This document shows positions 1 to 64,000 of a stretch of DNA of 64,000 nucleotides, in pieces. A program made the position numbers and the translations under genes. Below the pieces are notes generated by a model that searched no databases, had not been told where the DNA came from, and worked only from the letters and a program-made list of their open reading frames with translations. Positions within the stretch are counted from its first letter, which is position 1. Each line of letters opens with the position of its first letter. Location: the IMG/VR virus record IMGVR_UViG_3300048609_000040; one strand, 5' to 3'. This DNA is from an uncultured virus (IMG/VR IMGVR_UViG_3300048609_000040). Its lineage: Duplodnaviria > Heunggongvirae > Uroviricota > Caudoviricetes.

Positions 1-2
1 GC

Positions 3-152
3 CTTACGCGGCACCCGATCGAAGTCGTCGGTGAAACACCGAAGAGGTATCGCGTTCGTCATCTCGATGCTGCGTTTCGCGGAAACCGAGGGTGGAAAGT
101 TGGTGATGTTCGCCTCGTGCCACGGTGCGCAGTAAGGTTCGGAAAACGATAA
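3..152 (+). CDS. hypothetical protein, 3' part (truncated by window edge)
   Basis: Open frame LTRHPIEVVGETPKRYRV...FGKR* ending at TAA 150-152. Confidence 0.55.
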   Translation, partial: LTRHPIEVVGETPKRYRVRHLDAAFRGNRGWKVGDVRLVPRCAVRFGKR

Positions 153-170
153 ATCGAAGAAGAACATTTC

Positions 171-506
171 ATGGAACACGAGCAATCTGATTGTCCACAT
201 ACTATCTGCTTCATTTGCGACACTGATGTCGTGCAGATTATGCCAGCACCCGACTACCGTGTCTGGTGGCTTAACGACGAAGATCAAGTGTGGAGCGAAC
301 CGTTACTGGCTTGGGGGCTGACACGGGGCGGTGACGTAGTACCATTACAAAACGACGTAAACGGCAGCGTTGAGACGCTAAACGCCCGCGGAACGTTTCC
401 ACAACTTGTAGCAGTACAACATGTCAGTCTAGGCACACCGTCAGGAACAGTCGTCGAAGAGGCCATTACACGTTGCGGGGCTTGGAGATCGGAGTGGCCA
501 CGTTGA
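171..506 (+). CDS. hypothetical protein
   Basis: 111 aa ORF in co-oriented gene chain. Confidence 0.65.
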   Translation: MEHEQSDCPHTICFICDTDVVQIMPAPDYRVWWLNDEDQVWSEPLLAWGLTRGGDVVPLQNDVNGSVETLNARGTFPQLVAVQHVSLGTPSGTVVEEAITRCGAWRSEWPR

Positions 507-561
507 AATGCTAATTGGAATGGTAGAGGACACGCTTCCCTGAAACTGCTATGTTCGACGT

Positions 562-990
562 ATGCAGATAACTGTTGGTGAGCTACGTTTCGACCTTCGC
601 GAGAAGGCTGGCTATGCTGTCGCCGTTCCCATGACCTGGAAGACGGCAGGAGAGTTCAAGCGGCTTCAGCGGATCATCAATAACGTGGCCGGCAAGCAGC
701 CTACTTGGAAGGCGGTAACTGTCGACGGTCAAATCGGTCCCGCCACTGCTCGTACTGCTTTTGAGATGGTAAGACATTTTGTAGGCGTAGAGAAATCTGT
801 CCCTGCATGGGACATGACGACCCCTGAACAGGTAGAATGGGTGGCTAAGAACGTCTTGAGTGTAGCCGCTACACTTGCTCGTATAGCCGGTGACGAGCTT
901 GATGATTACAGCAACAGTAACGCACCAGCGTGGCTTCTTGTTGTGTCGCCGGTCGTTTGGGGTTGGTACGGCAGACGCGCATTGATGTAG
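562..990 (+). CDS. peptidoglycan-binding-like protein with C-terminal membrane anchor
   Basis: VTVDGQIGPAT resembles the PG_binding_1 DG-x-x-G-x-x-T motif; hydrophobic C-terminus followed by RR; TATGTT 6 nt upstream of ATG. Confidence 0.55.
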   Translation: MQITVGELRFDLREKAGYAVAVPMTWKTAGEFKRLQRIINNVAGKQPTWKAVTVDGQIGPATARTAFEMVRHFVGVEKSVPAWDMTTPEQVEWVAKNVLSVAATLARIAGDELDDYSNSNAPAWLLVVSPVVWGWYGRRALM

Positions 991-1199
991 GACGACAATG
1001 TCAAAGTCTGCGTGGCGTGTGTGGTCGATGATGTGTGATAGAACCTGGATAGTGGCAAGCTTTGCGTACTCGAAGAAAGATGTTGCAGACGCCCACTGCG
1101 CCAAACTCCCAGTCGGGTACAATTTTCTGAAGCACGAGGTCCGAGAAGAACTGCCAGGACCCGAAGTTCTCGTTCTTGATACCATCACTTGAGGATTTT

Positions 1200-1574
1200 A
1201 TGGGTGCAGGAACGTATTACGCAGTCGTGTACGGCTGTCCTGATGTTACAGATGGTAACGCGGACAAGTTACACGACGATAATGTTGCTTACGCATTGCA
1301 CAGAGTCCTCAAGGATCTAGACATCGCGACAAGTTATGAGAACGGGATGCAGTATGCGGGTATTGTCTTGAGTACAACGTTGGAACATCATCGTTATCAG
1401 CTCCCTGACGGACCTATGAGCATCGACGCGCTGCCCACAGCAATCCGTGCGGGCATTCAGCCTGAGAGGCTTGCTGCTGCGGAGAAGACCTGGGAGAAGG
1501 CACGCAAAGCCGCTGCCGAGGTTGGGTTGACGCTGCCCGAAGGTGAGTTGCTCTGGCTCGCAGATCATGATTGA
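1200..1574 (+). CDS. hypothetical protein
   Basis: ORF with GAGGA upstream of ATG 1200. Confidence 0.65.
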   Translation: MGAGTYYAVVYGCPDVTDGNADKLHDDNVAYALHRVLKDLDIATSYENGMQYAGIVLSTTLEHHRYQLPDGPMSIDALPTAIRAGIQPERLAAAEKTWEKARKAAAEVGLTLPEGELLWLADHD

Positions 1575-1583
1575 CCGCTAGCT

Positions 1584-2276
1584 ATGAACTCCGTGAAGAC
1601 TACGACTGTGACGCGTCAGATTGGTTCGCTGAGCATGTTGTCCCGCCGATTGTTTACGTTGGACTGCATCCAAGAACAGCTACTACTTTTCTGGAATCCG
1701 ATTTACCCACGGGATAATCGTCCACACCTGTTGGCGTCTGCTGCAGCTGAGTATCTCTTGAGCAACAAGGAACGGGTGAATCTAGAACGCGGTTACTATT
1801 GGGCCGACCTACCATCGGCAACCCTACTTCGTGCCGCTGAGGCAGAAGCTTTGGCTAGTAGGGCTATTGCCTCTCGCAATCGACTTTGGGGCATTGACGA
1901 CGGGCTAAGCGCTGAAGAGTTGCTGACAGCGCTGCAACCCGAGTTGGCCTTTCGTGCCGTTGCTGCAGTTACAGATTTTGCTGAATACGTGGATGTTGTG
2001 GCGTGTGCTGAACGAGCCCTCTACCAAGCAGAAAAAGAGGCTCAGGTGCTAGTTTCACAAACAGCATATAATGCATTTCTTCGGGGGCCTCCTGGTACTA
2101 AGGTGTTTGAAGATTACGAAATCATCGATCGAGGTACTCGTGTAATGAAACGACGTTCTGTTGATGCGGGTGAATTAGCCTACAGGCAGGTTACAGCAAA
2201 GGTACATGTGTGGCTGCTTAATAAGCTAGACAACTATCACAACGAAGACACATGTCATGAAAAAAGAACTCATTGA
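1584..2276 (+). CDS. hypothetical protein
   Basis: 230 aa ORF in gene chain. Confidence 0.7.
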   Translation: MNSVKTTTVTRQIGSLSMLSRRLFTLDCIQEQLLLFWNPIYPRDNRPHLLASAAAEYLLSNKERVNLERGYYWADLPSATLLRAAEAEALASRAIASRNRLWGIDDGLSAEELLTALQPELAFRAVAAVTDFAEYVDVVACAERALYQAEKEAQVLVSQTAYNAFLRGPPGTKVFEDYEIIDRGTRVMKRRSVDAGELAYRQVTAKVHVWLLNKLDNYHNEDTCHEKRTH

Positions 2277-2913
2277 TCCTGTTCTGGACGGGTACACAAC
2301 AATCATTCGCGACCTGCTCAACAACACAGACAACAGGTTTCGATTCGATCAAATTGGTCGCATCGCGAGAATGGCGCACGAACTATCTCAAACGATCTCT
2401 ACTCGGGTCTCAGAGTTTGAAGACCCTGAGATGGAAGGGATACCAGGCGTCCTGCATGTTGGTAGAGCACGTGGTATGACCGCAACAGACGAAATCATGC
2501 GAGAGATCATCAGCGTGTTCCAGCCGCTTGCGGCCACCTACATACAACGTGAACAGCTCAACACACAGCACGCACAAGAAGAGCGACAAGAGGAGCGTCT
2601 TGCGCGACAAGAAGAACGTCTTGACGGGCTGTTCGCCATACGAGCCCAACTAGAGGCGATCGGGCAACCCACCGACGCAATCGACCAACGTATCAACCAA
2701 CTCAACGCAGTCATAGCAGGAGAAAACGATGTTGATTCCTGTGTGGTACATCCCAAGCTTCTACGGCGATATCAAGTTGGAGACGATCAACCAGCGTTGC
2801 AGAGTGATTACGGAGAACCTGACGGTGCGGGAGTTGGAGGCGCTCAAGAAGCTGCAACAGACGGCGATTGCCAAGGGCTGGTTGGACAAGAAGACGAAGC
2901 CAGGATGGGCTAA
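2257..2913 (+). CDS. hypothetical coiled-coil protein
   Basis: 218 aa ORF with QEERQEERLARQEERL; 3' end overlaps next gene by about 185 nt. Confidence 0.65.
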   Translation: MKKELIDPVLDGYTTIIRDLLNNTDNRFRFDQIGRIARMAHELSQTISTRVSEFEDPEMEGIPGVLHVGRARGMTATDEIMREIISVFQPLAATYIQREQLNTQHAQEERQEERLARQEERLDGLFAIRAQLEAIGQPTDAIDQRINQLNAVIAGENDVDSCVVHPKLLRRYQVGDDQPALQSDYGEPDGAGVGGAQEAATDGDCQGLVGQEDEARMG

Positions 2914-3586
2914 TCCTACTGTTGCGGGAACGACTCTACTGGCCGCTCCCATCGACAAGGTAGCAGGAACTCTGAGCCGTCTTCTGAAGCCAGACAAGAA
3001 AATCGTCTCAGCTGTGAAGTTCGCTGACGGCTCGATCGAAGAGATCCGTACAGCAGGCTTCGAGGATGCGGCGGAGCCGGCAAAAGAAGCAACAAACGGT
3101 GACGATCCGTATCGTACAGCCCAGACCAGTTTGGTCAAGGCGCCCAAGGCCGCAACCAGCGTAGCTGCACCGGTTCGTGGTTGCCCCGTACCGGATTTCG
3201 CGACCGCTGAGATCAAGGCACGGCGTGTTCTAGCCGCGTTCTTGGATCCTGATCAACTAGCCGATTTCCAACGGTACAATCGCTTCGTCTCGATTGGACA
3301 GGCGACAGGTCATCGCTACATGGTGACCAGTCGACACGCCAATGATGAGTTGGCGCTGCGACGAACAGTGCTTTACGACCTCGACGATAAGTCTTCGATG
3401 TGCACGCACGACTGGCTAGTGCCAGCTGCCGAAGAGCTGTTAGCACTACACGTCTTCTTGCAGATCCCAGACGGTGAACGGTTCCTGCGGTTGCCTGCCA
3501 TCAATGTCGAGGAGGTGATCTACGAAGCACTGCACGAAAGTGAGCGCGCAGCTGTGAACCAACTCCTCGTGGAAAGCGGCAACTGA
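2729..3586 (+). CDS. hypothetical protein
   Basis: 285 aa ORF with strong AGGAGA RBS. Confidence 0.75.
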   Translation: MLIPVWYIPSFYGDIKLETINQRCRVITENLTVRELEALKKLQQTAIAKGWLDKKTKPGWANPTVAGTTLLAAPIDKVAGTLSRLLKPDKKIVSAVKFADGSIEEIRTAGFEDAAEPAKEATNGDDPYRTAQTSLVKAPKAATSVAAPVRGCPVPDFATAEIKARRVLAAFLDPDQLADFQRYNRFVSIGQATGHRYMVTSRHANDELALRRTVLYDLDDKSSMCTHDWLVPAAEELLALHVFLQIPDGERFLRLPAINVEEVIYEALHESERAAVNQLLVESGN

Positions 3587-3636
3587 AAGGCACCTGACGA
3601 GTAAATTGTTGTTCCCATACACATAGAAAGCAAGAC

Positions 3637-4722
3637 ATGACGAGGCATCAAGATAGTGAAAACCGGTTTTGTCATTGGTTAAATCAAGGTTACGTACCAA
3701 CAGCAAACCTTGATGGTCGCTCCCAGTGGGGACCGGTTCGCAATCTACGTCGTCTGCCCGTTCGGCCAATACCAGCCGCTCCACACGACACAGAAAGTCT
3801 GATTGAGTTAGAACGTTTATACAAGATAGTTGCCACACGCGCGTTTTACAACCCGCCAAAGTTGAATGATTATTCGTACTATGTGACGTTGATCCCTGGT
3901 CCCGTTGTTGATTGGTTCTCACGTCACGCATTGTCAGAGATACACGAGCAGGTTGCGCTTTACGCCGCGCTCTTGATTGTATTCGACTGGAGGTGTAACC
4001 GGCGCGCTGTCTTTCGCGACACTTGCCGTGTCTACCATGAAGCGATCAATAGGAACCTCGAAGATATACGACTAGCTTATCCAAAGCTACGCTTCTCGGG
4101 TGAGGTAAAAGATGCCGAAGACGATGCGGTTTTTGAGGTTGTGTATGCTGCAGAGGTGCCGTGCTCGGATGAGCCTAATCAACGTTGGCCGTGCCGTATT
4201 CGTACCAACTCACCTGATGATTCCTACTGTACAGCTCACGAAGAACTATGTCGCCAAGTCCGGTGGGAAAGAGTTGTTACACGTCGTTGGTGGCATCGTG
4301 ATGCGGCAAATGCTTCATATGACGACGAAACAGAAGAGGCAGCTCAGGACCAAGATCTCCTCGCCAAAATGGCACCCAAACTACCGCCGTGGCACGCGCC
4401 TAGGCTACACACAATATCACTCGACGATGTGAAACTAGTACAACCTGATCCAACACCGACACCGCCTAGCTACTGGGATCTTTATTCCACGCTCTCTATG
4501 CCCTGGCAACGACCTGATGAGCACACAGGGGTTGACGACTTCGGAGTGGTTGGCTATGGACTATTCGATCGGGACGAAGAATACATCGATACCACACTAG
4601 CTGGCGACGACTCTAATTATCCCAAAGACGACAACTTGGATAGGGCAGAATCGTGCCCGGACGCGTTCGAGTATCTACTACACGCACGGCATGCGAAGAA
4701 TGCTTGGGCCACACATCAGTAG
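3637..4722 (+). CDS. hypothetical protein
   Basis: 361 aa ORF, acidic C-terminus. Confidence 0.7.
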   Translation: MTRHQDSENRFCHWLNQGYVPTANLDGRSQWGPVRNLRRLPVRPIPAAPHDTESLIELERLYKIVATRAFYNPPKLNDYSYYVTLIPGPVVDWFSRHALSEIHEQVALYAALLIVFDWRCNRRAVFRDTCRVYHEAINRNLEDIRLAYPKLRFSGEVKDAEDDAVFEVVYAAEVPCSDEPNQRWPCRIRTNSPDDSYCTAHEELCRQVRWERVVTRRWWHRDAANASYDDETEEAAQDQDLLAKMAPKLPPWHAPRLHTISLDDVKLVQPDPTPTPPSYWDLYSTLSMPWQRPDEHTGVDDFGVVGYGLFDRDEEYIDTTLAGDDSNYPKDDNLDRAESCPDAFEYLLHARHAKNAWATHQ

Positions 4723-4854
4723 AATCTAAGGTCGTATCATGCGCGAGGACTCGCAGGGCGAGAAGGTATCCATTAGGCGAGTTAGGCTATTGGACAAGTG
4801 TTTGAGCTGTCGGTATTACCTTATATGTGCAAGACGTAGGGCAGGAGATGCGAA

Positions 4855-5256
4855 ATGACCTTGTTCGTTGTTGCTGCAGTTGGTGCAGCGCTCATCTGGG
4901 CTTTGCTCATTCTCGATTGTTGGCTGCACTGGATTGCAGTCGGGCGTCGTCAAGGACGATCGCTCAGTCCGACAAGTTGGTGGGCGATCCTTACAATGCC
5001 TATTTGGACAGTCCAATGTAGCCGTGCGGTTGAACGCGATCGGCGTGCTCGACAACAAGCAGTCAAACAACGCATCGAAGAGTTGAAACAACACCTCGCA
5101 AAACTGTGTGAACTGGAACGTGCTGTGCCACCTAACGCGCCACCTGAGATGCTCACCGAGTTGCGTCGCGGGATCGCCTCTATTGAGGACTTGCTGAATA
5201 GATATCGTGGTCATGAGGAGTGGGGCTACACCTTCCGAAGACGAGAAGACACGTGA
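4855..5256 (+). CDS. hypothetical membrane protein
   Basis: AGGAG RBS; N-terminal hydrophobic segments followed by coiled coil. Confidence 0.65.
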   Translation: MTLFVVAAVGAALIWALLILDCWLHWIAVGRRQGRSLSPTSWWAILTMPIWTVQCSRAVERDRRARQQAVKQRIEELKQHLAKLCELERAVPPNAPPEMLTELRRGIASIEDLLNRYRGHEEWGYTFRRREDT

Positions 5257-5837
5257 ATCACTCATTTGATGACATCCGAAGCCGCATTACCGAACCACCG
5301 ACGTGGTGGGACTCGAACGGTACGCCGCGATGGGGCGTGTTCGAGCCCAAACAGTGCCCAAGCATCTACGCCAAGGAGGTGGTGTTGGTGGAGGTCCAGT
5401 GCCAGTCCTGCGCGCAAAGCTTTCACGTTGAAATGCATACCGATTTGACTGATTTGTACTGCGCTAACACAACGTTAGCGGATCGGATCAGGAACAAGAT
5501 CGTTCACTACGGAGATCCGCCGTTTCACTGTGATCCGTCAGACCCCTCCTACGGGTGTACGGGTAACAGTATGAACGTCTATGACGTACGCGTACTGGAA
5601 TACTGGGGCCGTCAAGGGCGTGAGTGGGTACGCAACCGAGATCTTGAAATCGAGATAGAGGGTTCACCGCCGCCTGCATCGCTGGCTGACTACTTCGACG
5701 AGAACGCTTGGGTCTCGTTTTTTGCTCCAAATCGCGACAGTGACATACCGCCCAAGCGTGGGCCAGGGACGTGCGCGGAGTGTGGCGTGCCGTTGAGGGG
5801 AGTGTTGATGCACCTGCGAGACTCTAGAGGCTCTTAA
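5253..5837 (+). CDS. hypothetical Cys-containing protein
   Basis: GTG start overlapping previous stop; CQSC and CAEC motifs. Confidence 0.65.
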   Translation: MNHSFDDIRSRITEPPTWWDSNGTPRWGVFEPKQCPSIYAKEVVLVEVQCQSCAQSFHVEMHTDLTDLYCANTTLADRIRNKIVHYGDPPFHCDPSDPSYGCTGNSMNVYDVRVLEYWGRQGREWVRNRDLEIEIEGSPPPASLADYFDENAWVSFFAPNRDSDIPPKRGPGTCAECGVPLRGVLMHLRDSRGS

Positions 5838-6124
5838 CAAGTCGTCTGTTCACGATTGCCCCACGCTTGAGGTTTGCGGTGAGCCAGGAATGCTGTGCAC
5901 GGGCTGCATCTCTGCAAGAGATTTGACGACTCTTGGGTTGAGCCTTCCAAACGCTTTGACTGGGAGACAACGGCCTGCCTGTGCTTGTTTGGCGGTAAAG
6001 ACTGAGTTGCTCAGTCATCGAGGGCAATGCTCTCATGGCTGTCTTTACTGTTATTGGAAGTAATGGTGTCTTCAAGCTGTTATGTTGCACTTGTCATACC
6101 GACATGTTAAAAGCGGCGTGCAGG

Positions 6125-6178
6125 TGCAGAGGGTCGTACATGCAGAGGGTCGTACATGCAGATGCAGATGGTCGTACA
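6125..6178. repeat. tandem 16-bp repeat TGCAGAGGGTCGTACA (2 exact copies, 1 partial, 1 variant)
   Basis: Units at 6125-6140, 6141-6156, 6157-6162 (partial) and 6163-6178. Confidence 0.9.
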
Positions 6179-6237
6179 GCAACAGCTGCACGAACATAGG
6201 CATAAAGTATGATATTTAGCTAAAGGATTGAAGACGT

Positions 6238-7320
6238 ATGTCTAAATCATCAAACGGTCCCGTGAGTAAATTCAGCCGCACAAATGTGCTAACCGTCCAG
6301 TTGCCCCCACCCGATTATGCTACGAAACAGTTTTTGGCGCAGGATTTCTCCTCGCCGCGAGCTTACGTCGCAACACTTACGCCCGCGCTAGCTGGTACCA
6401 TTTACCACTTTTTCAATAAAAGGAATCGAGGAATCAGCCTATCTACGGAAGCCGCGTACGAGCAGGACATGAGCACAGGGGATTGGATTGGTCCCACCGT
6501 CGACGCGATAGGATTTGCGTTCCTTACTGGTCAGGATCTGAACGCGCGCGGCGAACTCGACGATACACCAGGTATCGCGTTAGACAATCGTGGGCACATT
6601 CTCTACGATTTCTCGGGAAACATGATATTGGCAGACAAAGGATGTCGCGTGGCATTCATTAATGGCCAAACCCGATGTGCGGCAGCCACACGATCTGGTA
6701 CTAGCCACGAGGTGGTTTTTGCCGTTGGTTTACCGTTAGCCGCACGTGGTATCGCCGATAGCGGAAAAGGCAGAAGCACCCACGAGCAGATGCAACTAGA
6801 TGGCCTGCCTGACGCAAAACGATCAGACGACGTTGTTCGTGCTATCGACTATCTCTTGAAGAGGAAGAAGCAACGGTTCAGCTTGCCGCAAATCAGGACA
6901 TACCTCCGTGAGTGGAATAACGAGATCTCGTGGGTACAAAAAAACGTTCCTGTTGATCGGTTATATGGAAATCGTGAAATCGCCGCTGCATTTGCCTTTG
7001 CGTGGCGGGCAGTACGTAATGACCCAGTAGCACAAGCCCGTATTACACAAGCTGTAAAAGATCTGTATTCCGGCGTCGGGCTAGCTGACGACTCGGCAAT
7101 ACGGGCCTTCCGCGACTATTGCAACAACCGCATGTCATTCGTAAGCAAGCGGCGTCAACCGACCTACCTCTTGACACTGCGGGCGCTAAACGCTATTGCA
7201 TATGAGATTCGAGGAGAGTCCCTAGAGCAAGCAAAACGTAGAGGTGTGTTTCCTGATCACGAAGGAGGTTACGACTACTTCTTTGAGCTGATGACAGAAC
7301 CTGATGAAGACGAGGCATAG
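6238..7320 (+). CDS. phage protein with ParB/DGQHR-like N-terminal domain
   Basis: NR-x-IS...Y..DM..G.W...INGQTR..A...D.G..R pattern of phage ParB-like (DGQHR) proteins; AAGGA RBS. Confidence 0.55.
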   Translation: MSKSSNGPVSKFSRTNVLTVQLPPPDYATKQFLAQDFSSPRAYVATLTPALAGTIYHFFNKRNRGISLSTEAAYEQDMSTGDWIGPTVDAIGFAFLTGQDLNARGELDDTPGIALDNRGHILYDFSGNMILADKGCRVAFINGQTRCAAATRSGTSHEVVFAVGLPLAARGIADSGKGRSTHEQMQLDGLPDAKRSDDVVRAIDYLLKRKKQRFSLPQIRTYLREWNNEISWVQKNVPVDRLYGNREIAAAFAFAWRAVRNDPVAQARITQAVKDLYSGVGLADDSAIRAFRDYCNNRMSFVSKRRQPTYLLTLRALNAIAYEIRGESLEQAKRRGVFPDHEGGYDYFFELMTEPDEDEA

Positions 7321-7335
7321 TCAATTGAGGACATC

Positions 7336-8118
7336 GTGAAAAAGAAGCATGCTAATAGTTTGATTACTGTAAACGGCAAAACACAGTCTATTCAGGAGTG
7401 GGCGAAGGAAAACAACCTTCGTGTCAGTTTGATCCTAGATAGGATAAATGAGTTGGGTTGGACGTCCCAGAGAGCGGTAACCACACTAATGGCGAAATCT
7501 TGGGACGGTAACGAAGAACGCCAGACAAATCCACAGGCGCTTGGTGCACTACGTGCACTTATGGATCAGAGCAGTAATAGTAGAGGAGTCAAGAGCAGTA
7601 AAGGCATTCTTGACGCATACGAGGTGCTTTATGTTCATGGCCCTATGACACGTAGTGAATTGAATCAACGTGGTCAAGAGCTAAAAGTTGCACGTGCTGA
7701 TATTCTACACACTAACACGATCGTCCTAGAGCATTTCGGATTGATCCATGTTGTTGGACGTAGAAAATGTACTATCACCAACACACTCTGCAACGTAATA
7801 GACGTGACCAACGCAGTGCCTGTTGTAAAGCCTACATGGAACGACTACAACAAAAACAGGGTGGCTAAACGAGAATCACACAGGAGCGTACGCAGGGAAG
7901 GCAGACCTTCGTTACCGCCGCGCAAGGATGGTACCCCATATGACGTGACCTGGTTACGAACTGCTGCGTGTGAATTCGTACGTATTTTGGGCATCATGGA
8001 TCGCACCGGACAACACTACTCGTCGGCCTGTCGCAAAGCAGTCGCGTTTTTGACAGGCGAAGCTAATCGTTGTGGTGGGTTGTCGGACGCGGCTGTTGAA
8101 CGTCCAGATGATGATTGA
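7336..8118 (+). CDS. putative DNA-binding protein
   Basis: N-terminal ITVNGKTQSIQEWA...I..RI..LGW module like the DNA-binding tails of phage HNH proteins; central wHTH-like segment. Confidence 0.5.
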   Translation: MKKKHANSLITVNGKTQSIQEWAKENNLRVSLILDRINELGWTSQRAVTTLMAKSWDGNEERQTNPQALGALRALMDQSSNSRGVKSSKGILDAYEVLYVHGPMTRSELNQRGQELKVARADILHTNTIVLEHFGLIHVVGRRKCTITNTLCNVIDVTNAVPVVKPTWNDYNKNRVAKRESHRSVRREGRPSLPPRKDGTPYDVTWLRTAACEFVRILGIMDRTGQHYSSACRKAVAFLTGEANRCGGLSDAAVERPDDD

Positions 8119-8314
8119 ATTCGGTGTGACAACAACAACAGTAAGTTGCAAGTTGTTCGTTAATCGCTACACGATCGGCTCGTCGAGCACGTGCTTGATG
8201 TGATTTCTGTGGTGGATGGCAGACACCACAGTCTTGGTGCCCACACACCTTTGTGCCGATCTTTTTGGTACCATGACGTTTCACGATCCACCTCGCTGTG
8301 AGTAGCTAAAATTT

Positions 8315-8752
8315 TCAATCGATGGATTTGGTTTTCTTTCGTTGATGATGATGCCCATGATGATGGCCGCAGTAAGCACGACCGTCAGATCCCGTAAATC
8401 GTCCAGGGAACGAGCATGGTTTTTTCTTAGCCGTCCATGCAGCGCAGAATGGCAACGGTTGAATCTGCGGTGTCGGGCGTGGAGCTGGTGGGTACCCAGT
8501 TGGTCGACGGAAAAGGGGCACAGGCTCGTTCTGGACGGCTTTTTGGTGGCGGTGCCTGCATAGGTAGCAAACCCAGACGACGTCCAGGGGCCTGTTGTAA
8601 TCTCGATGCTGAGCCACCACACGCGTTTTGTCGCCACAAAGCTGGCAAAACGCTGGCCGCATTAGTTTTCCAGCACGAAGTGCTAGTCCCACCTCGATCA
8701 TGGCTCGGTAAGCCTCAGGATGCTCAAGCTGCCAGCGACGTACCCTGTCCAT
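8315..8752 (-). CDS. degenerate HNH-like zinc-binding protein
   Basis: CQLCG...QHRDYNRPLDVVWVCYLC resembles the HHxDYxKPLxVxWLCxxCH phage HNH-like family, with the His residues altered. Confidence 0.5.
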   Translation of the reverse strand: MDRVRRWQLEHPEAYRAMIEVGLALRAGKLMRPAFCQLCGDKTRVVAQHRDYNRPLDVVWVCYLCRHRHQKAVQNEPVPLFRRPTGYPPAPRPTPQIQPLPFCAAWTAKKKPCSFPGRFTGSDGRAYCGHHHGHHHQRKKTKSID

Positions 8753-8848
8753 AGAGGCATCTTAGCGTGATCACACAGGTTTATGCGATCCTATATTGAA
8801 TTATCTGCTAAAACATTGAAATCATTAGGTTTTTAGAAGATATCATTA

Positions 8849-8874
8849 TCAACACTAGCAGGTTCTAGTGTTGA
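8849..8874. other. candidate tyrosine-recombinase core site (10-bp inverted arms, 6-bp spacer)
   Basis: TCAACACTAG-CAGGTT-CTAGTGTTGA, 15 nt upstream of the recombinase start, in an AT-rich intergenic stretch. Confidence 0.55.
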
Positions 8875-8889
8875 GGTTTAGTATGAGGC

Positions 8890-9753
8890 ATGCCATCCGT
8901 ACTTGAGGACGCTGTCCTACGATCCCCACGACTTAGGCTACGTACCAAGGAGCTGTACTGCGAGGGTATCCGAGCGTGGCTTTCGTTTGCTGGTGCAGAT
9001 CCCCGCATGTGGACTGCTGCAAAGGTCGAGGACTTTCGTGACGAGCTGGTTCGACAAGGACAAAAGACGTCGACGATCAATCTGAGGCTCAGAACGCTCT
9101 CCTACGCCGCTCAACGCTGGGCAAAACGAGCCGGTACGCAAAACTTCGCGCTGGGTGTAGAACTGCTCCGAGAAGATAAGCCAGAACGCGCACCATTATC
9201 CGATGAAGAGATGGATCGCCTGACGGCCAGTTGCATTGGTGATCGAATCGTCGATCTCAGAAACTACGCCTTGGTTGTCATGTTTGTGCGGACCGGCGTT
9301 CGCCGAGGCGGGTTGCACAAACTCAACTGCGACGATATTGGATCCGATCGACGTATTCAAGTCATCCTCAAGGGTGGGCGCCCACACAGCTTTATTCTAG
9401 ACGATCAAACCCATGAGGCGCTCCAGGCTTGGTTTGCTTGTCTACACCAACACGGTATTACGTCTGGTGCTGTGTTCCGTCGTGTCCGCAAAAACCGTAT
9501 CGGTGACCGCATGTCCCCATTTCAGATCTGGCACGTAGTCTCCGAAGCGGCAAAACACGCCAAAATTCGCCACGTCTTTCCACACCTTTTGCGTCATACA
9601 TTGGTCACTGTGCTTCGCGAGGATGGTGCTACACCACTAGAGGTTAGCGGGTTGACGGGACAAAGCGAAGAGACCATCATGCGGACATATACACACCATC
9701 GACCGACGCACGCCGTGGCTCTTGCTAACAGGCTGCGCCGCTTGCCTGAGTAA
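8890..9753 (+). CDS. tyrosine recombinase (XerC/D-like)
   Basis: RTGVR, K, HLLRH, GQ (in place of GH) and C-terminal Y catalytic pattern; 287 aa. Confidence 0.9.
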   Translation: MPSVLEDAVLRSPRLRLRTKELYCEGIRAWLSFAGADPRMWTAAKVEDFRDELVRQGQKTSTINLRLRTLSYAAQRWAKRAGTQNFALGVELLREDKPERAPLSDEEMDRLTASCIGDRIVDLRNYALVVMFVRTGVRRGGLHKLNCDDIGSDRRIQVILKGGRPHSFILDDQTHEALQAWFACLHQHGITSGAVFRRVRKNRIGDRMSPFQIWHVVSEAAKHAKIRHVFPHLLRHTLVTVLREDGATPLEVSGLTGQSEETIMRTYTHHRPTHAVALANRLRRLPE

Positions 9754-9768
9754 CCAAGGGTACAATCG

Positions 9769-10497
9769 ATGTCGTTGATTGAAACCTTCGAGCATTCGCA
9801 CCTACGCGAGTTCGCCGAATACGAAAGCGTCGCGCTTCCTGAGAAGACGTGGCGGACGCCAGACCACCGCTGGTGGACCCCACAATCGGTGCTGAAAGGG
9901 TGGGGCTCGCGGATCTCTGATCACTGGGCTTGGATCACGTTGCATTGTTGGATCGTTGAGAAGCGGGTGATGGTCATGCACGTCGAGCTGCCTGGCCCTC
10001 TCGGATGTCACATGCCAGACGATCCCACTTGGGCGTTTGTTGATCGGCGGTACGGCCCCGGTGAAACAGAGCCGTTGGCCCATCCCATCGGTCGTGCCGA
10101 CTTGGCCTGCTACGACGACCGTGACAAGATCTTACTGATGATCGAGTTTGGCACCTGTGCTCCCGCGAAGTTCATCCTCAACCTGGGACACTCGTGTTGC
10201 CCTGTAGGGAACAGTCACCCGCTCTACCTTGTAGAGGGTACGCATTGGATGATTGTGCCTTACGGCTGCGCGTACGCCTTTGTCTTCATTGCTGCAGAAC
10301 AACTTTTCGCGCGAAAACGTCCCGCTCCAACGACGCACGTTGTTACAACACCTCCCCAACAACACAAAGCACGCAAGCGCACCCGTCCACAACCGGCTAC
10401 AGATGTTTCTCAGCAGCACGAAGCACCCAAGTATTCTCCTGTGGAGCAGCCGCCGTCAACGTGGCCGCCTCCACGCAGCTTATACGAGGACAAATGA
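9769..10497 (+). CDS. hypothetical protein, possible PD-(D/E)xK-like fold
   Basis: RADLA...IEFG spacing; Pro-rich tail. Confidence 0.5.
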   Translation: MSLIETFEHSHLREFAEYESVALPEKTWRTPDHRWWTPQSVLKGWGSRISDHWAWITLHCWIVEKRVMVMHVELPGPLGCHMPDDPTWAFVDRRYGPGETEPLAHPIGRADLACYDDRDKILLMIEFGTCAPAKFILNLGHSCCPVGNSHPLYLVEGTHWMIVPYGCAYAFVFIAAEQLFARKRPAPTTHVVTTPPQQHKARKRTRPQPATDVSQQHEAPKYSPVEQPPSTWPPPRSLYEDK

Positions 10498-10608
10498 AAT
10501 ATGCTTGCTGTGCAGCAAGTGATTCAAACACAGCTTGCAGAACTCCTTCACGGTCTTGTGTAATCTCCAGGCGTGCTACAAAATGCAACTCCGTAGCAGG
10601 AGACCTCG

Positions 10609-11190
10609 ATGAAAGCAGATTCGTGTTGGTTCACAGCAGACTTACATCTTGGGCACGCACGTGTAATCCAGTACAGCAACCGTCCGTTCACGTCCGTCGA
10701 AGAGATGGACGAGACGTTGATCGCAAACTGGAACGCTGTTGTGCGCCCTGGCGACACAGTTTACCTCGTCGGTGACGTAAGCTTTCATCGACGTGAGAAT
10801 ACTCTCGCGCTACTTTCACAGCTACAAGGCGGTATCGGGCTCGTTTGTGGCAACCACGACAAGAAACTCGACTCCGAAGTGTTGCGGCGTTTCGCGTTTG
10901 TGAAAGATTTGCACACAGTAAAAGTGGAAGATCCTGGTGCGCCTGATAGCGTTCAGCGTATTGTTTTGTGTCACTACGCGTTACGAGTTTGGCAAAGATC
11001 CCATCACGGTGCGTGGCACCTTTACGGACATTCTCACGGCAGCCTACCCGACGATCCAAATGCGAAGGCGTTTGATGTCGGCGTAGATTGCCACGACTAC
11101 CATCCAATCAGCTACACACGAGTAAAAGAGATTATGGCACTCAAGCAATACGCGCCCGTCGATCATCATGGAAGGCGGTATGATGAATGA
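10609..11190 (+). CDS. calcineurin-like metallophosphoesterase
   Basis: DLHLGH, GD, GNHD, HY, GHSH motifs; AGGAGA RBS. Confidence 0.92.
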   Translation: MKADSCWFTADLHLGHARVIQYSNRPFTSVEEMDETLIANWNAVVRPGDTVYLVGDVSFHRRENTLALLSQLQGGIGLVCGNHDKKLDSEVLRRFAFVKDLHTVKVEDPGAPDSVQRIVLCHYALRVWQRSHHGAWHLYGHSHGSLPDDPNAKAFDVGVDCHDYHPISYTRVKEIMALKQYAPVDHHGRRYDE

Positions 11191-11612
11191 TCAAAGAGCA
11201 GGAACGTGTTAAAGTCATCAACTATGCAAAGTGCCTCGGGCTGGAAAACCGCATCGACGAAGTTGTTGCTTTTCGCAAACAACTCGTAGATGCCTACACC
11301 GCTGCTGGACTACGAGAAGCACAGGAAAACAACGACCCAGCAGACGATCTCTACCTGACGGACGCAGCTGTTTCCTATGTCGCAGATCCAGCCTTTTACG
11401 GAGTGGATCCACTGCACACATTTGTACTCCACGAACAATACCGACAGGTGCTTTGTGGATACATTGTCATGGCACAGCAACAGGTTGAAGCGCTCGAAGA
11501 CGCTATTTGCACAGCCCAAGGCGAACTGCTACCAACTCGCCCACGACTGACCCCAAAGGAAAAAGCTGTAGTGCAACAAAGGATCCAAGCAGCACTTAGC
11601 AAGAAGAGGTAA
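11187..11612 (+). CDS. hypothetical protein
   Basis: ATGA-coupled ORF. Confidence 0.65.
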   Translation: MIKEQERVKVINYAKCLGLENRIDEVVAFRKQLVDAYTAAGLREAQENNDPADDLYLTDAAVSYVADPAFYGVDPLHTFVLHEQYRQVLCGYIVMAQQQVEALEDAICTAQGELLPTRPRLTPKEKAVVQQRIQAALSKKR

Positions 11613-11616
11613 ACAC

Positions 11617-12003
11617 ATGCCGTTGACGCCTGACGAGTTGAGCCTTCTTGGGATTATCCGCGAAGGTGGTTCGTTATCAAAACACGAACTAGTTACCTAC
11701 TCATGCCAGAACGAGATCACCATCGATCGTCATCTGAAGACGTTGATACAGAAACGCCTCGTCGAAGCTGACGAACACGGAAGCTACAAGGTCTTGGAGT
11801 TCATAGATCTGATCAAAGAAGCGTGTCGGCGGACGTTGGGCGTAGAGGTTTACGATGCGATGGTTGGCTGTCGGATCCCTCTACCAAGGCTCGTCGAGTA
11901 CTGCGCGCAAGAGATGTTCACTTACCCAGCTCGATATGCTGCTCCAGATTGTGAAACGATTAGGCAAGGTATGATTGCGTTGCTTGAAAAAGGAGAGCTT
12001 TGA
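11617..12003 (+). CDS. winged-helix protein
   Basis: LS..EL......TIDRHLKTL.QK.LVE...G.Y pattern. Confidence 0.55.
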   Translation: MPLTPDELSLLGIIREGGSLSKHELVTYSCQNEITIDRHLKTLIQKRLVEADEHGSYKVLEFIDLIKEACRRTLGVEVYDAMVGCRIPLPRLVEYCAQEMFTYPARYAAPDCETIRQGMIALLEKGEL

Positions 12004-12306
12004 CCGGTAAGATTTCTTGTGCTGGTATAAAGCTTCTTCTGAAGGCTTTCGACTGAAAGGAAAATCAATGAAGACGAAAACAAAGACGATACCTCCTGCT
12101 ACCACCATCAATGAAATTGTCAGCTGCACCAGCTGCCTAACGACCTGGGTCAAAAGGCATTCTACGGCGCTCAACGAGATCGACCCAGCACTTCTTAAAG
12201 GAACCATCCTTCTTCTCAGGAGGGAGGAGATGCTGGATGATGAGTTTGAAAAGGAGAGCTTTGACGGGTAAGGTTTCTTGTGCAGGTATAAACCTTCTTC
12301 TGTAGG
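11984..12306. repeat. about 62-bp imperfect direct repeat (11984-12045 and 12246-12306) flanking a small ORF
   Basis: ttgaaaa(a)ggagagctttgacSggtaagRtttcttgtgcWggtataaaScttcttctgWagg, 5 mismatches and 1 gap. Confidence 0.9.
12068..12271 (+). CDS. hypothetical protein
   Basis: AAGGA RBS; lies between the two repeat copies. Confidence 0.6.
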   Translation: MKTKTKTIPPATTINEIVSCTSCLTTWVKRHSTALNEIDPALLKGTILLLRREEMLDDEFEKESFDG

Positions 12307-12339
12307 TTGTAGATCAAAGCATCGAAAAGACACTCAAGT

Positions 12340-12535
12340 CTGGTGGCGCGGCAGTTGCAATACATCGGTTTACGCGCGGCCGTAGCGGGCTGCTAGTCGG
12401 GAGCCAACCCGATGATAGAAGCCGGATCGCTTCCGGTAAAACAGGGACCGGACCTCGGAGAGGTCGGCGTGGAAGGGCGCCGTCAGCGGGATACGGTGGA
12501 GGCGTAAGCTGATGAATCCGCCCCGCACCCTTCCA
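12340..12535 (+). ncRNA. candidate structured non-coding RNA
   Basis: GC-rich intergenic run of hairpins (TCGGG/CCCGA, CCGGA/TCCGG, GACCT/AGGTC, TGGAAGGG/CCCTTCCA); strand inferred. Confidence 0.5.
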
Positions 12536-12593
12536 TAGTTACAAGTACTTACAACATTTATTGTCATACGTAGAATTTCTCTAGTAAGATTGC

Positions 12594-12644
12594 GTCTTAC
12601 CCTCGAAGCGCGAACAGCGTACTACGGCGACCGAGGTCGCGTAG
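12594..12644 (+). promoter_or_regulatory. repeated leader element: GTCWTAC box plus CGAG-tetraloop hairpin
   Basis: Homologous to 19123-19169; related copies at 22103-22137 and 62134-62170. Confidence 0.65.
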
Positions 12645-12654
12645 AGGAAATCAG

Positions 12655-12807
12655 ATGAGGAAAGACACCTTCAGACAGGCCATGGCCAACCGCGTCGTGG
12701 AAGATCCCTTCGACGGTCATTTCTTCACGAAAGGCAAGCGGGAAGCCCGTCGTCGGGCACGTCACGTCCTCAAGCGCGAACTTTACTCCGACGTGGTGCA
12801 CGGCTAG
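12655..12807 (+). CDS. small basic protein (50 aa, not in ORF track)
   Basis: MRKDTFRQAMANRVVEDPF...VVHG*; GAGGAAA RBS. Confidence 0.6.
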   Translation: MRKDTFRQAMANRVVEDPFDGHFFTKGKREARRRARHVLKRELYSDVVHG

Positions 12808-13085
12808 TGGCAACATCACGTACAGCATTCGCCATCGGCTCTCGTTGGTTCTGTGATCGGCGAGAGGAACTTAAGCCCTCCTTCACCTTCGTGATTGTTG
12901 CGAAGCCGAAGGCTGGTCAGGCACTGTGCCGGTTGGAGCTGGAAGGGCACGATCCCAACCATGCCGATTGCTGGCCGCTACCACGATGGGAACGCTGCAA
13001 GCCTGACTGCTACCACGGGCTGACGCAGACCTACAGCCACAAGCATCTGAAGAAGTACGCACGTCTCTTGGAGCAACCAGAGTGA
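12807..13085 (+). CDS. hypothetical protein
   Basis: Coupled ORF. Confidence 0.6.
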   Translation: MATSRTAFAIGSRWFCDRREELKPSFTFVIVAKPKAGQALCRLELEGHDPNHADCWPLPRWERCKPDCYHGLTQTYSHKHLKKYARLLEQPE

Positions 13086-13516
13086 CGAAGGTGGCACACG
13101 ATGTTCCATGTTGCACTTATCAGGACGGCCCGAGACTACTTCGTGCTCCTCAACCACGATCGCAGCATCTGCGGCTTCATTTCGATCGAAGCCGGACGGG
13201 ACAGCTTCGAGGGGATGTACATGGACAGTCATCGCCGTAGCTACGAAGGATCGATGTCGGCCTGCATCAATCACATCACGTTCCAGCCTGCATTCATCTC
13301 GATCGAATCTCTTGACGAGATTTATCGATGGGTGGCAGATCCGGAAAGGATGAAAGTATGTAGTGTCTCCAACGTGAGCGGACACTTCGTTGGGCTCCTG
13401 CTTGATTCTACGAAAGCTGCGTCGGTCTGGGAACGCGGTGCGAAGCCGAAGTTGTACAGCTGACATGATCAAGCACCGAAGAAAGTACGCACATCTCTTG
13501 GAGAAACCAGAATGAC
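13040..13516. repeat. about 47-bp imperfect direct repeat (13040-13086 and 13470-13516) flanking ORF 13101-13463
   Basis: caagca...aagtacgcacRtctcttggagMaaccagaRtgac in both copies. Confidence 0.85.
13101..13463 (+). CDS. hypothetical protein
   Basis: 120 aa ORF between repeat copies. Confidence 0.65.
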   Translation: MFHVALIRTARDYFVLLNHDRSICGFISIEAGRDSFEGMYMDSHRRSYEGSMSACINHITFQPAFISIESLDEIYRWVADPERMKVCSVSNVSGHFVGLLLDSTKAASVWERGAKPKLYS

Positions 13517-16500
13517 CAAACACGCTCAAGACGAAGACTGCAACGTGGGAACTGATGGTTGCTGTACCGTCTGTGGGGTGTCGCATACTGCTGCCTGCAC
13601 GACGTGTGGAGGTCACGGCTACCGTCGTCCCAACTGCCTCGAAGTCGCATCGGAATCGTTGTGGGCGACGCAAGGGGGTGGATTGGTACGACAATGCGGC
13701 GACCGCTACGTCTTCGTCGAGAAACCCGAGTGTCCAGGTTTCGACGTGGGAGACTTCATGCCGAAGGAGTGGGGCGTGGTTCCAGCCAACAATGCAGCGA
13801 GACAAGAGCTAGAAGAGATCGAGTTCGGCGGAGTAGTCTGATAACCAAGGAGAAATAGTGATGGCAGTTGCAGTTGTGTATGAACAGAATCTGTCTAGAA
13901 CCTATAGGGGGTCCCCGCTTTATGTGTCCCCTTCGACGGATAAAGTTGAAGAAGCTCTACTGGAAGAGTTCCCAGATAAGGTCAAGAAAGAAGTGGACGG
14001 TAGGCTTCTAGTCGAGAACTGGGACCGTGACTATAAGGTTATCGGTGAGTGGTTGGTGCGTCATTATTGTGGGTATGGGTGTAACAACAATTGGTTGTCC
14101 ATTCATCCTATGACGGTGGTAGTCCTGTAAGCGAGGACGAGGTGACGTACAATTCTTGAGGTAAAACAACGTGCTACCGTATCGTACACCAGACTGGACT
14201 GGTCTGCAGCCAGGTAGCCGTATCGAGTGGCGCTACGACCACGTTTGCAGCAGACAACGTACAGGCGTTATAGCCTCGCATATGGTCGGTGGACACGGTG
14301 TCTATGCTTGGCCAGACGATCCCAATCACGGTCCAGAACCTCGCGGTGGGGTGTCGGAAGTACCATACGAAGCAATCAGTAGCATCATCGAAGAATGAGA
14401 CACGAAATGCACAAACTCACAAAGCAGGGTGTCCGTGATCTTGGTGAAAACCGGCGACATCGCGTCGTGCACCAACCCACCTTGGACAAATCGTACCGTG
14501 TCGACATCGGACCGGAATATGGGCAACACGGCATAATCTTGCGTATCGGCGCGCAATCAGTTCGTGATGCCATTCGAGAAGCGCAACAGATCATCGACAA
14601 CACCTATACAGCCATGGGATACGAGGTCATACAGGTCCACGACGGGCGCGATATCGTGTGGGATTACATGAACGGCTTCTTGAAGTAAAGGATCGGTTAT
14701 GCAAAGAGTGCTCTCTAGCGCACAGCTCTGCGACAATCTGACGGACGAACAACTGATGTTGTCCTACGCATTCATCGACGCTGTTGAAGATGTTGCGTGC
14801 TACGACGTTCTCGGCGACATCCTCAACGATCTCGTGCCTCAGCACGATGTGTGGTTTGAGATTCTTCTCAACCTACTCTACCAAGGCCTGCTCATCGAAG
14901 TGTCTGGTGGAGTCACCGTACCGCGGTGTTTTTGGTCTGTGGTGGCTGACAAGGTTGGTGTCTGGTACCCAGAAATCGGAATTTACCCACCGCCAGACGT
15001 CGATGCTTACAGCCTGCATCCAGACTTTGCCGCGCGACTCGATCAGATGGTAAAGACGATGGGCGAAGATGCTGCACTGTTACAGGTGGCTCACGAATTG
15101 GCAGCAAAGATAGAGAGTCACCAAAACTAGGCGTAAAAATGCGTCGGTTCGGCCCTACAATAGGCAGCAGAGTTCAATGACGAAGCGATGAGCCGTAAGA
15201 CAAATACGCTCAGAGACCGCTACAACTGGCGCCAAACAACACCGCACGCACAGCTTGTGGTCTTGACCAACTCCGTTGAGGGCACCCTCGACAACATGCT
15301 TGAAGGATGTACTGATATTCGCGTTGGCGCAGACCGCGTCCTCAGGCACAGCAAAGAACTGCAACTACTTGTTCCCTATCTGCTTGCTGGAAGCTGGGAA
15401 TCAAAGGAGCTGGGATGAGTTCTCGCACATCCGTACCTGACACTGGCATTTCGCGATTTCGGATTCGCGAAGTGGTCACCGGCCCACATCTGGAAGTTGT
15501 TCGACGTTGGATACAAAACCACGCGCGCAATGGAAGCACTGTACAGTGGGGCACCGAGACGCGTCTGGAGATGGCGCCACCGACAGTAGAAGCCATGGAA
15601 CAGCTCGCGCAAGACATCGCCGACGCGGTTCTCCGAGAAGCGATAACGAACTTGAACATCTGCGACGACTTCACTCCTGGTACGCAAAAGATGAGCGTAT
15701 GCAACAAGTGTCACCTGCCGTATTGGTGGCACGAGCAGAAAAAACGTCTACACAGAACGTGGTAAACATGTACGACGCGAAAGAAGAAGCGGTTCGGTTG
15801 TTGCAACATTACATGGAACGAGCCATCGGTGAGTTGTGTGGCTCTGAGCTAGCCGAGATCGGGCAGATAGTAGATTTGGTGGTTGACGCAGCCCTCGCCA
15901 AAAATTCGTGGTCAACTCCGTGCTGAGATTCAAGACATTCTACTAGAGCGTCTCCAATGAGCAATAAACCGAAGAAGGATAAAGTCGCATGGAAGTGCCC
16001 CAAGTGCGGCGCAACCCCCAACAAACACGGCAAAGGTGGCGCCGATACGTGTGAACAACAGCACACGTACCAGGACTGCATGGGATTCATCTGCGATTGC
16101 GACAGTGATAATGGACCCGCGCACGGCGAATCGCACGATGACCCGTGCTTGAATGCATACTGTTACCATTGTGGGTGGGCGGGGACGTTTCCTCCACCGC
16201 CGGTCAAACTGAAAGGGTGGGCAAAGAAGGCGTGGGACGCTGGCTGGCGTCCGCCAGCAGGGTGGACTCCAGACGAATAAGCCGAGGCTCAGATGGGGTG
16301 GATCAGCGATCGGCACATGAAGCAGGGTGGTTCCATCGGCGGAAATCCTGCCAAGTGCCGCGAGACGTGCACGTATCCTCTTCGCAAGATCGTGCGCGTT
16401 GTCCGTGCTCAATTGACCATCTTCGAGCCTAACGTCGTCGAGTTCGATTGTGGACACGAAGGCTGGTGTTACGGTACTTACCAAGGACGCTGTAAGCGGT

Positions 16501-16520
16501 GCCCGCCCCTTACGCGCTAA
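13512..16520 (+). other. array of about 10 small hypothetical phage genes (13512-13841, 13858-14130, 14171-14398, 14395-14688, 14699-15130, 15188-15418, 15415-15765, 15768-15926, 15957-16280, 16293-16520)
   Basis: Co-oriented abutting ORFs, several Cys-rich. Confidence 0.65.
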
Positions 16521-16540
16521 TCGAACCCAAAGAACGATGA

Positions 16541-18445
16541 GTGATGTGTACTGATCGAGACATCGTAATACACACCGTCCCTGATCCGGTGCGTACAGAA
16601 CGTGAGGCGTTCCTTGTCGTCGGTCAGTGGTATTGGGTCAAACGGGACGTTAACGACGCTGACGACGACGACGACGACGCAGATGTGTGGTTGGGATGTA
16701 TTACGACAATTGGGTCTAACTACGCTGAACTAACCAGTGTCCACGAAGGCTATACACGCGTCCATTTCGACGAATTCGACGCGCAGTGCACCTTGGAACC
16801 TGATCCTGATCGTGTTTTTCAGGGGCAGATTGACAAGTACCAGGCGCAGGCCAAAGCGCTCATGGAAGAAATCCACGCTCTTACTGCCCAACTAGGCATC
16901 GCTCCCCGCGCAGAGCTTTATAACACAAGTGATGAGCAGTCTCAGGCATTGGTTGTCGCGCATGGTACCAAGGACGCCCAGGAGTACAAAGAGGCACTGA
17001 TCAAAGCGCAGAAGAAGACGCTCCCCGATCTATTCCAGAAGGTCAAGGAAACGCATGAGCAGCTTGCACGGTGGATGCAAGGCAAGCTCATCCCGATGCG
17101 CGCAACAACAACCCAGTTGAAGGAGCAGACAAAGAGAATCGAAGACAGAATCTTCACAGTGGAGTTGTATGCAGGACTTGTCGAATCGTTGGTACAGGTG
17201 TGTGAGGGCGCTCCAGCATCCAATGATACCAAACTGCACCTCCATCAGCGGCGACACTACATGGACGAAGAGTGTCTACTCGACTACAAAGCCGGCGGTA
17301 TGGAGTTCAAAGACCTCAAAGCATTCGATCGTTGGCTCGGCAAAAAGAAGAACTTCAACCGCATATTGCCGTTCCCGAGATCGTTGGTCGCTTTTCGAGT
17401 TAGACGCGACCAAAAAGAACACACGTTCACAAGCCTCTACTCGTTCATTCGGTTTTTGCTAAAGGACGATCTAGACAAGAAAACGTTTCTTTATCTACGA
17501 AACGGGGAACAGTTGTGGCGCCTCGAAACAGGAATCGACTTTGGCAAACGGTTGTTTCCCGATAAGGCATTGTCTACAACGCTAGGAACAGGCGAACTCT
17601 GGTTTAAGGAGTTTGCGGGCCGCGTCGACGAGATCATTTCAGACGCGGCCCACCAAGGTCTGCTGGAAGACCAAAAACAGGCTAAGAAAGAGTACAAAGC
17701 TGAATTGGCTGCGTGGAACAAACTATCCAAACAGGAGCAGGACGGACGCTGCAAGCCCTATTATTATGAGCCCCACGACAGGTGGGAAAAACTGACGCCT
17801 GACAGCGTCTATTATGATGACGCTTGTCGTAAGATCGCTGCAGAAGCAATGCAACACAACCGTGTTGCTGTCGTTCTGCAGGGCATCCTAGACCGTAGTC
17901 CTGCACTGCATCCGCACCCGCCTTGGCAGCTTTGGACACCAGAAGGCTTCACGAATGCCTTAGAGCTGCACTATGACCAGACACGTGCGTTGACCTCTGG
18001 TGCCGCGCCTGACTTCGAGGCGTATCGAGCCAAGCTCAATGCCTCGATCCGAAGGGGATCGACGACGGTTGGCCAAGACGACGCTTGGGAGCGCGCTATG
18101 GCCGAAAAATACAACGAAGAACACAAATGGAGTGATAAACAGTATCACACACCACATGGCAATCCAGGACCAGGATTGGTGGCGACCGTCACCAAACTAA
18201 GTCACGACAAGAAACGCGCCACGTTCGAGTGGTTGCGTGAACGGCGAAGCTATCAACGTTGGGGCAACCGCGGAGACATCAAGACAAGGTTTACGTGTGC
18301 GGTATCCGATCTGCTCAACGTTGACGCCTACCAACCAGGAGACTTTTTGCAGTTCTACTCAGATCCCAGAACCCGTGCGCAATATCTGAAGTGGGCACCA
18401 CTTCTACTCACAGCTGAGAACTACAAAGCGAAAATGAAGACATGA
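16541..18445 (+). CDS. large hypothetical protein with coiled-coil N-terminal region
   Basis: 634 aa ORF; ATGA-coupled to the downstream ligase-like gene. Confidence 0.8.
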   Translation: MMCTDRDIVIHTVPDPVRTEREAFLVVGQWYWVKRDVNDADDDDDDADVWLGCITTIGSNYAELTSVHEGYTRVHFDEFDAQCTLEPDPDRVFQGQIDKYQAQAKALMEEIHALTAQLGIAPRAELYNTSDEQSQALVVAHGTKDAQEYKEALIKAQKKTLPDLFQKVKETHEQLARWMQGKLIPMRATTTQLKEQTKRIEDRIFTVELYAGLVESLVQVCEGAPASNDTKLHLHQRRHYMDEECLLDYKAGGMEFKDLKAFDRWLGKKKNFNRILPFPRSLVAFRVRRDQKEHTFTSLYSFIRFLLKDDLDKKTFLYLRNGEQLWRLETGIDFGKRLFPDKALSTTLGTGELWFKEFAGRVDEIISDAAHQGLLEDQKQAKKEYKAELAAWNKLSKQEQDGRCKPYYYEPHDRWEKLTPDSVYYDDACRKIAAEAMQHNRVAVVLQGILDRSPALHPHPPWQLWTPEGFTNALELHYDQTRALTSGAAPDFEAYRAKLNASIRRGSTTVGQDDAWERAMAEKYNEEHKWSDKQYHTPHGNPGPGLVATVTKLSHDKKRATFEWLRERRSYQRWGNRGDIKTRFTCAVSDLLNVDAYQPGDFLQFYSDPRTRAQYLKWAPLLLTAENYKAKMKT

Positions 18446-19053
18446 AAGAGTATCCGTCAATCTCGCGTGCGTTTCGGGAGATCCCCAATGCATACATCTT
18501 CGATAAGCTCGACGGATCGTCTATGCGTTCCGAGTGGAACAGAAAACGCAGTTGGTACAAGCACGGTAGACGTCACGGACTACTTGATGACTCGAACACA
18601 GCTCTTACTGCCGTTCCTGTAATGTTTGGCAAGCTCTTCGCCGAACCTTTGGCGCGTGTGGCAACTAACAACAGGTGGGACCATCTCATCATCTTCTACG
18701 AGTTCTGGGGTACGAAAAGCCTCGCAGGTTTGCACTCCTCGGACGATGAAAAACATCTCACATTGTTCGACGCAGCGGTCGACAAGAAGGGTATCCTTGG
18801 ACCCAGGGATTTTCGCAAACTATTCGAGAACAACGTCGAAACAGCTGCCTTTCTGGGGATCCACAACTACACGCGAGGATTCGTGGAGTCAGTACGTCTT
18901 GGGCAGGTAGAAGGGATCACTTTCGAGGGTGTCGTTGCTAAGGCTGGAGAAGGTCACCATCTTGTCTATGCCAAAGCTAAAACACAACAATGGATCGACA
19001 AGGTTCTACAGATCTACGGTGCGAAGCAGGGCCAACAGTTGGTAGACAGCTGA
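18442..19053 (+). CDS. Rnl2-like RNA ligase / covalent nucleotidyltransferase
   Basis: KEYPSI N-terminus, motif I DKLDG, FYEFWG, FDA, EGVV, KAK. Confidence 0.75.
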   Translation: MKEYPSISRAFREIPNAYIFDKLDGSSMRSEWNRKRSWYKHGRRHGLLDDSNTALTAVPVMFGKLFAEPLARVATNNRWDHLIIFYEFWGTKSLAGLHSSDDEKHLTLFDAAVDKKGILGPRDFRKLFENNVETAAFLGIHNYTRGFVESVRLGQVEGITFEGVVAKAGEGHHLVYAKAKTQQWIDKVLQIYGAKQGQQLVDS

Positions 19054-19122
19054 GCTGTAACTGTTTGAAACATCTATGTAAATTAGTCATCAAACAGTTT
19101 GAATTTCCTGGTCGGGTTTTAT

Positions 19123-19169
19123 GTCATACTCTTGAATCGCGAGCGCGTCTAGCCAACCGAGGTTGGTAG
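19123..19169 (+). promoter_or_regulatory. repeated leader element: GTCATAC box plus CGAG-loop hairpin
   Basis: ccaac-CGAG-gttgg at 19153-19166; homologous to 12594-12644. Confidence 0.65.
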
Positions 19170-19217
19170 AAGATAAGAGCCTCGTGACGACCCGTGAACT
19201 TCGGATGTAGTGGAACC

Positions 19218-19589
19218 ATGGCGGACTGGAAGCAATCGAACCCCATCATCAAGCGCGAGGACGTGCTGATGGTCTACTCGGGTATCGCTGGCTGCATGTG
19301 CGGCTGCCTCGGCAACTATCGTTACCCCAAGGGCAACAAGGAGCTGGGCAAGACGCAGCGTGGCTACGAAATCAAGCCCGAAGAAATCAACGATGCGCAA
19401 GTCACGCGCGTGCTCAAGAAGATGGCTACCCTCACGGATGTTGAGGTTGGCGAGATCTACGGCAAGAGCGGTGATTCGCTGTTCTATTGCTGGACCGACG
19501 ATGAGACTCGTCGTCGCTACGCCGTGTACACGAAGCCAGGAGCGCCGTACACCAAGCCAGAGGGCGTGTGTTGTGGAGAGCCCAAATGA
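19218..19589 (+). CDS. hypothetical protein
   Basis: YSG..GCMCGC.GNY motif; start moved to ATG 19218. Confidence 0.65.
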   Translation: MADWKQSNPIIKREDVLMVYSGIAGCMCGCLGNYRYPKGNKELGKTQRGYEIKPEEINDAQVTRVLKKMATLTDVEVGEIYGKSGDSLFYCWTDDETRRRYAVYTKPGAPYTKPEGVCCGEPK

Positions 19590-19757
19590 ACAGGATCTAC
19601 TGGGTTCATCTGAGTTACAGCCGCGAGCTACAGTTGATGGGTTACAAACCTGTTGCGCGCGGCACGGCGTTTGAGGCCTTCGAGCTGCCGAAGGACGAGT
19701 GGCACGCCTTCCGCCACCTGTTCGATCCAATGCCTACCTTGTTCACCAAAGATCCTG

Positions 19758-20252
19758 ATGCTTCAAACTAGCAAATTCGTGTACGACGACGGTGGACGCT
19801 CCGCTGCTGGGTATCGCGGCGAGGCAGGTGATTGTGTAACTCGCGCCATCGCGATTGCGACTGAACGGCCCTATCAAGAAGTGTACACAGCGTTGAATCA
19901 CCTCGCGACCAAAGAACGACCGCGGCGCGGAAAACGTAGTGCATCACGCACAGGCGTTCACCGCCGTACCTACGAACGCTACCTGCTGGATCTGGGATGG
20001 ATTTGGACCCCGACTATGCACATCGGGCAGGGTTGCACGGTACACCTCCGTGCTGAAGAGCTTCCAGCTGGCCGATTGATCGTAGCGGTCAGCAGGCACC
20101 TGACCGCCGTCATCGATGGTGTTATCCACGACACCCACGATCCGTCCCGTGAAGGTGTCGTCTACACAGTAATCGACGGTGTTGGTACCGCACGTGGGGC
20201 TGGACGTTGCGTGTATGGGTATTACCGTAGACAGGAAGTCTCACATGCTTAA
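19758..20252 (+). CDS. conserved phage hypothetical protein
   Basis: DDGGR..AG..G..GDCV.RAIAIA...H...VIDG...D pattern; start moved to ATG 19758. Confidence 0.7.
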   Translation: MLQTSKFVYDDGGRSAAGYRGEAGDCVTRAIAIATERPYQEVYTALNHLATKERPRRGKRSASRTGVHRRTYERYLLDLGWIWTPTMHIGQGCTVHLRAEELPAGRLIVAVSRHLTAVIDGVIHDTHDPSREGVVYTVIDGVGTARGAGRCVYGYYRRQEVSHA

Positions 20253-22086
20253 CCGCCCCGAATACAAACAGCTCATAAGACGCTTGAAGCACGACGTCGA
20301 AGAAGGCCAAACGCGCGGGCTTGTAGCAATCAACAAAGGTACTTATTTGATGTGGGATTTTGCACGGTCCCGACACGACTTCGACGCGTCTTGGCCCCGC
20401 GCAATGCAAGAACTAGGACTCGTCGACGACGGAACCGGAACTCACACTTTCACGATCAAAGGGTACGGCTTTGGTGACAGGTACCCAAATGGGTGAAGCT
20501 CCATGAACATCAACGATGCAGATGTCCAGGATAAGATTGTAGCGGTCGAGGGACAGGACTGGCTTTACGAGCAAGCATCCAACGCCCTCAACGGTGAAGG
20601 GGAGTACACTCTAGCGTGGGCCAAGAAGGCGTATGCCAAGCACGTAGCACAGGTGGAAGCAGAGCACGATGCAGCCGTCGCCGATGGTGACGAGCAGGAG
20701 GCTGAGTACCAGCTCAACATGCTGGAAAAGGCGCATTCTACCGGCATCATCATTTACGGACGTGGCGGTGTGCATCGCTACATGGTAATGGGTGACGGCT
20801 CCTTCACGTTTTCGAGGGGTCACGCCAGTGATTTCGAGACCATGATAGCTGTGCGAGTCGGGTTCAGGACCACGTAAATGAAGATCGTCGTTGCACTCGC
20901 CGCGTTGGGCGTGCACAACACCTACGGTGTGCTCAAGAAGTTTGCCACAACAAAGCAGCAGGCAGTAGCTGTTAGCTATCGCGGACGCGATCGTGGGCTG
21001 CCCGCACGTATTCAGGTTTGGTCTCCTCTGTTCAAAACAGACCCTGACGCTGCATGGTACGATAATGACAACAAAACCTTCGGTGTCTACTCGAAAGACC
21101 GCACGGAGACGTTAGCTGAAGCGTTGACGTGGACGGCTGAACAGTACGGCATTTCAGAATGGGCTACCTGTCCAACCGATCGGCTCACCAAAATCCCGAA
21201 GAGCGTACGGGATGCAGCTGAGAAGGCTGCGAAAGCTGTGAAGCCATCTACTAATCAGCTTACTGTATACACTTGGCGAGGACATCGATGTCACGTAGGT
21301 CAGACGCATGAGGTATGTGCCGCAAAGTCAAAGGCTGCTGTAGCACGTGCCGCAGGCGTAAAGTACGTCAAGCAGCTTGACCTTACCGAAACAGGGAACG
21401 AGGAAGATATCAAACAAGCACTGTCCGATCCTGGTGTTATCTTCTGGTGTCCACTCGACGATCGCACACATGACTGGCGACGGGGTTGAAGTGGCGAGCC
21501 GGACGCGCCACACGCACTGCTGGCGCTAGTGGAGGAGAGTCCTGTGATCAGTCAACCTGACGAAGAGCCGCTGAGCGGCGAGGATATTGAGGCTCTGCGC
21601 CCAGCCGTCGCCGCGGGCGCCCATGACGGGCTCTCCGCTCTTGCAGCCTTCGCGAGCCGTTCCGAGAGAACGGCCGAACTCACGTCGAAGATCGTCGAGG
21701 TTATCGAAGGGAGGGATCATGCGATGCGAGAGACAATCGGATACGCCAACAAGTATCCTCACCACAAGGAAGGACACTTCTACACGAACTGGTTCACGTG
21801 TGCGTTTCCGGTTCATCTCACTGACGCCAATGCACTGATCTACAAGCTGCGTATTGTCGAGGTCGTGGCTGACGAAGTAGACGATCGGCACTATTGGGCA
21901 TGGTGGGACTATGCCGCCGCCGCGTTCACGTTTGTGTATGCCGCTAAGTGTTTGTTAGAAATGGCGTTCCCGTACGGTACTGCACCCGAAGTCGAACGTG
22001 GTCGTGGAGAAGTTGTGTGTGTTTTGGTTGAGGAACTAGGCTCCTTTACGCACGCAGCTGCGAAAGCACAAGACTGGCGTCCGTGA
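20245..22086 (+). other. four small hypothetical genes (20245-20496, 20503-20877, 20878-21489, 21529-22086)
   Basis: Co-oriented abutting ORFs. Confidence 0.65.
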
Positions 22087-22102
22087 AGTGAACAGCTGCC
22101 GT

Positions 22103-22137
22103 TGTCATACGTCTATGTTATAACGGCCCCGAGGGGC
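22103..22137 (+). promoter_or_regulatory. TGTCATAC box, extended -10 (TGTTATAAC) and gccc-CGAG-gggc hairpin
   Basis: Motif recurs at several intergenic positions. Confidence 0.65.
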
Positions 22138-22144
22138 ACTACTA

Positions 22145-23188
22145 ATGCGGTGGGATAACCTCAGCAGACTGCCCGACGACTGGCATCGTAGAAGCTTTGC
22201 GCAAAAGCTTGCCTTCACGGCGTCGTTGGCATGTGGAAGTGAGCGCCCGCCGGAAAGTCATCGAGAGTGGCTTTACCATCTTAGTAAGAACCCAAACGAC
22301 CACCGTGTCGCGGCGTTATACAAAGTCGCTACACATTTTGGAGATCCCGTATCGTCACATAGCTCAGATGTTGCTTTCAGCGAGGCTGCTGTACGCATGT
22401 ACACACATGCACGCTGGGTTGATTACGGCTGTCAATCATTTCAACTCAGCGACTCGCTTGCAGCATTACTTAGCCTGACCGAGGCACATAGCGCCTACGA
22501 AAGCATCCAGTTCCCGTTCCCCGCGTTCTTGGTTGAAGTCCCGCCTGGGTACATCACTGCAGAGACTGCAGATCCAGTACGACTACTTGTCCATCGCTAC
22601 ACGGTCCTGCAAGAATGCACGATGGCAGAAGGTCCCGAAGAAGACAGGCTCCGTATCGAAATTTACTCAGATGACAACCTCGACGTGCTTCATAAACGGA
22701 TGAGTGAACTGGCTACAGAACTGGACAGCAGTCGGATAGTAATGACTTTTGATGAGAACAACGAACTCGTCGAATCAACCGACCAGAGTACACGACGTAA
22801 GTTCGCCACTGCGCTGAATCTTGTCTGTAACTTTGCTCTTTGGCTTCAAGCTGCCCCAGACTGGCAACGCATACAGCCACGACCAGAGAAGCGAAAACAA
22901 GACAACAAACGTGTTGGTCCTTGGCCGACGACGTGGTTTCTCGGCCGCGAGGTCAAGCTCGACCGCGAATTGCGTGACCTGGCTCGTGAAGTGGTTTTGC
23001 ACCCGAAGAAGCGTAACAGCGGCTGGAAACTTCGCATTCAGAAGCTCGTCCGCGGTCATTGGAAGCACCAACCCTACGGGCCTGGGCGCACGCTCCGTAA
23101 GCTCATCCACGTCGAGCCTTACCTACGCGGCCCTGACGGCGACAGTGCGTGGACGAGCATTTACAAAGCAACTGGGGTAGAGAAATGA
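22145..23188 (+). CDS. conserved phage protein (VRGHW family)
   Basis: C-terminal VRGHWKHQPYG...RKLI.VEPY.RG motif. Confidence 0.75.
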   Translation: MRWDNLSRLPDDWHRRSFAQKLAFTASLACGSERPPESHREWLYHLSKNPNDHRVAALYKVATHFGDPVSSHSSDVAFSEAAVRMYTHARWVDYGCQSFQLSDSLAALLSLTEAHSAYESIQFPFPAFLVEVPPGYITAETADPVRLLVHRYTVLQECTMAEGPEEDRLRIEIYSDDNLDVLHKRMSELATELDSSRIVMTFDENNELVESTDQSTRRKFATALNLVCNFALWLQAAPDWQRIQPRPEKRKQDNKRVGPWPTTWFLGREVKLDRELRDLAREVVLHPKKRNSGWKLRIQKLVRGHWKHQPYGPGRTLRKLIHVEPYLRGPDGDSAWTSIYKATGVEK

Positions 23189-23754
23189 AAGAGCATCTAC
23201 AGCCTTGGTATGACAAGTGGCTTATCGAGCACGAAGATACCAACCTTCTTTACGTAGATCGTAACGCGCGTGGCCAAGTACACCTTCGCCAAGTTGAGTT
23301 CGTGCGTGATGTCCTCGCTGGAGTTTTCTGGGAGGGTGCTTACGATCGCCGTAAACCAGCCACGCCACGGGATGATTGTAACGAAAGCGCGTACGTCATT
23401 GGAGAACACCAGTCCAAAAGTGTCAGGCTGCCAGTCTACTCGTTGGAGCGTCCCGATCTCGGGCTTCAGGTCGTTTTACGTGATAACTTCTACGACTGGA
23501 ACGTCTCAGTACTCTCGGAGACGCCGATCACAACTGACCTACGCGGTTTCGAGTTGGACTATCATCGAGAAAAAGATCGTGAACGTTTCCCGAACGGGTA
23601 CACACCAGGACACTGTTGGGGCTACTGCTTCTTTCAAGGCTTTCCCGAAGAAGTTCAATTTGGGCCATTCAAAGAAAATCCATGTCGATTCTCGCTGTGC
23701 ATCAGAGGCGATTACGACGTCTACACATTCTTGTGGCTGCTAAGGAATCGATGA
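23185..23754 (+). CDS. hypothetical protein
   Basis: ATGA-coupled ORF; IGEHQSKSVRLPVY segment. Confidence 0.7.
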   Translation: MKEHLQPWYDKWLIEHEDTNLLYVDRNARGQVHLRQVEFVRDVLAGVFWEGAYDRRKPATPRDDCNESAYVIGEHQSKSVRLPVYSLERPDLGLQVVLRDNFYDWNVSVLSETPITTDLRGFELDYHREKDRERFPNGYTPGHCWGYCFFQGFPEEVQFGPFKENPCRFSLCIRGDYDVYTFLWLLRNR

Positions 23755-23755
23755 A

Positions 23756-24196
23756 ATGTCGACAATACCAGACAGCTTGTACATGATCCCGTCAGTGGTA
23801 TGGGTCTTGACCACCGAAGACGAACCAATCTTCCTTGAGAAGGAAGACGGCAGCTACGAACGCCGCCACTATCGCCACTGGTGCTGGACGCAGCCCGACG
23901 CCAAAGAACTACTTCGGAATCTACGCCGTTTTCCACAATCGTTACGGACATACAAATACGGCCGCGATTGCGCGATCGAACAGCGACCACTCATTCAGCA
24001 CACGCTCGACAAAGTGTCTCGTGCACCCTGGGTACTCATCGACGTAGCGAACGGGCACAACAACACCCGTCGTTACCTTTGGCAGTTCGAGACGCGTGAT
24101 GAGGCACGTCGACACAAGGCATGGCAAAAACAGCAGCGTAACGGTGCTGAGCTGATTGGACCATACCGGCTCAGTCGTCAGACATGGGAAAGGTAG
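23756..24196 (+). CDS. hypothetical protein
   Basis: 146 aa ORF in gene chain. Confidence 0.6.
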   Translation: MSTIPDSLYMIPSVVWVLTTEDEPIFLEKEDGSYERRHYRHWCWTQPDAKELLRNLRRFPQSLRTYKYGRDCAIEQRPLIQHTLDKVSRAPWVLIDVANGHNNTRRYLWQFETRDEARRHKAWQKQQRNGAELIGPYRLSRQTWER

Positions 24197-24584
24197 ACGA
24201 ACCGTGTACACGCGCAAGAATGACCGCGTTCAAGCTCAGGAAGGAAAAGTAGTGCCACGGAAGGGACGACCGCTGACGGAGGGCCAACGATTCCTGTTGG
24301 TGTGGGCGTTGTCTTCATCCACGTGGACGCTGGTGTCCACTAACTCTGTCCCTGTGGACGCACCGAGCGGCGTGGACCTGCGCGCGCTACGGGGCTTGCA
24401 ACGGCGCGGCCTGTTCGTCGAACACAAAGAGGGGTTCTTCACAGTTATCGAGGCTGCGAAGGCGCACGTGACGCTTGACGAGATCAACAAGTTCCGTGAG
24501 CGCTTTGGTTGGCGTCCGTTGTGGAAATCGTTAGTTGAGGTTCGTCCAACTTTCCCAGACTTTCCCGGAAACTGAAGATAGGCA

Positions 24585-25487
24585 ATGCCTAGCACCATAC
24601 AACGACTCGCCGAGCTTGGCTTGATTACGCCACCAGGCTTTCTGGCCGCTAACACTCATTACGAAACGACGATGGGGTCAGTTGCGTATGGAGTTGCGAA
24701 CGATACCAGCGACGTGGATGTTTACGGATTCTGTATCCCACCCAAAGACGAAATCTTTCCTCATTTGCGAGGCGAGATTGTCGGATTTGGACGGCAGAAG
24801 GACCGTTTCTCGCAATACCAACAGCACCATATCAAGGATGCTGCAGCAGGCAAGCAGTACGACGTGACAATCTACTCGATCGTCACCTACTTCCAGTTGT
24901 GCATGGAGAACAACCCGAACATGATCGACAGTTTGTTCACACCACAGCGCTGTGTGCTGCATTGCACGCAAGTCGCCAACATGGTACGTGAACACCGTCG
25001 AATGTTCCTTCACAAGGGAGCATTCCACAAATTCAAGGGCTACTCGTTTAGCCAATTGCACAAGATGCGCACGAAGGATCCCAAACCAGGATCGAAAAGG
25101 GCCGAACTGCGCGAGAAGCATGGATTTGACAGCAAATTCGCGTATCACGTAGTACGGCTGCTCAGCGAAGTCGAGCAAATCCTCGTCGAGGGTGACATCG
25201 ATCTTCAGCGCAACCGTGAGCATCTCAAGGCCATCCGTCGCGGCGAAGTGTCCGAGGAGGAAATACGCAACTGGGCCTCTGACAAGGAGCGGCAACTGGA
25301 ACAGCTGTACGTGGACTCGCCACTGCCGTACGGCCCCGATGAAGCCAAGATCAAGGAACTGCTTCTACAATGTCTCGAAGCGCACTACGGACGGTTGGAA
25401 GGCATAATCACAGCTGAAGATGAACTTGTTGGGGCCTTGAGAAACATACGTGACGTAGTTGATCGATGTAGATCAAAACTGCTATAA
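24585..25487 (+). CDS. Pol-beta-fold nucleotidyltransferase, RlaP/NrdC.11-like
   Basis: GS.AYG....SDVD, NPNMID.L, FKGY, K.AYH..RLL motifs. Confidence 0.85.
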   Translation: MPSTIQRLAELGLITPPGFLAANTHYETTMGSVAYGVANDTSDVDVYGFCIPPKDEIFPHLRGEIVGFGRQKDRFSQYQQHHIKDAAAGKQYDVTIYSIVTYFQLCMENNPNMIDSLFTPQRCVLHCTQVANMVREHRRMFLHKGAFHKFKGYSFSQLHKMRTKDPKPGSKRAELREKHGFDSKFAYHVVRLLSEVEQILVEGDIDLQRNREHLKAIRRGEVSEEEIRNWASDKERQLEQLYVDSPLPYGPDEAKIKELLLQCLEAHYGRLEGIITAEDELVGALRNIRDVVDRCRSKLL

Positions 25488-25497
25488 AAGGTAAGAC

Positions 25498-25896
25498 ATG
25501 ATGAACAATCGTCGTCATGGAGTCGTCGATGCTTTTGAGGATCTCGCCAAAGCAAAGCAGACCATCGTCGAGCTAGGACAAGAACTGATCAAGGCACACG
25601 ATCAACTGCTTCAATGTCAAACTGAGCTGATCAAGATGACAAAAACGTGCGACGAGTGGCGTTGCACAGCCGATCATCTAGCTGTTGAACTAGACACAGA
25701 ACAGGTGGCTGTCGAAGCTGCAACAGAAGAAGCAGACGACTTGCGTGAAGACATTGACAGGTTGCGTAGAGAACTAGCAGCTGCAACGGCAGCTGCAGCA
25801 GAAGTTACCAAGTTGCGCCGTCGTCTCGCGGAGAAAGAGACACGGGCTGAAAGAGCCGTCGCAAACCGCAAAGCGGCGACCTTACGAGAGGGCTAA
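25498..25896 (+). CDS. coiled-coil hypothetical protein
   Basis: Heptad-rich 132 aa ORF. Confidence 0.65.
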   Translation: MMNNRRHGVVDAFEDLAKAKQTIVELGQELIKAHDQLLQCQTELIKMTKTCDEWRCTADHLAVELDTEQVAVEAATEEADDLREDIDRLRRELAAATAAAAEVTKLRRRLAEKETRAERAVANRKAATLREG

Positions 25897-26181
25897 ATGG
25901 ATTTGAAGCTGAGAGAACTGATCAAGCAGGTGGTGACCGACCACCAAGGCTGCAAAGCTACGGAAGTTCCAGTACTGATTGCGCACGTGTTGGACAACAT
26001 TGACAACACCACACAACTAACACGGAGCCAACTGCAGTGGACCGCGGTGCCTGAGTTGATCGAAGATCTGGTCAACAAAGGTGAGCTGGTAGAGGTAGAG
26101 TACGTCCTGCCCAACATGGACTACAGGATCAAAAGCTTCCTGCTTCCCAAAGGCGCGACAATCGGCTACCGAGTAGGTTAA
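25897..26181 (+). CDS. hypothetical protein, tandem paralog A
   Basis: Shares QVVT.HQGCKAT.VPVLI...LV..G.LVEV.Y...SFLLPK with next ORF. Confidence 0.75.
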   Translation: MDLKLRELIKQVVTDHQGCKATEVPVLIAHVLDNIDNTTQLTRSQLQWTAVPELIEDLVNKGELVEVEYVLPNMDYRIKSFLLPKGATIGYRVG

Positions 26182-26183
26182 GC

Positions 26184-26507
26184 ATGATCGAATCGAGCGG
26201 AGATTTGAAGGCTTTGATCGAGCAAGTAGTGACCAACCATCAAGGTTGCAAGGCCACAGACGTTCCTGTGTTGATCTACCGTTTGCTCGACAACTCCGAC
26301 GATGTCACATGGAGTCGTCCGCTGCTTACACTGCTCGCAAGCGAGCAATGGGCTATGTTGCCTACATTGATTCAAGAGCTTGTCGACGAGGGTAAGCTAG
26401 TAGAAGTGGTATACGTTGTGCCTGGTGTGGCGTATAGAGCTGAAAGCTTTCTCCTTCCGAAGGACACACGTGTGGGCGATTGGTTGAAACCGCCTCGGAC
26501 ACATTAG
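26184..26507 (+). CDS. hypothetical protein, tandem paralog B
   Basis: Paralog of 25897-26181. Confidence 0.75.
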   Translation: MIESSGDLKALIEQVVTNHQGCKATDVPVLIYRLLDNSDDVTWSRPLLTLLASEQWAMLPTLIQELVDEGKLVEVVYVVPGVAYRAESFLLPKDTRVGDWLKPPRTH

Positions 26508-26514
26508 GATCGTC

Positions 26515-26790
26515 ATGAAGGCCGCGTTATTGTTGATCTGGTTGTGTACGACGATACTCGTTGAAGGTGCTTTGATAGCACTCATGTGGAAATGGTTTGT
26601 TGCACCATTCAACGCACCCACGATTAATCTTGCTCACGCTGTTGGGCTGTCTGTTTTCGTGAACCTTTTCACGGCTAACCCAACAAGCTACAAAGAACAT
26701 GTCGTCGATCTGCGACGGTCAACAGCACTGAGAGTCGCGTTGTGGATAGTTCTGTTAGTGGTTGGTGTAGTAGCACACGCCGCTATGTAG
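26515..26790 (+). CDS. small membrane protein
   Basis: Three hydrophobic segments. Confidence 0.65.
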   Translation: MKAALLLIWLCTTILVEGALIALMWKWFVAPFNAPTINLAHAVGLSVFVNLFTANPTSYKEHVVDLRRSTALRVALWIVLLVVGVVAHAAM

Positions 26791-27166
26791 AGGTGACATG
26801 ATGAAGACAGGCAAGAGAGAAGTCGCCGAGTCCAGGGTCATCACGGCAAGGTTGCTGGTTTCCGTTCGAGTAGACCTGGAATTTGACGAGGACGGTAACG
26901 GTCACGTTCTGTTTGCGGAATTGGCTCAGCAACAGATGATCAGCCCGCGTGATGTTGAGGAAGCATTGGACACTGATGGCGAGCTGAGCGTATTAGACAA
27001 AGATGAACAGACATGAAGAATATCAATAGAAAGCTACACCTTCTACACCTCACGCGTGAGACCTTGCGTGCCCTTGGAGAAGACAATCATCTCAGGGATG
27101 CAGGCTGCGCGCAGACCTGTCATCACAGATGTTCAAGCTACAGCTATGTTGGTTGGGTCTGTTGCT

Positions 27167-28360
27167 ATGGCGCTTGATTATTTGAAGGCGCGAAACGGCA
27201 TGCTGATCCCGATGTGGGTCGCAGCCAATGAGGTCGAGTCCCAAGCACTCGATCAGCTCCGCAATGTTGCTGAACTACCTTGGGTTGTCCGTCTGGCTGC
27301 GATGCCCGACATCCACGCCGGCAAAGGCGCAACAGTCGGGACCGTGATTGGTATGCGAGACGCTGTCTCGCCATCCGCTGTGGGCGTTGATGGAGGCTGT
27401 GGGATGGGCGTCGTGCAAACCAACCTCGATGCCGGCAAGGTCACGCGCAAGCTCGCCAAGCTACGTGCTGAGATCGAAGCCCGCATCCCAATCGGCTTCT
27501 CCAGTCACACAACACCGGCTTACACTGCCGCGCCAGGAGAACTAGCACGCGAAGCGGAACAGCTCTTCGCCGAATTCGGCTCGCTTACGCCCGAAGTACA
27601 GGCACACATCGACCGTGCGAAGCACCAACTCGGGACCCTTGGCGGCGGCAACCACTTCATCGAGTTGAGCCTCGACGCTGACAAAAACGTTTGGCTTATG
27701 CTGCACTCGGGGTCGCGCTGGATTGGCAAGGAGCTAGCCGACACGCACATCTTGAAGGCGATGGCGCTCGGGCATAACGCAGCGCTGCCGGACAAGGCGC
27801 TCGCGGTGTTCCTTGCTGACACACCTGAAATGCACGCCTACTGGAACGATCTAACTTGGGCGCAGCAGTACGCAGCGCTCAACCGTAAGCTCATGCTCTG
27901 GCTTTACGAAGAGGTGTTGCAGGAGTTCTGGCCTGGTCTTCAGTTCACCTCGGAGCCCATCTGGTGCCACCACAACTATGCGGAACAAGAGATCCACGAC
28001 GGCGACAAGCTGTATGTGACTAGGAAAGGCGCAATCCGTGCCCAAGCAGGTGACCTGGGGATTGTGCCTGGCGCAGTGGGCGCACCGAGCTACATCGTCC
28101 GAGGGCGTGGCTGCGCTGAAGCACTTCAGTCCGCACCACACGGCGCCGGCCGGAAGATGTCACGGGGTGCAGCCAAACGGAAATTTACTCAAGCTGACAT
28201 CGATGAGCAGACCGCAGGCGTCGAGTGCAAGAAGGACAAATCCATCCTCGACGAGTTACGCGGTGCCTACAAGCCAATCAAGCGGGTCATAGCTAACAGC
28301 GCTGAGCTAGTAGAAATCGTTGTCCAACTCGATCCCGCACTGTTGTGCGTGAAAGGTTGA
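27167..28360 (+). CDS. rtcB: RtcB-family 3'-phosphate/5'-OH RNA ligase (copy 1)
   Basis: MPDIH.G.G, VGVDGGCG, GTLGGGNHF, HSGSR, HHNY, RKGA, HGAGR, DE..AYK, VKG; start may lie further upstream (frame open from 27056). Confidence 0.95.
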   Translation: MALDYLKARNGMLIPMWVAANEVESQALDQLRNVAELPWVVRLAAMPDIHAGKGATVGTVIGMRDAVSPSAVGVDGGCGMGVVQTNLDAGKVTRKLAKLRAEIEARIPIGFSSHTTPAYTAAPGELAREAEQLFAEFGSLTPEVQAHIDRAKHQLGTLGGGNHFIELSLDADKNVWLMLHSGSRWIGKELADTHILKAMALGHNAALPDKALAVFLADTPEMHAYWNDLTWAQQYAALNRKLMLWLYEEVLQEFWPGLQFTSEPIWCHHNYAEQEIHDGDKLYVTRKGAIRAQAGDLGIVPGAVGAPSYIVRGRGCAEALQSAPHGAGRKMSRGAAKRKFTQADIDEQTAGVECKKDKSILDELRGAYKPIKRVIANSAELVEIVVQLDPALLCVKG

Positions 28361-28363
28361 GCT

Positions 28364-28735
28364 ATGTCGTGGGAAGGCTACTATCAGTGCATCTGCGCCA
28401 AGGGACACTACTTCTGTTCTCCAGATGATTATGGCCTCTACGACAACGAAGCGGCGTTGTGTACTTGTGGTAGCGAAGCCGTCTTCTCCAATCAAGTGGA
28501 CGAAACCAATTGTGAATCGATGGGCGAGATCCCACACGAGATGATCAGGAGTCTACAAGTCGCAGAAGCTGTACTAGAAACTTGTCCTCACTGTGGGCAC
28601 ACCAAGGAGCTAGAGCCCGCTCGCTACCGTGTCCCAACTGAAGAAGAACTGACGCACATGCGACACTGGCGACCTGGTTATGGTGGGACTCCTCTAGTAC
28701 CATTGGATACACACCCACGATACAGGAAAATATAA
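28364..28735 (+). CDS. Cys-rich hypothetical protein
   Basis: MSWEGYYQCICAKGH..., CPHCG. Confidence 0.65.
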   Translation: MSWEGYYQCICAKGHYFCSPDDYGLYDNEAALCTCGSEAVFSNQVDETNCESMGEIPHEMIRSLQVAEAVLETCPHCGHTKELEPARYRVPTEEELTHMRHWRPGYGGTPLVPLDTHPRYRKI

Positions 28736-29965
28736 ATGCAACTCAAACTGATGGATCAGGTAGAAGCAACGAGCAAACGAGGTGAAAAGGAGAAGTTGCT
28801 GGCTGAAGCAGACAAGGAAACACAGCTGATACTTCGCTATGCCCTAGACCCCTACCTGACCTACGGTGTAACGCTCAACAATAACGACGTAGATCTGGTA
28901 ACCAGTTCCGCAGGATCGTCGCCGACACGCTGGTGGAGTAGTTTCTGTGCATTGCTTGATCAGCTCTCCCAGCGACGGCTCACAGGTAATGCTGCCGTCT
29001 CGACCCTACTAGCACATCTCCACAAAGCACCCTCAGTAGAGGATGTCAAGTGGGCACTTCGAGTACTCAATCGTGATCTTCGTTGTGGCGTATCTGTGAA
29101 AACCTTACAGAAGGTCTTTCCAGGGCTGATTCAGCCTTTCGAGGTTGCGCTCGCTCAAGGATACGACGACAGCAAACACACACTACAAGGTGTCGGGTTC
29201 ATCGAGCCCAAACTAGACGGTCTGCGTGTAACCGTCGTCGACGGTATGCCGCTTACCCGTAACGGAAATCCTGTACAAGGCACCGACGCGATGCTAGACG
29301 AACTCGCGTCTATGATCACCAAGCGACACACCTCACTCCGAGATTGGGTGTTTGATGGTGAGTTCATTGGCAGCGGTACCTTCGAGGAGACCGTATCGAA
29401 GGCGCGAGCTACAGGCCAAGAAGACCGTGGACTCGTCTACAACATCTTCGACATCGTTTCTGCCAACGAGTGGCAAACGCGTAAGACACGGCCTTTCTCG
29501 GCTCGTCGGCGAGACGTCAACGAACACATTCACGACGGCGTCTACGTCCGACGCGTGCCGTCAATCCGTGTCGAGGATCCAACCGTCGGTGACGTCCTCA
29601 ACTTCTGTGACAAGTTCATGTCGCAGGGATATGAGGGTGCCATGTGGAAGGCCGACCTTCCTTACGCATTCAAACGTTCATCTGCGCTGCTGAAGGTCAA
29701 GAAGTTCGAGACCGAAGACGCTAAGATAATCGGCTTTGAGGAAGGCACAGGCAAGTATGAGGGCCTCCTCGGCGCTTTGGTGGTCCAGCTCGAAGACGGC
29801 ACGCAGGTCAAGGTTGGTAGTGGCTTCAACGATGCCCAACGCGAAGCATTTTGGACAGAGCAACAAACCTTCAAGGGAAAGACAGTCGAGGTCAAGTTCC
29901 AGAACAAGACTGCAAAGGGATCGCTGAGGTTCCCGATCTACCTTCGTACGCGCGATGATAAATGA
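28736..29965 (+). CDS. ATP-dependent DNA ligase
   Basis: EPKLDGLR, FDGE, FDI, EGAMWK, KVK and OB-fold with GSGF and LRFPIY. Confidence 0.95.
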   Translation: MQLKLMDQVEATSKRGEKEKLLAEADKETQLILRYALDPYLTYGVTLNNNDVDLVTSSAGSSPTRWWSSFCALLDQLSQRRLTGNAAVSTLLAHLHKAPSVEDVKWALRVLNRDLRCGVSVKTLQKVFPGLIQPFEVALAQGYDDSKHTLQGVGFIEPKLDGLRVTVVDGMPLTRNGNPVQGTDAMLDELASMITKRHTSLRDWVFDGEFIGSGTFEETVSKARATGQEDRGLVYNIFDIVSANEWQTRKTRPFSARRRDVNEHIHDGVYVRRVPSIRVEDPTVGDVLNFCDKFMSQGYEGAMWKADLPYAFKRSSALLKVKKFETEDAKIIGFEEGTGKYEGLLGALVVQLEDGTQVKVGSGFNDAQREAFWTEQQTFKGKTVEVKFQNKTAKGSLRFPIYLRTRDDK

Positions 29966-30013
29966 GAAGACAGCCTTTCAAGTTCACAGCAGAGTAGTCA
30001 GTAGAGGTAAACG

Positions 30014-30385
30014 ATGCTATTTCTAGTCGTCGAAGATGATGCAGACGTCCAGCGAGCGCTGGTACGGTTCCTTCGCATCCACTTCAGCGCTGAGGTAATA
30101 GCGGCTGGGAATGTCGCAACAGGATTGCACGCACTGAAAGATCATGTATTCGATCTCGTCGTTACAGATTTCCAGTTACCTGACGGAACGGGCGCTGAGA
30201 TCATCAAGGCTGTGCGTAACCTGAAGCGGAGAACGCCGCTTGTGCTTCATTCGGGCGCGTTAGATGACGACCTTACTGGTTACGATGTCGACGCGTACGT
30301 TCACAAGCCGTCCGTTATGAGCGACCTTGCTGTGGTGTGTCAAAAGCTTCTCGCAAGCTTCTACGATCAACACTGCCCGGTGTAG
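30014..30385 (+). CDS. single-domain response regulator (CheY-like receiver)
   Basis: VEDD, phospho-Asp in [14 protein letters not shown]. Confidence 0.9.
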
Positions 30386-30420
30386 GCCGCAAACGCCGAT
30401 CTTGTTGGGAGTCAGAGCAC

Positions 30421-31356
30421 GTGAAGGAATTTGAGGTCGAGGTCAAGCTCCGTAATAACCTGCTCAAGGAGCGACGAAAATCCTTGGGCATGAATCAGGA
30501 AGAGTTCGCCAAAGCAGCTGGAGTCAACCTCACACATTATCGGGAGCTGGAGTGTCTACGCAAGTCTCCCTTGAAGCGTCTCTATGATAAGAACTTAAAG
30601 TGTATCGCACCAGGATGTAATAATGAGGTCGTGCGTCCGCCGTCGCGCCATCGCCGCCTCTGCCTTACACACTACAAACAGCAGCCGACAAAGAAGCAGT
30701 GGAATATTTGGCTCAACAGTTTCAAGGAGACGTGTCCGAAAACGTGGACGGTGATAGCACTTCAGCTTGCTGCCTTTTATGACGTTGAACCCAGCGAGCT
30801 TTGGCCTGCGGCTGTGCTTCTCGTACGTAAAGGCAAAACAATACGAAAACTAGCAGCCACCGAGGTCGGCGCGCTCTTACCTTCGCTAGAACCGCTGACC
30901 CTGCCACCCGCGAGTGAGGATTACGATGCGGTCGAGCTACATGACTGTGTTGCACGAGTTCTGACCACACTTTCGCCGCGTGAAGAGGACATCATCCGGC
31001 AGCGCTTCTTCGACGATAAGACGCTTGAGGAGATTGGAGGTGACTATCGTTACAGGGAGCAGATTCGTCAGATCGAAACTAAGGCGCTACGCAAACTACG
31101 ACATCCTGTTCGCGCTAACCATCTTAAACCTTGGGTGTTTGCCGACGCACTCGACCCAGTGCCACCAGCGCCGACCGAGCAAAAGATCACGCGATGGTGT
31201 CCTGCGTGCCTGACTGCATTTATCGGCACGAAAGCTGGTCCGATCGTCTGCCCCAACTGTGCCGTAAAAAAGACTTGCCCGCAGTGTTCAGGGCACCTTG
31301 TCGGCGGCAAGCAGTCGGCTGTCTGCACAGCTTGCGGCTGGAGGGTGTCAATATGA
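30421..31356 (+). CDS. XRE-HTH / sigma70 region 4 fusion with zinc ribbons
   Basis: N-terminal [41 protein letters not shown]...[19 protein letters not shown]-terminal CxxC pairs. Confidence 0.75.
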
Positions 31357-31387
31357 CCATGACGGGACATGACGAGCAGAGGAACAC

Positions 31388-32827
31388 ATGAAGCTGAAGT
31401 CGCAAGTATTGGGCACGTTTGCGTTCCCAAAGGACTTTGAGGTCGTCCAGGACGCGGTCAGCCCGGCCACGTTGAACAAGTGCGACATCACGGGCGGCAA
31501 CAACAAGTACTATGTCATCGAGAAGCACATCTCGAAGGACGGCAAGAAGTTCCGGCTCTACAGCCGGTACGGTCGCGTCGGGCATCACGGTACCGAGGAG
31601 GAGCGTATCCCGTTGCAGGATCGCGGCTCACTCGACGCCGCGTTCAACAGCCTGTTCGCCGAGAAGACCAGCGACCGCAAGGGCTACACCCTCGTCAAGA
31701 CAGCAACGTCATCCATGGGTTCCACTGTGGCGCAGACATTGATCCTGTCCGACGACGTGAAGAAGGACAAGGTCATCACGACCGACGGTAACAGCAAGTG
31801 CTCAGCGCTCAACCTGCACACCTCCATTGAGAAGCTCGTCACCCGCCTATACAACGAGGCAGGCCAGGCGGTACGCAACCAGCTCTCCGGCACGCTCAAG
31901 ACCACGGTCGAGAACCCGTTGGGGACGCTGACCCTAGCACAGATCGACGAAGGCCGCCGCGTTCTCCAGGCGACCCAATCACTGCTCACCAAAAAGCCTG
32001 ACCTCAAAGACTCGATCGATAAGACGCTACTCGACCTGTCGAACCAGTTCTACTCGGCGATCCCGCAGACCATGGAGCTACGCCCACGCCCGTCCGAGGG
32101 CAAGACTCGACAGGATGCTTGGCTACGCAAGATGTGCCTCAACAATGCTGAGATTCTCGACTCCAAAGAGGACTTGCTGCAGCTGCTGTCAGACGTACAA
32201 GGTACTGTTGGTGGGTTCGCAGCCACCAACGTCAGCATGAAGTATCTGGAGATCGGCTGCACCTATGACTACTTGGAGCCGAAAGACGACACACGGCAGC
32301 GTATTGAGTCGTATGTTCAAGAGAGCCGATCCAAGCATCACGACTGGAAGTGTACAGTCCTGAACGTCTGGAGGTGCGAGGTAAAGGGTCAGAAGGCCAA
32401 ACACGTTCCAGTAATGAAGGATGTTGGTAACATCAAGCCACTATTCCACGGTTCGGGGCCACAGAACATCCTCGGCATCTGTAAACACGGACTTTTGCTG
32501 CGGCCTCCTGGCGTTTATGTGACCGCATCGATGTTTGGTAACGGCGTTTATTTCGCCGATCAATCAAGCAAAAGTGAACAGTATGCTTTTGGCCGATACG
32601 GCGGCGGACGCGGCCACGGCGACAGTTTCTTTATGTTCGTCGCTGACGTTGCGCTTGGTAAAATCAAGAAATACCAAGCTGCACAAACACATCTGACCGA
32701 GCCGCCTACAGGCTATGATAGTGTTCAGGGTGAGAAGGGTCATTCGCTTGCACACAACGAGTTCATCATCTACAACCTAAAACAACACGTTCTTCAATAC
32801 TTGATCGAGTTCACAACAAGACACTAG
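31388..32827 (+). CDS. poly(ADP-ribose) polymerase-like ADP-ribosyltransferase (WGR + regulatory + catalytic domains)
   Basis: NNKYY...YGRVG...EKT (WGR); PLGTL...QI..G...LSNQFYSAIP (regulatory); LFHGS, MFGNGVYFA..SSKS..Y, NEFIIY (H-Y-E). Confidence 0.92.
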   Translation: MKLKSQVLGTFAFPKDFEVVQDAVSPATLNKCDITGGNNKYYVIEKHISKDGKKFRLYSRYGRVGHHGTEEERIPLQDRGSLDAAFNSLFAEKTSDRKGYTLVKTATSSMGSTVAQTLILSDDVKKDKVITTDGNSKCSALNLHTSIEKLVTRLYNEAGQAVRNQLSGTLKTTVENPLGTLTLAQIDEGRRVLQATQSLLTKKPDLKDSIDKTLLDLSNQFYSAIPQTMELRPRPSEGKTRQDAWLRKMCLNNAEILDSKEDLLQLLSDVQGTVGGFAATNVSMKYLEIGCTYDYLEPKDDTRQRIESYVQESRSKHHDWKCTVLNVWRCEVKGQKAKHVPVMKDVGNIKPLFHGSGPQNILGICKHGLLLRPPGVYVTASMFGNGVYFADQSSKSEQYAFGRYGGGRGHGDSFFMFVADVALGKIKKYQAAQTHLTEPPTGYDSVQGEKGHSLAHNEFIIYNLKQHVLQYLIEFTTRH

Positions 32828-32839
32828 GCAAACCGATCG

Positions 32840-33319
32840 ATGACAGCACGTAAGTTTTGGACAACACGTAACGGTGAGCGTGTCGAAATCTGCGACATGT
32901 CCGACCAGCATCTTTTGAACACGATCCGATTCTTGGGTCGCCGTTTGGCCGCTGCAGACCTTCCACCACCTGTGTTCAACGGAGAAATGGCACAGTACTA
33001 CGCTGACATTGACTACGATCGACTGCAAGCAGCCACGACCGAATTACAGCCTGCATACCACGCCTTACTTGACGAGGCTGCACGTCGCAACTTGACCTCT
33101 TATGGAAGTAAAATTGTGCCTAATTTTGATAAGCTAATCCGGGACGTACAATCGTTGCGTACTGCCGTAGAAGCTGCTCAACTATTGTACGAACGCGGTT
33201 GTTGTGACAGAACCGTCACGCATTTGGAGAACGTCCAAATCATCGCGCACGCAATCGATCGCCACGCAGAAAGCTTGCGTTGCCTGCTTGAAGGAAACGA
33301 TCACACCACCAAAGACTGA
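32840..33319 (+). CDS. conserved phage hypothetical protein
   Basis: WTTRNG....I.DM...HL.N N-terminal motif. Confidence 0.7.
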   Translation: MTARKFWTTRNGERVEICDMSDQHLLNTIRFLGRRLAAADLPPPVFNGEMAQYYADIDYDRLQAATTELQPAYHALLDEAARRNLTSYGSKIVPNFDKLIRDVQSLRTAVEAAQLLYERGCCDRTVTHLENVQIIAHAIDRHAESLRCLLEGNDHTTKD

Positions 33320-33351
33320 AGCACAAGTCTCGTACCTGACCGGAGAGTTGT

Positions 33352-33993
33352 ATGAAGATCGGTGTTGTCATTGTTGTTATGACCGCGGCTTCGGCTTCGA
33401 CTGCGTCTGCTAATCCCTACGAAAGCCGTGTGCTATCCAACGCTGAAGTGTTAGCCGTTCAACAACACATCGAGGAGGGCATCATAGCTTGGCGGGATGC
33501 ACGTTTCGAGGACGCAATCAAGGCGTTCCGGCCCCAGATTGGGTTGCTACGAGAAAGCCAAACGATGTTGGTCGTACGCCCCGCCTTGTATGACCTGCTT
33601 CGTGATGCGTTGGTCTACACTGCATTGGCCTATCACAGGCTTGCTAAGGGAGAACGCCCCGCCTATGGTAACCGCGCCTGGGTGGCTCGTTACGCAATGG
33701 CTGAGGTGATACGGAACTACCCAGAACGGTTTGACCGTAAGCGGTACGGCCCTGAAGCTTTTGCGCTTCATCAACAAACGCAAAAGTGGTTGGACAGCGG
33801 CAAACAAGGAAGACTAATCGTGCTCGCGTCCAAACCCGACGCATGGATTTTCATCAACGGCCGCTTCGTTGGTATGACAAGGCACTCAGAAACCGTCTAC
33901 CCAGGTCGATATTGGGTGTGTGAACGAGGAACCGTACGCCAGTACGTAGCAGATGTTGCTGAAGGTCAAAAAGTAGTTTTGCGAATTGAATAG
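33352..33993 (+). CDS. secreted protein with C-terminal PEGA-like domain
   Basis: Signal peptide MKIGVVIVV...ASA; L.V...PDA.IFINGRFVG.T. Confidence 0.6.
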   Translation: MKIGVVIVVMTAASASTASANPYESRVLSNAEVLAVQQHIEEGIIAWRDARFEDAIKAFRPQIGLLRESQTMLVVRPALYDLLRDALVYTALAYHRLAKGERPAYGNRAWVARYAMAEVIRNYPERFDRKRYGPEAFALHQQTQKWLDSGKQGRLIVLASKPDAWIFINGRFVGMTRHSETVYPGRYWVCERGTVRQYVADVAEGQKVVLRIE

Positions 33994-33994
33994 T

Positions 33995-34759
33995 ATGACG
34001 AAAGCGACAAAAGCCCTTCCGACGCTCGCAGAGTGTGAAAAAGCCCTCGGTGAGAAAGCCAACACTTGGGTTGCCCGTTGTTATGAAATCTCGCGGCGTA
34101 TTGTGAAGACAGGACTTGTAAAGGGCGAAGCCGTCTATGGACACTGGCTTGGTCCGGTACATCCTAGGAGTCACTTCGCTAATAGACGCGACAAGTTGCC
34201 CTTCATCCAGCACGGCTGGATCTTACTTGACGATGCACACGTACTCGACCCAACCCGCTGGGTGTTTGAGGCGAAGAAACCATATCTCTACACTGGCACC
34301 GTGCCTGATGATTGGGACGTCACTCCGTGTAAGAACTGTGGCCTCCTCGAAGAGGAACACGATGAGGGGCACAAAGATGATTGTGGCTTGTACGAAGTCG
34401 AGCAATGGCCCTATGACGAGGGGGGCAACCGGTGGCGTAGTAGGATGGGACCGCCTGCACCTGTCCCGAAGCCACACGATCAGCGGCTCACCTTTCGAGT
34501 AAGCCCACGTATGGCAACCTTCGTTGCTGCCTTACTTGGCCAGATCGACGGAACGAGACTTACCTCGGAGCAGATCTTTTGGCTTGCTAATCTGCCTTAC
34601 CAGACCATTACGAAGGCAGGCAACGAAGCTGTGAAGGAAATCTACGAAGCCATCTGCAGTGTACACAGGAGCTTCATCGGGTTCATCCCGATCGATAACG
34701 CGAACCGCGCACGACGTGAGTGGGGGTTCAATCCCAAAGTAGTTTTGAGAATCGAGTAG
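33995..34759 (+). CDS. hypothetical protein
   Basis: C...QHGWI....DPT triad-like pattern; ends KVVLRIE like the upstream gene. Confidence 0.7.
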   Translation: MTKATKALPTLAECEKALGEKANTWVARCYEISRRIVKTGLVKGEAVYGHWLGPVHPRSHFANRRDKLPFIQHGWILLDDAHVLDPTRWVFEAKKPYLYTGTVPDDWDVTPCKNCGLLEEEHDEGHKDDCGLYEVEQWPYDEGGNRWRSRMGPPAPVPKPHDQRLTFRVSPRMATFVAALLGQIDGTRLTSEQIFWLANLPYQTITKAGNEAVKEIYEAICSVHRSFIGFIPIDNANRARREWGFNPKVVLRIE

Positions 34760-34762
34760 CTA

Positions 34763-35383
34763 ATGTCATTGAAGAATACGATAATGTCGGAGTTGCAGGC
34801 GAGCCCAGACTGGTTAACGGTCACGCAATTCATTGACCGTATTCGTATCGCCCTGCCCACACACGCCTTACCTATACATTACGCAACTGTCGCCCGTGCA
34901 TTGCGCAAACTGCGCGCGGAGGGAAAAGCGGTGGCGCGATGGGCACCCAACAGTCAAGCACATCACGCCTGCCGTGAGTGGGCGTTCGTGCGCACACCAC
35001 AATCGCCAGTATCAGCACCAGTTGCATCTATTGGAGACATCATGCAGAAGCCGACTCTTGTTGCTGCCATCGAAGCTGTGATCAACGAGTTTGTTGCCGC
35101 GCAGCGCGTGTTTTCAGCGCACGACGTGACGAACGAGGTGCGAAAGCGTGCTGCTACAGTCGATCCCGTAGAATGTGGAACCGTCCACGTAGACGGCAAA
35201 GACACACCGCGGGTTGTCCACGAAGAGGTCCGCGACTTCATCCACGACTTGTATGGAAACGGGAAGATCAACGGCTACGAGCGTAACCACAACGGTTCGT
35301 ATTGGGTCTACAATCCTAGCAAACCCACTGTTGCTTCTTCTGCTACTGATTCAGCTAGTTACGACGGAACGTCCTCGTTGTAA
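34763..35383 (+). CDS. hypothetical protein, wHTH-like N-terminus
   Basis: 206 aa ORF. Confidence 0.65.
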   Translation: MSLKNTIMSELQASPDWLTVTQFIDRIRIALPTHALPIHYATVARALRKLRAEGKAVARWAPNSQAHHACREWAFVRTPQSPVSAPVASIGDIMQKPTLVAAIEAVINEFVAAQRVFSAHDVTNEVRKRAATVDPVECGTVHVDGKDTPRVVHEEVRDFIHDLYGNGKINGYERNHNGSYWVYNPSKPTVASSATDSASYDGTSSL

Positions 35384-35742
35384 CACAAGACGTAATCGAA
35401 ACAATGCGTCCAAACATGCAAGAATGGGTAGTGGTCACCGATCTGAAAATGCTCCACGAGCTTCAGCGTCACGGAGTTAGGTCAAAGCATGTCTGGTCTG
35501 CGGAGGATCGTACATATCGTTATTGTGTACCGGCGTGGGCGCTGCAATTTTGGCAGCGTGTTGAGCACACCAAGTACAGATCGGCTCTAAGGTGGGCATT
35601 ACGTCGAGCCGCGTGGGATACGCAGTTTCGTCGCGCGCTGGAGGCAACCTCTGCCAACAATTGTGTAGAGAACTTCGTCCTGCAACAGCGTTTCGTCCTG
35701 GAACAGCGCTTTTAGCAGCAAAATCAACAACATGTAGAGAAC

Positions 35743-35810
35743 GATCGTAGTAACGATCTTACTTTTGTGGTTTGTTACGGGTTGATTTTTGTCATACCAT
35801 TTGTTAGAGT
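35743..35810 (+). promoter_or_regulatory. GATCGT-N4-ACGATC palindrome plus TGTCATAC box and TG-T-TAGAGT -10
   Basis: Palindrome 35743-35758, box 35790-35797, -10 at 35805-35810. Confidence 0.65.
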
Positions 35811-35825
35811 GTAGCTGTTTGGACA

Positions 35826-36114
35826 AGATTGAATCGATACCAGATCATCGAGGGTAGTGCCTGGGAAAGCCCTCGTGCAGAGGTCAACTGATGGCGGACC
35901 TCCAAGAGTCAAAGGCGGACTCTATGAGTGCCGGCCTAGCCGTTAAACCAACCGTTCGGTGATTACCAGGACAGCAGAACTGTTGGTTACACGGTAGCCA
36001 TCATGAGTAAGAGCCAGCCCTCGTACCGGAGCGATCCTGTCTAGACCCCACGGAACTCGGTGGGTGAGGATTTCACAATGATGGTACGAGGGCGCCGGGA
36101 AACCGGTTTCAATT
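35826..36114 (+). ncRNA. candidate about 290-nt structured RNA or 5' leader
   Basis: Many perfect stems incl. 11-bp GCCCTCGTACC/GGTACGAGGGC; directly downstream of a predicted promoter. Confidence 0.65.
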
Positions 36115-36118
36115 ACAG

Positions 36119-36565
36119 ATGGAAGAAAGTAAGCATATGGTTCCACCAACACGATCAACTGATGCTTGGTTGTCTCGACCTGACGCAGCCAAAGCACTCG
36201 GAAGTAGTACCAGCTACATTGGCACGTTGTCGCGTCGGAAGAAGATCCGACGCAAACGCTTTCAGGACGTACCTGGGCGCTACGTGTACTCGAAGGCAGA
36301 CGTTCTTGCGCTAGCTGCGGAAAGAGAACAGTCGAAGCTGCGGTCGAAGCCGCAGTCGGAGGCGTCATTACCGCTGATTCGTGTGACGAAAGCGGCTACG
36401 TCTCCAGCGTTGAAGACGTTCGAGGTACATGAAGTCAGCACTCGGATGCCTCCCAAGACCGCACAAACAGCCGTTCAAAAGGCGCGTTGGGTGTTCGAGG
36501 GCGTCGATATGGGCGTCATCGCCACCGATGACGCGTTGGGATTACTACGTAACGTCCTCAAGTAA
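36119..36565 (+). CDS. excisionase/MerR-like HTH DNA-binding protein
   Basis: WLSRPDAAKALG.S...I..L.R...I...GRYVYSKADV. Confidence 0.65.
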   Translation: MEESKHMVPPTRSTDAWLSRPDAAKALGSSTSYIGTLSRRKKIRRKRFQDVPGRYVYSKADVLALAAEREQSKLRSKPQSEASLPLIRVTKAATSPALKTFEVHEVSTRMPPKTAQTAVQKARWVFEGVDMGVIATDDALGLLRNVLK

Positions 36566-36576
36566 CGGAGCATTGA

Positions 36577-37230
36577 ATGGCGAACAAGCTGCTGACTGGC
36601 CTGTCGTGGGCCAAAATTGAGAGTTTGTGTCATACTCTTCGTAGGAACCAGCGTACCGAAGATCTGAACCGTGCTCTTCTCTTCCGCACGTTACGAGACG
36701 ACAAGCCGTGGACGGATCGCAGACGCTACGCGTCACAAGCAGCCTTCGACCAGCTCTCATGGTACTCCTTCAACCAAGTTCTCCTCCTACGACTAGGCGA
36801 GAATATTCGAGAAGTACACAATACGCTGTGTGCCCTCGACGTGTTTGGTGAAAAGGCATTCAAGGAGTACGGACGGGATGCCCTAGTCCGCATCTACAAC
36901 CGAACACAGAATCCGCGGCTACATACGCGAATCTTATATACCCTGGGGCACGGAGGGTACCCGTTCTCGATCGCGGCACTCACCAACATCCTCAACGAGC
37001 TTGTGCCGTTGAAGAAGCACTCCGATCTGGTACAGACACTCCGAGAAAAGAACCATCTACTCAAAGCAGAAAACAGCAAGCTGAAGTCGCAAATCAAGGC
37101 ATTGAAGAGGGAGAATGAACGTCTAAGACGTGAGCGTGACGCACGCGTGGAGTACGTTTGCACAAAGAACCACGCACACAAAAACGGCCACGTCTGTACC
37201 AAACCGTCGAAGAACCGTCAGAAAAAGTAA
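36577..37230 (+). CDS. hypothetical protein with C-terminal coiled coil
   Basis: 217 aa ORF, GGAG RBS. Confidence 0.65.
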   Translation: MANKLLTGLSWAKIESLCHTLRRNQRTEDLNRALLFRTLRDDKPWTDRRRYASQAAFDQLSWYSFNQVLLLRLGENIREVHNTLCALDVFGEKAFKEYGRDALVRIYNRTQNPRLHTRILYTLGHGGYPFSIAALTNILNELVPLKKHSDLVQTLREKNHLLKAENSKLKSQIKALKRENERLRRERDARVEYVCTKNHAHKNGHVCTKPSKNRQKK

Positions 37231-37240
37231 AGGCACCACG

Positions 37241-37714
37241 ATGGATGTAAGGATCAAGAAAGCGATCAACAAGTCAGTCGAGAAGGCAGTCGCAGTTCAG
37301 TCGCATCGCGCAATCAAGACTGTAGCCAAGCGTACAGTCAACCAGTTGATCAAAGTAGAGGTCAGACGAGCGGTCCAAGCAGCTGTCGAGAAGGCAGTCG
37401 ACGCGCGGATGATAGAAGTCCTTGCGGATGTGGCGGCGCTACGCGCCAAATTCAACACCGAAGGAACGGTCAAGGTCAGCGGCGCCCTGAGCCCCGAGAA
37501 GGTGCAGGGGCTGCTGGTTGACATCCTTGACCCAATCCGTGGTGTGCGACAGGTGGGGCGCCACTGGGTCTGTGTAGCCTGCGAGCACAAGTTCGACACA
37601 GCCCGCAGCGCGTCAGCCCATACGAGACATTGCCAGGCCGCATCAAAAAGACCCCAGCAGCGCAGACATGTGGTAGAAAGGGAGGCAAGCAAAAAGCGTG
37701 TCGCCAGGAGCTGA
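37241..37714 (+). CDS. basic protein with C2H2-like zinc finger
   Basis: CVACEHKF......AHTRHC. Confidence 0.6.
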   Translation: MDVRIKKAINKSVEKAVAVQSHRAIKTVAKRTVNQLIKVEVRRAVQAAVEKAVDARMIEVLADVAALRAKFNTEGTVKVSGALSPEKVQGLLVDILDPIRGVRQVGRHWVCVACEHKFDTARSASAHTRHCQAASKRPQQRRHVVEREASKKRVARS

Positions 37715-37923
37715 CGGATGCCTGATTACGATCTCGAAACTGTTCAAGCTGCGGTCACGGCGGCTGGGAAAGCTGGTCGTTACGACCTGGCCCAAGAGAT
37801 CGTTGATCTGGCCAAGTCCGATTTGTGTGTTGTCTGTGCTCTTCACTGGTCGACCATCAAAGTAAACAGCGATTATGGTGTGCTGCAAGTCTGTGCAGCC
37901 TGCGCCGAACCCTACGGGACCAC

Positions 37924-38474
37924 ATGAAATCTTACTCGGCAGCTGTCTCTCATGGACCCTACGCCACCATTCCCAATGGTTCTTCAGCGTGGCTGAGGAG
38001 ACAAGTAGTTCTCGATACCGTCAGGGCTGTGAAGATCACACAAGTGTACTCTTCTTGGACAAACGACGCCCATCATCTGCACATCACCGTGTGGCTTTAG
38101 GTAAACACGTGACCGGGAAGAATACGAACTTTTACTCAGCAGCTTTCTACTATCCTGGACCCTACGCCAACAGCCCCGACTGCTCTCCAGCAGCCGAGTG
38201 TGCCCTACTTAAGGCCGAGAAAGCAGTTTTTGGTGTTGCTATCGAGGGTGTGAAGATCGTACATGCCTATTCCTGGACAGACGGTTCCCTCTACATGTAC
38301 ATCAAGACCAAATTGGACAAGCCGCAATTGAAGGCAGTACTAGATCAGGCTCTTCAAGAAAGACAGTTGTATGTAGACGAGCTTGTCTTGGTTGAAGCTG
38401 ACTACAAAACGCACAAATTGAACTTGAAATCAGACGATCACGATCACTTGACCGTTGCGCAGCTATTCGAGTAG
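37924..38474 (+). other. tandem paralogous ORFs 37924-38100 and 38109-38474
   Basis: YSAA...GPYA..P..S...VKI...YS.WT shared by both. Confidence 0.65.
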
Positions 38475-38525
38475 TGACCCGCCCTGACATCTTTACACAT
38501 TCGCGATAATACCTCAGAAAGCTGA

Positions 38526-39059
38526 TTGATGATCGGGACGAACGATACACAGACGAACAGCGTACAACATGTGCGGCCAAGCTGGGATGAGTACTTCCTA
38601 GAAGTAGTAGAGGCAGTACGTAAACGCGGCAGCTGCAACCGCGGCAGAAACGGTGCCGTGATCGTTGTCGATCGCCACATCGTAGCGACGGGCTACGTTG
38701 GTGCGCCTGCAGGTTGCAAGACCTGTGACGAGGTTGGCCACCTCATGAAGACCGTTTTCGATGATCGTGGTGGGCAACACCTTCACTGTGTCAGAACGGC
38801 GCACGCAGAAAGTAACGCAATAGCACAAGCCGCTAAGAAGGGCATCGCGATCGAGGGCGGTACCATGTACACGGGGATGGTCTGCTGCTTGGACTGCTGC
38901 AAACTGCTGATCAACGCTGGTATCCGCCGTGTGGTTGCTCTCAAGCGCTACCACGCAGATCACGACTCTATCATACTGCTACAAGAAGCTGGTGTCCCGT
39001 TGGTTGTAATCAACGATACTGAAGAGTGTTACACAGCCATGCGATCAATCGACGAATAG
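38526..39059 (+). CDS. dCMP deaminase
   Basis: RPSWDEYF, SC.R...GAVIV, HAE.NAI, CxxC. Confidence 0.92.
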   Translation: MMIGTNDTQTNSVQHVRPSWDEYFLEVVEAVRKRGSCNRGRNGAVIVVDRHIVATGYVGAPAGCKTCDEVGHLMKTVFDDRGGQHLHCVRTAHAESNAIAQAAKKGIAIEGGTMYTGMVCCLDCCKLLINAGIRRVVALKRYHADHDSIILLQEAGVPLVVINDTEECYTAMRSIDE

Positions 39060-39074
39060 GGATAGAAAGGAATT

Positions 39075-39530
39075 ATGAGTCAATCAACTAACGCAATTCT
39101 TTTCTACGGCTACTGTTGGGAGGAAGAAACCTCCACTCCATGGACCATCGGCGAAGACTATGACGAGGATGTTGATGAGGAGAATGATGATTGGGAGCAG
39201 CGGTACGCTGCGGCCAAAGGCATAGCAAAGCCGACGTCTACCTGTAAGGGTAGCTACACCGCCGCGGAGACCGCTTTCTGGGAGAAGAAGCGCGAACTGG
39301 TGAAGAAGTCCGGCTGCGAGGTCGGTTATCACTGCTCAGGGGACTGTCCGATGCCTTACGTGGCGGTCTCAGCGTCAGAGGTCACCTCCCATCGGGGTTC
39401 GATGAAAGAGATCAAGAGCCTCGACGTGAAACCCGAATGGGATAGTTTGTTAGCTGATTTCTGTGAGAAGCTAGGTATCAAGACCGAAGGACTCAAACCG
39501 TCCTGGTGGTTGGTCAGCTACTGGGGATGA
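39075..39530 (+). CDS. hypothetical protein
   Basis: AAGGA RBS; 151 aa. Confidence 0.7.
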   Translation: MSQSTNAILFYGYCWEEETSTPWTIGEDYDEDVDEENDDWEQRYAAAKGIAKPTSTCKGSYTAAETAFWEKKRELVKKSGCEVGYHCSGDCPMPYVAVSASEVTSHRGSMKEIKSLDVKPEWDSLLADFCEKLGIKTEGLKPSWWLVSYWG

Positions 39531-39953
39531 ACCGATGCCTTTGTTTCACTGCAAAAGTTGTCATCACGAGTGGGAGGGTGCAGAGGATACTTGGACCTGT
39601 GAGTGGTGTGGTGCGCAGGGCTATGTTCTGGCGCCGCATACTGCTTTAGAGAACATGCTCTCGGCAATGCAACCAGACCTTGACGGCTATGAACCGCTTA
39701 CGTGGACTGAACGAGACGCTGCAATCAAAGGTCAGATCCCGCCTTACGCACAACTTCTTGGGTGGGTTCGCCGCTGGGAGGTCACCATTCGTGATGCGCT
39801 ACGCCAAAGCAAAGCAACGCAACAATTGGCAGCATCAGTTCGCGAGCTGACAGATGATCAGCTGTTGGCTGCACTTCGTAATGTCGGTTGTGATCTAGCG
39901 TGCGGTGCGTGCGCTGAGCTTTTCTTCACCGGTCACTCCAACAATGATCATAC

Positions 39954-40772
39954 GTGTACAAAGTAAGACAGTTGGAAAATGTCATGGATCTAGATAAGCT
40001 AAACTCCCTCACCAAGTACCCGTCTATACCGACCTACCACGCGCTCAGAGAGAAGGGTCGCATTGCAGCTGATGCTCAGCCGCAGGTATCGTTCTGCGAT
40101 GAACAAGCCCTCACCACCGAAGATGAACAAGACCTCATCATCACCGAAAAGGTGGATGGTTGTGGTGGGCGCATCATCGTGCTACCAGATGGCGATTGGT
40201 TGATCGGATCACGTGAAGAGCTACTTACAGCACGTGGCGACCGCATCCCAAATAGTGTGTTACGAATTGTCGAAGCGCTTCAGCCGCTCGCCAACTTCGT
40301 ATGCGAGGGGTTCGTCAGGTTCGTCCTCGAAACCACAGCTGTAGTCGTGTTTGCGGAGGTCTACGGCGGCTCAGTCACCAAAAACTCAAAGCAGTATACA
40401 CAAACGAAACAACTCGGCTACCGCGTCTTTGACATTGCCTATGTGCCTTTGGAGATGCTAGACAAAGACCGTGCTGAAATTGCATCTTGGCGCGATCACG
40501 GAGGGCAGCGGTTTGTCGACGAGGTTGCGTTAATCAGATACGCGACTACACTCAACTTTGCTCTTACACCACGTTGGGCTGCGAGTACTTTACCACCAAA
40601 CCGACCTACAGATGTTGCAACCTGGCTCTACCAGTTCAGGTACAGCCAATGTGTTCTCGACACAGGAATGGAAGGCGCAGCTGAGGGTGTCGTCGTCCGA
40701 ACACCAACACGTTCCAAGATCGCCAAGATCCGCTTCGACGACTACAAAAGGATTGCCGAACCGTGGCGATGA
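39954..40772 (+). CDS. Rnl2-like RNA ligase
   Basis: TKYPSIPTYH, TEKVDG, IGSR, AEVYG, FDI, EGVVVR, KIAK. Confidence 0.85.
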   Translation: MYKVRQLENVMDLDKLNSLTKYPSIPTYHALREKGRIAADAQPQVSFCDEQALTTEDEQDLIITEKVDGCGGRIIVLPDGDWLIGSREELLTARGDRIPNSVLRIVEALQPLANFVCEGFVRFVLETTAVVVFAEVYGGSVTKNSKQYTQTKQLGYRVFDIAYVPLEMLDKDRAEIASWRDHGGQRFVDEVALIRYATTLNFALTPRWAASTLPPNRPTDVATWLYQFRYSQCVLDTGMEGAAEGVVVRTPTRSKIAKIRFDDYKRIAEPWR

Positions 40773-40779
40773 GGATGCG

Positions 40780-41274
40780 ATGAGGATGAGAGATGGAGGG
40801 ATCTGGACAACAAAAGAAAATCGGTGGCCGGACGCAAAGATCAAGCAAGCAAAGCGCGAAGAGGTAAATAGCCGATTGCGGGTAGCCCAAAGCGACATCG
40901 AGGATCTAGAAGAAGATCTGGCGGCTAGGAAAACTGCACAAGACAACCAGTGGCATCTCTATTGTGAGTTGAGAGAGAGCATCAAACACGACCAGAAAAA
41001 GCTTGATGACACGCTGACGGAATACCGGCACATTGCACACAGTCTCGCCTTGTCAGAACGCCAAGTCGAACTACTACTGGCTGAAATAAATGAGCTGAAG
41101 GACGAGCTGAACAAATTGCATAGCCGTGCCTCAGTGAAGTCATCACTCAAGGCAGTGCCACTCAAGGCAGTCGCAGCAGCAAAGGTCAAGACAGTCACAG
41201 CAGCAAAGATCAAGGCAGTTGCAGACGAACCTACGGACTCTGATGTGCGATTCAGTTTGTTGGAACTTGACTAA
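40780..41274 (+). CDS. coiled-coil protein ending RFSLLELD
   Basis: Heptad-rich; flanked by 16-bp repeat GACTACAAAAGGATTG (40740, 41275). Confidence 0.65.
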   Translation: MRMRDGGIWTTKENRWPDAKIKQAKREEVNSRLRVAQSDIEDLEEDLAARKTAQDNQWHLYCELRESIKHDQKKLDDTLTEYRHIAHSLALSERQVELLLAEINELKDELNKLHSRASVKSSLKAVPLKAVAAAKVKTVTAAKIKAVADEPTDSDVRFSLLELD

Positions 41275-41294
41275 GACTACAAAAGGATTGTCTG

Positions 41295-41498
41295 ATGCCT
41301 GACATCACGATGTGTTACGGTGAGGCGTGTCGCTTACGTGAAACTTGTTACCGCTACAAATCCAAACCGACCAAAGAGCGTCAACCCTACTCCACAATGC
41401 CGCCGATCGAGATCGAAAACGGCTTGCGAACGGTTTGTGAATATTACGATCACATAGACGAGCCGTCGACGAAACCGGCTAGTGAAGCGGTTGACTGA
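41295..41498 (+). CDS. small Cys-rich protein (MPDITMC family, copy 1)
   Basis: Paralog of 43978-44160. Confidence 0.75.
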   Translation: MPDITMCYGEACRLRETCYRYKSKPTKERQPYSTMPPIEIENGLRTVCEYYDHIDEPSTKPASEAVD

Positions 41499-42295
41499 TG
41501 CGCCTAGCATGGGCAACAGACACTCACTTCGATTCTGCGCATTCTTATGCTGTCGCTGGCTTCTTCGCTGAGTTACGAAAAGAGCACGCTGATGCGTTGC
41601 TTATCAGCGGTGACATCGCTAACGCTCACTGGTTACGGGACACACTCATCAACATCGATGCTGATTTCGATGGACCTATCTACTTCGTGTTGGGTAACCA
41701 CGATGCCTACGGAAAGAGCATAGCTATTGCTCGCAGCATAGCTAACGAGACAGCACAATCCTCAAAAACCCTCTACTGGTTAGACGGCAACGATCCGATC
41801 TCACTCACGCCTACTGTTGGCCTGGTAGGTGTAGGAGGTTGGGCAGACGGACGCGCAGGAGACTTTTTTGCAGCTGGAAGAATCCTGCTTAACGACTACG
41901 TAGCCATTGCAGAGCTGAAAAACAAAGACAACAACCACCTCTACAAGAAGCTTCAAGCTTTAGGTCGCGAAAACACTAAAGCACTGCGTCAAAAACTAAC
42001 CCGCTTACCTCCACAATGGGACACCGTCTATGTCCTGACACATGTTCCACCCTGGCGAGAGGCTGCGTGGCATCAAGGCAAACCGTCAGACGATGTTTGG
42101 GTGCCGCATTTTTCTTGTATTACTATGGGCGAAATGCTTGATCAATGGGCCGACGAGCATCCCGAAGTACACACAGTTGTTTTGTGTGGCCACACCCATG
42201 GGGCAGGCTACATAGAAAGGCGATCCAACTTGGTTTGTTGGACCGGAGAAGCTGAGTACGGTAGTCCCCGAGCTGCCCGTTGGATTGACATCTAA
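41498..42295 (+). CDS. calcineurin-like metallophosphoesterase (Icc/CpdA-like)
   Basis: DTH, GDI, GNHD, THVPP, GHTH. Confidence 0.9.
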   Translation: MRLAWATDTHFDSAHSYAVAGFFAELRKEHADALLISGDIANAHWLRDTLINIDADFDGPIYFVLGNHDAYGKSIAIARSIANETAQSSKTLYWLDGNDPISLTPTVGLVGVGGWADGRAGDFFAAGRILLNDYVAIAELKNKDNNHLYKKLQALGRENTKALRQKLTRLPPQWDTVYVLTHVPPWREAAWHQGKPSDDVWVPHFSCITMGEMLDQWADEHPEVHTVVLCGHTHGAGYIERRSNLVCWTGEAEYGSPRAARWIDI

Positions 42296-43799
42296 GAAGA
42301 CACTGATGAGATTGTCACACGCAGCCTTACGAAGGATTGACGATTTTCGTGTTGAGGTAACCAACCCACATACACCCATCACGCTTTTCGCCAACGATCA
42401 AGTAGAGATCGAAGCGGCAGCCGTCGATCAAGTACTCGATCTCGCTAGGCTAGCACAGACCATAGAAGACAGGGTGTGGTGCAGCTTGGTTCTACCGCAC
42501 CCTGTTCGATTGCTCTCTGATCAATTTGCACTTTCGCGCATCGTCCTTACGCCGGACTTCCACAAAGGCGCAAAGATCCCGATCGGAACCGTAGCCGAAA
42601 CACGCGGTTTTGTAATACCACAAGCCGTGGGTAACGATGTCGGGTGTGGCATGCGGCTACTCGCTACTGACATAGCATGGGCCGAGCTAACACCAATACT
42701 GGAACGTCTTGCAGCGCCTCTTCGCTACGTGTTCTTCCAAGGTGGCCGTGACATACCAATGTCTCCAACGCAACGTGAAGCGTTGCTTCGTGATGGTCTT
42801 TGGGGATTACACGAGACTGCCAAAGGCATGAATGCGGGTGTGTGGCAATATTACACGCGTTCTGAGGAAGAGCTAAACCACGCACATTCGCAAGGAGTGT
42901 TTCCTGCAACAGGTGTGTTCGCCTTCGACGACTACATTCGCAGTTCAGGAAAAGTAGACGGGCGAGACTCCCAAATAGGATCTGTAGGAGGAGGCAACCA
43001 CTTCGTAGAGCTACAGGCTGTGTTGAAGACCAGTACGCTCGCGTACGACTGGGGTTTGAAACTTGGAACAGTAACAATCATGGTGCATTCAGGTTCGGTC
43101 GGGTTAGGCCACCTAGTAGGCGGGCACTTCGTCGACGAGGCTAAGAAGATCTTCCCAAAGGAGCTGAAGAAACCAAGCTTCTATGTTCTTCCCACAATCG
43201 GAAAGCACAAAAAGCTAGGTCTGCAGTACCTGGACGCCATGCACAACGCCGCAAACTTTGCCTTGGGCAACCGTTTGATGCTAGGACTAATGACCGTCCG
43301 CGTGCTGTCAGAGGTACTTGGGCGGCGTATCAAAACACGCTTGGTGTACGATGCACCCCACAACCTCGTTTGGCCCCAAAAAGACGACACGTATCTACAC
43401 CGCAAAGGCGCATGCCCTGCTGGGCCGCCAAACAACTACTTTCCCTCCGGGCACCCCGTGATAATCCCAGGTTCAATGGGTGCTGAAAGCTACGTCCTTG
43501 TGAGCGCTGCAAATGCTGAAGCCTTACACAGCGCGTGTCACGGAGCCGGAAGGGCAGTGTCACGGGGAGCTGCACGCCACGCTGATGACGTAACGCCACT
43601 GCATATCGTTACGCCTGTTGATCCCAACGCGCCCGAGATTAGAGGGCGGTCCGATGTACTAGCCGAGTATCGAAGACGGATAAAAGAAGAAGCACCAGGC
43701 GCCTACAAGCCGATAACACCCATCATCGATACGGTTGAGGCCGCAGACATCGCACGTCAGGTGGCTACGCTGCAGCCTCTCCTGACGATTAAGGGATGA
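42285..43799 (+). CDS. rtcB: RtcB-family RNA ligase (copy 2, longer subtype)
   Basis: TPDFHKG..IPIG, GNDVGCG, GGGNHF, HSGS, PHN, RKGA, PGSMG, HGAGR, EEAPGAYK, IKG. Confidence 0.95.
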   Translation: MTSKKTLMRLSHAALRRIDDFRVEVTNPHTPITLFANDQVEIEAAAVDQVLDLARLAQTIEDRVWCSLVLPHPVRLLSDQFALSRIVLTPDFHKGAKIPIGTVAETRGFVIPQAVGNDVGCGMRLLATDIAWAELTPILERLAAPLRYVFFQGGRDIPMSPTQREALLRDGLWGLHETAKGMNAGVWQYYTRSEEELNHAHSQGVFPATGVFAFDDYIRSSGKVDGRDSQIGSVGGGNHFVELQAVLKTSTLAYDWGLKLGTVTIMVHSGSVGLGHLVGGHFVDEAKKIFPKELKKPSFYVLPTIGKHKKLGLQYLDAMHNAANFALGNRLMLGLMTVRVLSEVLGRRIKTRLVYDAPHNLVWPQKDDTYLHRKGACPAGPPNNYFPSGHPVIIPGSMGAESYVLVSAANAEALHSACHGAGRAVSRGAARHADDVTPLHIVTPVDPNAPEIRGRSDVLAEYRRRIKEEAPGAYKPITPIIDTVEAADIARQVATLQPLLTIKG

Positions 43800-43977
43800 T
43801 GTTGTCCTGACTGTCTAGAGCTAGCCCGCGCCTTGTATCTAGCCTTGAAAGAAGGCGGGATGACACTCACGCCCGACCTGTTAAATGCAATGGGACACGA
43901 TCATTTGGCTGCTACTGCACAAGTCGGTTTGGCAGCCCTCAAACAAGCGGGTTTTCTCGAAGGTGGAAGCAACGACG

Positions 43978-44160
43978 ATGCCTGATATCACAATGTGTCA
44001 TGGAGAAGGATGTTTTTTGCAGGAGACTTGTTACCGCTACAAAGCCAAACCGACCAAAGAGCGTCAAGCCTACTTCACAACACCACCAATCGAGACCGAG
44101 ACCATAGACGGTTCGCAGAGTTGCGCGTACTACATTGTTGACGAGGCCGCCGACCTGTAA
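43978..44160 (+). CDS. small Cys-rich protein (MPDITMC family, copy 2)
   Basis: MPDITMC.GE.C.L.ETCYRYK.KPTKERQ.Y shared with 41295-41498. Confidence 0.75.
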   Translation: MPDITMCHGEGCFLQETCYRYKAKPTKERQAYFTTPPIETETIDGSQSCAYYIVDEAADL

Positions 44161-44186
44161 AGACTGTAACAAAGACAGGAAGAACA

Positions 44187-44534
44187 GTGCCGCGAGTGTA
44201 CACCGACGAAGACATTCAACAGAAGTACCTCAACGACATCCGTCTGGCAGGCTTCTTCGACAAAGATAACCCACACGGCTTCTTTGACGGCAGAGAAGAC
44301 GATGCACAACCACAATTCCGCCTCGTCTGGAGAGCAGTCAACGCACCGTCGTTCATACTGCTTCAAGACAATTCGATTTCATGCACAACACTTGAGCTGC
44401 TCAAGTCGTCAGATGTTGTTTGGATGCAGCCACGTGTGACGTACGTAGACGGAGCGTTGTCTGTTGAGGTAGTGCTGATCGATTACTACGAAGCGCCCAC
44501 CGAGAAGCCTAAAAGCAAGCACTACGAAGAATAG
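44187..44534 (+). CDS. hypothetical protein
   Basis: AGGAAG RBS before GTG. Confidence 0.65.
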   Translation: MPRVYTDEDIQQKYLNDIRLAGFFDKDNPHGFFDGREDDAQPQFRLVWRAVNAPSFILLQDNSISCTTLELLKSSDVVWMQPRVTYVDGALSVEVVLIDYYEAPTEKPKSKHYEE

Positions 44535-44758
44535 ACAGCAGACCAAGATTCGGTGTAGTCTCCTACCCCATGTTTTGGGGCTGGCTACATCAAAGCTTGA
44601 GCTTCCTTAGAGTTTGGCTCCACCAACTCGGAAGCCCATACTGCTTTGCAGCTGCAAAACAACGTCACGGCGCCCGCTGGTTTTGTGTCAATTGCGGCTA
44701 TAACAAGCAGTTAAAACACTAAGTTGCGATCATTGTTGTAATCGTCTACGATGACAGC

Positions 44759-45940
44759 ATGAAACTCGAAGACTACCTTCAGGCTAACGACTGGCGTGCG
44801 GTGGGAAACAACACGTGGGTCAACCGAAAAAGTGAAACCCTTGTGCTTGATCCACAAGATCCCGCGATCAAAACACGTCGCAAACTGATTGCGCTTGGAC
44901 TTCCTTCCGACCTGGAGTTCACCACAGCACCCCCTCCTGATCCGGTTGTAACCGATCCCATTGAAGTCTTCGTACCTGCACCGTTGGCTCCGCAAACGGT
45001 ACCCCAGGAAGTGCAGGATAGCCTACAGGCGTATGTTGCAACTGTAATCGCACCACAAGACGTGCCACCCGAAGTACAAGATCAGTTGCAGACACACGCG
45101 ACAACAGTCGCCAACCAAAAGGTCGACGAACTGATCGAGACCGAGCGACTCGACCCTTCGTTTGTGGCAGCCTGCACGAAGGTGCGTCTGCAGGTTAAGA
45201 CCCAGCTACGCTTGATGGCGACAAGTCTTGATATAGACAGTCAAGCAGACGAGGCCGTCAAAGCCTTCGAGAAGCAGTTTGTAGAGCAAAAGGCCGCGCG
45301 CCTCGCCGCAGAAAAGGCTGCTAGAGAGGCTGAGGCCGCACGGCTAGCAGAGATAGAGGCTGCGCGGTTGGCTGCTGAAGCTGCGGCGGCTAAGGCTGCT
45401 GCTGAAGCGAAAGCTGCTGCTGAAGCAAAAGCCGCAGCCGAGGCCGTTCATCTAATCGTAGATCAGGCTGTTGCAGAACAATTGGCTCGGCCGTTGTTCG
45501 TGACCGAACAGGTAGCAGCCGATCCTGAACAGGTATGTTCTCCTTCGTACTGTTGGGACAGAGAAGATTCTTGTAGTATCTGCAACAGAGCTGAATCCGA
45601 ACAGGTAGCCGAACCCATACAGGCAGGTACATCGGCCGCCGAGACCGAACAAGCAGTTGCCCCTGAACAAGTGACTGAACCCATAACTAACACCGAAGAA
45701 GACGCTGTTGAGATTGTCTTTGAGTTTACAGACGCTGTTGAGCCAGACGAACCGCCCACAGCTGTTGCGTTGTCCGAGGAAGAAATCCAATCTGCACTTG
45801 AGCAAGGTTACGAAGAGCGCAAGGCAGCCGAGGACAGAACTCAGCTTGTGGAACCAACCGATGAGCCCGCTGTAGAACCAGCCGATGCGCCCGCTGTAGA
45901 ATCCAAAAAGACTAGACGGCGCAGGCACAAACGACCCTGA
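44759..45940 (+). CDS. Ala/Glu-rich low-complexity protein
   Basis: AAEAKA repeats, acidic tail, basic C-terminus; TACGAT 6 nt upstream of ATG. Confidence 0.75.
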   Translation: MKLEDYLQANDWRAVGNNTWVNRKSETLVLDPQDPAIKTRRKLIALGLPSDLEFTTAPPPDPVVTDPIEVFVPAPLAPQTVPQEVQDSLQAYVATVIAPQDVPPEVQDQLQTHATTVANQKVDELIETERLDPSFVAACTKVRLQVKTQLRLMATSLDIDSQADEAVKAFEKQFVEQKAARLAAEKAAREAEAARLAEIEAARLAAEAAAAKAAAEAKAAAEAKAAAEAVHLIVDQAVAEQLARPLFVTEQVAADPEQVCSPSYCWDREDSCSICNRAESEQVAEPIQAGTSAAETEQAVAPEQVTEPITNTEEDAVEIVFEFTDAVEPDEPPTAVALSEEEIQSALEQGYEERKAAEDRTQLVEPTDEPAVEPADAPAVESKKTRRRRHKRP

Positions 45941-45965
45941 TCGTTTCTACGATCTGTGATAGGGT
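45939..45965 (+). promoter_or_regulatory. GATCGTTTCTACGATC palindrome plus TG-A-TAGGGT -10 (leaderless)
   Basis: -10 ends 6 nt before ATG 45972. Confidence 0.65.
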
Positions 45966-45971
45966 AACGGT

Positions 45972-46550
45972 ATGCTCTACGCACACTTCGCCGATCCAGT
46001 AGCGCTTAACGGCCTTCTCCAAGAGGGCACACATTACAAATGTGGAACTAACATTTGCTACGGATCCGATGGTGGTGCGACCCACGCAACGTTTATCAAG
46101 CTGCAAACAGTTGCAAATCAAGCCGCTCAGAAGTACGGACTCGGCACGATTGACACCGACGGTTTCATCGGTACCGCTACCGTAACATTGATTCGCGCCA
46201 TCGCAGCACGCGCTACGACAGTCACGACTGGTGCGTTGGCCCAAGCCCGTGGCGCCTTCAGCAAGGAAGTGGCTGCACAGCACGCACAAGAGTTGATTGA
46301 GCAGCTTCAGTCTTTAACCACCATCCAACCACCAACAATTTTCATTGATCCAAACGAAGACCCAAAAACGAGGACACCCACACCGCCAGGAGACCTTGCC
46401 CCCATTGATCCATATGCTGACGCGCCCCCTCCGCCCGCGCCTGTCAAGAGCAAAGTCGGCCTTATTGTAGCTGTCATCGGCGGCATTGCCATCGTAGGCA
46501 CCATCGTCGCGATAGTCGCCATCAAGCGAAATCCGTCGCCACGCGGCTGA
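45972..46550 (+). CDS. peptidoglycan-binding-like protein with Pro linker and C-terminal TM anchor
   Basis: IDTDGFIGTAT motif; TM VGLIVAVIGGIAIVGTIVAIVAI followed by KR. Confidence 0.6.
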   Translation: MLYAHFADPVALNGLLQEGTHYKCGTNICYGSDGGATHATFIKLQTVANQAAQKYGLGTIDTDGFIGTATVTLIRAIAARATTVTTGALAQARGAFSKEVAAQHAQELIEQLQSLTTIQPPTIFIDPNEDPKTRTPTPPGDLAPIDPYADAPPPPAPVKSKVGLIVAVIGGIAIVGTIVAIVAIKRNPSPRG

Positions 46551-46748
46551 GCGCTATCCGCTACTTCGACATGCACCCGCGTAGTTAGACTTCAGCAAAT
46601 GTAGCTACTCGCAGCTCCCAAGCGAGACGACCATGATCGTTGTTACGATCACCAGCTAACTTCTCCAACTGCAAGCCAGGCAACTTTCTTTGTCGTTGCT
46701 CGGTGGTAGTATCGGATCCCTCGTCGGTACACCAACCAGGAGAGCGCC

Positions 46749-49700
46749 GTGGATTTGCAGCAGCCGGACCTGACCGCGATTGGTAGTAGTGTCCTCGCGA
46801 AGCGATACTTGGCTCGAAACGAACAAGGTGAGTTAATAGAGACCCCTCAAGAACGCTTCGTTGCGGTGGCCAAACACGTAGCCCAGGCCGAAGCGGCGTA
46901 TGACATAAACCCTGAAACCGTGTGGCCCGTCTTCTACAAGATGATGGCTGCGCGAGACTTCGTGCCAAATACGCCCTGCCTCGTCAACGCAGGGCATCCA
47001 AACGGGCAACTTTCTGCATGTTTTGTATTACCTATTGAAGATTCAATGGAACGAATCTTTCAAACACTAAAAGACACAGCGTTGATCCATAAGTCGGGTG
47101 GCGGTGTCGGATCCTCGTTTAGTCGCATACGTCCTGCCAACGACTTCGTACAGACAACTACAGGGCTGGCTAGTGGACCAATTAGTTTCATGCGCGCGTA
47201 TAACAACGTAACCGAATGCGTCAAGCAGAGCGGTGTACGACGTGGCGCAAACATGTCTATATTACGTTGTGATCATCCCGATATACTTGCCTTCATAGAT
47301 TGCAAGCTCAAACCAGGTGAGCTAAACAACTTCAACATCAGTGTCGGAATCACCAACGCCTTCATGCAAGCGTTGGAAGAAGACACCGAATACCCACTAA
47401 TCAACCCACGTACGGGAAAACCAACTTGCACGGTACGTGCGCGAGAAGTCTTCGATCGGATCGTGCGCAACGCGCACTTCTCGGGTGAGCCTGGCTTGTT
47501 CTTCCTCGATCGCGTTAACGAATCAGATCCAGTGGCTACTCCTGATGATCCTATCGAAGCTCCGAATCCGTGCCAGCCAGGTTGGGCAACCGTTCTCACC
47601 CCCAAAGGCATCCGTACCTTCGACGAGGTTGATATTGGATCGACGATTTGGAGCGGTCAGCGTTGGGTGCAAGTAACTAATAAGGTCAAGACAGGTGTGA
47701 AACCTGTCTACCGCTACCACACACGTACCGGTTCCTTTGTAGGCACGTCTAACCACCGCATCGTTTCAGAGGGCACCAAGATCGAAATCGGAGACGCGTC
47801 TAACGTCGATCTTGCATTAGGCCAACTAGGAGATCCTAACGACAAAATCTCACCGCAAGACATCATGGACGGTTTGGTAATCGGCAACGGTATAACGCAA
47901 GCAAATAGTGGCGCCCCATTCCTCACTATCAGAGAAGCCGATGTATGCTGCTACCGCAAGAGTGAAATTGCCGAACTCATTCTGGAACATTGTCCAACCG
48001 TGCACGACGAAGCTTGGCGTGTAGCAACAACCATTAATGAAGTATCAACGAACGCCTTCGAGCGGATTGTACCAGCACAATTCCTATACGGTACCGCACA
48101 GAAAATGCGAGGATTCCTGCGTGGATTGTATACAGCAAACGGATCCACTCACGGAAATCGGATCACGCTGTCGACTAACGTAAACATCGTCCGCGATGTT
48201 CAGATGATGTTGTCCAGTCTTGGCATTCCTTCACACTATACTATCAACAAGGCGTGTGGTTGTGTTTACTACTATCTCAACATTGAAGCGTGGGCGTGTA
48301 AACGATTCCACAACTTGATTGGCTTTATCCAACCCGAACACGGCTTTATCCAGCCCGAGCACAATCACTGTCTCAACGTCGCATGTAATATCAGACTAAA
48401 ACGGACTTATGACATCGTCGATGTCGAGTATCTTGGAGAAGAAACTGTATATGCCATCACTGTCGACGACGAAGAACATACGTACTGGACTGGCGGACTT
48501 CACGCATCGAATTGTGGTGAGCAGCCACTGCACCCATACGACGCTTGTGATCTAGGTTCGATCAACCTAGCCAACTTCTTGTCAGCAGGCAAAATCGACT
48601 GGGACCGTCTTGGATCAACCGTACGTACCGCTGTCAGGTTCCTCGACGATGTCCACGACGTGAATCACTACCCTATTCCTGAGATCCAAAAGCGGACACA
48701 GAACAATCGGCGTATTGGGTTGGGTGTGATGGGCTGGGCTGACGTGTTGATCGACATGGGCATTCCTTACGCCTCACAAAAAGCACTTGATCTGGCTGAG
48801 CTGGTCATGGCGTTCATCAACATAGCCGCGATCAAAGCCAGTGAAGAGTTGGCTACTCATCGAGGACCGTTCCCAGTCTTTGCCAGCTCAAAACATGCAA
48901 CTAATGGAAAAAAGCCGCGCCGCAATGCCACAGTAACGACTATTGCGCCCACCGGATCGATCTCGATCATCGCTGGCTGCTCTAGTGGAATCGAGCCACT
49001 CTTCGCCATCGTTCAAACACGCAAACAAGCGGACATGACGATGGTCGACGTCAACCCACGATTCGTTGCTGTTGCAAAGCGTGAAGGCTTTTACAGCGAA
49101 ACACTCATGGAGCGGGTACGCGAGACAGGAACAGTCAAAGACTGTCCCGAGGTGCCTGATCATTGGCAACAAGTCTTTGCGGTCGCCAACGAGATTCCCG
49201 TTGAATACCACGTCAAGATGCAAGCAGCTTTCCAGCGCCATGTAGAATGTGCTGTGTCAAAAACCGTCAATCTGCCTCAAACCGCGCCCGTTGAAGACGT
49301 CGAACGGGCCTACATGTTAGCCTGGCAAGAAGGCTGTAAGGGCATCACGGTCTACCGCGACAAGTGCCGAGAGAATCAAACACTCAGCCTCGGCGCAAGC
49401 TCCGAGAAGAAAGCCGAACCAAAAGCCGAACCAGCAAGACCTGAACTGCATCCTTTGCCTACAGAACCGTACGACGCCAAGGTCTGGTACGTCGAAACAC
49501 CAGCCGGCAAACTCTCCGTGAAGTTAGGTTTAGACCACGGACGCCCCTTCGAGGTCTGGTACGAGGTCAGCCGGCCTGGACGAGCCATCACAGCCCTCTC
49601 CGATGCGCTAGCCCGTCTAGGATCTCTCGTCCTACGGATGGACAGCCCCATCGACCCGATGCGCCGTGTTGAATTGATCATAGACCAGTTGACTGGTCTC

Positions 49701-50036
49701 GGTGGTGGAGATTCGGTTGGCTTCGGGCCAGGCCGTGTACTCAGTGTACCTGATGGTGCTGCTAAGGCGTTGCGTACGCTGCTGGATGCTGTCAGCAAGG
49801 ACGAGCCGGCTTCTACGACAGTCTCCACGCCGATTGTCGTCATATCTGCTGAAGGCACCTCTAAGCCTAGCAACGGGCACAACGGCAATGGGCACAACGG
49901 CAACGGCAACGGACACAACGGCAACGGGCATCATCACAACCTGAGAGCTGGCGACATTTGCCCCGAGTGCCACCAAGCAACGCTTTACCACACCGAAGGT
50001 TGTAGTATGTGCCCGTGTGGGTTTGCACATTGCTAG
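46749..50036 (+). CDS. nrdJ: class II (adenosylcobalamin-dependent) ribonucleotide reductase, intein-containing
   Basis: RYL, PNTP, LSACF, GGGVG, RRGANM, NP(intein)CGEQPL, TIAPTG, SKTVN, KGITVYR; C-terminal TSCPD-like domain and zinc ribbon; AGGAG RBS. Confidence 0.92.
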   Translation: MDLQQPDLTAIGSSVLAKRYLARNEQGELIETPQERFVAVAKHVAQAEAAYDINPETVWPVFYKMMAARDFVPNTPCLVNAGHPNGQLSACFVLPIEDSMERIFQTLKDTALIHKSGGGVGSSFSRIRPANDFVQTTTGLASGPISFMRAYNNVTECVKQSGVRRGANMSILRCDHPDILAFIDCKLKPGELNNFNISVGITNAFMQALEEDTEYPLINPRTGKPTCTVRAREVFDRIVRNAHFSGEPGLFFLDRVNESDPVATPDDPIEAPNPCQPGWATVLTPKGIRTFDEVDIGSTIWSGQRWVQVTNKVKTGVKPVYRYHTRTGSFVGTSNHRIVSEGTKIEIGDASNVDLALGQLGDPNDKISPQDIMDGLVIGNGITQANSGAPFLTIREADVCCYRKSEIAELILEHCPTVHDEAWRVATTINEVSTNAFERIVPAQFLYGTAQKMRGFLRGLYTANGSTHGNRITLSTNVNIVRDVQMMLSSLGIPSHYTINKACGCVYYYLNIEAWACKRFHNLIGFIQPEHGFIQPEHNHCLNVACNIRLKRTYDIVDVEYLGEETVYAITVDDEEHTYWTGGLHASNCGEQPLHPYDACDLGSINLANFLSAGKIDWDRLGSTVRTAVRFLDDVHDVNHYPIPEIQKRTQNNRRIGLGVMGWADVLIDMGIPYASQKALDLAELVMAFINIAAIKASEELATHRGPFPVFASSKHATNGKKPRRNATVTTIAPTGSISIIAGCSSGIEPLFAIVQTRKQADMTMVDVNPRFVAVAKREGFYSETLMERVRETGTVKDCPEVPDHWQQVFAVANEIPVEYHVKMQAAFQRHVECAVSKTVNLPQTAPVEDVERAYMLAWQEGCKGITVYRDKCRENQTLSLGASSEKKAEPKAEPARPELHPLPTEPYDAKVWYVETPAGKLSVKLGLDHGRPFEVWYEVSRPGRAITALSDALARLGSLVLRMDSPIDPMRRVELIIDQLTGLGGGDSVGFGPGRVLSVPDGAAKALRTLLDAVSKDEPASTTVSTPIVVISAEGTSKPSNGHNGNGHNGNGNGHNGNGHHHNLRAGDICPECHQATLYHTEGCSMCPCGFAHC
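47571..48512 (+). mobile_element. intein (314 aa) with LAGLIDADG-type endonuclease remnant
   Basis: Starts CQPGWATVLT, block B TSNHR, ends GGLHASN before the extein Cys; LAGLIDADG-like DGLVIGNG and RGLYTANG. Confidence 0.92.
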
Positions 50037-50317
50037 GAGAACGTCTGCTTGAAGGTTGGAATGTACGACAAAGTCTACGCTGTAATGGAGCTGTTCTCTT
50101 TCTTACAGCTCATCCAACGAGAATCAATTCGAGTGGGCCAACTTCTTCATCGAGCTGGCCTCACTCAGTATGCGAAAGCTTGTCAACATATCGGGCAGGA
50201 AGTACTTTTCGGCGAGAAGTCGTTGATTGAGGGCATCCAGGAACGTGCACAAGAAGGCGATTGGGCAGCTGTAGCACGCGCTGCCGACGAACAAGTAAAG
50301 AGCCGGCCAAGCTAAAC

Positions 50318-50725
50318 ATGACTACCACACAAAGAAGACGTGCCAACCTCAAGGCAGCAGGCATGTGCATCTGCTGCGGTCAAAACGCAGCGGAGCCTAG
50401 CCGAAACTATTGTGCGACCTGCCTAGCAACAATGCGTCGAGCACGTAAAAAGAAGCGTGCTTTGTGGAAGGCGAACGGCTGTTGTCTGATATGTGGCCGC
50501 CCCGCTAATGGACGATCACAATGCCCACGCTGTGCTCAAAGATCTCGTGTGTTTGTTGCACAGTATCAACAAAAAGCCCACGCCAGACACATTGTCGGAG
50601 CTGCTTGCGTAGGTGCGAACTTGTTCACAGACGACTGGTCGCGTGTCGATTGTGGAAACTGTCTCAGATCAGCGCCAAAATGTTCCAGTCATCCTGATAG
50701 ATACAATCTCAACGTTTCCTACTAA
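50318..50725 (+). CDS. Cys/Arg-rich zinc-binding protein
   Basis: Repeated K..G.CxxCG...CxxC units. Confidence 0.6.
   Translation: MTTTQRRRANLKAAGMCICCGQNAAEPSRNYCATCLATMRRARKKKRALWKANGCCLICGRPANGRSQCPRCAQRSRVFVAQYQQKAHARHIVGAACVGANLFTDDWSRVDCGNCLRSAPKCSSHPDRYNLNVSY

Positions 50726-64000: not shown

What the first reader, a model, noticed from the sequence alone, without database searches (positions are those of the whole stretch)
35826..36114. About 290-nt multi-stem RNA behind its own promoter
Seen: stems CGAGGG/CCCTCG (35849/35870), GAGGTC/GACCTC (35880/35897), AGAGTC/GACTCT (35905/35918; the latter two loops both end GGCG), a nested GCCGT..AACCA/TGGTT..ACGGT domain, an 11-bp GCCCTCGTACC/GGTACGAGGGC helix enclosing GATCCT/AGGATT and CCCAC/GTGGG, and a possible end-closing ATTGAA/TTCAAT pair. 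It lacks tmRNA, RNase P and group I/II hallmarks I can recognise. It precedes an HTH gene. Inference: a novel phage ncRNA or complex leader.
Basis: partly seen in the sequence, partly recalled or inferred. Interest (0 to 1): 0.7.

Follow-up and report, generated by a model that had tools for sequence, protein, structure and literature searches.

The report
Orphan structured leader before phage HTH operon
A 420-base non-coding stretch in an uncultured large phage probably holds the promoter and a folded 5' leader of a small regulator operon, but nothing yet shows that the fold matters.

Summary
They lie in the only large non-coding gap of the window, 35716-36136 (421 nt), in a tightly packed genome of a large uncultured phage.

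**For a structured RNA**
- The 289-nt stretch folds better than shuffles (z -3.6).
- Two long hairpins (35939-35995, 36017-36093) and a GNRA hairpin are predicted with probability near 1.

**Against, or weaker than it looks**
- The stretch ranks only 27th of 2124 same-size windows.
- The three 5' hairpins and the 11-bp helix are not individually beyond chance.
- The end-closing pair depends on the chosen ends.
- The promoter call is at chance level.

**Comparisons**
- Rfam gives no match, and there is no coding signal.
- No homologue was found. This includes three related jumbo-phage records and the only retrievable orthologous operon (L006/L007), whose leader is about 109 nt and unstructured.
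- No RNA run holds the region, so neither covariation nor expression could be tested.

**Verdict:** most likely a lineage-specific structured 5' leader of the HTH operon. A function-less spacer remains a serious rival.

The parts
35743..35768 (+). Palindromic hairpin GATCGTAGTAACGATC plus a T-rich tail. It is terminator-like and marks the end of the upstream gene block. It is also one of five exact intergenic copies of GATCGT-N4-ACGATC.
   Evidence: It is the only terminator-like site in 35300-36700, against 1.1 expected. For the motif, 16 strand-matches were found against 1.44 expected, with 0 of 100 shuffles reaching that number.
35770..35850 (+). AT-rich stretch that probably holds the promoter. 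It contains the sigma-70-like site TGGACA-17-GATCAT (35820-35848) and the inverted repeat TCGAT-N8-ATCGA (35834-35851).
   Evidence: GC falls to 0.35-0.38 here, against 0.52-0.60 in the folded part. The promoter scan finds 1 site against 0.8 expected. In my own scan, 3 of 15 + strand sites fall in gaps, against 0.68 expected from gap length. The block AATCG-N8-9-GATCATCGA recurs before the orthologous HTH gene of L006/L007.
35849..35875 (+). Hairpin H1, CGAGGG/CCCTCG. Its 5' arm overlaps the -10 region and start-site area of the candidate promoter.
   Evidence: Sequence; pair probability 0.43-0.47.
35880..35902 (+). Hairpin H2, GAGGTC/GACCTC, with a loop ending in GGCG.
   Evidence: Pair probability 0.71-0.72; kept in the centroid fold.
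35905..35923 (+). Hairpin H3, AGAGTC/GACTCT, with a loop ending in GGCG. It is a look-alike of H2.
   Evidence: Sequence; pair probability only 0.12-0.15; GGCGGAC occurs twice, 21 nt apart.
35928..36005 (+). Central domain: a long irregular hairpin H4 (core 35939-35995) with 3x3 and 1x1 internal loops.
   Evidence: Pair probabilities 0.88-1.0. The domain gives z -2.59, with 5 of 300 shuffles as good.
36017..36093 (+). 3' long hairpin H5: an 11-12 bp perfect base, a large internal loop and an inner stem-loop.
   Evidence: Pair probability 1.0 for the base. The hairpin gives z -3.73, with 1 of 300 shuffles as good. The 11-bp helix is one of three in the window.
36094..36107 (+). Short GAAA-capped hairpin H6 (GCCGG/CCGGU), followed by TTTCAATT.
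   Evidence: Pair probability 1.0. The scan does not call it a terminator.
36108..36136 (+). Purine-rich linker carrying the likely ribosome-binding site. It is predicted to be mostly unpaired.
   Evidence: Unpaired probabilities are 0.25-0.99 over 36112-36136, and 0.87-0.99 over 36124-36129.
36137..36565 (+). HTH gene of the excisionase/MerR-like type. The start may instead be 36119. It is the first gene of a conserved three-gene operon.
   Evidence: PF12728 at E 0.0022 and phrog_2474 at E 1e-5. Homologues begin at the MxMPPT residues. P0001, 142 aa and 100% identical, fits a start at 36137.
36577..37230 (+). 217-aa coiled-coil protein, the second gene of the operon.
   Evidence: 49% identical to the gene that follows the HTH orthologue in L006. 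The next gene (37130-37714) is 37% identical.

Best explanation
The gap 35716-36136 is the boundary between two same-strand gene blocks of a large uncultured phage.

**Layout.**
- The first ~50 nt carry a terminator-like palindrome that closes the upstream block.
- The next ~80 AT-rich nt carry the promoter of the downstream operon (HTH regulator, 217-aa coiled-coil protein, 194-aa protein).
- The remaining ~280 nt are the 5' untranslated leader of that operon's mRNA.
- The leader folds into two long irregular hairpins (H4, H5), a GNRA-capped hairpin (H6) and one to three short hairpins (H1-H3). The ribosome-binding site stays open.

**Proposed action.** I think the leader acts in cis. It could be a 5' stabiliser or double-strand-RNase processing platform, or a landing site for a regulator, and so would set the level or timing of operon expression. 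I do not think it is a metabolite switch or a trans-acting RNA.

**Shown:**
- the region is non-coding;
- the composition switches from AT-rich to GC-normal;
- predicted folding is better than shuffles;
- the downstream operon is conserved;
- there is no room for a separate promoter between the fold and the gene.

**Inferred:**
- that the region is transcribed;
- where transcription starts;
- that the fold forms in vivo;
- that it has any effect.
For: - It is the only large gap in a tightly packed window: 403 nt to the first ATG. The other apparent gaps in my crude gene call are at most 268 nt, and that one is covered by the ORF 11617-12003.
- There is no coding signal.
- GC is 0.35-0.38 in 35730-35849 and then 0.52-0.60 in the folded part.
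- H4, H5 and H6 have pair probability about 1.
- The + strand folds better than the - strand.
- Only 5-22 nt lie between H6 and the start codons, so the HTH mRNA must include the fold.
- The RBS region is mostly unpaired.
- HTH plus the two following genes are syntenic in L006/L007, at 34%, 49% and 37% identity. A short block, AATCG-N8-9-GATCATCGA, lies upstream of the HTH gene in both phages.
- A related phage (L002; PARP 64% identical) has an analogous layout in a roughly syntenic place: terminator, then a 491-nt strongly folding gap (z -5.91), then a small Cys-rich gene.
Against: - No homologue of the fold was found anywhere, so there is no covariation.
  - The orthologous operon in L006/L007 has only a 176-nt gap. 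About 109 nt of it follow the shared block, and these fold worse than shuffles (z +2.13).
  - Covariance models of the central and 3' domains hit nothing in three related phage records, one of them 100% complete. In the window and L002 they hit nothing beyond the source itself.
- The L002 gap shares no significant sequence with this one: 5 shared 7-mers against 9.06 expected, and a chain score of 70 against 53 +/- 8.6.
- In-window rank is 27 of 2124, not extreme.
- The 5' hairpins are not significant (z -1.73).
- The promoter match is at chance level, and three different start sites are arguable.
- There is no terminator after the fold and the RBS is not sequestered, so no standard regulatory mechanism is visible.
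- The alternative pairings offered by the repeated CCCTCGT boxes are 6-9 kcal/mol worse than the optimum.
Confidence: 0.4

Rival explanations
1. The gap is a lineage-specific spacer with no RNA-level function. It could be a decayed gene or an insertion remnant between the promoter and the HTH gene, and its predicted structure would be within what this genome produces by chance.
For: - 26 other windows of the same size, mostly coding, fold as well or better after GC correction.
- The 11-bp helix is one of three in the window.
- The 5' hairpins give z -1.73.
- The orthologous operon manages with a short, unstructured leader.
- A complete related genome (G002) lacks both the HTH gene and the region.
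Against: - The genome is otherwise tightly packed, and this is by far its largest gap.
- No remnant of a protein is detectable.
- The whole-gap z is -3.81, with 0 of 100 shuffles as good.
- Two long hairpins have pair probability about 1.
Confidence: 0.3
2. The region encodes a discrete non-coding RNA of about 260-290 nt that acts in trans. It would either end at the GAAA hairpin and its U-rich tail, or be cut out of the leader. The HTH operon would be expressed by read-through.
For:
- H6 followed by TTTCAATT could be a weak terminator.
- H2 and H3 are look-alike hairpins with the same GGCGGAC element, as in protein-binding RNAs.
- The phage carries an unusually large RNA-repair gene set.
Against: - The end pairing disappears when the whole gap is folded.
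- The scan calls no terminator there.
- No paralogue or complementary target beyond chance was found in the window.
- No Rfam family matches.
- No homologue was found in related phages.
Confidence: 0.15
3. The element works as DNA. It would be a cluster of operator or binding sites (the CCCTCGT boxes, the GATC-containing palindromes) for the HTH protein or another phage regulator, or a replication or packaging site. On this reading the hairpins are by-products of inverted binding sites.
For: - Three of the window's 10 CCCTCGT sites lie within 225 nt of the gap. A fourth, CCCTCG, is on the opposite strand at 35849.
- The palindrome GATCGT-N4-ACGATC recurs at five intergenic sites.
- An HTH gene is adjacent.
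Against: - The inverted repeats have very unequal spacings (7, 11, 15 and 55 nt), which suits hairpins better than dimer-binding sites.
- Two helices contain G-U pairs that exist only on the + strand RNA.
- There is no GC-skew turn at the site and there are no iterons.
- The region is not AT-rich beyond 35850.
Confidence: 0.1

Closest known systems
Long structured 5' leaders and intercistronic hairpins of phage mRNAs, such as the RNase III processing hairpins of T7-like early transcripts (recalled from general knowledge, not from a call)
   Same: - Irregular long hairpins with internal loops lie at the start of a transcription unit.
- The ribosome-binding site is left open.
- No ligand-type switch is evident.
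   Different: No processing site, RNase III dependence or transcript has been shown here. There is no sequence or family relationship.
Orphan structured-RNA candidates found in long, GC-rich intergenic regions of bacteria. This is the DIMPL/Breaker-laboratory approach (PMC8723152, PMC6429828, PMC8632094); I saw only the search listing and the opening of the abstracts.
   Same: It was picked out by the same two criteria: an unusually long gap whose GC content is not depressed.
   Different: Those candidates are accepted only when covariation among homologues is found. Here none could be retrieved.
Phage immunity leaders with repeated complementary boxes, of the P4 CI RNA and P1 c4 type (recalled; no hit to any Rfam family)
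   Same: A leader holds direct repeats of one box (AGCCCTCGT at 35868 and 36016) and their complements (35849, 36086). In principle these allow alternative pairings.
   Different: - The alternative folds are 6-9 kcal/mol worse than the optimum.
- No terminator is coupled to them.
- There is no family match and no evidence of immunity function.

Membership tests
Any Rfam 15 family (4227 models) | A covariance-model score at or above the family's gathering score | tested here: not met
   Across the whole window, only two tRNAs at 60337-60486 reach gathering score. In 35600-36300, at E up to 10, the only match is a nematode snoRNA model at 12.9 bits against a gathering score of 35.
tRNA / tmRNA | Cloverleaf or tmRNA architecture detected by ARAGORN | tested here: not met
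   ARAGORN finds only tRNA-Asn and tRNA-His at 60337-60487.
Group I intron | A match to the intron model, and interruption of a gene whose exons join in frame | tested here: not met
   The group I intron model gives no match at E up to 10. The upstream ORF ends with its own stop, and the HTH homologues start at the same N-terminal residues as the window's gene, so no gene is interrupted.
Riboswitch or transcription attenuator | An expression platform: a terminator/antiterminator pair, or sequestration of the ribosome-binding site | tested here: not met
   No terminator-like site follows the fold. The RBS region is mostly unpaired. The alternative pairings are 6-9 kcal/mol worse than the optimum.
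Riboswitch or transcription attenuator | A conserved aptamer with covariation across homologues | not testable with these tools
   No homologue of the leader was retrievable.
Type III toxin-antitoxin antitoxin RNA | A tandem array of near-identical repeats of about 36 nt upstream of an endoribonuclease toxin gene | tested here: not met
   There are only two loosely similar hairpins and no tandem array. The downstream gene is an HTH protein.
Bacterial or phage Y RNA (YrlA-type) of Ro/RtcB RNA-repair loci | A match to the family model and a neighbouring Ro (TROVE) gene | tested here: not met
   No Rfam match. No TROVE-domain protein appears among the 25 window proteins scanned with Pfam. The remaining genes were scanned only against PHROGs, or not at all.

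The most novel reading that the evidence does not exclude
The ~260-nt fold (H2-H6) is a new, lineage-restricted class of structured phage RNA that was inserted into the leader of a conserved regulator operon. It could be a processed RNA that binds a phage or host protein through its twin GGCG-loop hairpins and long irregular helices. One possibility is a decoy or regulator linked to this phage's exceptional RNA-repair arsenal (two RtcB, RlaP, RNA ligases, PARP).
Probability: 0.1. Interest if true: 0.6.

Novelty: new member of a known kind. Interest (0 to 1): 0.3.

Why it matters
If the fold is functional, it would be an example of a regulatory or stabilising leader RNA from the almost unexplored large phages of soil and groundwater. 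It sits at the head of an operon that begins with a DNA-binding regulator, so it may mark a timing switch in infection. As it stands it is one orphan sequence without comparative or expression support. Its present value is as a candidate to revisit when relatives or metatranscriptomes become available.

Tried and rejected
**Homologue searches that found nothing useful**
- blastn of 35700-36600 against 50,697 phage records: no match.
- tblastn of the HTH protein against the same records: no match.
- HTH protein, or its 3-sequence alignment, against other collections:
  - viral contigs: none;
  - genome contigs: none;
  - metagenome contigs: only an identical copy, L001, 601 of 601 bases the same.
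- The protein database holds only two distant full-length HTH homologues, at 39% and 48%. The exhaustive profile search gives 91 proteins at E up to 0.001, but only about 8 cover both domains. Their DNA could not be fetched.
A 6-sequence one found L006/L007, which are identical to each other over 1101 bases.
- The 217-aa neighbour found the same two contigs again.
- PARP and the 206-aa protein family found three related phage records, L002-L005. None was found in genome contigs.
  - The apparent gaps in L004 and L005 that I inspected (L004 8870-9886, L005 9444-10369) hold tRNA genes, with minus-strand ORFs as well in L004, and are not this RNA.
  - The records have no DNA match, HTH match or covariance-model match.

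**Sequencing runs**
- 20 runs hold part of the stretch. No RNA holder is listed.
- Contigs laid from 4 of the 20 runs:
  - X8 covers 35639-36558 with 0 differences.
  - X10 covers 35872-36302 with 0 differences.
  - X8 shows 12 differences over 36607-37000.
  - So there are no variants in the fold to test. The identical block also includes the HTH gene, so it does not single out the RNA.
  - X12 and X13 have no cover over the fold.

**Other checks**
- No paralogue of the gap exists in the window.
- The earlier-findings index has nothing by place, by sequence or by words.
- No whole genome is held for the window.
- A second literature search failed on a term-syntax error and was not repeated.

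**Ideas considered and dropped**
- An intron, a retron RNA and a type III antitoxin (see the membership rows).
- A small leader peptide (GTG at 35767, 15 codons): no support.
- A MITE-like insertion: the 'terminal repeats' would lie inside the promoter spacer.

Full report
**Context.** The window is part of a large, uncultured phage genome.
- Genes are almost all on the + strand and tightly packed.
- They include:
  - two RtcB ligases, an RlaP nucleotidyltransferase and RNA-ligase-like proteins;
  - an ATP-dependent DNA ligase, a sigma-like factor and a eukaryote-type PARP (WGR, PARP_reg and PARP domains);
  - dCMP deaminase, ribonucleotide reductase and two tRNAs.
- No isolated phage resembles it at the DNA level. 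RtcB is below 60% identical in all 490 phage records it matches.
- A protein identical to one of the window's is on record on a 145-kb contig.
- Twenty soil, groundwater, wetland and sediment runs hold at least part of the stretch.

**The observation.**
- They lie in 35716-36118, which runs to 36136 if the HTH gene starts at its second ATG, as its homologues and the database entry P0001 suggest.
- This is the largest non-coding gap in the window. The next apparent gaps in my crude gene call are 268 and 263 nt, and the first of these is covered by an ORF listed.
- All three + frames are full of stops.
- No + strand ORF in the gap exceeds 29 aa, apart from two that merely overlap its edges.
- The overlapping ORFs have no family match.

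**Is the structure more than chance?** Moderately.
- The 289-nt stretch gives z -3.64 on the + strand and -2.69 on the - strand. The whole gap gives z -3.81.
- Against all 2124 same-size windows of the window, after regression on GC, the + strand ranks 27th and the - strand 153rd. It is in the tail, but it is matched by many coding windows.
- The signal sits in the central hairpin (z -2.59) and the 3' hairpin (z -3.4 to -3.7). The three short 5' hairpins give z -1.73.
- H4, H5 and the GAAA-capped H6 have pair probabilities near 1. H2 has 0.72, H1 0.47, H3 0.15 and the GATCCT/AGGATT helix at most 0.07.
- The 11-bp perfect helix alone is unremarkable, being one of three in the window.
- The end-closing helix depends on where the ends are put.

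**Anatomy of the gap.**
- 35743-35758 is a palindrome with a T-rich tail, and is the only terminator-like site nearby.
- The same palindrome type, GATCGT-N4-ACGATC, occurs at five intergenic places in the window, far above chance. It may therefore be an operator or a processing hairpin rather than a terminator.
- GC then falls to 0.35-0.38 (35730-35849) and returns to 0.52-0.60 in the folded part. This is the pattern expected for a promoter followed by a transcribed structured RNA.
- The scan finds one sigma-70-like site, TGGACA-17-GATCAT at 35820-35848, at chance level for the region.
  - In my own scan, such sites are enriched in gaps: 3 of 15 fall there, against 0.68 expected from gap length.
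  - If this promoter is used, the 5' arm of H1 is not transcribed. The RNA from 35855 still folds with z -2.95.
- Only 5-22 nt separate H6 from the candidate start codons, so the HTH gene must be transcribed through the fold.
- The RBS region is predicted to be largely single-stranded.
- The box CCCTCGT occurs three times within 225 nt, out of 10 in the window, with a related copy on the other strand at 35849. This allows alternative pairings, but they are 6-9 kcal/mol worse than the optimum, and no terminator is coupled to them.

**Known families.**
- Rfam 15 gives nothing at gathering score or at E up to 10.
- ARAGORN finds nothing in the region.
- No gene is interrupted, because the HTH homologues start at the same residues.
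- Downstream lies an HTH protein, not an endoribonuclease toxin. No protein scanned or 87 matched a reverse-transcriptase family.

**Relatives.** This was the decisive question, and it stayed open.
- The HTH protein has two distant full-length homologues among 5.8 billion proteins. About eight two-domain relatives appear in the exhaustive profile search. Their DNA could not be fetched.
- The metagenome collection holds only an identical copy of the region.
- Contigs from other samples are identical over the fold, so there are no variants to test.
- Three related jumbo-phage records share the PARP (64-67% identity) and a 206-aa protein (about 30% identity). None has the HTH gene, the gap DNA, or a match to covariance models of the central and 3' domains. 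One of them is a complete 210-kb genome.
- One of these records, L002, has its own 491-nt gap two genes after the 206-aa homologue.
  - It folds strongly (z -5.91) and lies between a terminator and a small Cys-rich gene.
  - It shares no significant sequence with the window's gap and is not matched by the model.
  - It is therefore an analogue at best.
- A wider HTH alignment found the orthologous operon in L006/L007. HTH is 34% identical, the next gene 49% and the third 37%.
  - There the upstream gap is only 176 nt.
  - It shares with the window a short block, AATCG-N8-9-GATCATCGA. The 9-mer alone has blastn E 1.1.
  - The ~109 nt between that block and the start codon fold worse than shuffles, z +2.13.
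  - So the long structured part is not a conserved feature of this operon. It is specific to the window's lineage.

**Reading.**
- The gap most likely holds the promoter and a ~280-nt structured 5' leader of the HTH operon (confidence 0.4).
- I favour a cis role: stabilisation, processing, or a binding platform for a regulator. The reasons are that the gene must be transcribed through the fold, the RBS stays open, and no switch-like platform is visible.
- A function-less, lineage-specific spacer is a serious rival (0.3), given the unstructured orthologous leader and the unexceptional in-window rank.
- A discrete trans-acting RNA (0.15) and a DNA-level site cluster (0.1) are less likely.
- No expression data exist. 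No RNA holder is listed, which says nothing either way.

**Literature.** One full-text search was made (I saw the listing and the openings of the abstracts only). It returned the general discovery pipelines for structured RNAs in long GC-rich intergenic regions, and nothing specific to this element. I make no claim about what is or is not in print beyond that single search.

**Verdict.** This is a real non-coding region with credible but unproven RNA structure. It is best read as a leader rather than a stand-alone ncRNA. It belongs to no known family, and no comparative or expression support is obtainable with the data at hand. Interest is modest.

Noticed in passing
window 35743-35758, 45939-45954, 46635-46650, 53019-53034, 53065-53080: The palindrome GATCGT-N4-ACGATC occurs at five sites, all intergenic. 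There are 16 strand-matches at up to 1 mismatch against 1.44 expected. At 45939 and 53065 it is followed by TGTGATAGG and then a start codon 17-23 nt after the palindrome. It is a candidate phage operator, promoter element or RNA-processing hairpin.
   Followed up: partly
window 46749-50036: The ribonucleotide reductase large subunit (1095 aa) carries a LAGLIDADG_3 domain at aa 453-525 inside the barrel domain, and its PHROG matches are split (12-221 and 582-1095). This is probably an intein with a homing endonuclease.
   Followed up: partly
window 31388-32827: A eukaryote-type poly(ADP-ribose) polymerase with WGR, PARP regulatory and catalytic domains. It is conserved at 64-67% identity in three IMG/VR large-phage contigs.
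   Followed up: partly
window 24585-25487, 27056-28360, 39954-40772, 42285-43799, 18442-19053, 10609-11190, 41498-42295: An unusually rich RNA-repair set in one phage: two RtcB ligases, an RlaP nucleotidyltransferase, two RNA-ligase-like proteins and two phosphoesterases.
   Followed up: no
L002 13901-14391: A 491-nt non-coding gap in a related phage. It starts with an intrinsic-terminator-like hairpin, folds with z -5.91, and ends with a terminator-like hairpin plus a U-run just before the AGGAG and ATG of a 78-aa Cys-rich gene. No Rfam match.
   Followed up: partly
L006 1533-2548 (identical in L007 over the aligned part, 2000-3100): Eight copies of a ~35-40-nt repeat containing the hairpin CTCGAT-N9-ATCGAG, spaced 55-472 nt apart, lie upstream of the orthologous HTH operon. 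The window has a similar inverted repeat, TCGAT-N8-ATCGA, at 35834-35851 inside the candidate promoter. No Rfam match in 1900-3050.
   Followed up: partly
window 8890-9753: A tyrosine-recombinase (phage integrase family) gene in an otherwise lytic-looking large phage.
   Followed up: no
window 58584-58612: The best sigma-70-like promoter match in a gap, TTGACA-17-CATGAT at 10 of 12 positions. Its spacer contains AATCGAT, as does the candidate promoter at 35820-35848.
   Followed up: partly
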